From Phycisphaerales bacterium (GTDB taxonomy: Bacteria; Planctomycetota; Phycisphaerae; Phycisphaerales; UBA1924): a DNA stretch of 64,000 nt. Shown here one piece after another: positions 1 through 64,000 of the stretch. The stretch's first letter is position 1, and the number at the start of each line of letters is the position of its first letter. The notes beneath the pieces were generated by a model. It was not told where the DNA came from, did not search any database, and worked only from the letters and a program-made list of their open reading frames with translations. Both the position numbers and the translations under genes were made by a program. The DNA is taken from NCBI GenBank assembly GCA_046350435.1, contig JAXMAK010000003.1:611535-675534 (forward strand), written 5' to 3'.

Positions 1-68
1 GGGGCTGGTGTCGCTGCGGCTTGTCACCGTTACCGAAAGCGCAGGTGGCAAGTGATAAACACGTACTC

Positions 69-165
69 GTGCCACCGACTGCCGCTTTGGGCGGTCGGTG
101 CGAACTTCAAAGCATCTTGGTCAACTCCAAAACCACCGACCGCTCAAAGCAGCAGTCGGTGGCAC
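69..165. repeat. REP-like hairpin pair A (GTGCCACCGAC...GTCGGTGC unit plus its inverted copy)
   Basis: Unit 69..101 'gtgccaccgactgccgctttgggcggtcggtgc'. The inverted unit 132..165 reads 'gtgccaccgactgctgctttgagcggtcggtggt' on the other strand. Confidence 0.8.
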
Positions 166-185
166 ATTGTTTCGGGGAGTTCGGC

Positions 186-677
186 ATGAGCCACCAACTC
201 CCGTTCCGCAAACGCAGCGCAGCGGCTGTCTACGAACAGCACTCCGGCCCGAACATGACGCCCATGGTGGACATTGTCATGGTGATCCTGATTTTCTTCA
301 TGGCGTCCGCGGCAATCTTGGGTCCAGAATGGTTCGTCGCGACACGCTTGCCAAAGACCGGTGCGGTGCGAGCAGGCGATCCGTCGCAGCAGCCCCTCAA
401 ACTGCGATTAGTCGTGAGCAAAGATCGAACCGGCGCTTCAACACTCACGATCAACGACGCGAATCCAGTGATCTTCGAAAGCGCCGTCGCTGCGATTCAA
501 TCGCAGGTTGCTGGGCGTGAATTGTCTGATGTGCTGGTGCTGATTGACCCTACACCCGAAGCCAGTTACGAAGACGTCGTTCGGCTGCACGCGATCTGTC
601 AGCAACTGGGACTCACGAAAGTGGGCTTGGGCAGCGCATCGCAGTTGACGCCGCCAGTCAACTTGCCTGCGGACTGA
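186..677 (+). CDS. exbD: ExbD/TolR-family biopolymer transport protein
   Basis: ORF 21..677 trimmed to the ATG at 186, because the upstream part overlaps REP-like hairpins. Single N-terminal TM 'MTPMVDIVMVILIFFMASAAIL' followed by a periplasmic domain, typical of ExbD/TolR. Confidence 0.75.
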   Translation: MSHQLPFRKRSAAAVYEQHSGPNMTPMVDIVMVILIFFMASAAILGPEWFVATRLPKTGAVRAGDPSQQPLKLRLVVSKDRTGASTLTINDANPVIFESAVAAIQSQVAGRELSDVLVLIDPTPEASYEDVVRLHAICQQLGLTKVGLGSASQLTPPVNLPAD

Positions 678-804
678 TGCGGACTTGCATTGTGCATTGG
701 TCGCCACAACTGAAGGTGCAAACATTTACTCGTGACTTACTCGTTTGCAGTGCGCGCGTTGTGCGAGACCAGTTGCACACTAATACGAACCGTCGCTGAA
801 AATT

Positions 805-902
805 GTGCCGCCGACTGGCGAAGCCGGTCGGTGCCGAGTTGAAATTCAGTCAGCAAGCACGCCAATCCAGCACCGACCGCGCAAAGCCGCAGTCGGTGGC
901 AC
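805..902. repeat. REP-like hairpin pair B
   Basis: Units 805..835 and 870..902 in inverted orientation. Same consensus as pair A. Confidence 0.8.
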
Positions 903-1042
903 GCGTGACTTCAACCGGTGACGCGTACAAGAGATACTCATTGCACACGGCGGACCAGTGCAAGTGATCGAGCGAACGTCGGAGTGAGCCAAGCCCGAAC
1001 TTCAATCGCAATTGGTAGATATTCATGCGTTGCGGGAATCGC

Positions 1043-1070
1043 GCCGGGGGCTTGCGCCCCTCGGCTCTTG
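1043..1070 (+). terminator. Possible terminator hairpin between the convergent exbD and 1072..3360
   Basis: 'gccgggggcttgcgcccctcggc' followed by 'tcttgttt'. The stem is imperfect. Confidence 0.4.
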
Positions 1071-1071
1071 T

Positions 1072-3360
1072 TTAGACGCCACACGCTGTGCACGGCCCTT
1101 CGCTGAACACCAGCAGGAATGCATCGATATCGCATGGATCAAACAGTGATCCATCGTTATTGAAGTCGATGTCATTGCACGTCGCACTTGGAGGCACGCA
1201 CGGTCCTTCGCTGTACACGCTCAGGAACGCGTCGATGTCCTGCGGATCGAAGAGAGACGTGTCGTTGTTGAAGTCAATCGAGTCACAGATCGGCCCGGTG
1301 GGAATCTGCGTGACATTGCCGATATACAGCACCGCGTTGTAAGCCTCGTCGACTGATGTTTGCACGCCCTGAGGCGAAGTCGGGTCCTGATATTGCCCGT
1401 CCTGATTCACGTCATACACGACGCGAGCAGAAACTGCAAGACCACCCAAGTGCTGCGGCGCACTCGCGGGGAGTGCATTCGCCGCGATGTCATTTGCCCA
1501 AGGTGACGATGACACGTTCGTCGACCACATGCTCGCCGAAGAAATCGAATCCTCATCAGCCAGTCCGAGCCATGACACTTTGTAGTTGCGCTGCGAGTTC
1601 TGGCCCGCAAACACATCGCCCTGCGCGAGCACAAGTTCTAGCCTGTAACACGGCGTGCTTGCATCCAGCACACCACGCACAAGCGCAACCGTTCGCTCTT
1701 CAAGCACCATCGACCCTGCGAGCTTCTTCAGCGCAACACTCGCTATGAAGTACACATTGCCCGCACTGTCAAAAGCTGGCGCTGAAAGCGACGGACCAAC
1801 ATACCCGCTGGGCCCGTTCGAGAGCGGCACGAGCCGCCCGATCGTCGCGTCGAGTTGATTGATACTCCCATCACCCTCGCCCGCGTCATTCGTATTCGGC
1901 GCGCCATCGACACCAAAGTCACCCAGAATATCCTTGCCATCATCGTTCGCACCATCCACCCAAGCCGCGGCTGTCCAACTGGGCGCGTTCGCGTTGTTCG
2001 GATCAAATCGCCCAACCACAATCGCGTTGAACGGATTGTTTGTGTTGCCACCAGGCTGCGAACCGTTGTACACCGTCGCAGCAACCAAACCCATGCCTGC
2101 AAGGTCCTTGCCAATCGCAGCCGGCCCTGTTCCACCACGGAACGCCGCCTGACTATCAAATTGCCTGAAATCCCCGCCTGAAATAGGCCAGTTGAAACCA
2201 TCGCAGGTGTCGCTGACGCTCGCGGGCAGAGTCAAAGTGCGTGCGTTCACGATCGTGTTGGTTGTGGACAATCCAAATACGCTGATTGAATCGGTCTTGC
2301 CGCCGCCACCGGTGCTGCGTGACAGAATCGCACCGGAGCCGCGAGTGTTGGGCCAGAGCGTTGCGCCGCTGAATGTGGGCGCGCCGCGATGATCCGTTGT
2401 GCCGGGGCGATGTGTATTCACTGTGGAAAGTGTGCTTGTGACGGGTCGCACCAACAGATCGCCAACGAAGTTGGATCCGATGAGTGTGCTGACGCCATTG
2501 CCTGCATCTGCTGGCACAAGCGCGGGTGGTGAGACTGTGACCGTATTCCGAACGACGAGCCAGTTACTCGCGTTGCTTCCACCAGCGTTGCTGATGGTGT
2601 TGACAGTCGTTTCAAGACGCGTGGGTGCGGTGATGTAAAAATAATTGTCGTTGAGCAATGGCGACGCGCTCGCAGTCTGAAATCCGTCAGCGCGGATCAG
2701 GACGCTGCCGGTTGCTTCGACGCCGCCAAGACCGAACTGGCTTGTATCGCTCGCAGCAGAGGGACCGTTCAACGCACACACAGTTCGCGTGACGTGGATG
2801 CGCGAGGGGTTTGCAGGATCGTAACTGACACTTGCACTGCTGACGCTGTTGGTGAACACCAGCAACGCGCCCGAGACCTGCTCATCAAAGTCGAGTACAC
2901 CAACGCCGAACTGCGCAACGTTTCCTGACAACGCAACCGGCGTATTGCCAGCTGTGTTGTTCTGCGTCGGATTGAGACCGGCACCGGCAATTGTCCACCT
3001 TGCATAGTTCGTCGAGGTCAACGAGGTGCTCCGAATCGTCGTGCTGATCGTGCTTGGACCGTTCACCGCGTTGAACCGACCATCACTGACCTTCACAGAC
3101 TTCAGCACTGGCCCAATGCCAAACGGCGTGCCCCACGACGTTTCAAAGTTTGTCAAGTCGACAACGAAGTTGGCTCGCTGAAAGGGTTGTCCGGTTGCGA
3201 ATGCAGAAAGCGCGTCGCCCGGCAAACCATTCCCGCCGTTTGCGTTCGTTGAAACAGAATCCTGAGCCACAGCACAGCCAGCGCTCGCGAGCATCGCCGT
3301 GATCGCCCAGCGGGAGATCGTGGTAAGCGAACATTCAGGACTCTTTCGGGCAATCGACAT
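1072..3360 (-). CDS. Large secreted protein with duplicated dockerin/EF-hand-like C-terminal module
   Basis: ORF 1072..3402. The internal ATG at 3360 gives a signal-like N-terminus (MSIARK...AITAMLASAGCAVAQ). The C-terminus has two tandem ~33-aa repeats 'C..IDFNNDxSxFDPxDIDAFLxVxSEGPC', shared with 31651..32649 and 32757..34973. Confidence 0.75.
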   Translation of the reverse strand: MSIARKSPECSLTTISRWAITAMLASAGCAVAQDSVSTNANGGNGLPGDALSAFATGQPFQRANFVVDLTNFETSWGTPFGIGPVLKSVKVSDGRFNAVNGPSTISTTIRSTSLTSTNYARWTIAGAGLNPTQNNTAGNTPVALSGNVAQFGVGVLDFDEQVSGALLVFTNSVSSASVSYDPANPSRIHVTRTVCALNGPSAASDTSQFGLGGVEATGSVLIRADGFQTASASPLLNDNYFYITAPTRLETTVNTISNAGGSNASNWLVVRNTVTVSPPALVPADAGNGVSTLIGSNFVGDLLVRPVTSTLSTVNTHRPGTTDHRGAPTFSGATLWPNTRGSGAILSRSTGGGGKTDSISVFGLSTTNTIVNARTLTLPASVSDTCDGFNWPISGGDFRQFDSQAAFRGGTGPAAIGKDLAGMGLVAATVYNGSQPGGNTNNPFNAIVVGRFDPNNANAPSWTAAAWVDGANDDGKDILGDFGVDGAPNTNDAGEGDGSINQLDATIGRLVPLSNGPSGYVGPSLSAPAFDSAGNVYFIASVALKKLAGSMVLEERTVALVRGVLDASTPCYRLELVLAQGDVFAGQNSQRNYKVSWLGLADEDSISSASMWSTNVSSSPWANDIAANALPASAPQHLGGLAVSARVVYDVNQDGQYQDPTSPQGVQTSVDEAYNAVLYIGNVTQIPTGPICDSIDFNNDTSLFDPQDIDAFLSVYSEGPCVPPSATCNDIDFNNDGSLFDPCDIDAFLLVFSEGPCTACGV

Positions 3361-3555
3361 CGACACGCTCCTCACTGATAAACGGCACGATCCTCGGGTC
3401 AACCCCGGAGTACTACATTGTATCGGACGCTGGCAAAAAACACCAGAGAAACGTGCGAGTAAACAGAGTTAAAAACTCATCCGGACCGCAAGATTTTCGC
3501 GATTGTCGCCCGCCATCACAGAGTTATCGCAAATACATCTCGGACCTGCGCCGGA

Positions 3556-4467
3556 TCAAGCCACTTCCATCGCCGCCCGCAAACGTCCAGCAAGCCGTGC
3601 ATTTGCACGAACAAGCGCGATGTTCGCCCGCAGCGTGGCTCCGCCCGAAATCAGATGCAACGCACCCAGAATCGCTGGCGTCACATCGCGTCCCTTCGCT
3701 CCATGCTCTTCGGCGTGCTTTCGTGCCTGCATGAGCCAACGCTCAAACGCGTGTGCATCGATCTCGTGCTCTTCAGGAATCGGATGTGCGATCAACACAC
3801 CTCGGCCAGTGCGTTTGATTTCGCTGTTCACGAATCGAGCGAGTTCTTGCACGTCATCGATTCGAGCGTCAACCTTCGCATCACTATGTCGAAGATAGAA
3901 CGCTGGGAAGCGATCAGTGCCGACACCGATCACCGGGACGCCAAGCGTCTCCAACGCCTCACGAGTCGCAGGAATATCCAGCAGACTCTTGACACCACTC
4001 GCAACGACTGCGACCGGGAATCGCGTTAGCGCGAAAAGGTCCGTCGAAATATCCAGATGCGTCGCCCAGCCTTGATGCACGCCGCCAAGGCCGCCTGTCG
4101 CGAAGACTTTGACGCCAGCGACTGCCGCGATTTCCATCGTTGTACTCACGGTGGTCGCGGCGTGGCTCTTGCGAGCGATGAGCACGCCCAGATTGCTTGT
4201 GTTCGCCTTTGGCACGCTTTCGGCATCGCGCATCAACGCGAGTTCGGCGTGCGTCATACCCACCGTTGGAACGCCCGCGACGACGCCAATCAACGCAGGC
4301 TCTGCACCGCTGCTTCGTACGTCCGCCTCAAGTTCCGCAGCCAAGCCCATGCAACTTTCGTGTGGCACGCCATGCAAAAGCAAGGTCGTCTCCAGCGCAA
4401 CCGCTTTGGGACCACAGCGAATTGCAAAGCCATCTGCGTTCATATGTGAGTTTAGGATGCGACTCAA
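3556..4467 (-). CDS. psuG: Pseudouridine-5'-phosphate glycosidase
   Basis: 303 aa. Motifs ALETTLLLHG, VFATGGLGGVH and GVPVIGVGTD are characteristic of the IndA/PsuG family. Confidence 0.85.
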   Translation of the reverse strand: MSRILNSHMNADGFAIRCGPKAVALETTLLLHGVPHESCMGLAAELEADVRSSGAEPALIGVVAGVPTVGMTHAELALMRDAESVPKANTSNLGVLIARKSHAATTVSTTMEIAAVAGVKVFATGGLGGVHQGWATHLDISTDLFALTRFPVAVVASGVKSLLDIPATREALETLGVPVIGVGTDRFPAFYLRHSDAKVDARIDDVQELARFVNSEIKRTGRGVLIAHPIPEEHEIDAHAFERWLMQARKHAEEHGAKGRDVTPAILGALHLISGGATLRANIALVRANARLAGRLRAAMEVA

Positions 4468-4515
4468 GATCGCTTGCTTTCAAGCGACAAGAATGAGCCA
4501 GGAGTGCCACAAGTT

Positions 4516-5355
4516 TCAAGCTGGTGCAAAGGGCTTCGCGTCCTTCTCGCGGGGTTTCTGCGGCCCAAGTCCAAACACCAGCGAAATCGTCGCAATGAGC
4601 CCCGTGAATGCAGACGCAGGCATGGTCCAGCCCGCCGCCGCGATGCCATTGTTGAAGAAGTTGTGTGTGGGACCAATCTGCCCCGCCTGCGGCATCAACT
4701 GCAACGCGGCTTGGAATTGCCACGTGTTTTCATGGAGTTCGCCCGGCTTTGGTTCCTGTACGCCTCGCGTTGTCGGATAGTTGAGCCGCTCATACTTCTT
4801 GATCGTGCCATCAGGCATCAACTCGCGGAAGTCAAACTGCCAATCTTTCTTCCACACGTTGCCCCAGGTCGCCGGATCGCTGCCGGGGAACGGGATTCGC
4901 GTGATGATGACGAGACGATCGGGAATGGTGCCTGCATCCAGTTTTTTCAGGAATGACTCGGGCGACTCGCCATCCGTGTTGGCCATGCGGAACACTTTGA
5001 GCCAATCTTCGTGACGCTTCAAGCCCGGCAGTTTGTCTCGACCCGGTGCAGTCGTGTTGGGAATTTCAATCCGAATCCGCTCAGATTCGTCGCCATACTT
5101 CAGAATCAGCGCTCCTGCATTGCCCAGCGTTCGGTTCTTCTCCGCATGGGCTGCGTCGACTTCTTCCATCTGGAAAGATACTTCACGCCCGGCGTACTTG
5201 AACTCCGTCGCCTCGATCTGGCGAAACGCGTAGATATCCCGCGGGTTGTTGCGATGGAACGTAGCGATCCGCTGGCTCATGAGATAAATGCATGCCAGCA
5301 TCGCCGCGAGCGACGCGGCTGCGATCAGGAGCCATGTTGGGCGAGTCAGGTTCAT
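4516..5355 (-). CDS. Hypothetical membrane protein (TM helices at the N- and C-termini)
   Basis: ORF 4516..5460 trimmed to the ATG at 5355 (MNLTRPTWLLIAAASLAAMLACIYL), because the upstream part overlaps a REP-like hairpin pair. No family recognised. Confidence 0.5.
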   Translation of the reverse strand: MNLTRPTWLLIAAASLAAMLACIYLMSQRIATFHRNNPRDIYAFRQIEATEFKYAGREVSFQMEEVDAAHAEKNRTLGNAGALILKYGDESERIRIEIPNTTAPGRDKLPGLKRHEDWLKVFRMANTDGESPESFLKKLDAGTIPDRLVIITRIPFPGSDPATWGNVWKKDWQFDFRELMPDGTIKKYERLNYPTTRGVQEPKPGELHENTWQFQAALQLMPQAGQIGPTHNFFNNGIAAAGWTMPASAFTGLIATISLVFGLGPQKPREKDAKPFAPA

Positions 5356-5370
5356 CGGGACAAGAAACCC

Positions 5371-5487
5371 GTGCCACCGATTGTGCTTTGACAGTCGGTG
5401 GCGTATTACCAACGATCCCGGAAGTCTCACCGACTTTCCGACGACTCGCAGACTTTGCACCGACAGTCAAAGCGCTGTCGGTGGCAC
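5371..5487. repeat. REP-like hairpin pair C
   Basis: Units 5371..5402 and 5457..5487 in inverted orientation, between the subunit IV-like gene and the downstream hypothetical gene. Confidence 0.8.
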
Positions 5488-5491
5488 AGTA

Positions 5492-6229
5492 TCAGTGTGC
5501 GCCAGCGGGCTTGGCTTCGCCGTGCGATTCACCAGCATGTGCATCGTGGCCATGCTCCGAGCCGCCCGCAGTCGCTTCGAGCGCGCCGGTCATGCCTTTG
5601 AGGGCGCGGCTGTGGCTCGCTGTGCTTGCGGTCGCTTCATGCTCGCCATGATGACCATGACCGTGCAGCAATGTTGCGCCAAGTTCGTTGTAGCGCTTCT
5701 CGCCTGCAGCGAGTTTCGCGGCGTCGTCGGCTTTTTCGCCAACGATCTCAGTGCCAAGTTTCTTAATGAACTCTTCCTTGCGAACCTGCGTGAGAGGCTT
5801 ATCCGTGCCCCAAGTGCCGCCCTGGATCGCATACGTGCCTTTGTAGTCATACACGCGATCGCGCGTGAAGAGGTCCAGCGATGTGAACAGCAGGAACAAC
5901 CCCACTGCGAAGAAGCAGAAGAGCATGATGATGGTGTTCATCGGGTTGTCGTAGCGTAACTGCATGAAGTATGCCATGACCAGCACAGCTTTAACAGTGG
6001 CGATGAGCATTGCACCCGCGACGTTGAGCCACGCGGGCAGCGAGATCGCAAAGTAGCTCATGATCCACGACTCAAGCTGCGCCGTCGCAACCGTGAGGAC
6101 CGTGAAGGCGAGCAACGCGCCGAGGATGAGCCGCAGCGTGATGGGCGGCACGATCACGTGCGTGTGAGGCGTCCCGCCGTGCGGGTCAGTCTCGTCAAAG
6201 TTTTGAGCGGAATGAGCGTGAGTAGTCAT
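5492..6229 (-). CDS. Cytochrome c oxidase subunit IV-like membrane protein with His-rich C-terminal extension
   Basis: Lies directly downstream of coxC. Has three TM helices and a 'KAVLVMAYFMQLRYD' motif like prokaryotic COX subunit IV (CtaF/CoxD type). The C-terminal ~60 aa are His/Gly/Ala/Glu-rich (LLHGHGHHGEHE...EHGHDAHAGESHGE). Confidence 0.65.
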   Translation of the reverse strand: MTTHAHSAQNFDETDPHGGTPHTHVIVPPITLRLILGALLAFTVLTVATAQLESWIMSYFAISLPAWLNVAGAMLIATVKAVLVMAYFMQLRYDNPMNTIIMLFCFFAVGLFLLFTSLDLFTRDRVYDYKGTYAIQGGTWGTDKPLTQVRKEEFIKKLGTEIVGEKADDAAKLAAGEKRYNELGATLLHGHGHHGEHEATASTASHSRALKGMTGALEATAGGSEHGHDAHAGESHGEAKPAGAH

Positions 6230-6243
6230 AGAGAACTCGGAAA

Positions 6244-6335
6244 AGGCATTAGGAATTAGGCATTGGGCATTGGTGAAAAGGCATTGAATTCACTAGCTTC
6301 TTCTTTGCTAATGCCTGATGCCCAATCCCCAATGC
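6244..6335. repeat. Heptad-built palindromic element (GGCATTG family), copy 1
   Basis: Left arm 6244..6273 'aggcattaggaattaggcattgggcattgg'. Right arm 6308..6335 'ctaatgcctgatgcccaatccccaatgc'. Sits in the 113-nt gap between coxC and the subunit IV-like gene. Confidence 0.8.
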
Positions 6336-6342
6336 ATCCCTC

Positions 6343-7152
6343 TTAGTGGATCAAGTACAACAGTGGGAACAGGAAAATCCAGACCAAGTCGACCAAGTGC
6401 CAGTACAGGCCCGTGATTTCGACATAGGTGTAGTGACCAGAGCCATAGTGACCCTTGAATGAACGGACGTAGGCACGGGCGATCATCGCCATGCCGATCA
6501 CGACGTGGGTTGCGTGAATTGCAGTGCCGGAGTAGTACACGCCCCACCACAGCGGCATGTTGGGATCGCTTGCGAACGGATAGGCGAAGAACTTGCCGGG
6601 AGCCTTGCCGCCGTAGCCCTCGACGAACTGAATCAGGCCGCCGTAGAGCGCCTTGCTCTCGACGATGTTCGCCTTGTAGTGCGACAACGCCGGGTCAAAC
6701 ATGAAGAAGTAACCCGTCCACTTGGGCATGTACTCAAAGCCCAGTTTGATGACGAGGAACGCCAGCCCGCAGAAGAAAGTGATCGCGAGCAGACGCTGAC
6801 CATGTTTGATGCGATCGGTCTGGAAGCAGTAGATAGACATCGCCATCGTGTAACTGGAGACCAGCAGCACGACAGTGTTCGCGCCGCCAATCTTCCAGTC
6901 GAGATAGCTGCTGCCCTCGGCCCATGCCGCTGGGTGCATCGCACGGAAAATTGCGTACGCGACGAAGATGCCTGCGAACAGCAGCACTTCGGTCGTGAGG
7001 AAGAGCCAGAAGCCCAATTTACAGGCATCAAACTCTTCGTCCTTGCTCCGCCAGTGATGTCCGTGCCGGTAGCGTGCCCACAGGGGCAGCAGGTCGGAGA
7101 CACCTGGCTTGTTGGATGGCATTGTCGTCATAGGAAACTCGATTGAGGTCAA
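6343..7152 (-). CDS. coxC: Cytochrome c oxidase subunit III
   Basis: 269 aa, polytopic. FWLFLTTEVLLFAGIF, YWHLVDLVWIFLFPLLYL and the position after coxA fit heme-copper oxidase subunit III. Confidence 0.9.
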   Translation of the reverse strand: MTSIEFPMTTMPSNKPGVSDLLPLWARYRHGHHWRSKDEEFDACKLGFWLFLTTEVLLFAGIFVAYAIFRAMHPAAWAEGSSYLDWKIGGANTVVLLVSSYTMAMSIYCFQTDRIKHGQRLLAITFFCGLAFLVIKLGFEYMPKWTGYFFMFDPALSHYKANIVESKALYGGLIQFVEGYGGKAPGKFFAYPFASDPNMPLWWGVYYSGTAIHATHVVIGMAMIARAYVRSFKGHYGSGHYTYVEITGLYWHLVDLVWIFLFPLLYLIH

Positions 7153-7182
7153 TTCAAAGTCGATTCAACTCAGCCAATTGCT

Positions 7183-8970
7183 TCAGTGCGCTCCAGCCTT
7201 CGCCGCCCGAAGGTTCTCCTCCGGTATCGGATAATCCTTCGGATCCCAGCCAGGCGGCACGGTCGTATCAAAGTCATACGGCCCGTGCTTGCACAGAGGC
7301 TCGTGATCGAAGTTGTGCTCGCTGGGTGGGCTGGAGGTTTCCCAGTCCATCGTGAGGCCGCCCCACGGGTTCTGAGGAGCCTTCTTGCCGCTCGCGAGGC
7401 TCGCCGCGAACACGAACAGATGCATCAGGAAGCCCACAAGCAGGATGAGCGAGCCGCCCGTTGAGATGTGGTGATAGATCTTGAATTCATCGATGTAGCT
7501 CGCGTATCGGCGGGGCATGCCCTGCGTGCCCAGGAAGAACTGCGTGAAGAACGTGAGGTTGAAGCCAATGAAGACGATGATCGCGGCGGTCGTTGCCCAC
7601 TTCTGGTTGTACATCCGGCCGAACATCTTGGGCCACCAGTGGTGCAGGCCCGCCATGATTGCCATGATCGTGCCGCCCATCATCACGTAGTGGAAGTGTG
7701 CCACGACGAAGTAGCTGTCGTGCAAGTGCAGGTCGGTGGAGAGCGTGCCCAAGGGCAAGCCCGTCAAGCCACCGATCGAGAACAGGAACAGGAAGATCAA
7801 CGCGTACACCATGGGCGTCGTCAACGCGATCGAGCCCTTGTACAGCGTGCTGATCCAGTTGAAGACCTTCACGGCGGTTGGAATTGCGACCAAGAACGTC
7901 AGGCCGCTGAACACAACGCCCGCAACTTCGCTCATGCTGGTAAACATGTGGTGGCCCCACACGATGAACGACACGGCCGCGATGCCCAGCGACGAGAACG
8001 CGATCGCGCGATAGCCGAAGATTTTCTTGTGGCTGTGGACTGCAAGCACGTCGCTGATGATGCCCATGCCGGGCAGAATCATCACGTACACCACCGGGTG
8101 GCTATAGAACCAGAAGAAGTGCTGGAAGAGCACCGGGTCGCCGCCCAGTGCCGGATCGAAGATACCCACGCGGAAGATGCGTTCAAAGCTGAGCAACAGG
8201 AGCGTGATGCCGATGACGGGAGTCGCGAGCACCTGAATGATCGCGCTGCTGTACACGGCCCACACAAAGAGCGGCATATCAAACCAGCCCATGCCCGGTG
8301 CACGAAGCTTGTGCACCGTCACGACGAAGTTGAGGCCGGTCAGAATCGAACTGAAACCCAGAATGAACGCCCCCATCACCATGAACACAACACGCCCGAA
8401 TTCGTTGCCTGTCGATGTTGAATAGGGTGTGTAGAACGTCCATCCGGTATCGACACCCCCCAAGATGATCGACGATACCGCGAATATCGAACCAATGACG
8501 TAGATGTACCAACTCAGCAAGTTCAGCCGCGGGAACGCGACGTCCTTTGCTCCCAGCATGATGGGCAGGAAGAAGTTGCCAAGGCTCGCCGGGATGCTCG
8601 GCACGATCACCATGAACACCATGATGGCGCCGTGCAGCGTAAAGAGGCGGTTATACACCTCGTTGCCCGCCGCGACTGTCTTGGCACCCTCATCGCCATA
8701 CGTGAACAACTGTCCAGTGACCACGCCTTGAGCGTTGATGCGCACCGGGTCCAGCAGTTCGACGCGCACGGCGATCGCCGCGAGCCCGCCCAGGAAGAAC
8801 ATGAACAGAATGGCGAACAGATACATCACGCCGATCTTCTTGTGGTCCACGGTTGTGGCCCAGTCGATCACCGTCGTGAAGAAGCCGCCCTTGGGATCAA
8901 GGTAACTGCCGTGGCCGTGCCCGCCTCCACCATGGCCTGCGTGTCCGGAATGTGCTGCCGCGCTACCCAT
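7183..8970 (-). CDS. coxA: Cytochrome c oxidase subunit I (heme-copper oxidase catalytic subunit)
   Basis: 595 aa. Canonical motifs: [31 protein letters not shown]. The N-terminus is His/Gly-rich ([15 protein letters not shown]). Confidence 0.95.
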
Positions 8971-9077
8971 GCATTACTCCATCTCTGAGAACTCGATGTG
9001 ATCGAGACTTCAGTGTTTTTCTCTTCAACCAACCAACCCCCCGAGCCCCGCCCCCCAACATCCAACTCAACAACTAC

Positions 9078-10364
9078 TCAGTGCCCGCCACCAGCCGCAG
9101 GCTTAGCCTCTGCTGGCTTCGCATCCGCGGCTTTCGCATCCGCAGGTTTCGCGTCAGCAGGAGCCGCCTCTGTCTGCGGGGCTTTGTCCGACAGTTTCTT
9201 CATGTATTCGATGATGTAGCCAACCTGCTGATTGCTGACAAGGTTCTCAGGGAACGCCGTCATGCCACCACCGGGATAATCAGCGCGAATGTGCTTGTTG
9301 GGCAACCGAATCGATTCGAGAATGTGGTTGTCGTCAGCCACAATCTTCGAGCCATCGGTGTAGCTGTGCTCGTAGCCATACAGGTTCTTCCAAGTTGGAC
9401 CTGTGCTGCCAGCTCCATCAATCGTGTGACACGATGAGCAGCGTGCTTTATAGATTCGCTGTCCCTTCTCCCAATTCGAAAGTGACAATGGATTGGTTTG
9501 GTCAGCCAGCCATATCTTGTAATCAGCCGGATCAACCACTCGAATGATCCCCGCCATCTCCGAGTGTCCCGTACCACAATACTCAGCACAGAAAATCCAG
9601 TAGTCGACGTACGGCTTGCCTCCAAGTCCCTCGACATACTGAGAATCCCACTTTGCTTCGGCCTTCGTCTTTGGATGATACTTGATCAGGTCAGGAGAGA
9701 CTGTGTCCAGTCCCTTCGCCTCAAAGTACATGCCAGTGAAGCGGTTGGGCACCAAGTCCTGCTTGATGCGGAAACTCGGAATCCAGAACGCGTGCATCAC
9801 GTCGTTGCTGTTCATCCTCAAACGGATCGGCGTCTTGGCAGGGATATAAAAGACCGGAATCGTTTCAGCGGCCTTTTCTGCCACAAGTCCGGCGGACGAA
9901 CCACGATTCACAACTGTCCCGCCCGGGTACTCCATATCCCACGACCACTTGTAACCCGTCAACTTCAATTCCATCGCGTTAGGCGGCGCGACCATTTTCT
10001 CGACGTAGCCCCGCATGCCTTGCCAGAAAATCCATACAAGGAACAAGGTCGGAATGATCGTCCAGAAGATTTCCAACTGAGAATTGTGGCTCACGCTCCG
10101 CTCAGCGATGCGCCCGGGGCGACGCCGGTACTTCAGCACGAAGTAGAACATCAGCCCCATCAGACCCACGAACCACACCACGCAGAACCACCACAGCCAC
10201 AGCATCATGGAGTCGGTGTGGTGCGCGAGTGCTGAACCCGTCCGCTCGCCCATCCAAGTTTTGAACCAGAAGCCCTTGGTGAGCCAACTGTCGTTGGAGT
10301 CCGAAGCCACGCCAGCAACGCTCGCGGCGTACAGGCTTGTGATGTTCATAGTCAGGTTCGTCAT
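9078..10364 (-). CDS. coxB: Cytochrome c oxidase subunit II fused to a C-terminal cytochrome c domain (caa3-type)
   Basis: CuA motif CAEYCGTGHSEM, followed by the heme c motif CSSCH. Low-complexity (ADAKP)n-like tail. Confidence 0.95.
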   Translation of the reverse strand: MTNLTMNITSLYAASVAGVASDSNDSWLTKGFWFKTWMGERTGSALAHHTDSMMLWLWWFCVVWFVGLMGLMFYFVLKYRRRPGRIAERSVSHNSQLEIFWTIIPTLFLVWIFWQGMRGYVEKMVAPPNAMELKLTGYKWSWDMEYPGGTVVNRGSSAGLVAEKAAETIPVFYIPAKTPIRLRMNSNDVMHAFWIPSFRIKQDLVPNRFTGMYFEAKGLDTVSPDLIKYHPKTKAEAKWDSQYVEGLGGKPYVDYWIFCAEYCGTGHSEMAGIIRVVDPADYKIWLADQTNPLSLSNWEKGQRIYKARCSSCHTIDGAGSTGPTWKNLYGYEHSYTDGSKIVADDNHILESIRLPNKHIRADYPGGGMTAFPENLVSNQQVGYIIEYMKKLSDKAPQTEAAPADAKPADAKAADAKPAEAKPAAGGGH

Positions 10365-10462
10365 ACGTCAGTCTTTCGTCTTCCTGAAACCCTGCTCCCG
10401 CGAGGGATCAGGCTGGCCGACAGTTCAAACTACTTTTTCACCGTCTCAACTTCGTCTTCGCT

Positions 10463-11425
10463 TTAGCCCGTCGCAACCATTCCAACTTGCTCAACATTCC
10501 GCTGTGCTTTTCTGCGTTTTCGCACGCGTTCAACCAGCAGCAGTCCGCCGACCAAACTTCCGAGGAACGCGACGCTCAGCCCCGCCCCCACTTGCATCAC
10601 CCGCATCGCAGACAGCGTGTACGCGCCGCGAGTTGAGTCATACATGTAGCAGAAGTTCATCAGCCGCTCGCCGATCGTGCGAACCAGTTTTCCTTCGCTG
10701 GCTTCCATGATGGCGAGTTTGAGGTCCTTTGGTTCCTGCTCGAATCCATACAGGTATCTTGAAATCTTGCCGTCAGGCGTTGCGATGAACACAACCACCG
10801 GGTGGCTGAACTGGCCCGAATCTGGCAAGAACTTGTATCGGAACCCAAGCGCATCCGCAAGAGATCGGCTCGCCAACTCAGGCGACACGTGAAAGTGGAA
10901 TCCATCCTTGCCCGCCTGCTCATCGCGGAACTGCGACGCGTAAATCTCTTTCGCGTCCTTCGCGGCTTGCAGCTGCTCCTTGGGATCGAACGAAAACACC
11001 AGCAGGCTGTAATCCTTGCCAGGCTTGAAGTCGACGCCATTGAGCGATCCAACCAACTTGTCAATCAGCGTTCGGCACACCACCGGGCACGCGTAATATG
11101 CCATCACCATCACCGCGGGCTTCCCAGCGCCCTTGCCCTGAGCCGCGCTTTCAGTCGTTGCGAAGTAATCGCCCAGCGACACCAACTTGCCATTGTCGTC
11201 GGTAAACTGCAACTCAAGAGGCAGCACCAATCCAACCTTCTCTTCAACATCCAGCCCGCGCGCCTCGAACGGTACGTTCCCCTCTTCAAACTTCTTGGGT
11301 GCCGCGACAATCGGATCCACGCCGCTGTCGCGCTCGATCACCTTGGTGTCCTGCGCGAATACACCACCCACGCAGCACAACGCCACGCTCGCACACCCGA
11401 CAAAGTTGGACAACTTCCTGTTCAT
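10463..11425 (-). CDS. SCO1/SenC copper chaperone
   Basis: ORF 10463..11506 trimmed to the ATG at 11425 (MNRKLSNFVGCASVALCC). Thioredoxin-fold CxxxC motif 'YYACPVVCRTL'. C-terminal TM anchor. Confidence 0.85.
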   Translation of the reverse strand: MNRKLSNFVGCASVALCCVGGVFAQDTKVIERDSGVDPIVAAPKKFEEGNVPFEARGLDVEEKVGLVLPLELQFTDDNGKLVSLGDYFATTESAAQGKGAGKPAVMVMAYYACPVVCRTLIDKLVGSLNGVDFKPGKDYSLLVFSFDPKEQLQAAKDAKEIYASQFRDEQAGKDGFHFHVSPELASRSLADALGFRYKFLPDSGQFSHPVVVFIATPDGKISRYLYGFEQEPKDLKLAIMEASEGKLVRTIGERLMNFCYMYDSTRGAYTLSAMRVMQVGAGLSVAFLGSLVGGLLLVERVRKRRKAQRNVEQVGMVATG

Positions 11426-11447
11426 CGCTCTTTCAACCGACCGTTGC

Positions 11448-11930
11448 TCACTTGATCGCCGCGTGCTTGGGAGGAAGCGACGCTTCCAGCGACAGACCCT
11501 TTTCATACTTCGTCAACACCTTGCTCATCGCATCGTTCAGCGGAATCGCGATCGAGCCGTTGGGCAGGACGTGAGCAGGCTTCGAAAACTCGGCCTGCCC
11601 CTTCGCCTCAACCGCCGCCCGCGAATTGCTATTCGTTGCCGGATCAGTGAGCAGATTCACAACCTTGATTTCATTCTCGCGCTCGATGGAGTCTGTCACG
11701 ACCTGCGTGAGCTTCGCAAGCCCCCACACCGTGACCACGACAATCGCGATGATCACAACGAGCCACTTAATGAGCGCAAACGCGTTCACCTGCGCGAGGT
11801 GCTCTTCCTGCGGCGCACCTTCTTCAGCTCCGTGATGATGCCACTCGTCGGCTTCTGCATGACCATGTCCTGCATGAGCCGCGGCTCCCGACCCCGAATG
11901 CAACTTGATTGTCTTGTTCACATCCGTCAT
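11448..11930 (-). CDS. Hypothetical single-pass membrane protein with His-rich N-terminus
   Basis: 160-aa ORF between actF and SCO1. The N-terminus is 'HSGSGAAAHAGHGHAEADEWHHHGAEEG', followed by one TM (FALIKWLVVIIAIVVVTVWGL). No family recognised. Confidence 0.5.
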   Translation of the reverse strand: MTDVNKTIKLHSGSGAAAHAGHGHAEADEWHHHGAEEGAPQEEHLAQVNAFALIKWLVVIIAIVVVTVWGLAKLTQVVTDSIERENEIKVVNLLTDPATNSNSRAAVEAKGQAEFSKPAHVLPNGSIAIPLNDAMSKVLTKYEKGLSLEASLPPKHAAIK

Positions 11931-12132
11931 GGTTTCTACCTCAGAAACTCATCTGACTGTCGAGCCATGTTCAGGCTTGCAAGTCAGCGAATTTTAAACA
12001 ACCTTCAAGCCCCGATCTCACGTTCCAAACCGATCACATCAACCTTTTCGCGTCACAAACGTTTTCGCGAGCACGATTTGCACGCTGGACAACGCCTGAA
12101 TAACGCTTACACCTAGAAACTACACCCCAGAA

Positions 12133-13431
12133 TCAAACATAGTTCTTGTGCTCCAGCGATTCGTGCATGTATGGATCGTGCACCGCAACCAGCGTCGAGC
12201 CCGCGACACGCTGCACGAGGTATCCCGCGAAGATGAACACGCCGCCCAGGATCGCGACGATGTCGATGATCGCCGACACGTTGCCCGGTGCTTCAACATT
12301 CGAATACACCATCGGACGCACGATCCAGAACATGTCCAGCACGTGTACCACAAGGCAGAACAGGCTCATGAGCATCATGATGCCCAGGTTCTTCTTGATG
12401 TGACGCGAGAGAATGATGAGGAAGGGCACAACAAAGTGACCCACCATCAAGATGATGCCCAGCGTCATCCAGCCGTGGCTCTTGCGATGCAGGAAGAACG
12501 CGGTTTCTTCCGGAATCGCCGCGTACCAGATCAGGAAGTACTGGCTGAACGCGATGTACGCCCAGAAGACCGTGAAGCTGAATTGCAACTTGCCCAGATC
12601 GTGGAAGTGTTCAGTTGTGACAACACCCTTGAGCTTGCCCTTGCTCAAGAGCAAGTTCAAGATCAAACTCACGCACGCGATGCTCGCAAACGCACCACCC
12701 GCAAAGTAGTACACGCCCCACATCGTGCTGAAGAACTTGAAGTCCAGCGACATGAGGAAGTCAAACGCGACAAACGCCGTGGACAAAGCCGTGAGAGGCA
12801 ACGCCCACGCACACGTGAACCGCGCCTTCGCGCTAGGCTCAACACTGCCCGTGCGATCCTGCTCGTAGCTCAGCGAGAGCAACTTGCGAGTGATAATCGT
12901 CCAGAACAATCCATACACCACAAAGCGCCCGACGAAGAACGCCGGGAACGCAGTCGAATCGTGTCCAACCGGCCAGAAGAAATACGTGGACTTCTCAAGC
13001 AACACCGGATCGTGCGCGAACGAATTGTTCAACCACTTGAACAGCAGCCCATCCTTCATGATTTCAAGAATCACGACAGGCAGCAGCATGAGCCAAGCAA
13101 ACGGCAGGAAACTCATGATGTTCTCAAACTGCCGACGAACTGTCGCAGTCCAACCCGCGTTCAGCAGGTGAAAGATCATCACGAAAATCGTCGCACCCAG
13201 GCACACCGCAAGCACGGCCATCGCGCCGACGAGATATGCACCGACAGCGTGTGCCAAGCTCGCGCCAAACGCGCCCGCAAAGCCCAGCCCGATGCCTGCA
13301 GCAGCAAGAATCGCGCCGAACGCAAGCAGCCCCGTGCCCATGCCGCGACCCGCACCCGCGCCAAACTGCACATTGTCGCCCTTGAGGACGCTGGGCAGCG
13401 AAGAAGACATGTCATGTGGAACCGTGGTCAC
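12133..13431 (-). CDS. actF: Alternative Complex III subunit ActF (polytopic membrane subunit)
   Basis: 432 aa, about 10 TM helices. Sits in the canonical actABCDEF order and overlaps the actE stop by 4 nt. Confidence 0.8.
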   Translation of the reverse strand: MTTVPHDMSSSLPSVLKGDNVQFGAGAGRGMGTGLLAFGAILAAAGIGLGFAGAFGASLAHAVGAYLVGAMAVLAVCLGATIFVMIFHLLNAGWTATVRRQFENIMSFLPFAWLMLLPVVILEIMKDGLLFKWLNNSFAHDPVLLEKSTYFFWPVGHDSTAFPAFFVGRFVVYGLFWTIITRKLLSLSYEQDRTGSVEPSAKARFTCAWALPLTALSTAFVAFDFLMSLDFKFFSTMWGVYYFAGGAFASIACVSLILNLLLSKGKLKGVVTTEHFHDLGKLQFSFTVFWAYIAFSQYFLIWYAAIPEETAFFLHRKSHGWMTLGIILMVGHFVVPFLIILSRHIKKNLGIMMLMSLFCLVVHVLDMFWIVRPMVYSNVEAPGNVSAIIDIVAILGGVFIFAGYLVQRVAGSTLVAVHDPYMHESLEHKNYV

Positions 13432-14264
13432 TTGGAACCTCCAGTCGTTGTAGCGCTCGGGGTTGTCGCGGAGGGTGTCGCGGGAGTGGCAGCAGCCGCC
13501 GCAGCCTTCGCGGCGTCAACAGCCTTGCGCATCTCTTCTCGCTTGTCCGCCGGGACATCATCCAACGAGCCGCGGCGAGCCGCCTGCAACACACGCACGT
13601 ACGCGACAATGCGCCACGTGTCGTCGTAGCTCAAAGCATGTGCGTATGGCGGCATCTTGTTCTGTGCACCGTCGGGCGACCACACGCCGTTGCGAATGGT
13701 GTTGAAGATGTACCCATCGCGAGCCTTCTCGCTCTTGCTCGAATCGTTGTACACATCATCATGGAAGTTGGGCAGCGGATAAGACCACTGACTGCCGACA
13801 ACACCGAGCCCGTCGCCTGTGTAGTTGTGGCACGTTGCACAATAAATGTTGTACCGCTCCTGCCCGCGAGCCAGATCGTCTTTCGTGATCTTCGCGGGAC
13901 CAGTCACGACAAAGGTGCCGTCCGCACCCTTGCCTGTATAGAAGACCGAATCCGCTTTCACAAAGTCCGCACGCTGAGCGTCAAACTTGCCCACCCAAGC
14001 AGCGTTTTCCTCGTTCGTCGTGAACGAGTACCGCCCGAATGCAACCGTGCCCGCGACCGGCTGCCTCATGGTCCTGCCGTCAGCGAACATCTCGCTGTGC
14101 GACTGCGGATTCCACTTGGGCGCATCGTCCATGTCCGGGAAGAACTGGTGCGGCGGCTCATCAGTGCGCTCACCTCGGCAGCCAGCAAGCCCAGCCACCG
14201 AAATCGCAGCGCCAACCAGCGCCAGCGTCATCAAGCAAGTTGTCTGTTTCATGGTGTTCATCAA
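13428..14264 (-). CDS. actE: Alternative Complex III monoheme cytochrome c subunit ActE
   Basis: Lipoprotein-type signal (...VAGLAGC), a single CATCH heme motif, and an Ala/Thr/Pro-rich C-terminal tail. Confidence 0.8.
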   Translation of the reverse strand: MMNTMKQTTCLMTLALVGAAISVAGLAGCRGERTDEPPHQFFPDMDDAPKWNPQSHSEMFADGRTMRQPVAGTVAFGRYSFTTNEENAAWVGKFDAQRADFVKADSVFYTGKGADGTFVVTGPAKITKDDLARGQERYNIYCATCHNYTGDGLGVVGSQWSYPLPNFHDDVYNDSSKSEKARDGYIFNTIRNGVWSPDGAQNKMPPYAHALSYDDTWRIVAYVRVLQAARRGSLDDVPADKREEMRKAVDAAKAAAAAATPATPSATTPSATTTGGSK

Positions 14265-14325
14265 TTCACCAGTAAGGTTCAGTCTTCTATCTTCACTTCG
14301 TGCCTACGTGCCCCCGTGCCTCTAC

Positions 14326-14907
14326 TTATTCCTCAACCAACTCAATGCTCGTCGCGCCAGCGTTCTTCAGCAGCGACTTGGTTCCTTCCGGATCAAACTT
14401 TCCATCTTCTGCTTCGATTGCGATGAAGAACTTGTCATCGCTCGACGCAAGGAAGCGTTCCTTCTTCATGAGTGGATGGTGGTGGCGAGGCAAGCCATTC
14501 AACGCGAACATGCCGAGGATGGCCGTGAACGCCGAGAACAGAATGCCCAATTCGAACGTAATCGGCACAAACACCTGCCAGCCACCGCTCAAGAGGCTGC
14601 CGAAAGGCTTGCCCTGCACGACGAACTTGTACCCGTGGTTGGAGACCCACCACTGCAGCCAGTAGGCAAAGCCCACGCCGCTGAAGCCGCCGATTGCAAC
14701 CAGCACCGGCAGAATCGTGCGCTTGATGCCCATCGCTTCTTCCATGCCGTGAACCGGGAACGGGCTGAACGTGTCCCACTTGCTGTAACCCGCATCGCGG
14801 ACTTTTTCAGCCGCGTGATACAGGTCCGCAGGAGTGGCGAATTCCGCCATGATCCCGTAGATCCGTTCGTTGTTTTCGGTGACGTACACCTTGGCTGCCA
14901 TAGACAC
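14326..14907 (-). CDS. actD: Alternative Complex III subunit ActD (DUF3341-like)
   Basis: 193 aa with two central TM helices. The position between actC and actE and the sequence style match ActD. Confidence 0.8.
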   Translation of the reverse strand: MSMAAKVYVTENNERIYGIMAEFATPADLYHAAEKVRDAGYSKWDTFSPFPVHGMEEAMGIKRTILPVLVAIGGFSGVGFAYWLQWWVSNHGYKFVVQGKPFGSLLSGGWQVFVPITFELGILFSAFTAILGMFALNGLPRHHHPLMKKERFLASSDDKFFIAIEAEDGKFDPEGTKSLLKNAGATSIELVEE

Positions 14908-14911
14908 CTCA

Positions 14912-15018
14912 AAGCTGACAACTGAAAGCTGAAATGATTCAGTTTCAGAATTTCACTCACAATCCAACACCAACTCAACACCTCAACATGTCAGCTGTCA
15001 GCTTTCCGCTGTCAGCTA
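14912..15018. repeat. Heptad-built palindromic element (GTCAGCT family)
   Basis: Left arm 'aagctgacaactgaaagctga'. Right arm 'tcagctgtcagctttccgctgtcagct'. In the actC-actD intercistronic gap. Confidence 0.75.
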
Positions 15019-15024
15019 TCACTC

Positions 15025-16587
15025 TCAATGATGCCCGTGACCACCGCCGTGCCCACCATGCCCATGCGAGTGCGGACTCGCCTGAGGCAGCACTGCCTTG
15101 ATTTCACCAATCGGGAAGCTCGGCAGGAACCGCATGAACAACAGGTACAGCGTCAGGAACACGCCAAACGATCCAGCGAAGATGCCAATATCCACCAGCG
15201 TCGGATGGAACATGTGGTATTCACCAGGCAAGTACGCACGGTGCAAGCTCGTGACGATGATCACGAATCGCTCGAACCACATGCCGATCGTGACCAGCAG
15301 CGCGACGATCCACACCGCGATCACATTCGTCCGCATCTTCTTGCTCCAGAAGACCTGCGGGCTGATGACGTTGCATGAAATCATCGTCCAATAGGCCCAC
15401 CAGTACGGGCCAAACGCACGGTTCTTGAAGGCAAACAACTCAAACTTGTTGCCGCCGTACCACGCGATGAAGAATTCCATCGAGTACGCAAAGCCCACCA
15501 TCATGCCCGTCGTGAGCAGAATCTTCGACATGTTGTCGATGTGCCGCAGCGTGATCAGATCCTTCATGTTCGGATACAGCTCACGGAACGGAATCAGAAG
15601 CAACAACACCATCGCGAAGCCGCCGAAGATGGCGCCCGCAACGAAGTAGGGCGGGAAAATCGTCGTGTGCCAGCCGGGCAAGATCGACGTCGCAAAGTCA
15701 AACGACACGATCGAGTGCACGCTCAACACCAACGGCGTTGAAATACCAGCCAGAATCAAGTACGCCGCCTCATACCGATGCCAGTGCCGGCTGCTCATGC
15801 GCCAGCCCATCGCGAGGAAGCCATAGATGTACGCACGAATCTTGTCCGTGCGAACCGGCACGAATGGCAGCAATACCGCACCATCCTTGTTCGCTCGCAG
15901 GCGACGATCCGCGCGATCGCGCAGCGTCGCGAAGTCCGGAATCATGCCCATGTACCAGAACAGGAAGCTCACCGTGCCGTACGTGCTCACTGCAAACACG
16001 TCCCACAGCAGCGGGCTCTTGAAGTTTGGCCAGATCGCATTTGCGTTGGGAATCGGAGGCAAGAACCACGCCATCCACTGACGACCAATGTGAATGCCCG
16101 GGAAGGTCGCGGCACAAATAACCGCGAAGATCGTCATCGCTTCAGCAGCACGGTTCACCGCCGTGCGCCACTTCTGCTTCAGCAAGCACAAGATCGCGCT
16201 GATGAGCGTTCCGGCGTGACCGATACCGATCCAGAACACGAAGTTGGTAATATCCCACGCCCAGTCCACCTGGTTCGTCAGACCCCAAGTACCGATACCC
16301 GTAATAACAAGGTACAGAATGAGCACGCCGCCAAGCTGCGCGAGGCCAAACGTCGTGAGGAACGCCGGCAGCCACCACTTGGGAGGCTTGTTCTCCGTGT
16401 ACCCACAGACGATGTCCGTGATTTCGCCAAAGCTGCGGTTGTTCAGCACCAATGGCGGCCGCACGCCCGGCGTATCAATGAGCGTGCCATCGCCAGTTTC
16501 CGGATCAAACACCGGAGGAGGCGTTGCGCCTTTCACGATCCCAGCCAATCGCTGAGCAGTTATCTGGTCAGGGTGAATTGACGTCAT
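15025..16587 (-). CDS. actC: Alternative Complex III quinol-interacting membrane subunit ActC (NrfD/PsrC-like)
   Basis: 520 aa, polytopic, NrfD-like. Overlaps the actB stop by 4 nt. The C-terminus is '[16 protein letters not shown]'. Confidence 0.9.
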
Positions 16588-19500
16588 GCCCGGACACCTC
16601 CAACGTTGCTAGTAGAAAGCACGCGCAGGCTCATCGCATACCCAGAGTCCTCGCGCCGCTTGCGTGTATCAAAGAACGAATGTTCCTCGCCGTGACCATG
16701 GTCATCGTGGCCATGATCTTCATGCCCGCCATGATGGAACGGCTCTTCCATATGTGCAAACCGCTCCGGATCGTTCTTCTTCAGAATCTCCGGATTGGGA
16801 TTCATCACGCGGAGCATGTGGCTCGTGCGCGGACGCGTGTTCAAGTATCCAAGCAACGCATAGCTGCGAGCGTTGTGACGCGTCGCGTGCACCTTGCTCG
16901 CCTTGTCGAGTTCATCACCAAACGTGATCGCGTTCGACGGGCACGCCTGCTGGCACGCCGTCTGGAAGAACCCATCCGGCACCACGTACTTGCCTTCGCT
17001 GTCGCGAATATCCGCCAACTTGCACTCGATCTTCGCGAAGTTGATGCGCTGAATGCAGTACGAGCACTTCTCCATGACACCGCGGCTGCGCACCGTGACG
17101 TCCGGGTTCTTCTGCATCCTGCTGATCTCGTCCAACTTCTGCCGCAGACGAGGCGGAATCAAGTTCGGGTTGATGGAGTTGTGCTTCTGGCTGCCCGTGA
17201 TGCCTTCCTGGCCCGGGATGTTCTCGCCAATCGGATCAATGACTTCCTTGAAGTAGTATCCGCCATTGAACTTGGTGACGCCGTAGTCAAACCAGTTGTA
17301 TCGACGAACCTTGTACGGGCAGTTGTTCGCACAATACCGCGTACCGATGCAGCGGTTGTACGTCATGTAGTTGAGCCCCTCAGGCCCGTGCACTGTCGCC
17401 GACACCGGGCACACCACTTCGCACGGCGCGTTTTCGCAGTGCACGCACGCCACCGGCTGCTGATGCATCGCTGACGGGTTGTTGAAGTCATTGCCCGTGA
17501 AGTAACGGTCAACGCGAATCCAGGCAAGTTCACGACCCTTCGCCGTTTCCTTCTTGCCCACCACAGGAATGTTGTTTTCCGATTGGCACGCAATCGTGCA
17601 AGCGCCACAGCCCGTGCAGGTCTGCTGATCAATCGTCATCGCCCACTGCGGACGCGAGGCGTACTCGGGTCCGCGATTCTGCTGATACTTGGGCCCATTC
17701 GGATCGCCCGGCTCAACCTGCGACTTGTCAGCGTCTTCACGCGACTTGTTGTACGGATTCTTATAAATCGAAATGTTTGGCGGCACGTGCGACAACTCGC
17801 CCAAGCGCTCGGCAAAGTTCAGGTCCTTCGCCTTCGTGCCGTAGAACGAGTCCACGACTTCCTGCACTGCGTCGCCATACTTCTTCCACGCCGGCAGATC
17901 AACGGCGCGAATGATGCTGTCCTTGCCGTCCAGCGTCCAGTGGTTCTGCGTCGAGCAGATCATGTGCGTGTCGCCCGTGTCCTTCAGCGAAAGACCCGAC
18001 GCACTCATCACGCCACCACTGTTCAAGAGTGGATAGACATTCACGCCAACTTCATCACCCACAACACCCGCGTTGGTTCGGCCGTAGCCCACCATCAACA
18101 CAGCCGTGTTGTCAGGCGTTCCCGGGCAGATCCACACCGGGCATTTGATCGTGCGCCCGCCCAAAGTGAGTTCCGCGACCTTCGCCGTCGGATACTTGGG
18201 CTTGGTGTACATCCCGTTCATCTTGTTCGTGTCGTCCATGCTGCCATCGGGCGGCATGTCAAAACCCGCAGGAGAAAGACCAAGTTCTTCCGCCGTCTTG
18301 GGCGACAGAATCACCGGATTGTCCCACACAACACGCGTCGCAGCGTGCGGCAGTTCCTGCAACCAGCCAACGTTCGCAAAGCGACCATCAGCAACGTTGC
18401 CCACCGTGAAGACAACATCCAGAGCGGAGCTCGACGGCGCACCAGCAAGCTTCACGCCCGCGATCGCGTCCGCGACAGCCTTGCCGTTGAACTTCGTCGC
18501 TTCCATCTTCGACGCAGTGTTTTCAACAACACCGTTGTGCAACGCACGACGCCACTTGGTTTCAAATTCGCCCGCACCCAGCCACGCCGAAGCATTCGTC
18601 TTCCATGTCTCGCGAACGATTTCGTATCCGTCAACCTTCGCGCCAAAGTCCTTCGCCGCAAGCAGCGCAAGGAACTCGATTTCGCTCATCGACGTTTCGT
18701 ACAGCGGCGCGATCATGGGCTGCACTGGCGACAGCGTTCCATCCACGCTGCGCACATCGCCCCAGCTCTCAAGATAGTGAGCACCAGAAACCGCCCACGT
18801 GCTCGCCGCGGCGGTTTCGCTCTGACCAACTGTGAGCGTGATCGTCGCGCCGACTTTCTTCCATCCCTCAACAAACTTGAGGTCACCCGGAGCGTCATAC
18901 GCCGGGTTCACATTCACGCACACCGCTGTGCTGATCTTCCCTTCGTTCATCAACTTCGCAAGTTCCGCAAGCGAAACCTGCTGCCCGCCCGCAACGACTT
19001 CGTCATCAGCGGCGACATACGAGACACTCTTGCCGACGTTGTCCAACCCAGCGTTGAGCGCCGCAACGATCGCATGCACAATCGCCGGCTGGCTCGGCCC
19101 AGCCATGATCAGGCTCTTGCCACGATTTGCCGAATCCAGCAAGTCCTTCGCACACTCATCAAGGAACACCGGATCGATATCCGCGCCCATCGCGTTGCCC
19201 GCACCCGCCGCGAGTGCATCAACCGCAGACTTCACATCCGCGAGGTCAGCACCAGCAAGATTCTTCATCACGCGCTGCGCGAGCAGCACAGCAAACGCCG
19301 TGACGCGCGACGGAGCCAGCCGCAGACGGTGATCCGCCTGCCCGCCCGTGTTCGTCATCGAACTCTCGACAACATACAACCGGCTCATCGTGTCCGCAGC
19401 CTTCGACAGCATGCGAGTCGATGCAAACTGACGGGCGTTGATGAGCGACGTTGATTCACCCTCAGTGAAATCACGATCCAGCGAGACGATCACATTCGTG

Positions 19501-20381
19501 TTCGACTTGCTCATCGAGAACATGGTCCGCATGGACTTCCCGAACGCGAGTTTCGTGCCCTCAGACTCACCCGAAGCCTGCGCCGCGTTGTACACGCACC
19601 ACTTCGCCTTCGGATACTTCTTGAGCAACTTGTCGCGCATCGCCGCACGCGTCGGGCTGCTGCTCTTTTCAGCGATGATTGCGAGCCCCTCGCCGCCATT
19701 TTCATACTTCTTGAAGTGATCGCTGCTCCACGCGCGGAAGTCATCAAAAGACGCGGCGGTCTTGCCCCGCGCGGGATTCTCAAACACGCAGTCGCGCACG
19801 CGATCCGGGTCGTACAGACTCATGATCGACGCAATCGCCCACAGCGAAGCCTTGCCCTGATTGACTGGGTGCAGCGGGTTGCCCTCAATCTTCGTCGGAC
19901 GCCCTTCATGCGTCTCAACCATCAAACCTTCCGCACCACCATCCCAGCGAGGCATCGCAGTGACGTAGTACAGAGGCTTGCCCGGAATAATTTCTTCCGG
20001 CACAACCTTCGAGTAGGTGTAAATCTTGTGATCCGGACGACGGCAGCCCGGCACAGTCGCAGCAACGCCCGCCAACGCCATACTCGCGCCCATCAACTTC
20101 AAAAACTCACGGCGTGAATCATGCTTCTTCGCGGGCTCAACAAGCGAAGCCTGCTCTGCCTGCAGGTCCACAGCCTCGCGCGTGACAAGTTCCGCCATCG
20201 CAGCCGGGAACTCGCGCTCCAAGTGCTCGCGGAACTCCGGCGCATCCACCAACTCGTCCATGCTGCGCCACGCAGCCTGACCGTTGATGCGCTGCAACTT
20301 CCGAGGCGTCGCAGCCAAATGGCGCTTGCTCGGCTTCTGCTTTTCACCCGAGACTGTCGTTGGGCATTGATCGTGTGACAT
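16584..20381 (-). CDS. actB: Alternative Complex III subunit ActB (molybdopterin-oxidoreductase-like domain fused to a 4-cluster FeS domain)
   Basis: ORF 16584..20420 trimmed to the ATG at 20381, because the upstream part is repeat-derived. Tat signal [17 protein letters not shown]. Cys clusters [44 protein letters not shown]. His-rich stretch near the C-terminus. Confidence 0.9.
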
Positions 20382-20387
20382 GGGAGT

Positions 20388-20523
20388 AGGCATTGGGGAC
20401 TGGGCACTGGGCATTGGCAAAGACGCACAATATTCAAATCAACTTCGCATTCGCTTCACATCAAGGCAACTGGATTGAACTCAGGCTTCTTCACGAATGC
20501 CTAATGCCCAATCCCCAATGCCT
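20388..20523. repeat. Heptad-built palindromic element (GGCATTG family), copy 2
   Basis: Left arm 20388..20418 'aggcattggggactgggcactgggcattggc'. Right arm 20496..20523 'aatgcctaatgcccaatccccaatgcct'. Fills the actA-actB intercistronic gap. Confidence 0.85.
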
Positions 20524-21246
20524 CTAATAGTGACACGCTCCGCAGTTCTCCGGCGGCTGCTTCTGAAGCACATCCACCTGCTGCTTGGACTCAAGGCTCA
20601 ACGCCTTGCCGCTCTTGCGGTCCGCGAGTTCTTTCTGCACCCAGTCAAGGCTTGTCACCTTGTCCTTGGGCACGATGTTGTTTTCCGGAGCGCGATGGCA
20701 ATCAAGACACCAGCTCATGCTCAGCGGCTGGTCATGCGTCACAACCGGCATCGAATCGATGCGACCGTGACAGCTAAAGCAGCTCACGCCCGCGTTGATG
20801 TGCACATGGTGCGGGAAGTTGTGCACGTAATCAGGCAGCTTGTGCACGCGCCGCCACGGGATGCTTTCATCCTTCGTGTACGCCGCGCGAATGAACTCTG
20901 TCTTCTGCTTGTGCGACGCGCTGAATTGATCCGTGCCCTCGACGAGCAGGTTCAGCTTGCCATCACTGTGGCAGCCGTAGCACGTCGCGACATTCGGAAT
21001 GTTCGCTTCGTAACTCTTCTCAACTTTCGTGTGGCAATACCGGCAATCAAGCCCGAGTTTGCCCGCGTGCAGTTGGTGATTGAACCCGCCGCCAGGCTGC
21101 GTCGGCATGTACCCCACGCGCCAGAACTTTGGCGTCGCGTAATACCAAAAGCCGCCAACTGCCGCGACAGCCCCAGTCAGCCCGGCGATCGCCGCAACTG
21201 TTGGGAACACGTTAAATGACTTTGGAAACAGCACTGACACGCGCAC
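20524..21246 (-). CDS. actA: Alternative Complex III pentaheme cytochrome c subunit ActA
   Basis: Five CxxCH motifs (CRYCH, CYGCH, CFSCH, CLDCH, CGACH) and an N-terminal membrane anchor. Confidence 0.9.
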   Translation of the reverse strand: MRVSVLFPKSFNVFPTVAAIAGLTGAVAAVGGFWYYATPKFWRVGYMPTQPGGGFNHQLHAGKLGLDCRYCHTKVEKSYEANIPNVATCYGCHSDGKLNLLVEGTDQFSASHKQKTEFIRAAYTKDESIPWRRVHKLPDYVHNFPHHVHINAGVSCFSCHGRIDSMPVVTHDQPLSMSWCLDCHRAPENNIVPKDKVTSLDWVQKELADRKSGKALSLESKQQVDVLQKQPPENCGACHY

Positions 21247-21545
21247 GTCTCCTCACAAATCCTGGCCGGCAATCAGGCACCCCAAACCCGATCGCAAACG
21301 CAGAACGCAACTAACAGACCATCAACACCTCATTGGATACCAGCCATTTTGTGAACACTGGCACCAATAACACGTACCGACATCCTGCCGGAACATTGGG
21401 GCATAGGTTAGCACCAATTCCCGAAGTTTGCTGTCAAACGGGAAAAATTCCGACCTGCGCCTATTCTGTGCCGTAAGCCTTCTTGTCTGACGGTAACCGT
21501 CCGACACTACAGAAGTGCCAAAAATCCCCTGAACAAGGAGGATGA

Positions 21546-22943
21546 ATGACCACCCAGACGACATCGTCATCTTCAGAACAATACCCGACCTCAATCCTAA
21601 CACAAGCCCTTCCAGCCGGGTTTGTGAGCACGTTAGTCCTTTGGGCAACGTGGTTTGCTACTCACCTTCCGTGGGTTGGCCTCCCTGAGGATCAATCCAT
21701 ACCACTCATCCTCACGCTGTGGGGTCTGTCGTTGGTCTGGGTCGGCTGGCGCGCAACCGACAAGTTTTCCAGAGTCGTCGTCATCGGCGCATGCGCAGGC
21801 ATGATCGCCGCCCTCGTCGGCTTGTTGCTGCTGGGCAGCAAACTGACGCAAACGACTGACGCAACAGCAATGAACAGCGTCGTCGCAAAGCCCAGTGCAC
21901 CGGTCATTGCAATTGGCTTCGTCGCTTTCGGAGCCGTGCTTGGAGCGATCTGCTCATCGCTCGGCGCCAATCTCCCCCGCGCTGGCTCATGTCGTCCAAT
22001 GGGCCTGCACACCTTCGCACTCACCACAATCTTCGCAGGCGCACCGCTTCTCTTCGTGGGCGGACTCGTCACGAGCACCAACTCAGGCATGGCCGTGCCT
22101 GATTGGCCCAACACCTACGGCACCAACATGTTCTTGTATCCACTGGGCCCGCGCGTCGCACCAGACATTTTCTTTGAACACAGCCACCGACTATTCGGCA
22201 CGCTGTTTGGCGTTACCGGATTGGTCTTGCTCGTGTGGGTCTTGCTCGCAGCAAAATCGAACACCGGCGCAAAGCACGTGCGCTGGCTGACGATCGCAGC
22301 GTTCCTCGGCATCGTCGCGCAAGGCGCACTGGGAGGCGTGCGAGTCCTGATGGGCAGCAAAGACCACGCCGAAGACAACCGCTGGCTCAGTATGTTCCAC
22401 GGCGTGCTCGCACAACTGGTTTTTGCCTTAGTAGTCGCAGTCGCCGTGAAGTTACTCCCCCGCTATCGAACTTCTCTCCAAGAAACCATCGTCGCGACAG
22501 CAGAAAGCAAAAAACTCCGCCTGCTCGCAACCGCCGCACTGCACTCAAGCATTCTTCAATTGCTCCTAGGCGCGATGTACCGGCACTTGCGATCGTCACA
22601 CGTGCTCTGGACACACATCGCCTTCGCATTCATCGTCGCCGCATTCGGCTTAATGGTCGGCTTAGTCGCGAACAGCATGCACGCCAAAGAAGACGACATG
22701 CGCACCGCCCCAATGTCTGCTCTTTCACCCGTCGCACGCAGACTGGGTTCGTGGATCGTCGTCTGCGTCGCGCTACAGTTCACGCTGGGGTGGGCCGCCT
22801 TCCTTTTCGCAGGGAGAGGAATCCAAGCGGAAACCAACATCCAAGCCCTCCTCCGCACCGCCCACCAGGCCAACGGTGCCGCCATGTTCGCGCTCTTGAC
22901 GGCGATGTTCCTCGTCGCCCGTCGGCTTGCTCCCAAGCACTAA
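21546..22943 (+). CDS. ctaA: Heme A synthase (COX15/CtaA family)
   Basis: 465 aa, polytopic. 'VPDWPNTYGTNMFLYPL' and 'FFEHSHRLFG' are typical of CtaA/COX15. Shine-Dalgarno AAGGAGG at 21535..21541. Divergent from the act operon. Confidence 0.85.
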   Translation: MTTQTTSSSSEQYPTSILTQALPAGFVSTLVLWATWFATHLPWVGLPEDQSIPLILTLWGLSLVWVGWRATDKFSRVVVIGACAGMIAALVGLLLLGSKLTQTTDATAMNSVVAKPSAPVIAIGFVAFGAVLGAICSSLGANLPRAGSCRPMGLHTFALTTIFAGAPLLFVGGLVTSTNSGMAVPDWPNTYGTNMFLYPLGPRVAPDIFFEHSHRLFGTLFGVTGLVLLVWVLLAAKSNTGAKHVRWLTIAAFLGIVAQGALGGVRVLMGSKDHAEDNRWLSMFHGVLAQLVFALVVAVAVKLLPRYRTSLQETIVATAESKKLRLLATAALHSSILQLLLGAMYRHLRSSHVLWTHIAFAFIVAAFGLMVGLVANSMHAKEDDMRTAPMSALSPVARRLGSWIVVCVALQFTLGWAAFLFAGRGIQAETNIQALLRTAHQANGAAMFALLTAMFLVARRLAPKH

Positions 22944-23184
22944 GCGTCCGCGAACACAATCAAGGCGAACCACCCACGTGCAAAATCCCTGAGATTTGCG
23001 GTACTTTCAGCATCCGCTCGCTGCTTGTGCGAGATTGCATCGCCGCCATGCAACTCCCCCCACTTCACCTGCGAACAGTTCAACCGCGACTGTCGTTTGT
23101 CGCTCATTTTGTCCAATCTACACTGGAGCCGTATCCTTGAGCAGTTCAGCAACCGAACCCAAACCACATTCAGGGCACAAATCA

Positions 23185-24345
23185 ATGAGTCTTGACAGCG
23201 ACAGTTCTCCCTCTTCCGCAGCAGTGACCGGCCATGTTGCAATGAGCCGCAAGAAGAAGTCTGACCCACACGCAACACGCTGGGGCAAGTTCCTCCAAGC
23301 CGCAATCAAAATGAATTCGAGCGACTTGATCATGAAGAGCGATCAAGTGCCCAAGCTTCGTCTGCGTGGCGCGCTCAAGCCTCTCGACTGCGAACCAGTC
23401 AGCGCCGAAGAGTTCTGGGGCATCGCCGAAGCGATCCTCGACAAAGAGCAGCAGGAAGACCTGCACAAGTTTGGCTCCGTCGACTTCGCATACGACTACG
23501 ACGACCACAACCGCTTCCGCGTGAACCTCTTCCAGGCCCGCGGCAAGCTCTCTGTCGCCGCACGTCTCATCACGAGCAACATCCGCAAGTTCGAGCAACT
23601 CTATCTGCCGCCCATCATGAGCGACATCGCTCTCCAGCCCAACGGCATCGTGCTGTTGTGCGGCGTCACAGGTTCAGGTAAGTCAACAACCATCGCCGCC
23701 ATGCTCGACTACGTGAACGAGCGCAAGCCCGTCCACATCGTGACGATCGAAGACCCGATCGAATATATCTTCAACGATAAGAAAGCCACGATCAACCAGC
23801 GCGAGATCGGCATCGACTGCCTCGACTTCAAGATCGCCCTCCGCGCCCTCGTGCGTGAAAACCCCGACATCGTGCTCGTCGGCGAAATGCGCGACAACGA
23901 AACCTTCGAAGCCGCGCTCCACGCCGCAGAAACAGGTCACTTGGTGTACGGAACGATCCACGCATCCAGCACCACGCAGTGCTTCAGCCGCATCTACGGC
24001 TTGTTCGAACAGGAAGAAGTCGAGCAAGTCCGCAAGATTCTCGCGTACCAGATGCGCGGCTTCGTTTACCAGAAACTGCTCCCGACGCTGCACCCGGAAA
24101 TCGCCCGCATCCCCGCACTCGAAATCCTCATCAACAACGGCGTCGTCCGCAAGTTCATTCTCGAAGGCCGCGAAGGCGAACTCCGCGAATACCTCAAGAG
24201 CGTCGAAGCCCGCCAAATCGGCATGGTCGACTTCAACCAAAGCCTCGTGCAACTCGTGGAACAGGAATACATCCACCTCCGAGTCGCCGAAGAATCCAGC
24301 CCGAACGTGGATGAGTTCCGCATGATGCTGAAGAAACTGGGATAA
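23185..24345 (+). CDS. pilT: Type IV pilus retraction ATPase, PilT/PilU family
   Basis: ORF 22996..24345 trimmed to the ATG at 23185. Walker A GVTGSGKST, Walker B IVLVGEMRD, His box ETGHLVYGTIHA. Confidence 0.85.
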   Translation: MSLDSDSSPSSAAVTGHVAMSRKKKSDPHATRWGKFLQAAIKMNSSDLIMKSDQVPKLRLRGALKPLDCEPVSAEEFWGIAEAILDKEQQEDLHKFGSVDFAYDYDDHNRFRVNLFQARGKLSVAARLITSNIRKFEQLYLPPIMSDIALQPNGIVLLCGVTGSGKSTTIAAMLDYVNERKPVHIVTIEDPIEYIFNDKKATINQREIGIDCLDFKIALRALVRENPDIVLVGEMRDNETFEAALHAAETGHLVYGTIHASSTTQCFSRIYGLFEQEEVEQVRKILAYQMRGFVYQKLLPTLHPEIARIPALEILINNGVVRKFILEGREGELREYLKSVEARQIGMVDFNQSLVQLVEQEYIHLRVAEESSPNVDEFRMMLKKLG

Positions 24346-24347
24346 GA

Positions 24348-24463
24348 AGGCACTAGGGACTGGGCACTAGGCATCAGCAAAATCAACTATGAAAAAGCGC
24401 CGACTCCCACAGTCGGCGTTTTTCTTCTTTTGCCAGTGCCCAGTGCCCAGCCCCCAGTGCCTT
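24348..24463. repeat. Heptad-built palindromic element (GGCACTR variant), copy 3
   Basis: Left arm 24348..24378, right arm 24431..24463. Encloses a bidirectional terminator hairpin. Lies between the convergent pilT and rhomboid genes. Confidence 0.8.
24392..24424. terminator. Bidirectional rho-independent terminator between pilT and the rhomboid gene
   Basis: 'aaaaagcgccgactcccacagtcggcgttttt': a GCGCCGACT/AGTCGGCG(T) stem flanked by an A-run and a T-run. Confidence 0.75.
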
Positions 24464-24465
24464 CC

Positions 24466-25641
24466 CTACTTCTTCATATCAGTCGCACGCTTGAGTATCG
24501 CCAACTCCTCCGTCGACAAACTCGCTGGCCCCTGCTCGCGATACTTCACCAAAATCTTGTCCACCTGCGCATCCAACTCCGGATCAACTTCACGCAGCGT
24601 CTTGGGTCGCGAGTCCTGCGCGATCCGCAGTTTCTTCTTGCCCCCAAAGAGCCTTCGCACACGATCCCACAGATCCGTGAACTCCGCAAAGAAGTCCTTC
24701 AATAAGTGCGACCGCCGGATAAAGAAGAATCCCGCGATCGCCCCGCCAATATGCGCCGCCTCACCGCCCGCGTTGTTCCACCGGAACAACACCGTCAGCG
24801 CCGCGATGATGATGCTTCCGTACGCCAACGCACGAATCGAAACTGGAATGAGTCCAAACAACGCCAACTGCATCCGCGGCTCGAGATACGCCGCCGACAT
24901 CATCACACCAAACACACCCGCCGACGCACCAACCAGCGGAGCCGTCATGCTGCCAGGCAGCAAGCCAGGAATCGAAAATCCAAGCTGCGCAGCTGCCGTT
25001 CCAAGTCCATTCAACATCAAATACATGAGCCCGCCCGACAACCCGCAGATGAGATAAAACGCCAGATACCGCGACGATGACCCCATCCGCTCTTCAGTCA
25101 CCCGCCCGAAAATCCACAAGGCCATCATGTTGAACACAATGTGCATGATGCCTGCATGCAAAAACTGAAAAGTAATGAGCCGCCATACTTCGCCCGCTAG
25201 CAATCGGGCAGTTGAAAAGTGCCCCCAAGCCGACAGGTGGTCTTCAACGACGTATTGATCTGCGTAAACCCAAAGATTGGTCGCCGGATCTATTCGAAGC
25301 CTAAAAAGAAAGTTCCCTAGCTTCGATGTTTCTTTACTATCTGCAAAGTCGCTGACCACCGGTTGCAGCGTGCCCGACTCGCTATCAAGCGCAGCCCGTC
25401 GATACCCTTTTTCGTTCCGAAGATTTTTGTCTTGTATGTTGTTTTCCGCGCGTTGCGCCGCAGTAAGCAGTGAGCGAGAGCTCATGTATCGAGGCGTTCC
25501 AATGGCCGCAAAGTTGGCCATGAACCACCCCATGACAAACACCGCCACATTAATCACAATGAGCCACACCGTCACCGGCGTATGTCCAAACGCCGACTGC
25601 CGATGCTGCTTGAAAACGTAATCGCGATCGTGTATTCCCAT
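24466..25641 (-). CDS. Rhomboid-family intramembrane serine protease
   Basis: WRLITFQFLHAGIMHIVFNMM and the catalytic GASAGVFG motif. Long N-terminal and C-terminal extensions. Confidence 0.85.
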   Translation of the reverse strand: MGIHDRDYVFKQHRQSAFGHTPVTVWLIVINVAVFVMGWFMANFAAIGTPRYMSSRSLLTAAQRAENNIQDKNLRNEKGYRRAALDSESGTLQPVVSDFADSKETSKLGNFLFRLRIDPATNLWVYADQYVVEDHLSAWGHFSTARLLAGEVWRLITFQFLHAGIMHIVFNMMALWIFGRVTEERMGSSSRYLAFYLICGLSGGLMYLMLNGLGTAAAQLGFSIPGLLPGSMTAPLVGASAGVFGVMMSAAYLEPRMQLALFGLIPVSIRALAYGSIIIAALTVLFRWNNAGGEAAHIGGAIAGFFFIRRSHLLKDFFAEFTDLWDRVRRLFGGKKKLRIAQDSRPKTLREVDPELDAQVDKILVKYREQGPASLSTEELAILKRATDMKK

Positions 25642-25838
25642 GAGTCAGTCTTTGACGTTGCTGCAACCTGCGTTGATACTGCTTACTTCGCAAAACTTCG
25701 TCGCCCGTCGTTACGAGCACGCCCAACCGTGCGTTCGGCTATATCGGCCATTCGCAGGCAATTCTCGGAAAACTCCCAACCCAAAAACACCACGCAAATC
25801 AAGCATCTTTGGGATTCGCAGCACTGCACTTTCAAGAG

Positions 25839-26384
25839 TCACAAAACCCCGGCACGCCTCGCCCACAGCAACGCGAGAATGGTCTTCGCATCCGTGATCT
25901 CACCCGCCCCCACCATCTCGATCGCCCGATCAACCGTCACAAAGTACGGCTGAATCGTCTCATCAGGCTCCAGATGCTGCCCGACATGCGTCAAATCCGT
26001 CGCAAGAAAAAAGTGCATCACTTCATCCGTCAACCCCGGCGCAGTGAGCCACGACGTGAGATACTTCAAACTCCCCGCCCGATACCCCGTCTCCTCCCCA
26101 AGTTCACGCGCCGCACAAACCTCTGGAGTCTCCTGCCGCCCATTCGCATCCGGCTTCGCCCGCGTGCCCGCCGGCAGTTCCACAATTGTTCGCTCGAGCG
26201 TGATCCGAAAATTCCGAATCAACACCACTTGCCGATCAGCACCACTGCCAAGTATCGGCAGCACAATCACCGACCCCGGATGACGAATGATGGCCCGCGA
26301 CGCAACCGAGCCGTCACTATTCCGCGACGTCACTGTCTCAACGTTGTACTTTGCAGTTTCAAGAAGCAATCGTCGCTGAATCAT
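25839..26384 (-). CDS. Nudix hydrolase (ADP-ribose pyrophosphatase-like)
   Basis: ORF 25839..26462 trimmed to the ATG at 26384. Nudix box '...GRQETPEVCAARELGEETGY'. Confidence 0.8.
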   Translation of the reverse strand: MIQRRLLLETAKYNVETVTSRNSDGSVASRAIIRHPGSVIVLPILGSGADRQVVLIRNFRITLERTIVELPAGTRAKPDANGRQETPEVCAARELGEETGYRAGSLKYLTSWLTAPGLTDEVMHFFLATDLTHVGQHLEPDETIQPYFVTVDRAIEMVGAGEITDAKTILALLWARRAGVL

Positions 26385-26552
26385 GTGTTCTCCGCGAGTC
26401 GGAGGTTTTGCAAAGTAAACCCCACGCAACTTCCCCCGCGAGATCGCCCCTCGCAGTTGCACGGGCTTCCAGCCCGTGTGTCACATGGCCTTCAAGGCCA
26501 TGCGAATAAGCGAAGGACGTTACGACAAGCGCGTACTCTCGCAAGCGACAGT

Positions 26553-27713
26553 ATGAACGTTCATGTCAGCACAACGCCGAACGCTCAGATTTCACTCCAC
26601 CCCAGTTGGTGGCTCGCGTTCGTGCCGCGCCGCGGCGTCGTGATCGCCATCATCATCCTCATCGCAGGCTACTTCGCAGTCCGAGCGATCTCGCCCTCAC
26701 CTCGATCCGAATACCTACTGCTGTTCGCCGCCTTCTTGCTGGTCGCCGAATTCATCCGGGGCGTGCTGATGGTCACGCTCTTCCGCTACACGCTCACGAC
26801 CACACACATCAGCGCAACCATCGGCATCCTCCAACGCCAACGCGAAGAAATCGCCCTCACCCGCGTGCAACGCATCGGCGTCCACCAAACACTCATCCAA
26901 CGCATCTGTGGCGTCGGCAACCTCGACGTCGCCGCAGCCGATGGCCTACCCGTCATCTGGCACTGGATCCCGAACCCAGAATCGATCGCTACTCAAGTTC
27001 GCGACGCAGTCGCACGCAGTGAAAATACCGCTCCAAGCCACGAACCGACACAAAACAATTTCGCAACCCCACATTTGAAATACACCCCCTCCCCCACCAC
27101 TCTTCCCACCATGCCCTTTATGACCATCGGCCTCGTCGGCGGCATCGGCGCTGGCAAATCCGCCGTCGCAAAAATCCTCAGCGACCTTGGCTACGTCGTC
27201 CTCGACGCAGACAAAGACGCCAAAGCCGCGCTCGACCTCCCCAACGTGCGCGATCAACTTGTGTCATGGTGGAGCAGCAAAATCCTTGACGCCGCCGGAA
27301 AAATCGACCGCAAGAAACTCGCCGCGATCGTCTTTCAAGACCCAAACCAGCGCAAACGCCTCGAAGCCCTCGTCCACCCAATCGTCACAAGCACCCGCGC
27401 CGCCGCCATCGCAACCGCCAAGCGCGAAGGCAAACCAGGCGTGATCGTCGACGCCCCACTTCTCTTCGAAGCCGGCAGCGACAAAGACTGCGACGCCGTC
27501 ATTTTCGTCGACGCCCCACGCAACGCGCGCCTCGCACGAGTCCTCGAACGCGGCTGGACCGAAGACGAATTCACCCGCCGCGAAGCCGCACAGATGTCGC
27601 TTGAAGAGAAACGTCAAAAATCAGACGCTGTCGTTGTAAATGACGCAGACTTGCCCACACTTCGTGATCGAACAACGCGAGCGATACACGACCTTCGTCA
27701 AAAGATCACTTGA
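26553..27713 (+). CDS. coaE: Membrane bPH_2 (YdbS/DUF304-like) domain fused in-frame to dephospho-CoA kinase
   Basis: Real start taken as the ATG at 26553 inside ORF 25809..27713. The N-terminal part has 2 TM helices plus a PH-like domain (FRYTLTTTHISATIGILQRQREEIAL...). The CoaE part starts at the internal ATG 27111 (MTIGLVGGIGAGKS P-loop). There is no stop codon between the two parts. Confidence 0.65.
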   Translation: MNVHVSTTPNAQISLHPSWWLAFVPRRGVVIAIIILIAGYFAVRAISPSPRSEYLLLFAAFLLVAEFIRGVLMVTLFRYTLTTTHISATIGILQRQREEIALTRVQRIGVHQTLIQRICGVGNLDVAAADGLPVIWHWIPNPESIATQVRDAVARSENTAPSHEPTQNNFATPHLKYTPSPTTLPTMPFMTIGLVGGIGAGKSAVAKILSDLGYVVLDADKDAKAALDLPNVRDQLVSWWSSKILDAAGKIDRKKLAAIVFQDPNQRKRLEALVHPIVTSTRAAAIATAKREGKPGVIVDAPLLFEAGSDKDCDAVIFVDAPRNARLARVLERGWTEDEFTRREAAQMSLEEKRQKSDAVVVNDADLPTLRDRTTRAIHDLRQKIT

Positions 27714-27734
27714 CAAAATACTCAGCCAACCTCA

Positions 27735-28400
27735 CTAGAACAAAAGACTGCCCCAAAATTGCACCAAGTGATCCGACAGCCATTCCGCAGCTGGGCGAAC
27801 GATGCGAGCTCCCATCATGAACACACCGATCATCATGACGACCACCAATATTTGCGCTTTCTCGTGACTGTAAAAGCGTCGCACAGCGGGGAAGAAACTC
27901 ATAATGATGCTTGAGCCGTCAAGAGGCGGGACGGGAAGCAAGTTGAAAAAGAACAAGATCAAGTTCAGCCACGTTCCCATATCAAGGAAGTGAAGCAAGT
28001 TCTGCCGCAACGCTTCGTTGTTGATGTTGTGCCCGAAGCGAACATGAATGACTAGAAACAGTGAAAAAATGATCGCGAGTATGAGGTTGCTCGCGGGACC
28101 CGCGAACGAAACCAGCGCATCGTCGTAGCGTCTTCTGAAGTTGTACGGATTGACGGGCATCAATCCCCATGTGTACCCCACGAGCGCGAACATGATCCAT
28201 GCCATGGGGGGAATGTGCACGAATGGATTGATCGTCATGTGCCCCGTATGCAAAGGCACATCATCGCCGCACTTGATCGCAACCCAGCCGTGCGCGAGTT
28301 CATGAATCACAATCGATCCAATGACAAGAACGATCCATGAGACAAGCGCGGGCGCTCCTAGGGTTTCAAGCGTTTCTGTCACCCACCAGGTTTGCTGCAT
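27735..28400 (-). CDS. Site-2 protease family (peptidase M50) membrane metalloprotease
   Basis: HELAHG zinc motif in TM1. 221 aa, polytopic. Confidence 0.8.
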   Translation of the reverse strand: MQQTWWVTETLETLGAPALVSWIVLVIGSIVIHELAHGWVAIKCGDDVPLHTGHMTINPFVHIPPMAWIMFALVGYTWGLMPVNPYNFRRRYDDALVSFAGPASNLILAIIFSLFLVIHVRFGHNINNEALRQNLLHFLDMGTWLNLILFFFNLLPVPPLDGSSIIMSFFPAVRRFYSHEKAQILVVVMMIGVFMMGARIVRPAAEWLSDHLVQFWGSLLF

Positions 28401-28669
28401 ACATGCCTCCCGACTTCGTTGAGGTAGTGCTTTGAAAATTCCCTCGCGAGAATAGCCTCAGCCCCTCACAATGTGTACGTACCGCTCGCGCATCGTCGCT
28501 TGGAGTGTTCGATTGGCACTTGCTTGACTATTCACTCGCATCACCACTCTCGCGATGTGTTGACAACGTCGCAGATTGCAGAAATAACCAAAGCAGACCA
28601 AAATCCGATGGAACCGTTCCGATGTGAGAGAACAGACTACCGGACTCTTGCAAATGTATGTGAAACAAG

Positions 28670-28712
28670 AAAAAAACCCCGCTGACGCCGGGGGGATTAG
28701 CGTCAACGGGGT
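28670..28712 (-). terminator. Strong rho-independent terminator
   Basis: The minus strand reads 'ccccgttgacgc taatccccccg gcgtcagcgggg ttttttt': a 12-bp stem (one G-U pair) followed by T7. Confidence 0.8.
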
Positions 28713-28730
28713 GAAAGGAGGTGCTTGGTT
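28670..28730 (-). ncRNA. Candidate ~60-nt small RNA with anti-Shine-Dalgarno seed
   Basis: Bounded by the promoter at 28737..28765 and the terminator at 28670..28712. The predicted unpaired 5' part 'aaccaagcaCCUCCUuucacc' contains CCUCC (complement of GGAGG at 28717..28721). Confidence 0.45.
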
Positions 28731-28736
28731 CGACAG

Positions 28737-28765
28737 ATTATCGCTCATTGCGAAGTTTCTGTCAA
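28737..28765 (-). promoter_or_regulatory. Near-consensus sigma-70-type promoter (TTGACA-17 nt-GATAAT)
   Basis: On the minus strand, TTGACA lies at 28760..28765, a 17-nt spacer at 28743..28759, and GATAAT at 28737..28742. Confidence 0.55.
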
Positions 28766-28878
28766 GCGAATTATTGTGAAATTGCACACCAGACTAACGG
28801 GATATTTTCAGAAAATACACTATCCGTAGTAGGTAGTTTCCCTGAGTATCCCTTAGGACTCTCGTGTCCCTTGCAATA

Positions 28879-29988
28879 TCAAGCTCGACGACGGCGAGCG
28901 GCCAACAGCCCACCCAGACCCACGAGCGCGATTGATCCCGGAGCAGGAACAATCAACTCGATGCCGCGGAAGGCCTTGTTCGTGCCAGCGCTCGCGAGGG
29001 GACCAGAGAAGCCGCCTGCTTCGGTGTAGGAGAAGAACGCGGAGTTTGCGCTGCTGCCGTTGTCGCCCGTGATGTACAGCGTGGTCACGCCTGCAACAGT
29101 CACGCCCGTCATCTGACGAATGCGAGTGCCCGTGGGCGCGGCGGTTGTGCTGACGCGGTTCCAGTTGGTGCCGTCAAAGGCCCATTTCTGGAGGCCGCCC
29201 AGGCCTGCGACTGCGCTGTCGTCGGCGACGTAGGCGGTGTTGGCGTCGGCGAAGTAGTAGTCATAGAAGGAGCCGGTGCCGCCGGTGGTTGCGAGGAAGC
29301 TGGGGAGGATGGCGAGCGAGGCGGGCGTGGTCTGGAGGCCTGAACCGAGTTGGAGGATGCCTTGCGTGCCGGTGCCTGAGGCGCTGGAGACGTAGACGTT
29401 GCCGAGGGCGAGGTTGAGGACGCGGAGGTTGGTGGGGTTGCCAGTGCTGACCTGGTTCACGCCGCTGACTGCGCCGAAGGGGACGTATTGTACGCCGCTG
29501 TTGCCGCCGGCGACCCAGAAGTTGTTGCCGTCGACGGTGACGGCGCTGCGGGTCTGCTGCGCGCTGAATGCGGCGTTCATCGCGGTGGTGGTGTCGATGT
29601 TGCCCGACATGTCCATGCGGGCGATGATGCGGTTCACAGCGGCGGAGGTCGTTCCGCTGACGGTCGCGGTGCCGGGGGCGGCGTCAAAGCCTGTGAAGGT
29701 CAGATACTGACCATCAGCAGAAAGCGAGAGCGCGCCCATCGCCGTGCTGTTGCCCTGCATCGTCAGCGCGCGATTCGCACCCGACGCGCTGGTCGGAACG
29801 GCGATTGTCTGCACAAACGTGCCGCTCACCGTGTACTCATCAATAAACGTCGCAGCAGCCGCGCCGCTGAGCGAAGCAGCGCCGTCGCCCAAACGGACGA
29901 TGGCAAGGTTGCCTGGTGTCAAAGGACCAGCAATCGCGGCGGACGCGATGCCAGCGACGGCAATCAAACTCAAAACAGAAAATCGCAT
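28879..29988 (-). CDS. PEP-CTERM sorting-domain secreted protein
   Basis: Signal peptide (MRFSVLSLIAVAGIASAAIA). The C-terminus 'VPAPGSIALVGLGGLLAARRRRA' combines a PEP-like motif, a TM helix and an Arg cluster. Confidence 0.8.
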   Translation of the reverse strand: MRFSVLSLIAVAGIASAAIAGPLTPGNLAIVRLGDGAASLSGAAAATFIDEYTVSGTFVQTIAVPTSASGANRALTMQGNSTAMGALSLSADGQYLTFTGFDAAPGTATVSGTTSAAVNRIIARMDMSGNIDTTTAMNAAFSAQQTRSAVTVDGNNFWVAGGNSGVQYVPFGAVSGVNQVSTGNPTNLRVLNLALGNVYVSSASGTGTQGILQLGSGLQTTPASLAILPSFLATTGGTGSFYDYYFADANTAYVADDSAVAGLGGLQKWAFDGTNWNRVSTTAAPTGTRIRQMTGVTVAGVTTLYITGDNGSSANSAFFSYTEAGGFSGPLASAGTNKAFRGIELIVPAPGSIALVGLGGLLAARRRRA

Positions 29989-30333
29989 GTCTCAACTCCT
30001 CGTGACACCACCTGCTGCGGAAAAGCAAGCCGCGTCAGTACACAATGCGTCATAAACCCCATCGCTCCAACGATGTGGCCCAAGACGACCCGGGTTGCAA
30101 GGAAAGACCGGCGACAAAACCGGTTGTCTCTCTTCTCCTCGCTGACAAATCTTAGCCATGCTCGCTGGCACAAGCCCCTTCAAAACCCGCGAGTTTCCCA
30201 TGAAGCCGACTACTTTTTTCGCGTTTATGGGGCCAATTCACAGGATATTGGCACGCGTACCCCAATACAGCCCAACACCTCATTAGGTCGCCGCATTCAC
30301 GTCCGGGTCCGAGTTGGGATACTTTGGACAAGC

Positions 30334-31275
30334 ATGGCCAAACGCCTCCTCCTTGGTCCGATCATGATCCTCCTTCTGGTCGGCTGCCTCTGGCTCGACC
30401 AGTGGCTTGACGGCCAACACGTCCCAGCCTCCCTCGTACCAATCTTCAGCGCGAAGGTCTTTGGCGAAGCCCGCGACACGTTCCCACCAGGCGTCATCGT
30501 TCTGCCGCTCCTCATCGCACTCGTGTGGGTCGCCGCTCGCGAACTCAGTTCACTTCTGCAATCAGAGAAGATCGCTGGCAGCAAGCGAATGCTCACAACT
30601 GCGGCGATCGCAGGCCTTCTGGTCTCGTGCCTCGTCCCGACCGACATGCCCGCAACCACCGTCGTCGGCGTGATGGGCACGGTGAGCGCGCTCATGCTCG
30701 TCATTGCGATGACGTTTTACTCTCGCCACAAAACCGTCGAAGGAGTCATCGCAGCAACTGGCGGCGTGTTGCTCAGTTACGTCTATCTCGGCATCATGGC
30801 TGGCTTCCTCCTCGCAATCCGCCGTGAACATTCTGTACTCGTCTTAGGCTGGATCGTGCTGACTACAAAATCCTGCGACATCGGCGCGTACTTCACAGGC
30901 AAGGCCATCGGCAAACACAAACTGATCCCGTGGCTCAGCCCCGGCAAAACCTGGGAAGGCCTCGCGGGTGGCGTCGTGTTTTCCGCCGCAGTCGGCGTCG
31001 CCGGCCTGTACCTCCTCGGCTCACGCCCACACGAAGGCCAACCAACCTCCGTCCCAAGTTGGTGGATCGGCGCACTCTTTGGCGCAGTCCTGGGCCTTAC
31101 AGGCCAAGCCGGCGACCTGCTCGAAAGCATCCTCAAACGCGACGCAGGAGCCAAAGACTCCGGCAAAGGCATCCCAGGCTTCGGCGGCGTCCTCGACGTC
31201 CTCGACTCCGCCCTCCTCGCCGCCCCAGTTGCGTTCTGGTGGCTGCACATGATGAAGGCGAAGGGATATTTCTGA
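30334..31275 (+). CDS. cdsA: Phosphatidate cytidylyltransferase
   Basis: Real start taken as the ATG at 30334 inside ORF 29488..31275. Signature 'SPGKTWEGLAGG...GDLLESILKRDAGAKDSGKGIPGFGGVLDVLDS'. Confidence 0.85.
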   Translation: MAKRLLLGPIMILLLVGCLWLDQWLDGQHVPASLVPIFSAKVFGEARDTFPPGVIVLPLLIALVWVAARELSSLLQSEKIAGSKRMLTTAAIAGLLVSCLVPTDMPATTVVGVMGTVSALMLVIAMTFYSRHKTVEGVIAATGGVLLSYVYLGIMAGFLLAIRREHSVLVLGWIVLTTKSCDIGAYFTGKAIGKHKLIPWLSPGKTWEGLAGGVVFSAAVGVAGLYLLGSRPHEGQPTSVPSWWIGALFGAVLGLTGQAGDLLESILKRDAGAKDSGKGIPGFGGVLDVLDSALLAAPVAFWWLHMMKAKGYF

Positions 31276-31354
31276 AGGCGCAGCCGCTGGTTTGTTCCAT
31301 TCCCCTGCAAGATCGTGGACCTCTCGTATTTGACAGGTGGCAGAACTTCGCCCC

Positions 31355-31398
31355 CGTGCCACATGCTTCGCCTTCGTTTTGGACGGCGATGCTTGTGG
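31355..31398. repeat. GTGCCAC-type imperfect hairpin repeat (variant family), copy 1
   Basis: 'cgtgccacatgcttcgccttcgttttggacggcgatgcttgtgg'. About 85% identical to 35505..35550. Confidence 0.75.
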
Positions 31399-31483
31399 TG
31401 ACTTGCTCACGTGGGATGGACAGGTAGCCATGTCCGAGCGAACTGGTTTCGGCCACGAGCATGACGCAAGTTACTGGAAGATC

Positions 31484-31511
31484 GGCACGGACATGAATAC
31501 ATGTCCGTGCC
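31484..31511. repeat. Perfect 12-bp-stem hairpin ending in GTGCC(AC)
   Basis: 'ggcacggacatg aata catgtccgtgcc'. Confidence 0.7.
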
Positions 31512-31650
31512 ACGACAGGATTGCAAGTCCTCGCGACCCGCCGCACAACTCGTGTCGGTTTGGCACTATTGGGTGAACATGTACATGGAATATCGCTTGC
31601 AATGGGCAAGGAAATTCGTAAAATAATGACTTCCTTGAAAGGAGCGAACC

Positions 31651-32649
31651 GTGAATCCTGTCTTCAAACCGCTTTTCTCAGTTGCGATTGTGCCCGCGTG
31701 GGTTTTGCTCAATTCAGCCCCTCACGCGGTCGCGCAGCCACTGCCATCGGCGGAGTACTTAGTTGGAACAGGCACTTCGTTTGGAGATCACGATTCTCAT
31801 TCTGGACACTTACCTTCGAATCTGCATTCCGATTGGAACTCAGATTATCGAGAGTTCATCAACGGGCAGTGGGTCTCGACGATGTCTTACAGCATCCAGG
31901 CACAAGCCGAGGCGTTCGGTGGCCTGCAACCTCAAGCCATCGCGAGCGCGGAGGCACATGGAATCGCTTCCCCGACACAACTGACTTTTTCCGGCGGTGC
32001 AACTGCGTCTGTCAGTTATTCCGTTCGCATCGTCCCGACGGCGCCGCCCCCGAACGGACCCGTTGTTATTCCGATCAAGATTCACGTCATCGGACACGTG
32101 AATGGCAACGGAACCGTCACAGTGCGCGTTCTCAATGGTTTCTTTTTTCACATGATCTCGATCCCGAATGGAACACAGGACTTCGACCTGATAGAAACCT
32201 ATTACGTGTCTTCCGATGATCCCGCCCCGATCATTCCTGTTGAGTTGTACGCCAACGCAACCGCACACGAGTTTCGAGGACCGGGCTGGCCGCATTCCTC
32301 ACAGGCCCTAGCCGATCCGATATTTGAAATGGATCAGACCGAGTTCGACGCGATGATGGGAGCAGAGTCATTCACACTCGCGAACTACTTTGCGTTTGAA
32401 TATTGCCCAAACCTCATCGACTTCATTCCCGAGTGCGACTCCATCGACTTCAATAACGACACGTCGTTCTTTGATCCTCAGGACATCGATGCCTTCCTGA
32501 GCGTCTACGGCGAAGGCCCCTGCATTCCGGAAGAAGCCGCATGTAACGACATCGACTTCAATAACGACCAGTCTGTCTTTGATCCGTGCGATATCGATGC
32601 TTTTCTGACGCAATTTGGTGAAGGACCGTGCACATTCTGCGGCGTGTAG
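31651..32649 (+). CDS. Secreted protein with duplicated dockerin/EF-hand-like C-terminal module
   Basis: GTG start preceded by AAAGGAG. Signal peptide. The C-terminal 'CDSIDFNNDTSFFDPQDIDAFLSVYGEGPC...CNDIDFNNDQSVFDPCDIDAFLTQFGEGPCTFCGV' is near-identical in layout to the tail of 1072..3360. Confidence 0.7.
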   Translation: MNPVFKPLFSVAIVPAWVLLNSAPHAVAQPLPSAEYLVGTGTSFGDHDSHSGHLPSNLHSDWNSDYREFINGQWVSTMSYSIQAQAEAFGGLQPQAIASAEAHGIASPTQLTFSGGATASVSYSVRIVPTAPPPNGPVVIPIKIHVIGHVNGNGTVTVRVLNGFFFHMISIPNGTQDFDLIETYYVSSDDPAPIIPVELYANATAHEFRGPGWPHSSQALADPIFEMDQTEFDAMMGAESFTLANYFAFEYCPNLIDFIPECDSIDFNNDTSFFDPQDIDAFLSVYGEGPCIPEEAACNDIDFNNDQSVFDPCDIDAFLTQFGEGPCTFCGV

Positions 32650-32756
32650 CAGTTTCAGCTCGCTGGACAATTTGGAAGTCGGGCAGCAAATCTGTGCAAG
32701 ATTCTAGATCGCTACGCAAAGTCTCAGCGACTCAAACTGCACTCCGGAGCTTCCCA

Positions 32757-34973
32757 GTGAACACTCGCACTCTAATCGCAATTTCCGCCCTTTTCGCCGG
32801 TTCCACCCTCGCCCAAACCATCACCCCCATCCCCAACCACCCCACCCTCAACACCCCCTTCACCCCCGTCGCCATGAGCGGCGACGGCTCCGTCGTCGTG
32901 GGCTACTACAACGAAACCCCAAACAACAACGGCTATCGGGCCTATCGCTGGACCCCCTCGGGCGGCGTGCAAAGTCTCGGCCAGTGGCCGGGCTCGACAG
33001 ATACGTATCCCACCGGCATCAGCCGAGATGGTCAGTACATCATCGGCTACAACTCGATGGCGGGCGGCTCGCCGTTGGGTGTCTATTGGAACCCGGCGTT
33101 GCAACAGATCAGCCTCGGTCACGCGCCGGGCGGCACAAGCAGCCTGCCCACAGCGATCAACGCAAACGCGTCCGTGATTGTTGGATATGGCGCGACACCC
33201 GCGGGGACGAAGTCACTCATCTGGAATCAGAGCGGCCTGAACTTCTTCAGTGATGGCCTCGACATGCCCAACGGAATCAACGGCGCAGGCGACATCATCG
33301 TCGGCGCTCGTGGCAACGGGCCATTCAGTTCGCAGGCGTTCCGTTGGACCTCGCCTGGCCCCACGCAGACATACGTGCCAGCATGGAACGGCGGCGCCAA
33401 CACCGTCAGCGACTCGGGCAAAGCAATGACGCTCTACATCGGCGGACTTTTTCCCTCGGGCAGCGGCGTTCGCTGGCGCAGCGTGTACGGCACGCCCGTC
33501 CTGCAAAGCCTCGGCACTATCCCAGTCTCGGGATACACCAACACAACGCCATACTCGATGACCGCAGACGGCGGCGGCATCGTCGGCATCGCGTCCCACT
33601 TCTTCAATGGTCAACGCTCCTTCATCTGGAGTCAGTTCTACGGCTGCGAAGAACTCTTCCCGCTGCTGCCCAGCAAAGGCGTGAACATGACCGGGTGGAC
33701 GGCGCTCATGCAGACCCAAGCCATCAGCGCAGACGGCACGGCGATCGCTGGTGTTGGATACTACAACAATCAAGTCACGGGTTACGTCGCGCGAAACATC
33801 GCGTGCCTCGTGTATCCACGAATTGAAATCCAGCCGCAGAATACTCGCGTCTGCCCCTATAGCACTGCAACTTTCTCGATCGAAGCAATCGGCTCCGGCT
33901 CCAAGACCTATCAGTGGTTCCGCGAAACCTCCCCATTCTCCTGGAACTTTGTACCCATCTCAGACGGCGTGACCTTCTGGGGTTCGCAGTACTACGGCAC
34001 CAACACGCCAACGCTGCAGATTGACTACGTCCAGCCGCAGGACGAAGCACGGTACTACTGCGGCTTGTACGCTCCCTGCGGCAGCGAAGGGTCGCTCGCA
34101 GTGTCATTGACGCTGGGCAGTGCTCCGGTGATCACCACGCAGCCCGCGCAGGCAACATGCGTGCAGGGGATCGCGACGTTCAGCATTAACACACTTTCCA
34201 ATCCCGCCGACGGGCCACTGGTGTATCAATGGTGGCGCAACTGCGGCGGCCCATTCCCGACGTGGGACTTCTTGACCGATGGCGTGAGCAATACAGGATC
34301 GACCATCAGCGGTGCGAACGGGCCCACGCTCACGATCACAAATGTATTGCCAGGCGACGACTGCACGTACTTCTGCACAGTCGGAAACTCCTGCGGCTTA
34401 GTCGGCAGCCAATACGCCGGCCTGACAGTCCAGTCGCACGCGATTCAGTTCCAGCCCAATTCTCAAACCTACTGCCCAGGCGAAAGCCCATCGCTCTTCA
34501 CAGCCGCTGGTCCCGGCATCAACGGCCCATTCGCGTATCAGTGGTATCGCTACGCCAACCCCGTCGCACCCACCGGCCCGAGTTTCGCACTCAGCGATGG
34601 CCCCACAGGCAACGGCTCGACAATCTCCGGCGCGCAAACCATGACCCTCACCTACAACGCCGTCGACACCAACGACGCCGGTTGGTTCTACTGCGTCGCC
34701 AGCACGCCCTGCGGCTCCGTCGCGACCAACGACGCCTCACTCACCCAAAACCTCATCTGCGCATTCTTCTGCGACAGCATTGACTTCAACAACGACGGCA
34801 GCTTCTTCGACCCCATCGACATCGATTCATTCCTCTCCGTCTTCAGCGAAGGCCCCTGCATCCCCGAAGGCGCAGCATGCAACGACATCGACTTCAACAA
34901 CGACCACAGCCTTTTCGACCCGATCGATATTGATGCGTTCTTGTCGGTGTTCAGCGAAGGCCCGTGCTTCTAA
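32757..34973 (+). CDS. Large secreted protein: HAF-like repeats, three Ig-like repeats, and the dockerin/EF-hand-like C-terminal module
   Basis: GTG at 32757 (VNTRTLIAISALFAGSTLAQT) inside ORF 32628..34973. N-terminal repeats of the '...S.DG..IVG...' type. Three repeats with 'YQW...YxC....CGS'. C-terminal module 'CDSIDFNNDGSFFDPIDIDSFLSVFSEGPC...CNDIDFNNDHSLFDPIDIDAFLSVFSEGPCF'. Confidence 0.75.
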   Translation: MNTRTLIAISALFAGSTLAQTITPIPNHPTLNTPFTPVAMSGDGSVVVGYYNETPNNNGYRAYRWTPSGGVQSLGQWPGSTDTYPTGISRDGQYIIGYNSMAGGSPLGVYWNPALQQISLGHAPGGTSSLPTAINANASVIVGYGATPAGTKSLIWNQSGLNFFSDGLDMPNGINGAGDIIVGARGNGPFSSQAFRWTSPGPTQTYVPAWNGGANTVSDSGKAMTLYIGGLFPSGSGVRWRSVYGTPVLQSLGTIPVSGYTNTTPYSMTADGGGIVGIASHFFNGQRSFIWSQFYGCEELFPLLPSKGVNMTGWTALMQTQAISADGTAIAGVGYYNNQVTGYVARNIACLVYPRIEIQPQNTRVCPYSTATFSIEAIGSGSKTYQWFRETSPFSWNFVPISDGVTFWGSQYYGTNTPTLQIDYVQPQDEARYYCGLYAPCGSEGSLAVSLTLGSAPVITTQPAQATCVQGIATFSINTLSNPADGPLVYQWWRNCGGPFPTWDFLTDGVSNTGSTISGANGPTLTITNVLPGDDCTYFCTVGNSCGLVGSQYAGLTVQSHAIQFQPNSQTYCPGESPSLFTAAGPGINGPFAYQWYRYANPVAPTGPSFALSDGPTGNGSTISGAQTMTLTYNAVDTNDAGWFYCVASTPCGSVATNDASLTQNLICAFFCDSIDFNNDGSFFDPIDIDSFLSVFSEGPCIPEGAACNDIDFNNDHSLFDPIDIDAFLSVFSEGPCF

Positions 34974-35004
34974 CGAACCCCACCGCGCAAGCGTGGGCGA
35001 ACGT
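34973..35004. repeat. ACGAACCCCACGCG-type hairpin repeat, copy 1
   Basis: 'acgaaccccaccgcgcaagcgtgggcgaacgt', immediately after the stop of 32757..34973. Confidence 0.7.
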
Positions 35005-35077
35005 CATTGTGCGTACTTCGCGGCCTTGGCCGTCGCCCACACTATCGCTGGAGCTACGAGTGATGAAGTACACACTC

Positions 35078-35389
35078 TCAGGGCACCCACAGAATGGCCT
35101 GTACAATGCTTTGAATTTCGTTGCTGACATCTTCGTAGGTGCAGGAATTCGTCTCGTGACCAATCCGATCTGCCTGCCAAGTCATGAATAACGGAATGTA
35201 CCAAATCAAAGAAACCAGCCGACGAGAGATAGTTTCCGACTTTCCGACCTCCCGTTGGACGCGTTCCAACGACTGCTTACAACGCTGATAGGCAATATGA
35301 TCAAAATGCCCATTGCGAAGTTTTCCGAAAAAGCCATCATCCAAGTCCCATTCTGCTTCAATCAAGGAGATCAATTCTTGGTTTTTCAT
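35078..35389 (-). CDS. Hypothetical small protein (low-GC orphan)
   Basis: 103-aa ORF in a locally AT-richer patch (about 40-45% GC by hand count of two 60-nt lines). No family recognised. Confidence 0.4.
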   Translation of the reverse strand: MKNQELISLIEAEWDLDDGFFGKLRNGHFDHIAYQRCKQSLERVQREVGKSETISRRLVSLIWYIPLFMTWQADRIGHETNSCTYEDVSNEIQSIVQAILWVP

Positions 35390-35504
35390 GACATTCTCGT
35401 TGGCTAGGGCGAGATGCTGGTGTTTCGGCTTCGGTTGGCACGCCGTATTGAATCACAACGTCCCTCGCCAGCAGGTTGCACAACGTATGCGTGTCACCGC
35501 CGTC

Positions 35505-35550
35505 CCGTGCCACATGCTTAGCCGTCGCTCTGGACGGCGATGCTTGTGGC
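35505..35550. repeat. GTGCCAC-type imperfect hairpin repeat (variant family), copy 2
   Basis: 'ccgtgccacatgcttagccgtcgctctggacggcgatgcttgtggc'. The arms pair at about 14 of 17 positions. Confidence 0.75.
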
Positions 35551-35623
35551 AAGCGCCAAAACGCATGATTCACGTCAGTAACGCCCACCCACGCTCTCTC
35601 ATGCGCCTCGTTACTATCCCCAC

Positions 35624-36625
35624 ATGCCCCGCCCCATCACCCTCTTCACCGGCCAATGGGCCGACCTCCCGCTCGACACTCTTGCGAAAAAAGCCAAGTC
35701 CTGGGGCTACGACGGCCTCGAACTTGCCTGCTGGGGCGATCACTTTGATGTCGCCGCTGCGAACAGCGACGACGCGTATTGCGATGGTCGCCACAAGCTC
35801 CTCGCAAAGCACGGCCTCAAGACGTGGGCGATCAGCAATCACCTCGTGGGCCAGTGCGTCTGCGACGATATCGACGCGCGCCACAAGTCGATCGTTCCTG
35901 AGCGAATCTGGTCGGGCGACCCAGAGGAAGTTCGAGAGCGAGCCGCGGCGGAGTTGATCGCAACAGCAAAAGCCGCGAAGAAACTCGGCGTGAAAGTCGT
36001 CAATGGCTTCACAGGCTCCAACATCTGGAGCAAGTTGTACTTCTTCCCGCCGACGTCTGCGAAAGACGTCAAGAAGGGCTACGACGCGTTCGCAAAACGA
36101 TTCGGCCCGATCCTCGACGCATTCAAACGTCAAGGCGTGAAGTTCGCGCTCGAAGTGCATCCAACCGAAATCGCATACGACATCCACACTGCCCACGCCG
36201 CGCTCAGTGCGTTGGGGAATCACAAGTCATTCGGCTTCAACTTTGATCCCTCGCACCTGCACTGGCAATTCGTCGATCCCGTCGCATTCATCCGCGCCTT
36301 CCCCGATCGTATTTTCCACTGCCACGTCAAAGACTGCGCCCGCACCCTCGACGGCACGACCAGTATCCTCGCAAGCCACCTGCCCTTTGGCGACCACCGC
36401 CGAGGCTGGGACTTCAGAAGCCCAGGCCGAGGCCAGATCGACTTCCAAGCGATCACGCGAGAACTCAATCGAATCAACTACGAAGGCCCGCTGAGCGTCG
36501 AATGGGAAGACCCCGGCATGGACCGCGAACACGGAGCGAAAGAAGCCGCGGCGTTCACAAGAAACCTGGACTTCCCCACAACATCACAAGCCTTCGACGC
36601 CGCGTTCGAGAAAAAGAAAAAGTAA
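35624..36625 (+). CDS. Sugar phosphate isomerase/epimerase (xylose isomerase-like TIM barrel)
   Basis: 333 aa. '[17 protein letters not shown]', '[13 protein letters not shown]' and 'HCHVKD' are typical of the AP endonuclease 2/xylose isomerase-like TIM-barrel family. Confidence 0.85.
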
Positions 36626-36737
36626 ACGAACCCCACGCGCGAGCGTGGGTAAACGCCAATCCGTATCAATAGTCCAAGTGTCAAACAGACTCAACAAGCC
36701 GCGCTGATATTCGCCCACGCTAGCGCGTGGGGTTCGT
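36626..36737. repeat. ACGAACCCCACGCG-type hairpin repeat, inverted pair
   Basis: 36626..36650 'acgaaccccacgcgcgagcgtgggt' and 36714..36737 'cccacgctagcgcgtggggttcgt' are reverse complements apart from 1 nt. Each also folds as a 7-bp hairpin. Confidence 0.8.
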
Positions 36738-36743
36738 AAAAAA

Positions 36744-37757
36744 ATGTCCTCCAAGCGTTCATTTCTTGCACCTTTCACGCCCCTCTATCGCGTCGCGATC
36801 GCCATCCGCAATCGCAGATTCGATTCAGGCCGCCGCGCCGTCACGTTTGATCGCCCCGTCATCAGCGTCGGCAATCTCTCTACAGGCGGCACCGGCAAAA
36901 CTCCTTTCACGATGCACCTCATCCGCATGCTGCGCGATGCGGGACACAACCCGTGCGTTGCAATGCGAGGCTACGGCGCACCCAAGGGCAAAGGCCAAGA
37001 TTCCGACGAAGCTCGCGAGTATCTCAGCGCGTTTCCAAACCTGCCGCTCGTCGCACAACCAGATCGCACGACAGGATTGATCGAACTCTTCGCACGCGAC
37101 GAGAACAACACAATCTCCCCCATCATCCTCGACGACGGCTTCCAACACCGCCAAATCGCCCGCCAACTCGATATCGTCCTGATGGACGCAACGCGAAGCG
37201 CATTCGAAGATTCGCTGCTCCCCGCAGGCAACCTCCGCGAACCAGTCGCCAATCTCGCGAGAGCACACGTTCTCGTGATCACTCACGCGAAGCAAGCGAG
37301 CAACATCCGCCAACAAGCACTCGCAATCAACCCCAATCTCATCATCTGCGAATGCGACCACGCATGGAATGGTTTCGTCGACGCCCACAACACCCCGCTC
37401 GAGATCACCGCTCTCCGCAACTCGCGCGTGTTCGCACTCTGCGCAATCGGAAATCCCCACGCATTCTTCGAGCAAGCAAGCAGCGTCGCCAACATCGTCG
37501 GCAAAGCCGCACTCAGAGACCACGATCCTTACTCCGACGCAACAATCGCTTCCCTCGCAAAGCAGATCGAAGCAGTCAACGCAGACACCCTGCTCGTCAC
37601 AAATAAAGACTGGTCAAAGTTGCAGCGATTGCAACCCGCGTCATGGCCCTCCTGCATCAAACAAGTCGTGCGCCCAGTACTGACAATCGAATTCCGCAGC
37701 GGCGAAGCAGAATTAAGGAACATCATCCTGAAAACCGCTTCCAGCACGGTCGAATGA
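36744..37757 (+). CDS. lpxK: Tetraacyldisaccharide 4'-kinase
   Basis: 'VISVGNLSTGGTGKTPF' P-loop and 'ILDDGFQH' motif. Confidence 0.9.
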   Translation: MSSKRSFLAPFTPLYRVAIAIRNRRFDSGRRAVTFDRPVISVGNLSTGGTGKTPFTMHLIRMLRDAGHNPCVAMRGYGAPKGKGQDSDEAREYLSAFPNLPLVAQPDRTTGLIELFARDENNTISPIILDDGFQHRQIARQLDIVLMDATRSAFEDSLLPAGNLREPVANLARAHVLVITHAKQASNIRQQALAINPNLIICECDHAWNGFVDAHNTPLEITALRNSRVFALCAIGNPHAFFEQASSVANIVGKAALRDHDPYSDATIASLAKQIEAVNADTLLVTNKDWSKLQRLQPASWPSCIKQVVRPVLTIEFRSGEAELRNIILKTASSTVE

Positions 37758-38974
37758 AGCCGTTCTCACGGTGCAGCGTCGCAGTGTGTCAAACATCCGC
37801 GCTAGCATCATGGATGCTCCACCTGCACTCAATCGGGCTCGCAACGTCCTGCGTTCTGCTCGCCGCGTCAACTTGCATCGCACAAGAAACCAAACAAGCC
37901 CCCGCAGCGCAGCCACCCGCAGAAAAAGTCGCCGCGCCCAAAGTCGAATCAGCCAAAGTCGAATCCCCCAAGGTCGACGAAGCACGCGTCATGGCGTTCC
38001 TTCGCTCCCTGCCCACCAAACGCTCAGGCACTGGCGACGCGGCTCACCTCCAAGGCCTTCGCGACACCGAAGCGCTGATCGAACGCTCTCTGAAGGAAGC
38101 TGGCTACGAACCTCGCATGTGGCCATTCGTTTGGAAGAAAGGCCAGCATCCTCTTGACCCGCCGCCAGACGAATCAACGATGTCTGACGAAGAGAAAAAA
38201 GCCAACACGTGGCACAACATCATCGCCGAAGTGCCCGGCACCACAAAGCCCAACGAAATCATCATCATCGGCGCACACTTTGACGCAGTCACAAACTCTC
38301 CCGGCGCCGACGACAATGGATCCGGCACCGCTGCGGTCATGGAATACGCCCGGCTGTTCAAAGACGCACAGTTTGATCGCACCGTGCGTTTTGTGTTTTT
38401 CAACTTGGAAGAACCGGGCCTCATCGGCAGCCGCAAGTATGCCGCCGCAGCGAAGCGAGCGATGAACACGACCGACAAAAAGGTCGTTGCGATGGTGAGC
38501 ATCGAGATGATGGGCTATTACTGCGACGAGCCGGGCTGTCAGAAAAGTCCCCTGCCATCGATTCCAGGCGTCTTCGAAGCACCAAACGTCGGCGACTTCC
38601 TGGGTATCGCCACCACAAAGTCGCACAACTGGCTTGGCGAACGCATCGAACGCGCGTGGCTCAAAGCCGAGCCTCAATTCAAACTGATCCGCCCCGACTT
38701 CATCCCCGATCTTCCCGCCACCCCGCCCGACCTGCTGCGAAGCGATCACGCCCCGTTCCTGCTCGTGGGCATTCCCGCCGTGATCATCGCCGACACCGCT
38801 AACTTCAGAAGCCCCCACTACCACCAACCAACAGACACCGTCGAAACAATCGACGAAAAGCGATACCTCGCCGCAGTGCGAGGCTTGGCGGCTGCCGTTC
38901 CGGAATTGGCGAAGGCGGACAAGCCCAAGAAAGTAAAACCATCGAAGCCAGCGGAGAAAGTTGAACAGAAGTAA
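37754..38974 (+). CDS. M28-family aminopeptidase (secreted)
   Basis: The ATG at 37754 overlaps the lpxK stop (ATGA). 'IIGAHFDAV', 'ADDNGSGTAAVMEYARLF' and 'FFNLEEPGLIGS' metal-ligand motifs. Confidence 0.85.
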   Translation: MKPFSRCSVAVCQTSALASWMLHLHSIGLATSCVLLAASTCIAQETKQAPAAQPPAEKVAAPKVESAKVESPKVDEARVMAFLRSLPTKRSGTGDAAHLQGLRDTEALIERSLKEAGYEPRMWPFVWKKGQHPLDPPPDESTMSDEEKKANTWHNIIAEVPGTTKPNEIIIIGAHFDAVTNSPGADDNGSGTAAVMEYARLFKDAQFDRTVRFVFFNLEEPGLIGSRKYAAAAKRAMNTTDKKVVAMVSIEMMGYYCDEPGCQKSPLPSIPGVFEAPNVGDFLGIATTKSHNWLGERIERAWLKAEPQFKLIRPDFIPDLPATPPDLLRSDHAPFLLVGIPAVIIADTANFRSPHYHQPTDTVETIDEKRYLAAVRGLAAAVPELAKADKPKKVKPSKPAEKVEQK

Positions 38975-39041
38975 GTCAACTCGCTGGCGGCAGACCCAAT
39001 GAAATGTGCAACGAGTTCTTACAAAACGCGGTGCTTCAAAC

Positions 39042-39059
39042 ATAGGTTCTAGAACCTAT
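39042..39059. repeat. Perfect 18-bp palindrome ATAGGTTCTAGAACCTAT
   Basis: Read directly from the sequence. Lies 68 nt after the M28 peptidase stop, in the long gap before the paralogous membrane-protein genes. Confidence 0.8.
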
Positions 39060-39122
39060 CCCGAAACCTCGAACTCAGACTCGCCGCACACTCATTCGAT
39101 CAGAATCTCGCTGGTGTTCTTG

Positions 39123-39166
39123 TTGCTTTCTGCTTCGTGCTCTTCGTGACTTTGTGGTGAAATCGG
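39123..39166. repeat. Octad-built (YCTYYGTG)n element, solo arm
   Basis: 'ttgctttctgcttcgtgctcttcgtgactttgtggtgaaatcgg'. Confidence 0.6.
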
Positions 39167-39301
39167 ATTTGGGATAGCCTCTAATGATCCCTCCGACCAC
39201 AAGAGTATCGGAACAACCCCAAATCAACATTTTTTCAATCCCCGCAAACGCATGAACCCGATTTAGACTAGTTGCGTAGTCCTCTGACCGTTATCACCAT
39301 C

Positions 39302-39450
39302 GTGCCACCGACTGCTGCTTTGAGCGGTCGGTGCCGATCACAATCACGTCACCGCTCCTTACCAGCAGATCAAAACTGACTATGGCAATCACGCAATAGT
39401 GAACACTCATGCATTCTGCACCGACCGTCCAGGGCGGCAGTCGGTGGCAC
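39302..39450. repeat. REP-like hairpin pair D
   Basis: Units 39302..39334 and 39418..39450 in inverted orientation. 39302..39334 is near-identical to the reverse complement of 132..165. Confidence 0.8.
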
Positions 39451-39477
39451 GATACTGGGCACTTCTGGGAACCCCGC

Positions 39478-40197
39478 ATGCACTGGCTCAGACACCTCGA
39501 TCAACTCCTTCGCGGCAAGCACACAACCGAAGAGCAAGCAATGCGAGGCATCTCGCTCCCGCTCGCTATCAACCTACCGCTCGTGTTCGTGCTGGGCGGC
39601 GTGTACGGCGCATGCATGGGCTGCTACGCCCTCATTCGCCTGTGGGGAAATCCCAAAGCCCAAGACGGCTTCATGCAGACGATCGCAAGCATCGTCAAAA
39701 TCCCCGCGCTTTTCATCCTGACACTGATCGTGACGTTCCCATCGCTCTACGTCTTCAACGCACTCGTCGGCGCGCGACTCACGTTCAAAGCCACAATCGA
39801 ACTGCTCGTCGCAGCGATCGTCGTGAGCCTCGCCGTCGCCGCATCGCTGGGTCCCATCCTCGTCTTCTTCACGCTCAGCACCGACAGTTATCCATTCATG
39901 GTTGTGCTGAACGTGATTCTGCTCGCCATCGCAGGCATCATCGGTCTTGGATTCCTGCTCGGTTCACTCCGCAAAATCGCCAACGCCGCAGCGATGACTG
40001 GCCAAGCGGAAAGCACGTCTGGCGATGCGATCTTCAAAGTCTGGGTGCTCATCTATGGACTCGTAGGCCTGCAAATGGGCTGGATTCTCCGACCTTTCAT
40101 CGGTCACCCCTCTGCAGCATTCGAATGGTTCCGCCCACGCACCGGCTCGTTCTTCACAGGCTTCTTCGAAAGCCTGAGCCGCCTCGTAGGCATGTAG
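39478..40197 (+). CDS. Hypothetical 5-TM membrane protein (paralog A)
   Basis: ORF 39409..40197 trimmed to the ATG at 39478, because the upstream part overlaps a REP-like hairpin. Shares 'GG.YGACMG', 'P.L..L....FP..YVFN.L.G' and 'MGW..RPF.G.P' with 40323..40991. Confidence 0.55.
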   Translation: MHWLRHLDQLLRGKHTTEEQAMRGISLPLAINLPLVFVLGGVYGACMGCYALIRLWGNPKAQDGFMQTIASIVKIPALFILTLIVTFPSLYVFNALVGARLTFKATIELLVAAIVVSLAVAASLGPILVFFTLSTDSYPFMVVLNVILLAIAGIIGLGFLLGSLRKIANAAAMTGQAESTSGDAIFKVWVLIYGLVGLQMGWILRPFIGHPSAAFEWFRPRTGSFFTGFFESLSRLVGM

Positions 40198-40206
40198 CAG
40201 ATCGCA

Positions 40207-40290
40207 ACACAAGCGAAGCACAAAGACACAATCAAACTGCTATCTCGATATTCTCTCCGTGCCCTCCGTGTCCTCCGTGGTGAATCAACT
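40207..40290. repeat. Octad-built (YCTYYGTG)n palindromic element
   Basis: Purine arm 'cacaagcgaagcacaaagacaca'. Pyrimidine arm 'ttctctccgtgccctccgtgtcctccgtggtgaatcaact'. Confidence 0.7.
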
Positions 40291-40322
40291 CGCAACCGCC
40301 CGTCAACGTCCCGCCCGGATTC

Positions 40323-40991
40323 ATGTCTGACGCAACGGCTCCATCCTCTGTTGCTCGCCTCGAACGCACGATTCGTTCGGTCGGCTTCTCGCCCGAAGTG
40401 CCCGCCGCACGCACGTTGCTGCTCATCATCGCTCTCGCCGGCGCGCTCTACGGCGCATGCATGGGCACATTCGCGTTCGAGTTTGGTCAGCGCACTCTAA
40501 TGGTCCTCTATGCGGCGATCAAAGTCCCGCTCCTCATCTCGCTCACCACGCTTCTGTGCCTTCCAGGCTTCTTCGTCTTCAACACCCTCGCCGGGCTGCG
40601 CGACGACTTCAATACATCTCTCCGCAGCATCCTCGCCTCACAAGGCGCATTCACACTCACACTCGCAAGCCTGGGCCCCATCACCATGTTCGTCTACACG
40701 AGCGGCGTCAACCACCGCTGGGCCCTGCTCTTCAACGCCGTGTGCTTCAGCATCGCCACGCTGTTCGCACAGTTGGTGCTGATACGTCGCTACAAGTCGC
40801 TCATCGCGACGAATGCCCGTCACCGTGCAATGCTCGTCATCTGGGTGACGCTCTACGCATTCGTCGGAATACAAATGGGCTGGATGATGCGCCCGTTCGT
40901 CGGAAACCCCGCCAAGGAAGTGACATTCTTCCGCGACGAACCATTCAGCAACGCATACGTCGCCGTGTTCAACTTGGTCACAAAGCGGTGA
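40323..40991 (+). CDS. Hypothetical 5-TM membrane protein (paralog B)
   Basis: 222 aa. Clear paralog of 39478..40197 with the same helix layout and motifs. Confidence 0.55.
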   Translation: MSDATAPSSVARLERTIRSVGFSPEVPAARTLLLIIALAGALYGACMGTFAFEFGQRTLMVLYAAIKVPLLISLTTLLCLPGFFVFNTLAGLRDDFNTSLRSILASQGAFTLTLASLGPITMFVYTSGVNHRWALLFNAVCFSIATLFAQLVLIRRYKSLIATNARHRAMLVIWVTLYAFVGIQMGWMMRPFVGNPAKEVTFFRDEPFSNAYVAVFNLVTKR

Positions 40992-41111
40992 AAAAAGAAC
41001 AGTCATCGCATCACCAACGAGTTACCGAGACAAGGGACTAAATGAGGTTTCGACAGAGCAAACTTCCCAGCCAAACATCGTCGTTCGTTGGAGTATCTTC
41101 ACCCCCGCATT

Positions 41112-41148
41112 CCCCTCTTGATCTCTTGCGTCTCTGTGCTGAAATGAG
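41112..41148. repeat. Octad-family variant ending GTGCTGAAA, copy 1
   Basis: 'cccctcttgatctcttgcgtctctgtgctgaaatgag'. Very similar to 57397..57435. Confidence 0.65.
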
Positions 41149-41199
41149 TCTAACCAACCAAGCCGCAACCACACTCCAACACCCGCCGTACCGTCTCAC

Positions 41200-43176
41200 A
41201 TGCTTGTGTTGTCAGTCATTCAAGGCCAGGACAAAGGTCGCAAGTTTGAGTTGCCCGACCACGAGCCGCAGTTGATCGGCCGCAGCAGCGAAGCGATCCC
41301 GCTGGATGACAACGCAATCTCTCGCCGCCACGCCGAACTCACACCCGACGATGGTCTTTGGTACATTCGCGATCTCGACAGCCAGAACGGCACATACGTC
41401 AACGGCACACGCATTCATGACCGCACTCGCCTTCGCGCGGGCGATCAAATCCGCGTCGGTCAATCACTGCTCGTGTTTGGCCAAACTGAAAGCCGCGCGA
41501 AAGATTCCGTTCGCTTCGTCGGACGCGATCGCGTCTCTGCAAGCATCGAACGAACGCTGCCAAGTAAAGGTTTGACGCCGCAAGGCCTGATCGTCCCGCC
41601 ATCAACACCTCGTGGCCCCGTACCCGTTTCGCAACTACCCAAAGAACTGCAACGTGATCTCGAAAAAGGCAAAGCCAAAGCCGCGCTACCGCCTGCAGTC
41701 GCTCCGGGCCTGAGCAACGAAGACTCCGTGATCTTGTCCGAGCCCGAGCCTCGCGCGGCAGCCGTCGATCACCTTCGCGTCATCTATCGCCTCACCAGCA
41801 TGCTGACGCAGCGCGTGCTCGATCGCCCGCAACTGCTCGAAGGCGTGATGGACCTGGTCTTCAGCGAGTTCGCTCCGCAGCGCGGCTGCATCGTGCTGTC
41901 CGAAGGCATGGCAATCCACACGCCCGAAACTCCCGAAGCCGCAAAAGCCGCCGAAGGCCGCTACGAACCCGTGGTCGTTCGCTATCGCGAAGCACCGCTT
42001 GACCCCGAAGAAGCGAAGATCCACGTCAGCCGAACAATTCTCTCGCACGCAATTCTGCGAGGCGAAGGCGTGCTCTCGAGCAACGCAATGACCGACCCGC
42101 GCTTCGCCAAAGGCGACAGCGTTCAACGCATGCACATTCGCAGCGCCATCTGCTCCCCCATTCGCTTCCGCGACGTGACCTACGGCGCGATCTACATCGA
42201 TAGTTCGATGGCCAACTACACCTTCACGCCAGAACAACTTGCGCTCATGAACGCGATCGGCCAACACGCCGGCCTCGCACTCGCCAACGCTGATCTCTAT
42301 CAAGAAAAGCTCCAATCCGAACGCCTCGCAGCAATCGGCGAAACGGTTGCAACGCTCAGCCACTCCATCAAGAACATCCTCCAAGGCCTTCGAGGCGGCG
42401 CGGATGTCGTCGAAATGGGTCTCAGCAAGAACGATCTCAAAGTCGCCAAAGGCGGCTGGCCCATCCTGAAACGAAATCTCGACCGCATCATCAGCCTCAC
42501 CGTCAACATGCTCGCGTTCTCGCGCCAACGCCGCGTCGAAATCGAACTCACACCCCTCGCCCCGCTCATCGAAGATTGCTCACAACTCTTGGAACCTCTC
42601 ACCACCAGCCGCCAAGTCGCGCTGATCCTGGACTTTGAGCCCGAACTCCCACCCATCCCAGTCGACCCCCCGCTAGTCCACCAAGCATTGATGAATCTAC
42701 TCACGAACGCCGTCGAAGCCGCGCCTGCAAACAGCGGCGCAGTCACCGTGCGAGTGCAATTCCGATCCGGCAAAGCCGACGCAGAAACAACAAAACAACC
42801 CAAGCGCCCGGCACGCGTCGGCGATATTCGCCCCACTCAACCTCCGCCTCAGCGTGCAACTCCAAAGAATCTCAACGCCCCCGCCGAGCCTCGCGTGCTT
42901 TCGCAGCCCCACATCGAAATCGCCATCATCGATAATGGTCCAGGCATCCCGCGCAGCAAACAGCCGTGGGTCTTCCAACCTTTCCACACCACCAAAGGCG
43001 TGCGCGGCACAGGGCTTGGTCTCGCCGTCGCGAAGCGAGTCGCTGAGCAGCACGAAGGCACGATCGTCCTCGAATCCGAAGAAGGCAAAGGCGCGACATT
43101 CAAACTCATTCTGCCTGCTGACGGCCCAAGCAATCTCGACCCTGCAGCAACAGCACACTCGCGTCGGGAAGAGTGA
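41200..43176 (+). CDS. FHA-GAF-histidine kinase hybrid sensor
   Basis: N-terminal FHA domain (IGRSSEAIPLDDNAISRRHAEL...YIRDLDSQNGTYVNG). Central GAF-like region. HisKA H-box 'ETVATLSHSIKNILQGL'. HATPase 'DNGPGIP...GTGLGLAVAKR', with a ~50-aa Pro/basic insertion before the N/G boxes. Confidence 0.85.
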   Translation: MLVLSVIQGQDKGRKFELPDHEPQLIGRSSEAIPLDDNAISRRHAELTPDDGLWYIRDLDSQNGTYVNGTRIHDRTRLRAGDQIRVGQSLLVFGQTESRAKDSVRFVGRDRVSASIERTLPSKGLTPQGLIVPPSTPRGPVPVSQLPKELQRDLEKGKAKAALPPAVAPGLSNEDSVILSEPEPRAAAVDHLRVIYRLTSMLTQRVLDRPQLLEGVMDLVFSEFAPQRGCIVLSEGMAIHTPETPEAAKAAEGRYEPVVVRYREAPLDPEEAKIHVSRTILSHAILRGEGVLSSNAMTDPRFAKGDSVQRMHIRSAICSPIRFRDVTYGAIYIDSSMANYTFTPEQLALMNAIGQHAGLALANADLYQEKLQSERLAAIGETVATLSHSIKNILQGLRGGADVVEMGLSKNDLKVAKGGWPILKRNLDRIISLTVNMLAFSRQRRVEIELTPLAPLIEDCSQLLEPLTTSRQVALILDFEPELPPIPVDPPLVHQALMNLLTNAVEAAPANSGAVTVRVQFRSGKADAETTKQPKRPARVGDIRPTQPPPQRATPKNLNAPAEPRVLSQPHIEIAIIDNGPGIPRSKQPWVFQPFHTTKGVRGTGLGLAVAKRVAEQHEGTIVLESEEGKGATFKLILPADGPSNLDPAATAHSRREE

Positions 43177-43185
43177 TCTCGAAAA

Positions 43186-44841
43186 TCATCCACCGACCCC
43201 CGCCGCCACTTCTTCCCGCGCTTTCCCATTCTCTTCGCTCGGCGGCACCAACGTCATCGGCAAAATCAAACTGAACATCGACCCGCGCCCCACATCACTC
43301 ACCAACTGAATGTCGCCATTCAAAATCCCCGCAAGGTCCTTGCAAATCGCCAACCCAAGCCCCGTCCCCGTTGACTCGCGCGTGTGCCCGCCCTCGGCTT
43401 GATAAAACTTCTCAAAGATCAACTCCTGCTCTTCCTTCGGAATCCCAGGCCCGTTGTCAATCACGCTGATGCGCACTCGTTCTTCGCCGCCCGTCACTGG
43501 CAATCGCTCCGCCCGCAGCACAATCGTCGGCTCCTTGCCCGTGCGCTCCAAAGGCTGACTGAACTTCACCGCGTTGCTCAAGAAGTTGAAAATGATCTGC
43601 TGCAGCTTGCGATGATCCGTGCGAATGATCGGCACATCTTCTGACACTTCCAGTTTGGGCGAAATCCCCTTCTTGCTCGCCAAAGGCTGGATCAACCCAA
43701 GCAATCCCTCGCACGAGTCTTTGACATTCACCAATTCAATCCGCAAATCAACCTTACCCGCCTCGATCCTCGCCATTTCAAGCAGCGAATTAATCAACGC
43801 AAGCAACCCGCGCCCCGCATTCGAAATATTCTCCAAGTACCGCACACGCTTCAGCAGCGTCGCGTCCGCATCGCCCCGATCCACTTCGCTCCGCGCGATT
43901 TCCAGCAGCAACTCAGCAAATCCATTAATCGAATTCAGCGGCGTGCGCAACTCATGGCTCACATTCGCCAAAAACTCATTCTTCATCTTCGCGGCTTGAT
44001 GCAACGCCGAGTTAGCCTCTTCCAATTCATGCAGCTTCACGTCCATCGCCGCGTTGATCGCTCGCAAACGATCCTGCGACGCCTGCAAGTCCGCAACCAT
44101 CGAGTTGAACGTCTGCGACAACTCCTGAAACTCATCACCCGTCGCGATATCCGACCGGAACGCAAGGTTTCCTTCCCTCGCGCGCTCCGCCGCCGTGCGC
44201 AGTTGCTCCACAGGCTGCAAGACGAGTTTGCGTGTGATAATCCAGAACACAATCATCGCCGCGACAAGCACCGCAAGACCCGCGAGCAGCAGGTACGCGG
44301 TATTCGTCACAAGTTGCGATGTCGCGGAAATGGGCCGTCGCCTCAGTTCAATCAACCCTGCCAACGTCTTTCCGCGCACCGCCGTATTCGCATCACTGCG
44401 CGCCGCTGATCGCCACACCGCCTTCACATATCGATACTCGCGTGAAGTCCCCGCCCACGTCGCGTCCTGCCGATCCAGAAAATCCGGATGCGACTCAAAG
44501 AACGCAACACTCTCGCGCACAAAGTCGTCACTGTCTTTGCGAGCCTCGTCTAGCGTCAAGCGCCGAGCATCAATCCCCGCGCGATCATCCGCCGTCAACG
44601 TCGGCACAGGCACCGACCAGGGCCCAGGCCGCCTCGGCCCGATCAGCGACGCTTCATCCGCCGTTTCAAGTTTCTCCCAGATCGAAACCAGTTGCCGCGA
44701 AACCTCAAGTTGCCCCTCGTCAATCAGCCGCGTCATGCGAATCCACGGCGCAACCAACGCCGCGATCACCACCAGCACGATGGCAACGCCGAACAACAGC
44801 AAACACTTCCTGGCAAGCGACAAGCCTCTAAGCACAATCAA
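43186..44841 (-). CDS. Membrane sensor histidine kinase (periplasmic domain, HAMP, HisKA, HATPase)
   Basis: H-box 'HELRTPLNSINGFAELL'. HATPase 'DNGPGIPKEEQELIFEKFYQ...GTGLGLAICKDL'. Two TM helices flank a ~150-aa extracytoplasmic region. Confidence 0.85.
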   Translation of the reverse strand: MIVLRGLSLARKCLLLFGVAIVLVVIAALVAPWIRMTRLIDEGQLEVSRQLVSIWEKLETADEASLIGPRRPGPWSVPVPTLTADDRAGIDARRLTLDEARKDSDDFVRESVAFFESHPDFLDRQDATWAGTSREYRYVKAVWRSAARSDANTAVRGKTLAGLIELRRRPISATSQLVTNTAYLLLAGLAVLVAAMIVFWIITRKLVLQPVEQLRTAAERAREGNLAFRSDIATGDEFQELSQTFNSMVADLQASQDRLRAINAAMDVKLHELEEANSALHQAAKMKNEFLANVSHELRTPLNSINGFAELLLEIARSEVDRGDADATLLKRVRYLENISNAGRGLLALINSLLEMARIEAGKVDLRIELVNVKDSCEGLLGLIQPLASKKGISPKLEVSEDVPIIRTDHRKLQQIIFNFLSNAVKFSQPLERTGKEPTIVLRAERLPVTGGEERVRISVIDNGPGIPKEEQELIFEKFYQAEGGHTRESTGTGLGLAICKDLAGILNGDIQLVSDVGRGSMFSLILPMTLVPPSEENGKAREEVAAGVGG

Positions 44842-44902
44842 TCATAGAGCGAGCAACACAAGAGCCGAAGTGCGCAAGCACCCGGCCAAACACTCACTGC
44901 GC

Positions 44903-45048
44903 GATTCAACTTCACCACGGAGAACCCGGAGAAAAGCAAGCGCAGGGGCTGAAATGCAGTTTGTATGTTCGCGTCAATACATGCACCATGCAGCCCGACC
45001 GCAAGGATGCGTCTTACAACTTCTCTCCGCGTCCTCCGCGTTGAATCC
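44903..45048. repeat. Octad-built palindromic element
   Basis: Left 'gattcaacttcaccacggagaacccggagaaaag'. Right 'ttctctccgcgtcctccgcgttgaatcc'. The termini GATTCAAC and GTTGAATC are complementary. Confidence 0.75.
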
Positions 45049-45077
45049 ACTTTCCAAAACGTAACTCCATCGCCAAC

Positions 45078-45108
45078 GAAAAAGCCCCGACGCATTGCGC
45101 CGGGGCTT
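45078..45108 (-). terminator. Rho-independent terminator of rpsA
   Basis: The minus strand reads 'agccccggcgcaatgcgtcggggcttttt': a 7-bp GC-rich stem followed by a T-run, 25-50 nt after the rpsA stop. Confidence 0.7.
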
Positions 45109-45130
45109 CAGGTTCATGCTTTCATGAAAG

Positions 45131-46966
45131 TCAATCTTTCTTGAACTTGATCTTGTCCGTACCCATCGCGCCGTGATCGCCGTCCATGCCGCCCTTCTCG
45201 GGCTTGGGTGTCTTGGCGCGCTTCGCCGGTGCTTCGCCGCCACCTGCCGGGCCTGTGCCCGTCGGGCCGCTTGCTGGGCCAAGGTCGCCGCCAGCGCCGC
45301 CGCTGGTGTCGCCCCACTGGGCGCGCTTGAGCGACAGGCCGATCTTGCGATCCGCCTTGTCCACGCGGAGGATCTTGACGTCGATCTCATCGCCAGCCTT
45401 GACCACGTCCTGCGGGTTCTCGACCTTGTGATCAGCGAGTTCGCTGATGTGCAGCAGGCCTTCGAGTTCCTGCTCGAGTTCGACGAACACGCCGAAGTTC
45501 GTGATCTTGGTGACCGTGCCGCGAACGACCATGCCGGGCTTGTAGTGCTCGGGGATGGCGCCGATCCACGGATCTTCCGTCAACTGCTTCACGCCCAGGC
45601 TGATGCGCTGCTTCTCGCGATCAACCTCGAGCACCACGCACTTGACCTTGTCACCCTTCTTGACGACTTCGTTGGGGTGCGTGACCTTCTTCGTCCACGA
45701 CATGTCGCTGACGTGCAGCAGACCATCGATGCCCGGCTCAACTTCAACGAACGCGCCGTAGTTCGCGAGGTTGCGAACGCTGCCTTCGATGACCGTGCCG
45801 GTCGGGTACTTCTCGCCCACGAGTTCCCAAGGATTGACCTCGGTCTGCTTCATGCCGAGGCTGATTTCCTGCTTGTCCTTGTTGATTTCGAGGACGACGA
45901 CATCCACTTCCTGGTTCTGCGTGACCATCTCGGATGGATGATTGACACGCCGCGTCCAGGACATTTCGGATATGTGCACCAGACCTTCGACGCCATCTTC
46001 CAACTTGACGAACGCGCCGTAGGACATGATGCTCGTGACCGCGCCGCGGATGCGGGAGCCGACCGGGAACTTCTTCTCGATTTCTTCCCACGGGCTCTGC
46101 TCGCGCTGCTTCATACCGAGCGCGATCTTTTCCTTGTCGCGATCGATGTTGAGCACCTTGACCTCAACCTTCTGCCCGATCTTGAGCAGTTCGCTGGGGT
46201 GGTTGATGCGTGACCATGACATATCGGTGATGTGCAGCAAGCCGTCGATGCCGCCAAGATCAACGAACGCGCCGAAGTCGGCGATGTTCTTGACCTCGCC
46301 GTGCACAACGTCGCCTTCCTTGAGCGTGTCGAGCAGACGCTTCTTGGCGCTGTCGCGCTCGGTCTCGATCAACTTGCGGCGGCTCACAACAATGTTGCGG
46401 CGCTCAAGGTCGATCTTGATGACTTCAGCGCGAATGCGCTTGCCCATGTAGTCCTTGACTTCGCCGGGCCGGCGCACATCCACTTGGCTCGCGGGCAGGA
46501 ACACCGGCACGCCGATATCCATCAGCAAGCCGCCCTTGATGCCCTTGGTGATCACGCCCTCGACAACATCGCCTTCCTTCGTGGAGTCAACGATGCGCTG
46601 CCAAGCCATCATGCGATCCGCGCGGCGCTTCGAAAGTTGAATGAGGCCTTCGTCGTTTTCGAGGCCTTCGAGGAGGACATCGATTTCGTCGCCCATCGCG
46701 GGCAGGACGCCTTCGAACTCTTCCTTGGGAATCAGCCCTTCGCTCTTGAGACCGACTTCGACCACGACGTCGTCGCCGGCGAAACCGATCACCTTGCCCT
46801 TGATGAGCTTGCCAGGTGTCAGATCAACCTTGCGATCCGTCAGGAGCCCGTCCATGTACTTGTTGCCAGGCGCCTTCGCAGTCGCGAGCCCGGACATCAT
46901 CTTGTCCAGCTCATTCTCAAAACCCTTGTCCAATCCAAGCGAAGCAATCAGCGATTCATCGATCAT
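45131..46966 (-). CDS. rpsA: 30S ribosomal protein S1
   Basis: 611 aa. Six S1 OB-fold repeats (recurrent 'G.V......GAFV.L..G..GL.HISE'). Gly-rich C-terminal tail. Confidence 0.9.
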   Translation of the reverse strand: MIDESLIASLGLDKGFENELDKMMSGLATAKAPGNKYMDGLLTDRKVDLTPGKLIKGKVIGFAGDDVVVEVGLKSEGLIPKEEFEGVLPAMGDEIDVLLEGLENDEGLIQLSKRRADRMMAWQRIVDSTKEGDVVEGVITKGIKGGLLMDIGVPVFLPASQVDVRRPGEVKDYMGKRIRAEVIKIDLERRNIVVSRRKLIETERDSAKKRLLDTLKEGDVVHGEVKNIADFGAFVDLGGIDGLLHITDMSWSRINHPSELLKIGQKVEVKVLNIDRDKEKIALGMKQREQSPWEEIEKKFPVGSRIRGAVTSIMSYGAFVKLEDGVEGLVHISEMSWTRRVNHPSEMVTQNQEVDVVVLEINKDKQEISLGMKQTEVNPWELVGEKYPTGTVIEGSVRNLANYGAFVEVEPGIDGLLHVSDMSWTKKVTHPNEVVKKGDKVKCVVLEVDREKQRISLGVKQLTEDPWIGAIPEHYKPGMVVRGTVTKITNFGVFVELEQELEGLLHISELADHKVENPQDVVKAGDEIDVKILRVDKADRKIGLSLKRAQWGDTSGGAGGDLGPASGPTGTGPAGGGEAPAKRAKTPKPEKGGMDGDHGAMGTDKIKFKKD

Positions 46967-46993
46967 AACAAGAAACTTTCCGGGACGAACTTT

Positions 46994-47069
46994 TCACCGC
47001 AAAGACGCAAAGGACACAAAGAAAACAAAATCTGGTTTTGTCTTTGTGCACGTCGTGTCTTTGTGGTGA
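46994..47069. repeat. Octad-built palindromic element (tight hairpin) just upstream of rpsA
   Basis: Left 'tcaccgcaaagacgcaaaggacacaaagaaaac', 8-nt loop, right 'gttttgtctttgtgcacgtcgtgtctttgtggtga'. Confidence 0.75.
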
Positions 47070-47409
47070 TATTCCTCCGCCCCAAACGCTCGGCACCACG
47101 GTGGGATGACCCGCGGCGTCCTCACGCCGTCAGTCTCGAAAAGAGCTTGAAGCCCTTGTGCTCCATCCCCACTGGAGCACCGCGAGACCCGCCCTGAAAA
47201 CCCAAGGCCGGTACAAAGAACAGACTGACCGCCCGGCGTCAACGACACCAGCCACGGCCCAGCCATCCCGCTGGGAAACTAGTTTAGGCAGCACCCGAGC
47301 AGAGCAATTTTCTGGGAAGTGCGCGCACAAACTCGGGCGAAAAACGGGACTGAAGATTGCGCACAGCGATTTGAAAAGTCCAGCGGTGTGCGCGCGGGTG
47401 TGGTTGATC

Positions 47410-47514
47410 GGGGGCGGGGCGGGGGCGATGGGAGGAATGGGGTTTGTTTTTTTTGGGACTTGTGGGGTGCGACCATGAGTGCGCGCACTTGTGTGGGCGG
47501 GGGTTGGGAGGGGG
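47410..47514 (+). other. Cluster of G-quadruplex-compatible G-run motifs
   Basis: 'gggggcggggcgggggcgatggg' at 47410..47432 and 'gggcgggggttgggaggggg' at 47495..47514. Each has four or more G-runs of 3 or more nt with short loops. Confidence 0.6.
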
Positions 47515-47554
47515 TTGACTTTTTGGAGGAGGGATTTTGGGGGTGGGGGTTGGA

Positions 47555-47610
47555 GAGGATTTATCGCGGAGGTCGCGGAGAGCGCGGAGGGTTTGGAGAG
47601 AGGGAGAGGA
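47555..47610. repeat. Octad/nonamer purine-arm tandem (CGCGGAGRN)n, solo
   Basis: 'ggatttatcg cggaggt cgcggagag cgcggaggg tttggagag agggagagg'. Its reverse complement resembles the 45021..45048 arm. Confidence 0.65.
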
Positions 47611-47846
47611 GTTGTTGAGTAAGTCGTGGGTGCGCTGGGAGAAGGGAATGGGGCCGAAGGGTCGGATGCGGCGGATGGGTTTGATGGGGTAGGTCGGTGA
47701 AGTAGATGAAGGCAACGAGGCATCAGAGCGGCATCGAGGCATCGAGAAGGTGGTTGATGTGTGTGGCGTGAAGCACAGGCAGCGGCAAAGCCGGCAGCAT
47801 GTGGCAAGAGCTTGATAGCTCTGCCACATGCCGACCTGTCACCATC

Positions 47847-48980
47847 CTAAACGCCGACGTTCAATGCTTCGAGTATTTTAATTGCTTCGTCAACTTTTCC
47901 GACTACTTTGCACGGATATTTCAACTGAAGTGATCCAATATTTCCGGATATTGCTGCCGCAAGCTTACGTTCGGTAAAAAAATAATCGCAATAAGGAAGA
48001 GCGATCGAAGCGTGATTCGCATCATACACGTCACCGGCATGGAATGACTGTTTTCCAAACAATTTGATGGCAAAAAGCGCACACGGAATAAAGAGACTCG
48101 GCACTCGCTCCGCAGCTGGAACATCTGAAAGCAATTCGACAATATAGTTATAATACATTTTCCGACGTGATGACTCTGAGCCTCCCCAAAGCGAACGAAA
48201 CGGGTCTGTTTGCATTACATGATCTACCGCCAGCCAGCCTATCTCGCTGCGTGATCGCAGGCACGACTTAATGTGACTAACGAGAATATCTTCATACTTC
48301 ACACTTGCAGGCATTTTCTTGGATTTCTCTGTGGCATCGGCACAAAGCTCATTGTCGTACATTTGTTCAGCCTGGGTTGCAAGATGACTGATGCTGACAA
48401 CAGAGCTCTCGAGCGACTCCCGGGCTGACTCGAATTGAAAATGCGAGATTTGCACCTCATGTTTTTCAGGGTTTTCGTCGTGCAGTTCCTTGCCCGGGAG
48501 CCGCAATCCACTCATCCACGCCATCTTGGTAAAGACCAAATCACGGGCCTGCTGACCGTCCGTGCGAATTCGCAACCGTTCGCAAACATACGACAAAGTT
48601 TCTATCAGGCGTATAGCGTTGGGGTTATGAAAAGAAACTCCACAACTAAGATCGTCGATGAGTCTGGCGGTATGTCGTTGCATGCGAATATCTGGCTGCT
48701 TCATTATTTCACATGCAATATGTATATTCGCCGGGCAGACGATTACTTTGCGCCTCTTCAAAGCAAGCAATAGTTCCAATACCCGATCATATTTATCTAC
48801 TGGTGTGTTTTCGTAAACACTTTTTCTGAAATTAATCCAGTACATCATGTCCAAGTAAACGATCTTTCTTGATTTGATGCTCTTGGACAATGACAAGCTG
48901 CTACTTCTTACCACAAACGAAGCCGGTAAAAGTAATGCTGGCTTGTCAATATTGCTACGTTTCTTTTTGGGCTTCTTCAT
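47847..48980 (-). CDS. Hypothetical protein, low-GC orphan with PIN-like motif placement
   Basis: 377-aa ORF in a strongly AT-richer segment (47 G+C in the 120 nt at 47881..48000, by hand count). An ORF this long is unlikely by chance at that composition. N-terminal 'IVYLDMMYW' and C-terminal 'DANHASIALPYCDYFFTE' resemble the acidic-residue positions of PIN-like nucleases. That assignment is weak and unverified. Confidence 0.6.
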   Translation of the reverse strand: MKKPKKKRSNIDKPALLLPASFVVRSSSLSLSKSIKSRKIVYLDMMYWINFRKSVYENTPVDKYDRVLELLLALKRRKVIVCPANIHIACEIMKQPDIRMQRHTARLIDDLSCGVSFHNPNAIRLIETLSYVCERLRIRTDGQQARDLVFTKMAWMSGLRLPGKELHDENPEKHEVQISHFQFESARESLESSVVSISHLATQAEQMYDNELCADATEKSKKMPASVKYEDILVSHIKSCLRSRSEIGWLAVDHVMQTDPFRSLWGGSESSRRKMYYNYIVELLSDVPAAERVPSLFIPCALFAIKLFGKQSFHAGDVYDANHASIALPYCDYFFTERKLAAAISGNIGSLQLKYPCKVVGKVDEAIKILEALNVGV

Positions 48981-48992
48981 CGCACGAAGCTT

Positions 48993-50252
48993 TTACAAAT
49001 TCCCTCTCCGCTCCTGTTCCAACTCCAGCGCCTCAAACAGTGCCTTGAAGTTGCCTTTGCCGAATGACTGGCTGCCTCGGCGGCAGATGATTTCGAAGAA
49101 GAGGGTTGGGCGGTCTTGGAGCGGTTTGGTGAAGAGTTGGAGTAAGTAGCCTTCGTCGTCGGCGTCGACGAGGATGCCGAGGTCGCGCACCTTCTTGTGG
49201 TCTTCTTTCACGGCTTGGTGGCCGTGGCTGGTGAGCATGGTGTTGACGCGGTCCCAGACTTTTTCGTAGTAGGCGTCGGGGAGAGTGAGGAAGTCGACGC
49301 CGCGGGCTCGCAACGCCGCGATCGAATGCAACTCGTCATCCGTGCGGAGGGCGAGGTGTTGGACGCCTGGGGTGTTGCAGTGCCAGTCGAGGTATTCCTG
49401 TACTTGGCTCTTGCGTTTGCCTGGGGCGGGTTCGTTGATGGGGATTTTGATGAGGCCTTGGCCGCTGCTCATGACTTTGGACATGAGGGCGGAGTATTCG
49501 GTGGCGATGTCCTTGTCGTCGAAGTGCTTGAACATCTTGAATTCCATGACGTCTTCATAGAACTTCACCCAGTAGTTCATTTTGCCGAGTTCGACGTTGC
49601 CGACGAGGTGGTCGGTGTACTTGAGGCCGCAGGGGTTTTTGCGGTTGTAGTCGTTGATGGCGAGGACGGAAGAGACGCCTGACTGCGGGCCGCAGCCTGT
49701 GGCTGGTGCGCACATATTCGAGCCGTCGATTTTGCGGAAGCGGGGTTTGAAGGTGGCGCCTTGTTTGACTTTGGTGAGGTCGTATGCGCCGGTACGGGAG
49801 ACGAAGGTGTGATTGACGCGGCCGAAGGTTTTGATGCCAGCCATGGTGACGGAGCCGTGTTCGTCTTTGAAGACGCGGGGTTCGTAGGCGGATTGTGCGC
49901 CGTTGCGGATAGCTTTTTCCCAGGCTTTTTCGGCGTCGAAGACGGTGAAGGCAACGTCTTTGACGCCGTCGCCGTACATCGCGACTTCCATGTTGGCGGG
50001 GTGCTCGGGAGCGAGGCCGCTGGTCAAGATGAAGCGGATGTTGCCTTGCGTGAGGAGGTAGTGTGCGGCGTCGCGGCAGCCTGTGGTGAGGTCGGAGACT
50101 TGTTCGATTTGGAAGCCGAAGCAGTGTGCGTAGAAGAACGCGGCTTGCTTGGCGTTACCTACGTAGAACTGGACGTGGTCGACGTCGATGAGGTGGAGCG
50201 GGTCGTTGGAGAAGGAGGGGGCGGAGGTGGGTTGGGTTGAGAGGGTGGTCAT
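48993..50252 (-). CDS. hppD: 4-hydroxyphenylpyruvate dioxygenase
   Basis: 419 aa. 'GDGVKDVAF', 'VQHLALRTDD' and the C-terminal 'FFEIICRRGSQSFGKGNFKALFEALELEQERRGNL' are hallmark HPPD motifs. Confidence 0.9.
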   Translation of the reverse strand: MTTLSTQPTSAPSFSNDPLHLIDVDHVQFYVGNAKQAAFFYAHCFGFQIEQVSDLTTGCRDAAHYLLTQGNIRFILTSGLAPEHPANMEVAMYGDGVKDVAFTVFDAEKAWEKAIRNGAQSAYEPRVFKDEHGSVTMAGIKTFGRVNHTFVSRTGAYDLTKVKQGATFKPRFRKIDGSNMCAPATGCGPQSGVSSVLAINDYNRKNPCGLKYTDHLVGNVELGKMNYWVKFYEDVMEFKMFKHFDDKDIATEYSALMSKVMSSGQGLIKIPINEPAPGKRKSQVQEYLDWHCNTPGVQHLALRTDDELHSIAALRARGVDFLTLPDAYYEKVWDRVNTMLTSHGHQAVKEDHKKVRDLGILVDADDEGYLLQLFTKPLQDRPTLFFEIICRRGSQSFGKGNFKALFEALELEQERRGNL

Positions 50253-50356
50253 GGGGAACTCCGGGGGATTTGGGCGGAACGGGGGATGGTAAGGGGGATT
50301 TGAACAATCAGCGCGCCTCGATGCACCGATTGCCGAACCGCGAAACCACTCGTATT

Positions 50357-50983
50357 TCAGGGCTTGCGAGTACGGGAGCGGGGCTGTTTCTTGCGTTGCG
50401 ACTGCTTCTTATTCTTCTCTGCTTTTTCCTGGGTATCGAAGTACTCGTCCGCGGTGGGGTCTGCGAACTCAAAGACAATGGACTTGCTGTCAAGGTTGAA
50501 TATGTACGTGGCGGCTGCATCAAAGTCCGCTTGCGGGGGCACGTTGATCACGAGAAAGGCTGGGTTGGCGCCTTCGTACGTGCAGCCCATGTCGAGAAGC
50601 GGCTTGAGAATCTTGCTGGAAATCGGCTTGCCGGCTTCGTGCGACATGCGCAATGTGCGATTGCCTGATTTCTTGACGACGCGGATGAACTCAAGCACGC
50701 CATCATCAAACTTGTCGCGGGCTTCGACGACGTCTTGAAACGAAACGCCGTAGGCGAAGAAGGGTGAATTCTCGAGCCTGTACTTATGCAGACCCACAGG
50801 TGTTGCCCACAACGACTCAGGAAGGTCTGCGTCGTCAGTTTCGTTGCGAAGAACGACCTTGACCATTGAGCCATTGCCGGTGTCTACTTTCGCAGCCATG
50901 ATCTTTGCATTTGGTGGCTTTTTAGAGCGAGATGATGCCATGCGAATTCTCCTTTCAACTACTTTATCGAGTAAGGAATGCAA
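50357..50983 (-). CDS. DUF4265-like hypothetical protein
   Basis: 'ESLWATPVGLHKYRLENSPFFAYGVSFQDVVEA' matches my recollection of the DUF4265 N-terminal signature. The start is uncertain (alternative ATGs at 50941 and 50899). Lys/Arg-rich tail. Confidence 0.5.
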   Translation of the reverse strand: MHSLLDKVVERRIRMASSRSKKPPNAKIMAAKVDTGNGSMVKVVLRNETDDADLPESLWATPVGLHKYRLENSPFFAYGVSFQDVVEARDKFDDGVLEFIRVVKKSGNRTLRMSHEAGKPISSKILKPLLDMGCTYEGANPAFLVINVPPQADFDAAATYIFNLDSKSIVFEFADPTADEYFDTQEKAEKNKKQSQRKKQPRSRTRKP

Positions 50984-51051
50984 TCGCAGAAGCCCGGCCC
51001 GACGCCTTTCGCTCTGGGCGAGAGCGGCTGGTTGTGGCCGTACATTTGTGG

Positions 51052-51927
51052 ATGCGAGTTTTGGTGACTGGTGCGAATGGGTTTATTGGGGGGCGGGTGG
51101 TGGGTGCGCTTGGGGGGGGCGGGCATGAGGTTGTGGAGGGGACTCGTGGCGCGGGGTTGGATTTGCGGGATTTATTGGGGGTTTTTGGGTTTTTTGAGCG
51201 GGCGGGGAAGGTTGATGTTGTCATTCATGCGGCGGCGATGCGGGATCCGGCGACTTGTGAGAAGCAGCGTGAGGAAGCGGTGGTTGTCAATTTTTTGGCG
51301 ACGAGAGAGATTGCGAAGTGGTGTGAGAAGAACGGAGTGCGGTTGATTTTTTTGTCGACGGATCAGGTGTTTGATGGTGTCCCCCCGAGCAAGATGGGGA
51401 TGTATGTGGAGAGTGATGCTCGGCGGCCTGTGAATCACTATGGGGTGACGAAGGCGTTGGCGGAGGATGTAGTTTTTGAGACTGGCGGGATGGTGGCGCG
51501 GGTGGGGCTCACGATGGGGGTGAGTCGGGAGGGGAACAGGTCGCCCAATGAGTTTGTGGTGAATGGGCTGCGGGCGGGGCAGGCGGTGACGCTATTTGAG
51601 AATGAGTTTCGGTCGCCAATTTTGGTGGAGGATGTGGCGGCGGCGTTGGTGGGGTTGCTGGGGAGCGAAGAGCGGTGCGTGCATGTGGCGGGGCCGGGGC
51701 GGGTCAGCCGGGTTGAGATGGGGTTGGCGTTGGCGAGGGCCTTTGGGCTGCGGAGCGAACTTTGTGTGGCTTCGCGGCATAGTGCGGAGGCGACGGGGGT
51801 GTATCGGCCCTTGGACTGCTCCATGGACACCACGCTGTTGGCACAAGTGTTGCGTAGACAAGGGATTAGGTTGCCTCTTGGAATGAATGAGGCTGCTCTT
51901 GTGCTGGCGAACGCTTGTTCACGGTGA
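51052..51927 (+). CDS. NAD(P)-dependent sugar epimerase/reductase (RmlD/dTDP-4-dehydrorhamnose reductase-like)
   Basis: ORF 50932..51927 trimmed to the ATG at 51052, giving 'MRVLVTGANGFIGGRV' (Rossmann GxxGxxG). 'YGVTK' is the catalytic YxxxK. Confidence 0.75.
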   Translation: MRVLVTGANGFIGGRVVGALGGGGHEVVEGTRGAGLDLRDLLGVFGFFERAGKVDVVIHAAAMRDPATCEKQREEAVVVNFLATREIAKWCEKNGVRLIFLSTDQVFDGVPPSKMGMYVESDARRPVNHYGVTKALAEDVVFETGGMVARVGLTMGVSREGNRSPNEFVVNGLRAGQAVTLFENEFRSPILVEDVAAALVGLLGSEERCVHVAGPGRVSRVEMGLALARAFGLRSELCVASRHSAEATGVYRPLDCSMDTTLLAQVLRRQGIRLPLGMNEAALVLANACSR

Positions 51928-52094
51928 AACGGTTGCTGGGTATTGGTGTGGCTGGGGGAATGGGCCGATGTAGAAGTAGTATTTGAGAGATTTACGGCCC
52001 CCCACTGTGCTTTCCCCGACGGGTCGAGCAGGCGGCGGCGCATAAGTTGTTGTACAATTGGAACTTGGGGGGACGCCGGGGGTTGGGCTTGTGT

Positions 52095-53129
52095 ATGACG
52101 AGGATGGTGGAACAAAGTTCTGGGGTTGGAAACGGCGCGGCAGTTTCGCGCGCGGTGTTTTCGTCTTCATTTGGAATGCGGAGTTTGCGGAGCGTGCTGC
52201 TGCTGGCGGGTGGTGTGCGGCGCGGGCGTATGGGGCAGGCGTTGGGGCGGCCTTTGGTCGATTTGCCTGTTCCCAAGCATGGGTCGATGCTGGGGGCTTG
52301 GAGTGAGCAGGTTTCGGGGTTGGCGAAAGTCATCGGCGGACCGATTCAGGTTCGCGCGATGGTGAGTCAGCAGTTGCAATTGCCTCGCGCAGTGAAACCC
52401 TGCGCGGGTGTTGAGTTGATTGCGGAATATGACAAGGGTGAGTTCCGCGGCACGGGTGGGTTGCTGCGCGATGTGACGGATGAATATGAGGATGATGACT
52501 TCATTCTCGCGGTGACTGCGAACCAGGTGTTGCTTACGAACTTGAGTGAGTTGTTTGAAGTGCTGCGAAGTACGCAGGCGAAAGCGGGCGCCGATGTCGT
52601 GCTGCTGTCGGAGCCTGATGGTTCTGCGAGCGGGTTTATTCTCATTCGCTGCGCGTGCTTGCGGGGGATTCGCGGCAATGGATACTTGGATTTCAAAGAG
52701 CAGAGTCTGCCGCAGATTGCGAAGGAATTTGTGGTGAAGGTTGCGAAGTCGCCTCGGCGCGCTGCGCTGCCCGTGCGGACGTTGGAGCAGTACATCAGGA
52801 CGCTGCGTGTTTTGCATACTGGCGATTTGGAGTTGGAAGTTGAGCCGCGGATTGATCCTTATGAAGAGGAGTGGACGGCGGCGTTTGCGATGGTTGATGA
52901 GACGGCGAGCGTTGCGAAGGGCGCGATCGTGCATGACTCGGTGGTGATGCGGAACGCGAAGGTTGGAGCGGGGGCTGTGTTGGTGCGTTCGCTGGTGTGC
53001 GAGGGCGCGGTTGTGGAGGCGGGGCGTGTGGTGTATGACTCGGTGATTGCTTCAGAGTCGAACGAGTCCTTTAACCAGACGCGTGCGCCGGAACTGCTGC
53101 GTGCGGATGAGAGCAAGGAGGCGCGGTGA
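52095..53129 (+). CDS. Divergent nucleotidyltransferase-like protein with C-terminal left-handed beta-helix-like repeats
   Basis: 'VLLLAGGVRRGRMGQALGRPLVDLPV' loosely resembles the sugar-1-phosphate NTP-transferase N-terminus, but the canonical GxGTRL is not intact. The C-terminal 'GAIVHDSVVMRNAKVGAGAVLVRSLVCEGAVVEAGRVV' is a hexapeptide-like repeat. The start is uncertain (52047, 52095 or 52176). Confidence 0.5.
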   Translation: MTRMVEQSSGVGNGAAVSRAVFSSSFGMRSLRSVLLLAGGVRRGRMGQALGRPLVDLPVPKHGSMLGAWSEQVSGLAKVIGGPIQVRAMVSQQLQLPRAVKPCAGVELIAEYDKGEFRGTGGLLRDVTDEYEDDDFILAVTANQVLLTNLSELFEVLRSTQAKAGADVVLLSEPDGSASGFILIRCACLRGIRGNGYLDFKEQSLPQIAKEFVVKVAKSPRRAALPVRTLEQYIRTLRVLHTGDLELEVEPRIDPYEEEWTAAFAMVDETASVAKGAIVHDSVVMRNAKVGAGAVLVRSLVCEGAVVEAGRVVYDSVIASESNESFNQTRAPELLRADESKEAR

Positions 53130-53998
53130 GGACCATCGGTTACAGCAAGTGGGAAGCTTGGCACGGGATAGCGGCCAGTGCGCTTGGTGCGATTGCGATT
53201 TTCGTTTCGCTACCCACATGGAAAGACATTTTGTATATTGCTGAGCACGACGAGGATCAGAGCCACATTTTTCTTGTGCCGATCGTTGCGTTGTGGATGC
53301 TGTGGGCGCGTCGCAAGAGACTGCGAATTTGCCCGCCTGGCGGGACGTTTATTGGGCCGCTGATTGCTGCGACAGGCGCGGTGTTTTCGTATGTTGGATA
53401 CGACAACGGCGTGCAGTCTGTGTGGCATCTTGGGGCGGTGCTGCTATTCCTGGGAGGGATATTGACGGCGCTCGGAAAGAACGTGCTGTTTCAGTTCTTG
53501 CCGGCGTTCGCGGTGCTGTTGTTCCTTGTGCCGATTCCGGGTGCGCTGCGCTCGATGATTTCGCTGCCTTTGCAGACTGCAACTGCGACGGCGACTGAAG
53601 CGATCCTGGACTTGTTTGGCGCGCAACTGACGCGGTCGGGCAATGTGCTGACGATTAACGGGATGGATGTTGCGGTCGCGGAAGCGTGCAACGGCATGCG
53701 CATGGTGTTTGCGTTGCTGCTCGTGGCGTATGCGTTCGCGTTCAGCATCCCGCTGCGGAACACGACGCGAATTTTCGTGCTGCTGCTGAGCCCAGTGTGC
53801 GCGTTGTTCTGCAACGTGATTCGACTGATTCCGACGACGCTGATCTATGGGCACATGGATCGCACGACGGGCGACAACTTCCATGACTGGTCGGGGTGGG
53901 TGATGCTGCCGATCGCCTTCTTCTTGCTCATGGGTGTGATTCGGGCGCTGAAGTGGGCGTTGTTGCCTGTGATGAGATTTAACTTGGCGTATCAGTGA
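53126..53998 (+). CDS. Exosortase (EpsH/Xrt family transpeptidase)
   Basis: The GTG start overlaps the upstream stop. 'EDQSHIFLVPIVALWMLWARRKRL', the catalytic-Cys motif 'VAEACNGMRMV', 'CNVIRL' (Arg) and 'FHDWSGW' (His) occur in the order expected for exosortases. About 8 TM helices. Confidence 0.8.
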   Translation: MRTIGYSKWEAWHGIAASALGAIAIFVSLPTWKDILYIAEHDEDQSHIFLVPIVALWMLWARRKRLRICPPGGTFIGPLIAATGAVFSYVGYDNGVQSVWHLGAVLLFLGGILTALGKNVLFQFLPAFAVLLFLVPIPGALRSMISLPLQTATATATEAILDLFGAQLTRSGNVLTINGMDVAVAEACNGMRMVFALLLVAYAFAFSIPLRNTTRIFVLLLSPVCALFCNVIRLIPTTLIYGHMDRTTGDNFHDWSGWVMLPIAFFLLMGVIRALKWALLPVMRFNLAYQ

Positions 53999-54027
53999 TT
54001 TGCGTTGCGGGGGTGGTGGGTAGTTCG

Positions 54028-54137
54028 GATTTAACACAGAGAGCACGGAGAACACAGAGAGAAGAGAAGAGATGTGTTTTGAAAGTCATAGTTTTTCTTT
54101 GTGCTCTCTGCGATCTCTGTGTTGAGTGAATTGAATC
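54028..54137. repeat. Octad-built palindromic element
   Basis: Left 'ggatttaacacagagagcacggagaacacagagagaagagaag'. Right 'ttctttgtgctctctgcgatctctgtgttgagtgaattgaatc'. Lies between the exosortase and epsI. Confidence 0.75.
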
Positions 54138-54179
54138 GGGCGTTGATTGACAACGGCGTTTTTTGCGAAAGGTGGATGA

Positions 54180-54953
54180 GTGCGTGGTATATCGCTGACA
54201 TTGACCGTGTGCGTGCTCAGCGCATTCTGGTTTGCGACGAAGGATCTGCCTACGGCGGATTCGGCGGGGCCTTTCCATGCCAAAGTTGGCAAGGAGATTC
54301 TTGATTTGCCCACGACGCTGGGGAACTGGACGCTTTCAGAAAAGGTCGAGCCTCCTCCAGCGGCGCAGCAGTTGTTGCGGCCCAATGCGCTCACGGCGCG
54401 GATCATGCGAAACAGCGCGACGGGGAAGCAGGCGACGTTGATTGTCGTGCAATGCCGGGACGCGCGTGATATGGCTGGGCACTATCCGCCCAATTGCTAT
54501 CCGGCCCATGGCTGGCAGTGGCGAAACGAACCTTTGCCTGCGGAGAGCATTAGTATCACTTCCGGTGTCACCACTGGGGAGAGCGATATCGCTGCGCACG
54601 CGAGTGACGGCGGGACGAATGCCCGAGAACCTCTGCGAATTCCGTATCAGGTGTACGACTTCAAGCGGGTTGGAGGGGTTATTCGGGAAAAGCGGATTCG
54701 CATCTTCTCGTTCTTCGCTATACCTGGGCGGGGTCTGGTACCTGACATCAAGTCGGTGAAACAGGCCGCCGAAGATTATCGGGTACGTCCTTACGGGGCG
54801 GCACAGATACAGGTGATAGTGGATGGGTACGAACAGGATTCAGACTCGAAGGTGATCTTCGAGGATGTGATGAAGGAATGTGGATCGCTGCTGCATGTTT
54901 TGTCTGACGATCCATTGAGTACGCAGGTTTTGCAATCAAAGAGCACGCCATGA
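54180..54953 (+). CDS. EpsI-family exosortase-associated protein
   Basis: Signal anchor, then 'LGNWTLSEKVEPP...TLIVVQCRDARDMAGHYPPNCYPAHGWQW', the EpsI-type signature. Lies immediately after the exosortase. Confidence 0.7.
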   Translation: MRGISLTLTVCVLSAFWFATKDLPTADSAGPFHAKVGKEILDLPTTLGNWTLSEKVEPPPAAQQLLRPNALTARIMRNSATGKQATLIVVQCRDARDMAGHYPPNCYPAHGWQWRNEPLPAESISITSGVTTGESDIAAHASDGGTNAREPLRIPYQVYDFKRVGGVIREKRIRIFSFFAIPGRGLVPDIKSVKQAAEDYRVRPYGAAQIQVIVDGYEQDSDSKVIFEDVMKECGSLLHVLSDDPLSTQVLQSKSTP

Positions 54954-57262
54954 CGACGCTGAACGCACACAACGCCGACCTCAACGCACTGCCGCCAGGG
55001 ATGGGTGGTGGCATGGTGCCTTCGTATGGCGGGCCGGACCTTGGCGGCGCACCTCACCAGCAGGTGAACGTATTCAAGGTGCTGCACAATCTGTTTCGTG
55101 GGCGGTATCTTTTGACAATCGCGCTGGCGGGGACGGGCGCGATCATTGGTTTGCTGTTGGGGTGGCTGTCGCGTCAACCTGAGTACGCGAGCAAGACGAC
55201 GATTCGCATTCAACCGCTGCAACAGAGCGTCACACGCACGGGCATGGAAGTGACGCCCATGTTCGAGTCGTTTGTGAATACGCAGATGAACTTGATTCTG
55301 CAGGATCGCGTGATTCGCGCGGCGATGTCGCAGCCTGACTGGATCAAACTTGGCAAACCCAACACGCCCGAGATGGAAAAGGCGTATCGCGATTCGATCT
55401 CAGTGCGTTTGCCCAGCAGGACGTCGCTGGAAATCATCGAAGTCACTTGCACGGACGTGAATCCGGAAGCGGCGCACGTTGGTGTGACGCAGTTGTGCAA
55501 GAGCTATCTGGAAATCTTCGGCGACGGGTCGGTGGACCAGTTGGCGAAGATCAAGGATCAGATTCGCCAAGACAAGCGTCGGCAGATTGAGCAGAAGATC
55601 GACGACATTCAGAAGCGGCTCACGCAGCTTGCGCAGGATGTGGGTACGGATGATCCAACGGACATCGCGCGGTTCTTGACTGCGAAGCGATTGGATATTC
55701 AGTCGCAGATCGCGGCGATTGACCAGCAGCTCACGTCTCGCGGGTGGGCTCCGCCCAGCGAAGCGAAGGAAAAGGCGCCTGATGAAGATCTGACGAAAAC
55801 GGCGGCTCCTGTGAAGGATCCCAAGGACATGACGTTGGAGGAGATCGCCGCGGTTGATCAGGCGATGAGCGCGTTGATTGCGAACATGAAGGATGCGCGG
55901 TCGCGGAAGATGATGGCGATGGCGAGCGGCTTGGGCGAGAAGCACATGACCGTGAAGAAGATTCAGAATGAGATTGATGCGGTGATGAATCAGATGGATC
56001 GTCGCCGTGAAGAATGGCTGGGCAACAAGCCGGCGAGCATTGACACGATGCCTGCGGGGCAGGCGGCGTTTGGTGCGATCACGACTGAGTCGTTGTTGTC
56101 GCAGCGTGAGAGCCTGAAGCGTCAGTTCCGCGATACGTTCTCTGAGAGCAGCGATCTTGCGGTCAAGATTCAGGAAATGCGCGTGCTCAAGCAGAGTGAG
56201 TTTAACGAGCAGGCGAACTTGGATGAGCTTCGCAAGACGATTGAAAAGGATCAGTTGGATACGGACCTGCGTCGTCAGGCGGGCACGATTACGTTGCTGC
56301 AGCCTGAGCGGCCCCCCACTTCTCCGAGCAATGACAGCCGAATCAAGTTTGCGGCGATCTTCGGGTTCTTTGGTGCGTTCTTGCCGATCGCGGTCATGGG
56401 GTTGTATGGGTTGTTTGATCGCCGGTATCGGTACTCGGATGAAGCGATTGAGGAAGGGCCGACGAACACGACGCTGCTGGGCATTCTGCCTCGGCTTCCA
56501 ACCGACTTGAGCGACGTTGAGCAGGCATCGGCGGCGGCGCACTGCGTGCACCAGATTCGTGCGCTCGTGCAAATCGGTGGCAAGCATCGTCGCGTGTATG
56601 CGGTCACGAGCTCAAATCCGGGCGACGGCAAGACGAGCATGACGCTTGCGCTTGGGTTGTCGTTTGCGGGCAGCGGCAGCAAGACGTTGATTGTGGACCT
56701 GGACTTGATTGGTCAGGGCTTGTCGCGCAGCATGCGCATGCGTGAGCAGTCTTCGCTATTTACGGAATTGGTGGATGGCGACATCAAGGCTCGCATCAAG
56801 CCCACGACTTCGCACAATCTGTGGTTGCTCCCGACGGGTGTTGAGGACGATCATCGCACGGCGAATCGGCTGGCGGAGCCTCAGATCACGCGACTGATCG
56901 AGACGGTGCGTGATGACTATGACATTGTGCTGATTGATACGGGCCCGGTCTTGGGCTCGATTGAGGCTCACCTGACTTGTGCGCAGGCGGATGGCGTGAT
57001 TCTGGTGGTTGGCGCTGGGCGTGCCCGCGGGCAGGTCAAGGCGGCGGTCGATCAGCTCCGCCGAGTCAATGCGAAGTTGCTGGGCTTGGTGTTCAACCTC
57101 GCTCAGTCCAAGGACTTCCGCACGAGCGCGGCGAGCCAGAGTTTCCGCAGCATCAGGCCTGATGGGCCTGCTCCGGAGCCGGTCAATCCGGCGGACTATC
57201 CGGAGATGGAGCCTTTGCCTCGCGTGGTGGCTTTGGACACGAAGCCCACGACGCGTCGATAG
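54950..57262 (+). CDS. Polysaccharide chain-length determinant (Wzz/GumC-like) fused to a BY-kinase-type P-loop ATPase
   Basis: ATGA overlap with the epsI stop. Two TM helices flank a long coiled-coil periplasmic region. Walker A 'SSNPGDGKTSMT', A' 'IVLIDTGPV', B 'ADGVILVV'. Confidence 0.85.
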   Translation: MTTLNAHNADLNALPPGMGGGMVPSYGGPDLGGAPHQQVNVFKVLHNLFRGRYLLTIALAGTGAIIGLLLGWLSRQPEYASKTTIRIQPLQQSVTRTGMEVTPMFESFVNTQMNLILQDRVIRAAMSQPDWIKLGKPNTPEMEKAYRDSISVRLPSRTSLEIIEVTCTDVNPEAAHVGVTQLCKSYLEIFGDGSVDQLAKIKDQIRQDKRRQIEQKIDDIQKRLTQLAQDVGTDDPTDIARFLTAKRLDIQSQIAAIDQQLTSRGWAPPSEAKEKAPDEDLTKTAAPVKDPKDMTLEEIAAVDQAMSALIANMKDARSRKMMAMASGLGEKHMTVKKIQNEIDAVMNQMDRRREEWLGNKPASIDTMPAGQAAFGAITTESLLSQRESLKRQFRDTFSESSDLAVKIQEMRVLKQSEFNEQANLDELRKTIEKDQLDTDLRRQAGTITLLQPERPPTSPSNDSRIKFAAIFGFFGAFLPIAVMGLYGLFDRRYRYSDEAIEEGPTNTTLLGILPRLPTDLSDVEQASAAAHCVHQIRALVQIGGKHRRVYAVTSSNPGDGKTSMTLALGLSFAGSGSKTLIVDLDLIGQGLSRSMRMREQSSLFTELVDGDIKARIKPTTSHNLWLLPTGVEDDHRTANRLAEPQITRLIETVRDDYDIVLIDTGPVLGSIEAHLTCAQADGVILVVGAGRARGQVKAAVDQLRRVNAKLLGLVFNLAQSKDFRTSAASQSFRSIRPDGPAPEPVNPADYPEMEPLPRVVALDTKPTTRR

Positions 57263-57284
57263 AGAGGAACGGGTTGGAGGTTCC

Positions 57285-57435
57285 TTTCAGCACAGAGACA
57301 CAGAGTTCAGGAGGGGGAAGAGAAGATGATGGGATGATGGGATGATGAGTAGTTGAGAAAAGTACGACGATCCTGACTTCATCACATCGCCATCTCATTC
57401 GCCTCTTGATCTCAGAGTCTCTGTGCTGAAAAAAG
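57285..57435. repeat. Octad-family variant: 14-bp perfect inverted repeat TTTCAGCACAGAGA / TCTCTGTGCTGAAA
   Basis: 57285..57298 and 57417..57430 are perfect reverse complements. The right arm context 57397..57435 matches 41112..41148. Confidence 0.75.
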
Positions 57436-57505
57436 AAGTTGTGGTGTGACTGATGGATCGCGGATCGATTGGAAGTGTCGAGCCGCCGTTTGAATTTCAA
57501 CGAGA

Positions 57506-59005
57506 TTGGCAGACACGGAAGTCATGACGACGCTTGCGGCACATGGTGCGGACTTGAGTGGTGAGGCGAAGCCTGCACCGGTGATCCATACGCATCATCC
57601 GGCCAACGCCCCCACTGTCTGGGGTTTGGATTGGGCGGATCTGCATGCTCGGTATTGGGCGGCGCGGGGTGTGCAGTTGGTTCGGCCCGGCGAGCGCACG
57701 CCATTGGTCGCGCATGCTGAACTCTACATGCTGCTGGATCATGATTCGCTTGCGCTGTTTCGGCTGGCGTCGATTCTGGATGATGCGAGTTGGATCAATC
57801 CGGACTTGATTGTCGTGCGTGTGATGGACAAGGCCAAGCAGCCTTACGCCGAGCGGATCGTGTCGGATGAGCAGGGGACGTTCAAGGGCTATCAACGGAT
57901 TTATAACGCTTCGCAGATTCGGCTGGGGCGCGTTGTGCTGACGACGGATCGCGCGTTAGCTGCGGTGTGGCAGGAAGCGCCGGAAGCCGCGACTGGGTGG
58001 CAGCAATTGCGGAAACTCACGCGTCGACAGGATCGCTTTCCGGTGAAGTTGCCTGGCAAGTTGTTTGACATGAGCAATCCGGATGACGTGGCGCGATTCG
58101 GGCATGATCTGGTGCAGGAGTGGCAGCGGCCTGACGCGACGATTTCGCGGATTCGACAGGTTGGCGAGGGCATTTGGGCGGACAAGGACGCGAATGTCAC
58201 GGTCGGGCCTGGTGTGCGCGGGCCTTTGTGGATTGGCGCGGGAAGAGAACTGACGAGTTCGAGTTCTGCGGTGGGTCCGGCGGTGCTGTGGGACAAAGCT
58301 GAGAAGCGGCCCAAGGAAGATGACATTGAATGGCTGGACGTGGAGACGCTTTCGGCACCCGCGCCCAAGTCGCTGCTCAACAAGTCGGGCACGACGGCGA
58401 AGAAGCGGCCATTCAAGCGTGCGTTTGATATCGCGTTCGCGAGTGCGGCGATTTTGGCGACGGCACCGGTGTATCCGCTTGTGACGCTGGCGATTTTGAT
58501 CGAGGATGGGCGACCCATTTTCTTCCGGCACCGGCGCGAGACGCGCGGCGGGCGAGAATTCGGGTGTCTTAAGTTCCGCAGCATGCGCAAGGACAGCGAA
58601 GAGATCAAAGCGAAGTTGATGGCGCAGAATCAGGCGGACGGGCCGCAGTTTTTTATCAAGAACGATCCGCGGCTGACGAAGGTCGGCGCGTTCATTCGTG
58701 AATTTCAGATTGATGAACTGCCTCAGTTGTTCAATATCTTGAAGGGCGACATGAGCGTCGTCGGACCTCGCCCCAGCCCGTTCAAAGAGAATCAATATTG
58801 CCCGCCCTGGCGCGAGGCTCGGCTGTCGGTGCGCCCCGGGCTCACGGGGCTGTGGCAGATTTCGCGCACTCGTGAAGAAGGAAACGACTTTCAGGAGTGG
58901 ATCAAGTACGACATTCGATATGTGGAGAAGCAGTCTTTCTGGATGGACATCTGGATCATCTGGAGGACGGTGATGATGCTGGTGCGAAGGGCGACGAAGT
59001 CGTAG
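57506..59005 (+). CDS. Bacterial sugar transferase (polyprenyl-phosphate hexose-1-phosphate transferase) with a ~300-aa unassigned N-terminal domain
   Basis: The C-terminal ~200 aa carry 'KRAFDIAFAS...LIEDGRPIFFRHRRETRGGREFGCLKFRSM...DPRLTKVGAFIREFQIDELPQLFNILKGDMSVVGPRP', hallmark of the WbaP/EpsB family. The N-terminal 300 aa are soluble and unrecognised. Confidence 0.85.
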   Translation: MADTEVMTTLAAHGADLSGEAKPAPVIHTHHPANAPTVWGLDWADLHARYWAARGVQLVRPGERTPLVAHAELYMLLDHDSLALFRLASILDDASWINPDLIVVRVMDKAKQPYAERIVSDEQGTFKGYQRIYNASQIRLGRVVLTTDRALAAVWQEAPEAATGWQQLRKLTRRQDRFPVKLPGKLFDMSNPDDVARFGHDLVQEWQRPDATISRIRQVGEGIWADKDANVTVGPGVRGPLWIGAGRELTSSSSAVGPAVLWDKAEKRPKEDDIEWLDVETLSAPAPKSLLNKSGTTAKKRPFKRAFDIAFASAAILATAPVYPLVTLAILIEDGRPIFFRHRRETRGGREFGCLKFRSMRKDSEEIKAKLMAQNQADGPQFFIKNDPRLTKVGAFIREFQIDELPQLFNILKGDMSVVGPRPSPFKENQYCPPWREARLSVRPGLTGLWQISRTREEGNDFQEWIKYDIRYVEKQSFWMDIWIIWRTVMMLVRRATKS

Positions 59006-59008
59006 GAC

Positions 59009-59090
59009 AAGGCATTGGGGATTGGGCATTGGGCATTAGAAAAGATGCCAGCCTTGTTTGCCAATGCCTAATGCCCAATCCCCAATGCCT
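59009..59090. repeat. Heptad-built palindromic element (GGCATTG family), copy 4
   Basis: Left arm 59009..59038 'aaggcattggggattgggcattgggcattag'. Right arm 59063..59090 'aatgcctaatgcccaatccccaatgcct', identical to 20496..20523. Lies between the sugar transferase and TPR genes. Confidence 0.85.
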
Positions 59091-59104
59091 CTTGGATTTT
59101 TACT

Positions 59105-62100
59105 ATGAAACTCAAACCAAAGACATCTCGGCGGTTGATGATTCTGGGTGGTGTGACGCTGGGTGTCGTCGGCGGGATCACGACGCTGTTTCTGGTGCGC
59201 AACGCCGGGAAGGCGAGCAAGGTGGCGAGCAATCGTGCGCTTGGATTGCAGATGGTGGCGCAGGGGAACTACTACCCGGCGCTGGGCTATCTCGCGAACG
59301 CGATTGAGAGCAACAAGGACATGAACGATCGCGAGGCACTGATCGCGTATGGATACGCGCGTGAAGCGATCGAGGAGCCGGATAGCGGGCATATTCGCGA
59401 AGCGATCACTATTTTTCAGCGTGTGTGGTCGCTTGATCACTCGGATCGCAAGATCGGGCTGCACCTGATTGATTTGTGCAACTCGATGGGGATGTATCCG
59501 GAAGCAAAGGACATTGCGTCTCGGCTGCGCACCGGGGATATTGCGAAGGTGCCTCTTGAGGACTTTGAACTGCTTCGGCAGGAAGGCAACGCACGCATCG
59601 GCGCGAACCCGACTGATCCGGAGATCACGCCCATCTTGCGGCGGTTGCTGGAACTCAAGCCCGATGACTTCCCGACGCAGGTTGTGCTGGTCGAGCACTT
59701 GCGAGATCGAGGCAAGGGTAATGAGGCGAATGAATTTGTTGCGTCGCTGGGAACGGGCGACACGCCCGAGCGTAAGGCGCAGATTGAACTCGTGACGGCG
59801 CTCGCGAAGCGCGATATGCCGGGGTATAACGCGAGCGACAAGATTTTTGATGCGTTGTGCGAGATTGCGGGCATTGATCCGATGACGGCGGGGCCAACTC
59901 GTGATGCGAAGTTGTCGGCGCTTGAGACACTGCGTGCGGCTGCGCTGTTTGACAGCGTTGGTGCGTTCCAGCACACGCTGGCGGTGCTGAGTGCTGGCGT
60001 CAAGAACACGAAGGATCCGGTGGTGCTGCGCGTGCTCGCGCGGCGCAGTTGGATGTCGGGCCGGCCTGGCGACACGCTGGCGCTGATTCCGGAAGTTGAT
60101 CTGGGACCATCGGGCACGCCCAGCGAAGTACTGGTGTATCGCGCGTTGTCGTTTGCTGACATGGGTAAGCACGCTGAGAAGCAGACAATTGTCGATGCGC
60201 TCGCGAAGCGTGAGGGCGACTATCGCGCGAAGGCGTGGGCGATGGCGTTCAAGGTGGTTGCGACTGAGAAGGAAACGCCGCCGAGCGATGTTGTGCCTGT
60301 GCTGCATGAAGCGCTCAAGGTTGCGAAGAACGATCCGGTGCTGCTGACGTATCAGGGCGAGAACTTGCAGCGATTGGGACGATTTGCGGAAGCGCGGCAG
60401 GCTTGGGAGACGGCGTGCGCGTCGTCGATGAGTGTGGGTTGGCTGCGGCCTTGGCTGAATCGCGCGAACCTCGCGCTCGCGCAAGGCAAGCCGATCACCG
60501 CGCTCGAAGCGGCGGAAGCGGCGACGCGTATTGCGCCGCGCAGCATGGCGACGTTTGCGACGTACTTCCGTGCGCAGGTCACTTTGCTTGAAAATGGATA
60601 CGCGAATGCTGAGAAGCCTGATGCGCTACTCAAGTTGGCGGACAGGATTGATGCGGAGCTTGCGCTGAATCCCAATCAAGCGGAGATCAAGCCGTTCCGT
60701 GAGTTAATGGTGACGGGACGTGTGTTGCTTGCGGGACTCACGGGTGGACAGAGCGGTGCGAAGGAGATGTGGGAAAAGACGCAGAAGGACCTTGGGCCAT
60801 TCTCGAATGACACATATGCACAGTTGGCTCAGACGAGCCTGAAGCGGAACCTGGGGCTTGGGTCGGCGGTGCTGGCGGCTTGGGAAAAAACGGAAGGTTT
60901 GACGCCTCGCATTGGATTGGCTCGCGCGTTTGAGATGCGGGCGGCGAATAACGATGCGGGTGCGCAGGCGATGCTGCGTGAGCAGGCGGGGATGAAGCGA
61001 GCTGACAGCGAACGCATGATGGCGCTGGGGTGGCGGCAGGCGTTGGCGCAGTATTTAGGCGCGATTGATGATCCCAAGGCGAAAGATGCTTGGACTGAGA
61101 GTGCGGACTTTGCTCCGGACAACTTGGATGCGCAGTACGCGGCGGTGCAGGCACCGAGCGTTGCGACAGACCTTGCGCTCGTCAATCGACTGTTGGAGCG
61201 AATCGCCGCAGCGAGTAAGTTCACGCCTGATTCGCTGCCTCCTCAATTGCGTTTGGCGAAGGCGCGGGCGCTGCTTGCGGAACCGTTGACGCCGGCGAAT
61301 CGCACGGAGTCGGTCGCGCTGCTGCGGCAGTTGATTGGACAGGAACGCGATTTGGTTGATGCACAGATTTTGCTGGTGCGGGCGCTGATGATGGATCGGC
61401 CTGATGTGGGCGTGAAGCCTTTGCGCAGCGAGGCGATCGCGGCGATCAATGGGTTGCTGCCGTACGTGCCAGACCAAGACAACTGGACGCTGGAGCAGGC
61501 GAAGTTGTATAAGGGTGAGGGCGATCTGACGAATGCGGTTGCGATGTTTACTCGCATTGCGGAGTCGGATACGTCGCCTGTCGCGCTGAAGATTCTGGCG
61601 GTGGAAGAGATGGCGTCGGTGCGCGAGTATGACGCGGCTTCGCGCGTGTTGGAGAAGTTGCGATCGACGGTGCCTGCGGAGTCGCGGCCTCCGGTGGACC
61701 TGAAGTTGGCGGAGATGTATCGCGCGATGAAGAAGGATCGCAGTGCGCGTGATATGTATCGCTCGATTGATGTGGCTTCGCTGTCGCGTGCGGAGTATGT
61801 GATTGCGCTCGCTGAAGGGCTGCATGGGTATGGCGATGTGGACGCAGCGAAGACGGCGATTGCTCGCTTGGATGCGTTGGATGTCACGCCTGATGGAAAG
61901 TTGATTGGCAAGGCGCGGTTCTTTGCTCGCACGAATCGGCCCAGCGAGGCTGAGGCGGCGCTGCGCGAGGCTGTGACGAAGTTCCCGGATTCGTCGGAGG
62001 CTTGGACGAGCCTTGCGTCGTTGCTGGTTGAACAAGGGAAGATGGATGACGCTCGCGCGGTTGTCGCGCAGGCGAAGGGCAAGTTGCCCAAGGACACACG

Positions 62101-63784
62101 CATCGCGAGTTTGGATCGCCAACTGGCGGTGCTTGCGGATAGCGGGCTCACGGGGAACACGTCGCTGGATGACATGGTCAAGATTCTGGAGCAGAATCCT
62201 GCGACGGCGGCGCGTGCTGAAGGCGTGAAGGCGATTTCGGCGGCGCAGAAGGCTGGGCAACTCAAGAGCACGGAACGCGTGAATGAACTCAAGGCACGCT
62301 TCAAGGCTGATCCGTCGTTGCTTGCGGTCTTGGCTCGCACATTGACCAACGAGAAGCCGCCTCAGATGAATCTCGCGGCGGGCGTGCTCAACGAAGCGAT
62401 GCAGAATCACCCGGCGTCGGCGGAGATCGCGATTCTGGGAACGAACATGTTCCGGCAGATGGGCGACCTCAACACTGCGCTGCGGTATGCGACTGCGTGG
62501 CAGGAATTGGATTCGCAGCCTTTGGCGGACATGATCGTCGCGGAAATCAAACTCTCGATGAATCAGCCTGAGGGCGTCGCGCAGATGTTGGAGCCGCTGG
62601 TGCTCAACGCGAAGTTGGCGCCGGAGAACCCGTCGAACGTGCGGATGATGACGCTGTATGGTCAGGCACTGATTCTGAATGGCAAGACGGATCAGGCTTC
62701 GCAGGAATTGGGCGGGTTGCTGCAGGCTTCGAGTGGATTGCGGACGCAGTTCTGGCTTGGCTCGGCTGGGTCACTCATCACGCCCGACAGCAAGGTGCGG
62801 GCGTGGATTGATCGCGTGAAGCCCATGATCGATGGGACGCGCGAGGAAGAAGAACTGGCTCTGGCTGGTGCGTATGCAAACGCGGCGGCTCGATTCCCGT
62901 CATTGGCGACGGAGTACAACTCGGAGGCTGAGAAAACGCTGCGGAAACTCACGACGAGGGCTGACGCGAGCGCGCGGGCCTGGGAAGCGCTGGGTTCGTT
63001 GATGCAAAGCCGCAATTCACCTGATACCGTGATGGCGTACAACCAGGCGTTGACGAAGGACTCCAAGTCGGTCTTCGCGCTGCGCGGGCTAGCGAGCGTC
63101 GAGAAAGACAGCGCGAAGGCCATGGACTACGCCAAGCGGGCGTATGAGATCACTGGTCCTAACGACGCAATCTCGCAGTTGCTGTATGGGCAGACGCTGG
63201 TTGTGAATGGGCGGTCATTGAGCGGGGCTCCGCAGCAACAGGCGTATGCGCAGGCGGAGAACTTGCTTGCGAACCATGTCGCGGTGGTGCCCAACGACGT
63301 CCAAGGCAGGCTGTTCTTGATCGAGGCTTTGGAGGGACAGGGCAAGTTGGAGAAGACGTTTGATCAGTACGAGGCGTTGGTCAACAACACCTCGTTGACG
63401 GGGATCAATCGCGCTGGCGTGCTGAACAACTACGCGTATGCGATCGTGAGAGCGGGCAAGGGGAACCTTGAACTTGAACGAGCGAAGGCGATGGTTGAAC
63501 AGGCAACCCAGATTCAACCCGAGTCAGCCTTCTACGACACGCTGGGTTCGGTCGAGAGGGCTCGCCGCAAGCGCGACCTGGCGATCGCGGCGTACCGGAA
63601 AGCTATACAGATAGACTCGACGGCGTACGGGTCGATTCTGTCACTGGCGGAAGTGCTTCGAGATGGCACCCCCACCCCTGCTGAGGTGGAAGAAGCGAAA
63701 ACCCTGATCAAACGCTTGCGTGAAGCTGGGCAGGCTGTGCCAGCCGAAGTGAGGGAGCGATTGGCGAGCGTGCGAGATCAATAG
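59105..63784 (+). CDS. Giant TPR-repeat protein (PEP-CTERM-system PrsT-like), membrane-anchored
   Basis: 1559 aa. N-terminal anchor (RRLMILGGVTLGVVGGITTLFLV). Pervasive Ala/Leu-rich 34-aa-type helical repeats. Last gene of the exosortase locus. Confidence 0.75.
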   Translation: MKLKPKTSRRLMILGGVTLGVVGGITTLFLVRNAGKASKVASNRALGLQMVAQGNYYPALGYLANAIESNKDMNDREALIAYGYAREAIEEPDSGHIREAITIFQRVWSLDHSDRKIGLHLIDLCNSMGMYPEAKDIASRLRTGDIAKVPLEDFELLRQEGNARIGANPTDPEITPILRRLLELKPDDFPTQVVLVEHLRDRGKGNEANEFVASLGTGDTPERKAQIELVTALAKRDMPGYNASDKIFDALCEIAGIDPMTAGPTRDAKLSALETLRAAALFDSVGAFQHTLAVLSAGVKNTKDPVVLRVLARRSWMSGRPGDTLALIPEVDLGPSGTPSEVLVYRALSFADMGKHAEKQTIVDALAKREGDYRAKAWAMAFKVVATEKETPPSDVVPVLHEALKVAKNDPVLLTYQGENLQRLGRFAEARQAWETACASSMSVGWLRPWLNRANLALAQGKPITALEAAEAATRIAPRSMATFATYFRAQVTLLENGYANAEKPDALLKLADRIDAELALNPNQAEIKPFRELMVTGRVLLAGLTGGQSGAKEMWEKTQKDLGPFSNDTYAQLAQTSLKRNLGLGSAVLAAWEKTEGLTPRIGLARAFEMRAANNDAGAQAMLREQAGMKRADSERMMALGWRQALAQYLGAIDDPKAKDAWTESADFAPDNLDAQYAAVQAPSVATDLALVNRLLERIAAASKFTPDSLPPQLRLAKARALLAEPLTPANRTESVALLRQLIGQERDLVDAQILLVRALMMDRPDVGVKPLRSEAIAAINGLLPYVPDQDNWTLEQAKLYKGEGDLTNAVAMFTRIAESDTSPVALKILAVEEMASVREYDAASRVLEKLRSTVPAESRPPVDLKLAEMYRAMKKDRSARDMYRSIDVASLSRAEYVIALAEGLHGYGDVDAAKTAIARLDALDVTPDGKLIGKARFFARTNRPSEAEAALREAVTKFPDSSEAWTSLASLLVEQGKMDDARAVVAQAKGKLPKDTRIASLDRQLAVLADSGLTGNTSLDDMVKILEQNPATAARAEGVKAISAAQKAGQLKSTERVNELKARFKADPSLLAVLARTLTNEKPPQMNLAAGVLNEAMQNHPASAEIAILGTNMFRQMGDLNTALRYATAWQELDSQPLADMIVAEIKLSMNQPEGVAQMLEPLVLNAKLAPENPSNVRMMTLYGQALILNGKTDQASQELGGLLQASSGLRTQFWLGSAGSLITPDSKVRAWIDRVKPMIDGTREEEELALAGAYANAAARFPSLATEYNSEAEKTLRKLTTRADASARAWEALGSLMQSRNSPDTVMAYNQALTKDSKSVFALRGLASVEKDSAKAMDYAKRAYEITGPNDAISQLLYGQTLVVNGRSLSGAPQQQAYAQAENLLANHVAVVPNDVQGRLFLIEALEGQGKLEKTFDQYEALVNNTSLTGINRAGVLNNYAYAIVRAGKGNLELERAKAMVEQATQIQPESAFYDTLGSVERARRKRDLAIAAYRKAIQIDSTAYGSILSLAEVLRDGTPTPAEVEEAKTLIKRLREAGQAVPAEVRERLASVRDQ

Positions 63785-64000
63785 CATCGCGTGTCGCGCA
63801 TCGCCTTAACATCACTTTAGCATTTTGTTTGCCCCATAACATCGCTTTGCATGCACTTTTTGACCCATCTAGGGCATCAAAATGGTCGATTTGCGTCTTA
63901 TAATCGTTAGACGCCCTATAAAGACGGCGACAGCGAGTCGCTGCAGCCACACCCGCTACAGTTGCGCAACCCCTTGTCAAATTCAAGTTTGCGACACTTG

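Follow-up and report, generated by a model that had tools for sequence, protein, structure and literature searches.

Within about 100 bp of the spacer 5′ of rpsA, base composition is swapped between the two DNA strands of a Phycisphaerales (Planctomycetota) genome; our analysis confirms this switch, which is abrupt and does not depend on the strand of the genes. We analysed it in a 64 kb stretch of DNA, hereafter the window. The site is probably not a DnaA-type origin of replication, being more likely a junction of differently replicated segments. Our preferred explanation, to which we assign a probability of about 0.55, is that two skew domains meet here at a variable accessory-gene slot. Under this explanation, two chromosomal stretches that were replicated in opposite directions, with their neutral sites shaped accordingly, would border one another at the site. 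They would have been joined by rearrangement, insertion or recombinational import in the slot between hppD and rpsA, and one arm would now carry a skew mismatched to its present replication direction.

The hand counts of bases behind the original prediction were reproduced exactly (A48 C78 G51 T23 for 47081–47280; A22 C23 G104 T51 for 47381–47580). Across the window, cumulative GC skew reached its minimum at 47,269 and cumulative keto skew at 47,382, whilst the best two-segment changepoint fell at 47,272, with a mean G–C per base of −0.069 to its left and +0.118 to its right. The observed two-segment statistic was matched by 0 of 20,000 permutations of 1-kb blocks (p < 5e-5). Together, the cumulative minima and their support intervals (47,255–47,367 for GC skew and 47,301–47,398 for keto skew) delimit a compositional changepoint at 47255–47398. 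At 2-kb resolution, GC skew ranged from approximately −0.1 to −0.27 between 8 and 46 kb and from +0.09 to +0.40 between 47 and 64 kb, and the G+T-rich apparent leading strands were of similar strength near the switch (−0.22 on the left versus +0.30 on the right).

The proposed flip at third codon positions was seen for genes of both strands. Expressed as plus-strand GC3 skew, left-arm genes averaged −0.30 on the plus strand and −0.09 on the minus strand, with a value of −0.51 in the minus-strand kinase gene at 43186–44841. Plus-strand genes of the right arm averaged +0.44 and the minus-strand hppD gene displayed +0.65. Regression with a coding-strand term returned −0.21/−0.22 for the left arm (rL) and +0.52/+0.54 for the right arm (rR), with F = 141–162. 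Because third-codon-position skew flips on both strands, an artefact of gene orientation is excluded. The 2-kb skew profile and GC3 skew also agreed with the earlier assignment of the G/T-rich strand, which is the minus strand on the left and the plus strand on the right. By its strand, rpsA is indeed co-oriented with a leftward fork, though co-orientation carries little weight in this phylum: just 55 % of coding bases in related loci lie on the G-rich strand, 15 of 42 loci among the matches listed carry rpsA on the C-rich strand, and the gene-strand bias of Planctomycetes is near 50 % (PMC11040001).

The left skew domain (1–45130), in which the plus strand is C/A-rich and the minus strand leading-like, comprises housekeeping genes, identified with Pfam as a cox operon, an ACIII-like gene, ctaA, coaE, cdsA and two histidine kinase genes. 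Its GC skew is near zero (−0.07 to +0.04) over the first 8 kb. The remainder of the right skew domain beyond hppD (50253–64000) is G/T-rich on the plus strand, with a GC skew of +0.13 to +0.40 and a GC3 skew of +0.33 to +0.67. Here, Pfam and NCBIfam matches indicated a DUF4265 gene followed by an exosortase/PEP-CTERM polysaccharide locus on the plus strand. Tetranucleotide usage of the right arm fell inside the left-arm range, meaning that the arms cannot be told apart, and tetranucleotide distances gave no support to a cross-organism chimera. A tRNA/tmRNA scan of the window returned no genes. A patch at 29040–29700, flagged earlier as running against the trend, does reverse the skew, and its origin is a coding effect of a minus-strand gene for an Ala/Gly/Thr/Ser-rich PEP-CTERM protein (28879–29988).

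The precision implied by the predicted position of ~47.29 kb is owed to the conserved rpsA leader and an adjoining G-rich tract. Neutral sites alone place the switch anywhere between 45.1 and 49.0 kb, because the codon-biased rpsA gene and a low-GC orphan gene are both uninformative. The rpsA gene (30S ribosomal protein S1; 45131–46966, minus strand; six S1 domains, E = 1.5e-105) encodes an exact match to the NCBI MAG protein MFO0858109.1 (U0640_12220). Its own GC3 skew is codon-biased (sense C3 > G3, a pattern shared by every relative examined) and is therefore uninformative on polarity.

The spacer spans 880 bp, placing it among the longest non-coding stretches of the window, and on alignment evidence its left third is a conserved rpsA 5′ leader of ~320 nt (46967–47290, minus strand). 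The leader aligned to the regions upstream of rpsA in related loci L058/L081, L001, L004, L006, L045 and L088, with one 43-nt stretch 98 % identical in L081. It starts with a −10-like CCTAAACT at 47283–47290 and contains a conserved GACGGCG...CGCGGGT hairpin region and CGGAAAGT immediately 5′ of the ATG. RNAalifold predicted 50 base pairs, 14 of them with compensatory changes, from seven sequences that are few and closely related. No Rfam family matched, either at the gathering threshold on the whole window or in E-value mode on 46.9–47.9 kb, and a sigma-70 promoter scan of the spacer was negative. Inserted in the leader is an 86-nt imperfect palindrome (46990–47075, minus strand) with five CAAAGAC-like 7-mers and an AT-rich centre, whose predicted RNA hairpin has a free energy of −32.7 kcal/mol (z = −5.5). 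This palindrome is specific to the window, being missing from six aligned relatives, and no second copy was found in the window or related loci. The E. coli rpsA leader is an autoregulated ribosomal-protein mRNA leader. The leader described here resembles such leaders in being conserved, apparently structured and adjacent to rpsA, with compensatory base changes in the predicted fold. Its sequence, however, resembles no Rfam family and is known from only about seven close Phycisphaerales sequences, and regulation by S1 is presumed. The leader accounts for the left-half composition of the interval, not for the domain-scale switch.

Beyond the leader, the spacer is specific to this lineage and adjoins a foreign-looking gene. 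Six WGTGCGC half-sites cluster at 47317–47490, including two perfect GTGCGCGCAC palindromes (47319 and 47479), TGTGCGCGCG (47387) and TTGCGCACA (47358). Six of the 31 WGTGCGC matches in the window thus lie inside 172 bp, both exact 10-mers of the window fall in the cluster, and no denser cluster was present in ~2.5 Mb of related loci, where the runner-up has four. The first palindrome copy lies ~30–45 nt upstream of the −10-like element, a position that would suit an operator. A dif-like reading of the GTGCGC motifs was rejected on account of wrong polarity and of sites unlike the arm-spacer-arm layout of E. coli dif. The adjacent G-rich tract (47381–47700, plus strand; G167 C34 T74 A45) carries three canonical G-quadruplex (G4) motifs at 47410, 47495 and 47628. 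Its skew of 0.66 over 320 nt compares with 0.02–0.45 in other right-arm intergenic DNA, and its peak 200-nt value of 0.74 is the most extreme of the window. Neither the G-rich tract nor the unique spacer had homology in relatives, the DNA fold of 47280–47500 was not significant (z = −1.2), and two ORFs of 225 and 181 aa that span the spacer were low-complexity and Pro-rich and are probably spurious. A strong hairpin (inverted repeat I8; 47790–47840, minus strand; −32.8 kcal/mol, z = −5.7) is situated directly 3′ of the orphan gene stop codon and is likely a transcript end. The extreme local contrast at the switch would stem from functional sequence, a leader with a G-rich sense on the minus strand lying beside a G-rich tract on the plus strand, and would hold no record of a fork start point.

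The low-GC orphan gene (47847–48980, minus strand; 377 aa; MFO0858110.1, U0640_12225) has a GC content of 0.39–0.54 per 200 nt against ~0.58 for the window, and a GC3 of 0.47 without skew. It matched nothing in Pfam, NCBIfam or PADLOC and had only three distant homologues among 5.8 billion proteins, one of which (P0004) sits in a defence island among CBASS, SIR2-STAND, HigB and integrase genes. The gene was probably acquired horizontally. Orphan genes beside switches in different loci shared no mutual homology. Next to it, hppD (4-hydroxyphenylpyruvate dioxygenase; 48993–50252, minus strand; TIGR01263, E = 8.5e-112) has hundreds of Phycisphaerales orthologues at 80–93 % identity and is native. 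In the right domain it is the first gene whose skew is informative. Its strong skew follows local polarity in relatives, which ruled out a skew intrinsic to the gene.

Comparison with the nearest relatives among the matches listed (rpsA 92 % and hppD 93 % identical) revealed that the junction between rpsA and hppD is not shared. The closest rpsA relative among these matches (L081/L058; 92 % amino acid identity) has only rpsA and its leader in common with the window, carries a different same-strand gene upstream and, in L081, displays no switch. The closest hppD relative (L164; 93 % amino acid and 89.5 % nucleotide identity) keeps the epimerase–hppD side, but 3′ of the hppD stop codon an AAA_15/AAA_21 ATPase, STAS, a 1220-aa protein and TatA replace the orphan gene and rpsA. 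Another low-GC3 gene occupies the position of the orphan in L164, relative to which DUF4265 is a ~600-bp insertion. Synteny therefore ends at the site on both sides, a weak result given breakpoints every few genes at 87–93 % identity; because breakpoints are so dense in the order, their coincidence with the switch carries little weight. The inversion breakpoint offered as an alternative in the original prediction fits better than an origin, in that synteny ends on both sides and switches of both signs are frequent, whereas the partner switch and repeats expected of it are missing. Specifically, no opposite-sign partner switch of comparable size was found in the 64 kb, the two arms extending for at least 47 kb and at least 17 kb, and this counts against an inverted segment closed inside the window; a partner may lie farther out.

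A survey of 114 unique related loci among the matches listed (~2.2 Mb), using a strand-aware GC3 model, indicated strand-independent polarity switches at ~7 per Mb and in both polarities. Strict criteria yielded six negative-to-positive (origin-type) switches, the window included, and four positive-to-negative (terminus-type) switches; relaxed criteria yielded 8–9 versus 8. Origin-type switches were sharp and of high amplitude, with terminus-type switches of lower amplitude, and the five largest-amplitude switches were all origin-type. No dnaA was found near the switches of related loci, and a single origin per ~4 Mb would account for only ~1 in 10 origin-type switches. Even close relatives can have opposite polarity around rpsA (+0.35 in L004 versus −0.23 in L006, with rpsA 95.5 % identical). 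In the collinear pairs L099/L093 and L043/L027, polarity differs on one side only and without local rearrangement, so that rearrangement is not the sole route to such switches. A first tally of four negative-to-positive switches versus one positive-to-negative switch near rpsA had raised an origin ancestrally linked to that gene. This was dropped, as the two polarities came out in similar numbers once the coding-strand term was fixed, switch positions were spread over loci, and L169, a locus anchored on hppD and not picked via rpsA, also displayed one clear switch. A search for motifs shared by the switch regions of the window, L009, L099, L040 and L043 produced nothing convincing.

Bacterial oriC comprises a cluster of DnaA boxes and a DNA-unwinding element, usually beside dnaA/dnaN, at the cumulative GC-skew minimum. 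The site resembles oriC in its sharp C-rich to G-rich switch on the plus strand within a long intergenic region, from which G+T-rich apparent leading strands diverge and the highly expressed rpsA points away. The local negative-to-positive GC-skew switch seen at DnaA-dependent oriC is also present. The origin-like signature originally proposed thus holds for polarity and rpsA orientation, but not for DnaA boxes, origin-linked genes or conserved position. As already suspected, convincing DnaA boxes are lacking, with none at up to one mismatch in 46.9–47.9 kb or within 1 kb. The whole window contained two TTATCCACA-like 9-mers at up to one mismatch versus 6.2 expected by chance, a scan including the TTGTCCACA variant found none between 45,357 and 50,803, and two mismatches gave one site in the spacer and no enrichment. 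Pfam scans of called genes and motif scans confirmed that the window has no dnaA or dnaN; neither gene was found in the related loci, and parAB/parS, gidAB and rpmH–rnpA linkage were likewise not found in the window or related loci. The spacer is 52–62 % GC per 200 nt, its sole AT-rich 30-mer (47018) being the hairpin centre in the rpsA 5′ UTR. The site differs from oriC in having neither a DnaA-box cluster, nor an evident unwinding element outside the UTR hairpin, nor an origin-linked gene in 64 kb, and in having a foreign-looking gene inside the region and a position that close relatives do not conserve.

On this evidence, we consider it unlikely, albeit worth weighing, that the site is a chromosomal replication origin or fixed initiation site with leading strands diverging from 47.26–47.40 kb. 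Such an origin would possibly use DnaA via non-canonical sites, or another opening mechanism. The step has the correct polarity and high amplitude (GC3 skew −0.21 to +0.52), the long spacer houses it, and GTGCGCGCAC-type palindromes form a cluster, locally without parallel, exactly on the changepoint. All 11 G4 motifs are on the apparent leading strand of their own arm, and rpsA, like 80 % of the coding sequence in the right arm, is read in the direction in which diverging forks would travel. The behaviour of hppD, and the differing third-position skew of collinear orthologues in relatives, further suggest that skew in this group tracks recent replication direction, and the relatives' largest switches share the polarity of the one described here. 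Against this stand the missing DnaA-box cluster, an AT-rich piece confined to the leader hairpin, the absence of dnaA, dnaN, parB and gid for 47 kb leftward and 17 kb rightward, and a position not conserved in the nearest relatives among the matches listed. Related contigs also hold about ten times more origin-type switches than a single oriC could explain, a probably horizontally acquired gene lies inside the candidate region, and the conserved leader and G-rich tract produce the sharpness of the step. That the site is one of several fixed initiation sites without DnaA boxes on a Phycisphaerales chromosome is very improbable, even though several origins would fit skew domains of ~100–150 kb, the contrast in amplitude between switch types and the polarity differences in collinear DNA; the palindrome cluster and G-quadruplex-prone tract would then belong to an initiation zone. 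Archaea such as Sulfolobus have multi-origin chromosomes, with origins partly derived from integrated elements. The many sharp origin-type and lower-amplitude terminus-type switches, and the foreign genes beside the switch, recall that arrangement, but no Orc/Cdc6-, Rep- or DnaA-like initiator gene or origin repeats were found, and the likeness would be one of resemblance only. To our knowledge, multiple origins have not been established for any bacterium of this group and no replication origin has been characterized in Planctomycetota; our literature search on Planctomycetes oriC or skew found nothing specific.

Two further explanations invoke a join of a different kind. The sequence derives from a metagenome-assembled genome (MAG), and the contig may fuse two regions, from one population or from closely related ones, within rpsA or alongside it, in which case there would be no real switch. 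As rpsA ranks with the most conserved long genes and its skew is uninformative, a join anywhere in 45.1–47.0 kb would pass unseen, and other MAG and metagenome contigs are unusually rich in switches of both signs around rpsA. We nonetheless give such an artefact little credence: the contig is 749 kb long, its arms are indistinguishable in tetranucleotide usage, the hppD-anchored L169 switches away from rpsA, and the rpsA leader runs unbroken into unique spacer with no repeat at the junction. We are similarly sceptical that the right arm, with hppD and the exosortase/PEP-CTERM locus, came from a related Phycisphaerales genome through homologous or illegitimate recombination and retains the donor skew, the switch marking the end of the imported tract. 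Polysaccharide loci and orphan or DUF4265 genes are typical variable cargo, the one-sided polarity contrast of L099/L093 is that expected from a donor of opposite orientation, and GC3 skew is stronger in the right arm (+0.52) than in the left (−0.21). However, the adjacency of hppD and the epimerase gene is native and conserved in the closest relative, the right arm is not unusual in GC content or tetranucleotide usage, and integrase, tRNA gene and direct repeats are absent. Nor does the locus resemble a genomic island, atypical composition being confined to the 1.1-kb orphan (GC3 0.47). A junction of two skew domains is favoured over these explanations because gene order shared with the closest relatives stops at the site in both directions, the slot holds variable accessory genes (the low-GC orphan, the L164 gene and the DUF4265 insertion), the base rate of switches in the order is high, the hallmarks of an origin are absent, and polarity around rpsA flips between close relatives. 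Local GC-skew reversals in polarized chromosomes mark inversions and are also used to flag misassemblies. The site is like such skew-inverting junctions in its abrupt, gene-strand-independent flip at a two-sided synteny break with accessory DNA, and in the occurrence of flips of both signs in related genomes. It is unlike them in that IS elements and inverted repeats are lacking at the junction, the window contains no partner breakpoint and some switches of relatives occur in collinear DNA. Counting against a domain junction are the finding of no IS element, integrase, tRNA gene, or flanking or long repeat at the site, the density of breakpoints, the collinear one-sided switches, the origin-type polarity of the largest switches and the origin-like strength of both arms.

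In this order, with several such switches per megabase and a gene-strand bias close to neutral, an origin cannot be called from a sharp origin-type skew switch alone. An origin without DnaA boxes would, if confirmed, be informative. Of greater interest is the patchwork of strongly skewed domains, which means either very frequent polarity-breaking rearrangements, frequent MAG assembly chimeras or unusual replication in these bacteria.

Plus-strand GC skew, taken at 2-kb resolution, lay between about −0.1 and −0.27 from 8 to 46 kb and between +0.09 and +0.40 from 47 kb to the window end, with the window minimum of cumulative GC skew at 47,269. A two-segment model placed the changepoint best at 47,272 (support interval 47,255-47,367 for GC skew; 47,301-47,398 for keto skew), and permuting 1-kb blocks 20,000 times never reached the observed statistic. 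Recounted bases on the plus strand either side of the switch (A48 C78 G51 T23 at 47081-47280; A22 C23 G104 T51 at 47381-47580) were identical to the hand counts of the original prediction, which had proposed an origin-like signature or inversion breakpoint here, and the flip it had seen in third codon positions was borne out for genes of both strands. In plus-strand terms, mean GC3 skew left of the switch (left arm) was −0.30 for plus-strand and −0.09 for minus-strand genes (−0.51 for the kinase gene at 43186-44841); in the right arm it was +0.44 for plus-strand genes and +0.65 for the minus-strand gene hppD (48993-50252). In a regression with separate terms for side and coding strand, the side terms were −0.21 (left) and +0.52 (right), with F > 140, so the polarity switch is real and no by-product of gene orientation. 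A patch of reversed skew at 29040-29700 is explained by the Ala/Gly/Thr/Ser-rich coding of a minus-strand gene (28879-29988); its 369-aa product combines a signal peptide with a C-terminal PEP-CTERM sorting motif, and the gene overlaps the spurious 5' part of a long plus-strand ORF (29488-31275).

The 100-bp precision of the switch turns out to derive from the 880-bp spacer between two minus-strand genes, rpsA (45131-46966) and an orphan gene (47847-48980), and this spacer is non-neutral DNA. Third positions of rpsA are codon-biased (sense C3 > G3) in every relative checked and the orphan gene lacks any GC3 skew, so neutral sites alone place the switch somewhere in 45.1-49.0 kb. Given what the spacer contains, the contrast originally counted is one between a conserved minus-strand leader, G-rich in the sense direction, and a plus-strand G-rich tract.

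The rpsA 5' leader (46967 to ~47290, minus strand, ~320 nt) aligns with upstream regions of rpsA in relatives, namely the six closest among the matches listed (L058/L081, L001, L004, L006, L045 and L088), and is 98% identical to L081 over one 43-nt stretch. A −10-like CCTAAACT at the 5' end, a hairpin region and CGGAAAGT directly ahead of the ATG are conserved. RNAalifold predicted 50 pairs, 14 with compensatory changes, in a small sample of seven close sequences; Rfam gave no match, and the apparently structured leader is a candidate for a ribosomal-protein leader specific to this clade of Phycisphaerales. Within it, an 86-nt imperfect-palindrome hairpin (46990-47075; −32.7 kcal/mol, z = −5.5), present only in the window's genome among the aligned relatives, lies 28-110 nt upstream of the rpsA start codon, with an AT-rich centre and five CAAAGAC-like 7-mers. 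No second copy was found in the window or related loci; the palindrome could affect S1 translation or be a small inserted element. Right on the changepoint are six WGTGCGC half-sites (47317-47490), two of them perfect GTGCGCGCAC palindromes, at the highest density in ~2.5 Mb of related DNA. The G-rich tract (47381-47700; G167 C34, skew 0.66) contains three G-quadruplex motifs, is the window's most extreme stretch and exceeds other right-arm intergenic DNA in skew. A strong hairpin is predicted directly past the orphan-gene stop codon (47790-47840).

The organism belongs to the Phycisphaerales (Planctomycetota), and exact protein matches trace the window to an NCBI MAG (locus tags U0640_12205/12220/12225; 749,153-bp contig). 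Related loci were compared for synteny; all 160 listed matches fetched with rpsA were Phycisphaerales. The closest rpsA relative among them (L081/L058, 92% aa) has nothing in common with the window beyond rpsA and the leader, carries a different gene upstream of rpsA and shows no switch. In many Phycisphaerales a conserved ~120-aa gene without Pfam match (L099 6381-6749; homologues in L093, L042, L059, L034, L031, L001 and others) directly precedes rpsA, and it is missing there in the window. Epimerase-side adjacency is retained in L164, the closest relative by hppD (93% aa, 89.5% nt), which past the hppD stop codon carries an AAA_15/AAA_21 ATPase gene of low GC3 (1546-4017, GC3 0.43), then STAS, a 1220-aa protein and TatA, with neither orphan nor rpsA. 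On these comparisons the rpsA/hppD junction breaks synteny with the nearest genome on either side, and the position downstream of hppD is a variable slot whose accessory genes differ among genomes. The low-GC orphan gene matched no family in Pfam, NCBIfam or PADLOC and has only three, distant, homologues among 5.8 billion proteins, one amid CBASS, SIR2-STAND, HigB and integrase genes in a defence island. Relative to L164, DUF4265 (50357-50983) is a ~600-bp insertion. The plus-strand region 50932-63784 is an exosortase/PEP-CTERM polysaccharide locus encoding an RmlD-like epimerase, exosortase EpsH, a DUF3485/EpsI-like protein, a sugar transferase, a chain-length determinant with P-loop domain and a 1559-aa PrsT-like TPR protein.

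Modelling per-gene plus-strand GC3 skew as side plus coding-strand terms across 114 unique related loci (~2.2 Mb) gave six negative-to-positive (origin-type) switches, the window included, versus four positive-to-negative (terminus-type) under strict criteria, and 8-9 versus eight under relaxed criteria. Strand-independent switches in Phycisphaerales contigs thus numbered ~7 per Mb, the two polarities taken together. Examples lie in L009 (9.6-12.4 kb), L099 (6.7-6.9 kb), L040 (15.4-17 kb) and L033 (~4.4 kb); a clear origin-type switch lies at ~13.8 kb in the hppD-anchored L169, so the effect does not depend on rpsA. Polarity around rpsA was opposite in L004 (+0.35) and L006 (−0.23) at 95.5% rpsA identity.

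These data bear on the reading of the switch as a replication origin, canonical or not, which we consider unlikely. The polarity, C-rich to G-rich, is correct, and the five largest-amplitude switches (0.64-0.91) were all origin-type, the largest terminus-type reaching 0.49 in this small sample, as would be expected from sharp origins and diffuse termini. Most other origin hallmarks looked for were absent. No DnaA box with ≤1 mismatch lay within a kilobase of the switch (two in the whole window, 6.2 expected), two-mismatch sites were not enriched and adding the high-GC variant TTGTCCACA changed nothing; neither Pfam scans covering all called genes nor motif searches placed dnaA, dnaN, parB or gid in the 64 kb. 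Both results agree with caveats already attached to the original prediction. Spacer GC is 52-62%, its only AT-rich piece being the centre of the rpsA UTR hairpin. Co-orientation is weak evidence in Planctomycetota, since just 55% of coding bases in related loci are on the G-rich strand, the C-rich strand carries rpsA in 15 of 42 loci with strong skew, and gene-strand bias in Planctomycetes is ~50% (PMC11040001). Called switch regions in related loci likewise held no dnaA, parB or DnaA-box cluster, and with one origin per ~4-Mb genome at the observed switch rate, an origin could account for at most ~1/10 of origin-type switches. Multi-origin replication in Phycisphaerales seems very improbable.

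A simple junction, the originally proposed inversion breakpoint included, was supported insofar as synteny ends at the switch on both sides, but no partner breakpoint occurs in the window and no repeat or IS element at the junction. Taken alone, the synteny break counts for little, since gene order in Phycisphaerales is lost after a few genes even where proteins are 87-93% identical. Inversion junctions should also be symmetric in amplitude, which the few switches seen do not suggest. Two collinear pairs, L099/L093 and L043/L027, differ in polarity on one side only without local rearrangement, orthologous genes there having opposite or shifted third-position skew: flanking genes of the former are collinear, with GluDH orthologues at −0.13 in L099 and +0.48 in L093 (80% aa identity), and in the latter a single HSP spans the switch, collinear throughout. 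A chimeric MAG assembly in the region of the conserved rpsA gene and acquisition of the right arm from a relative are both regarded as improbable; tetranucleotide usage does not differ between the arms. The best-supported reading, at a probability of roughly 0.55, is that two skew domains meet at the switch, in a variable slot for accessory genes. The frequency of such switches implies skew domains of ~100-150 kb, or many MAG chimeras.
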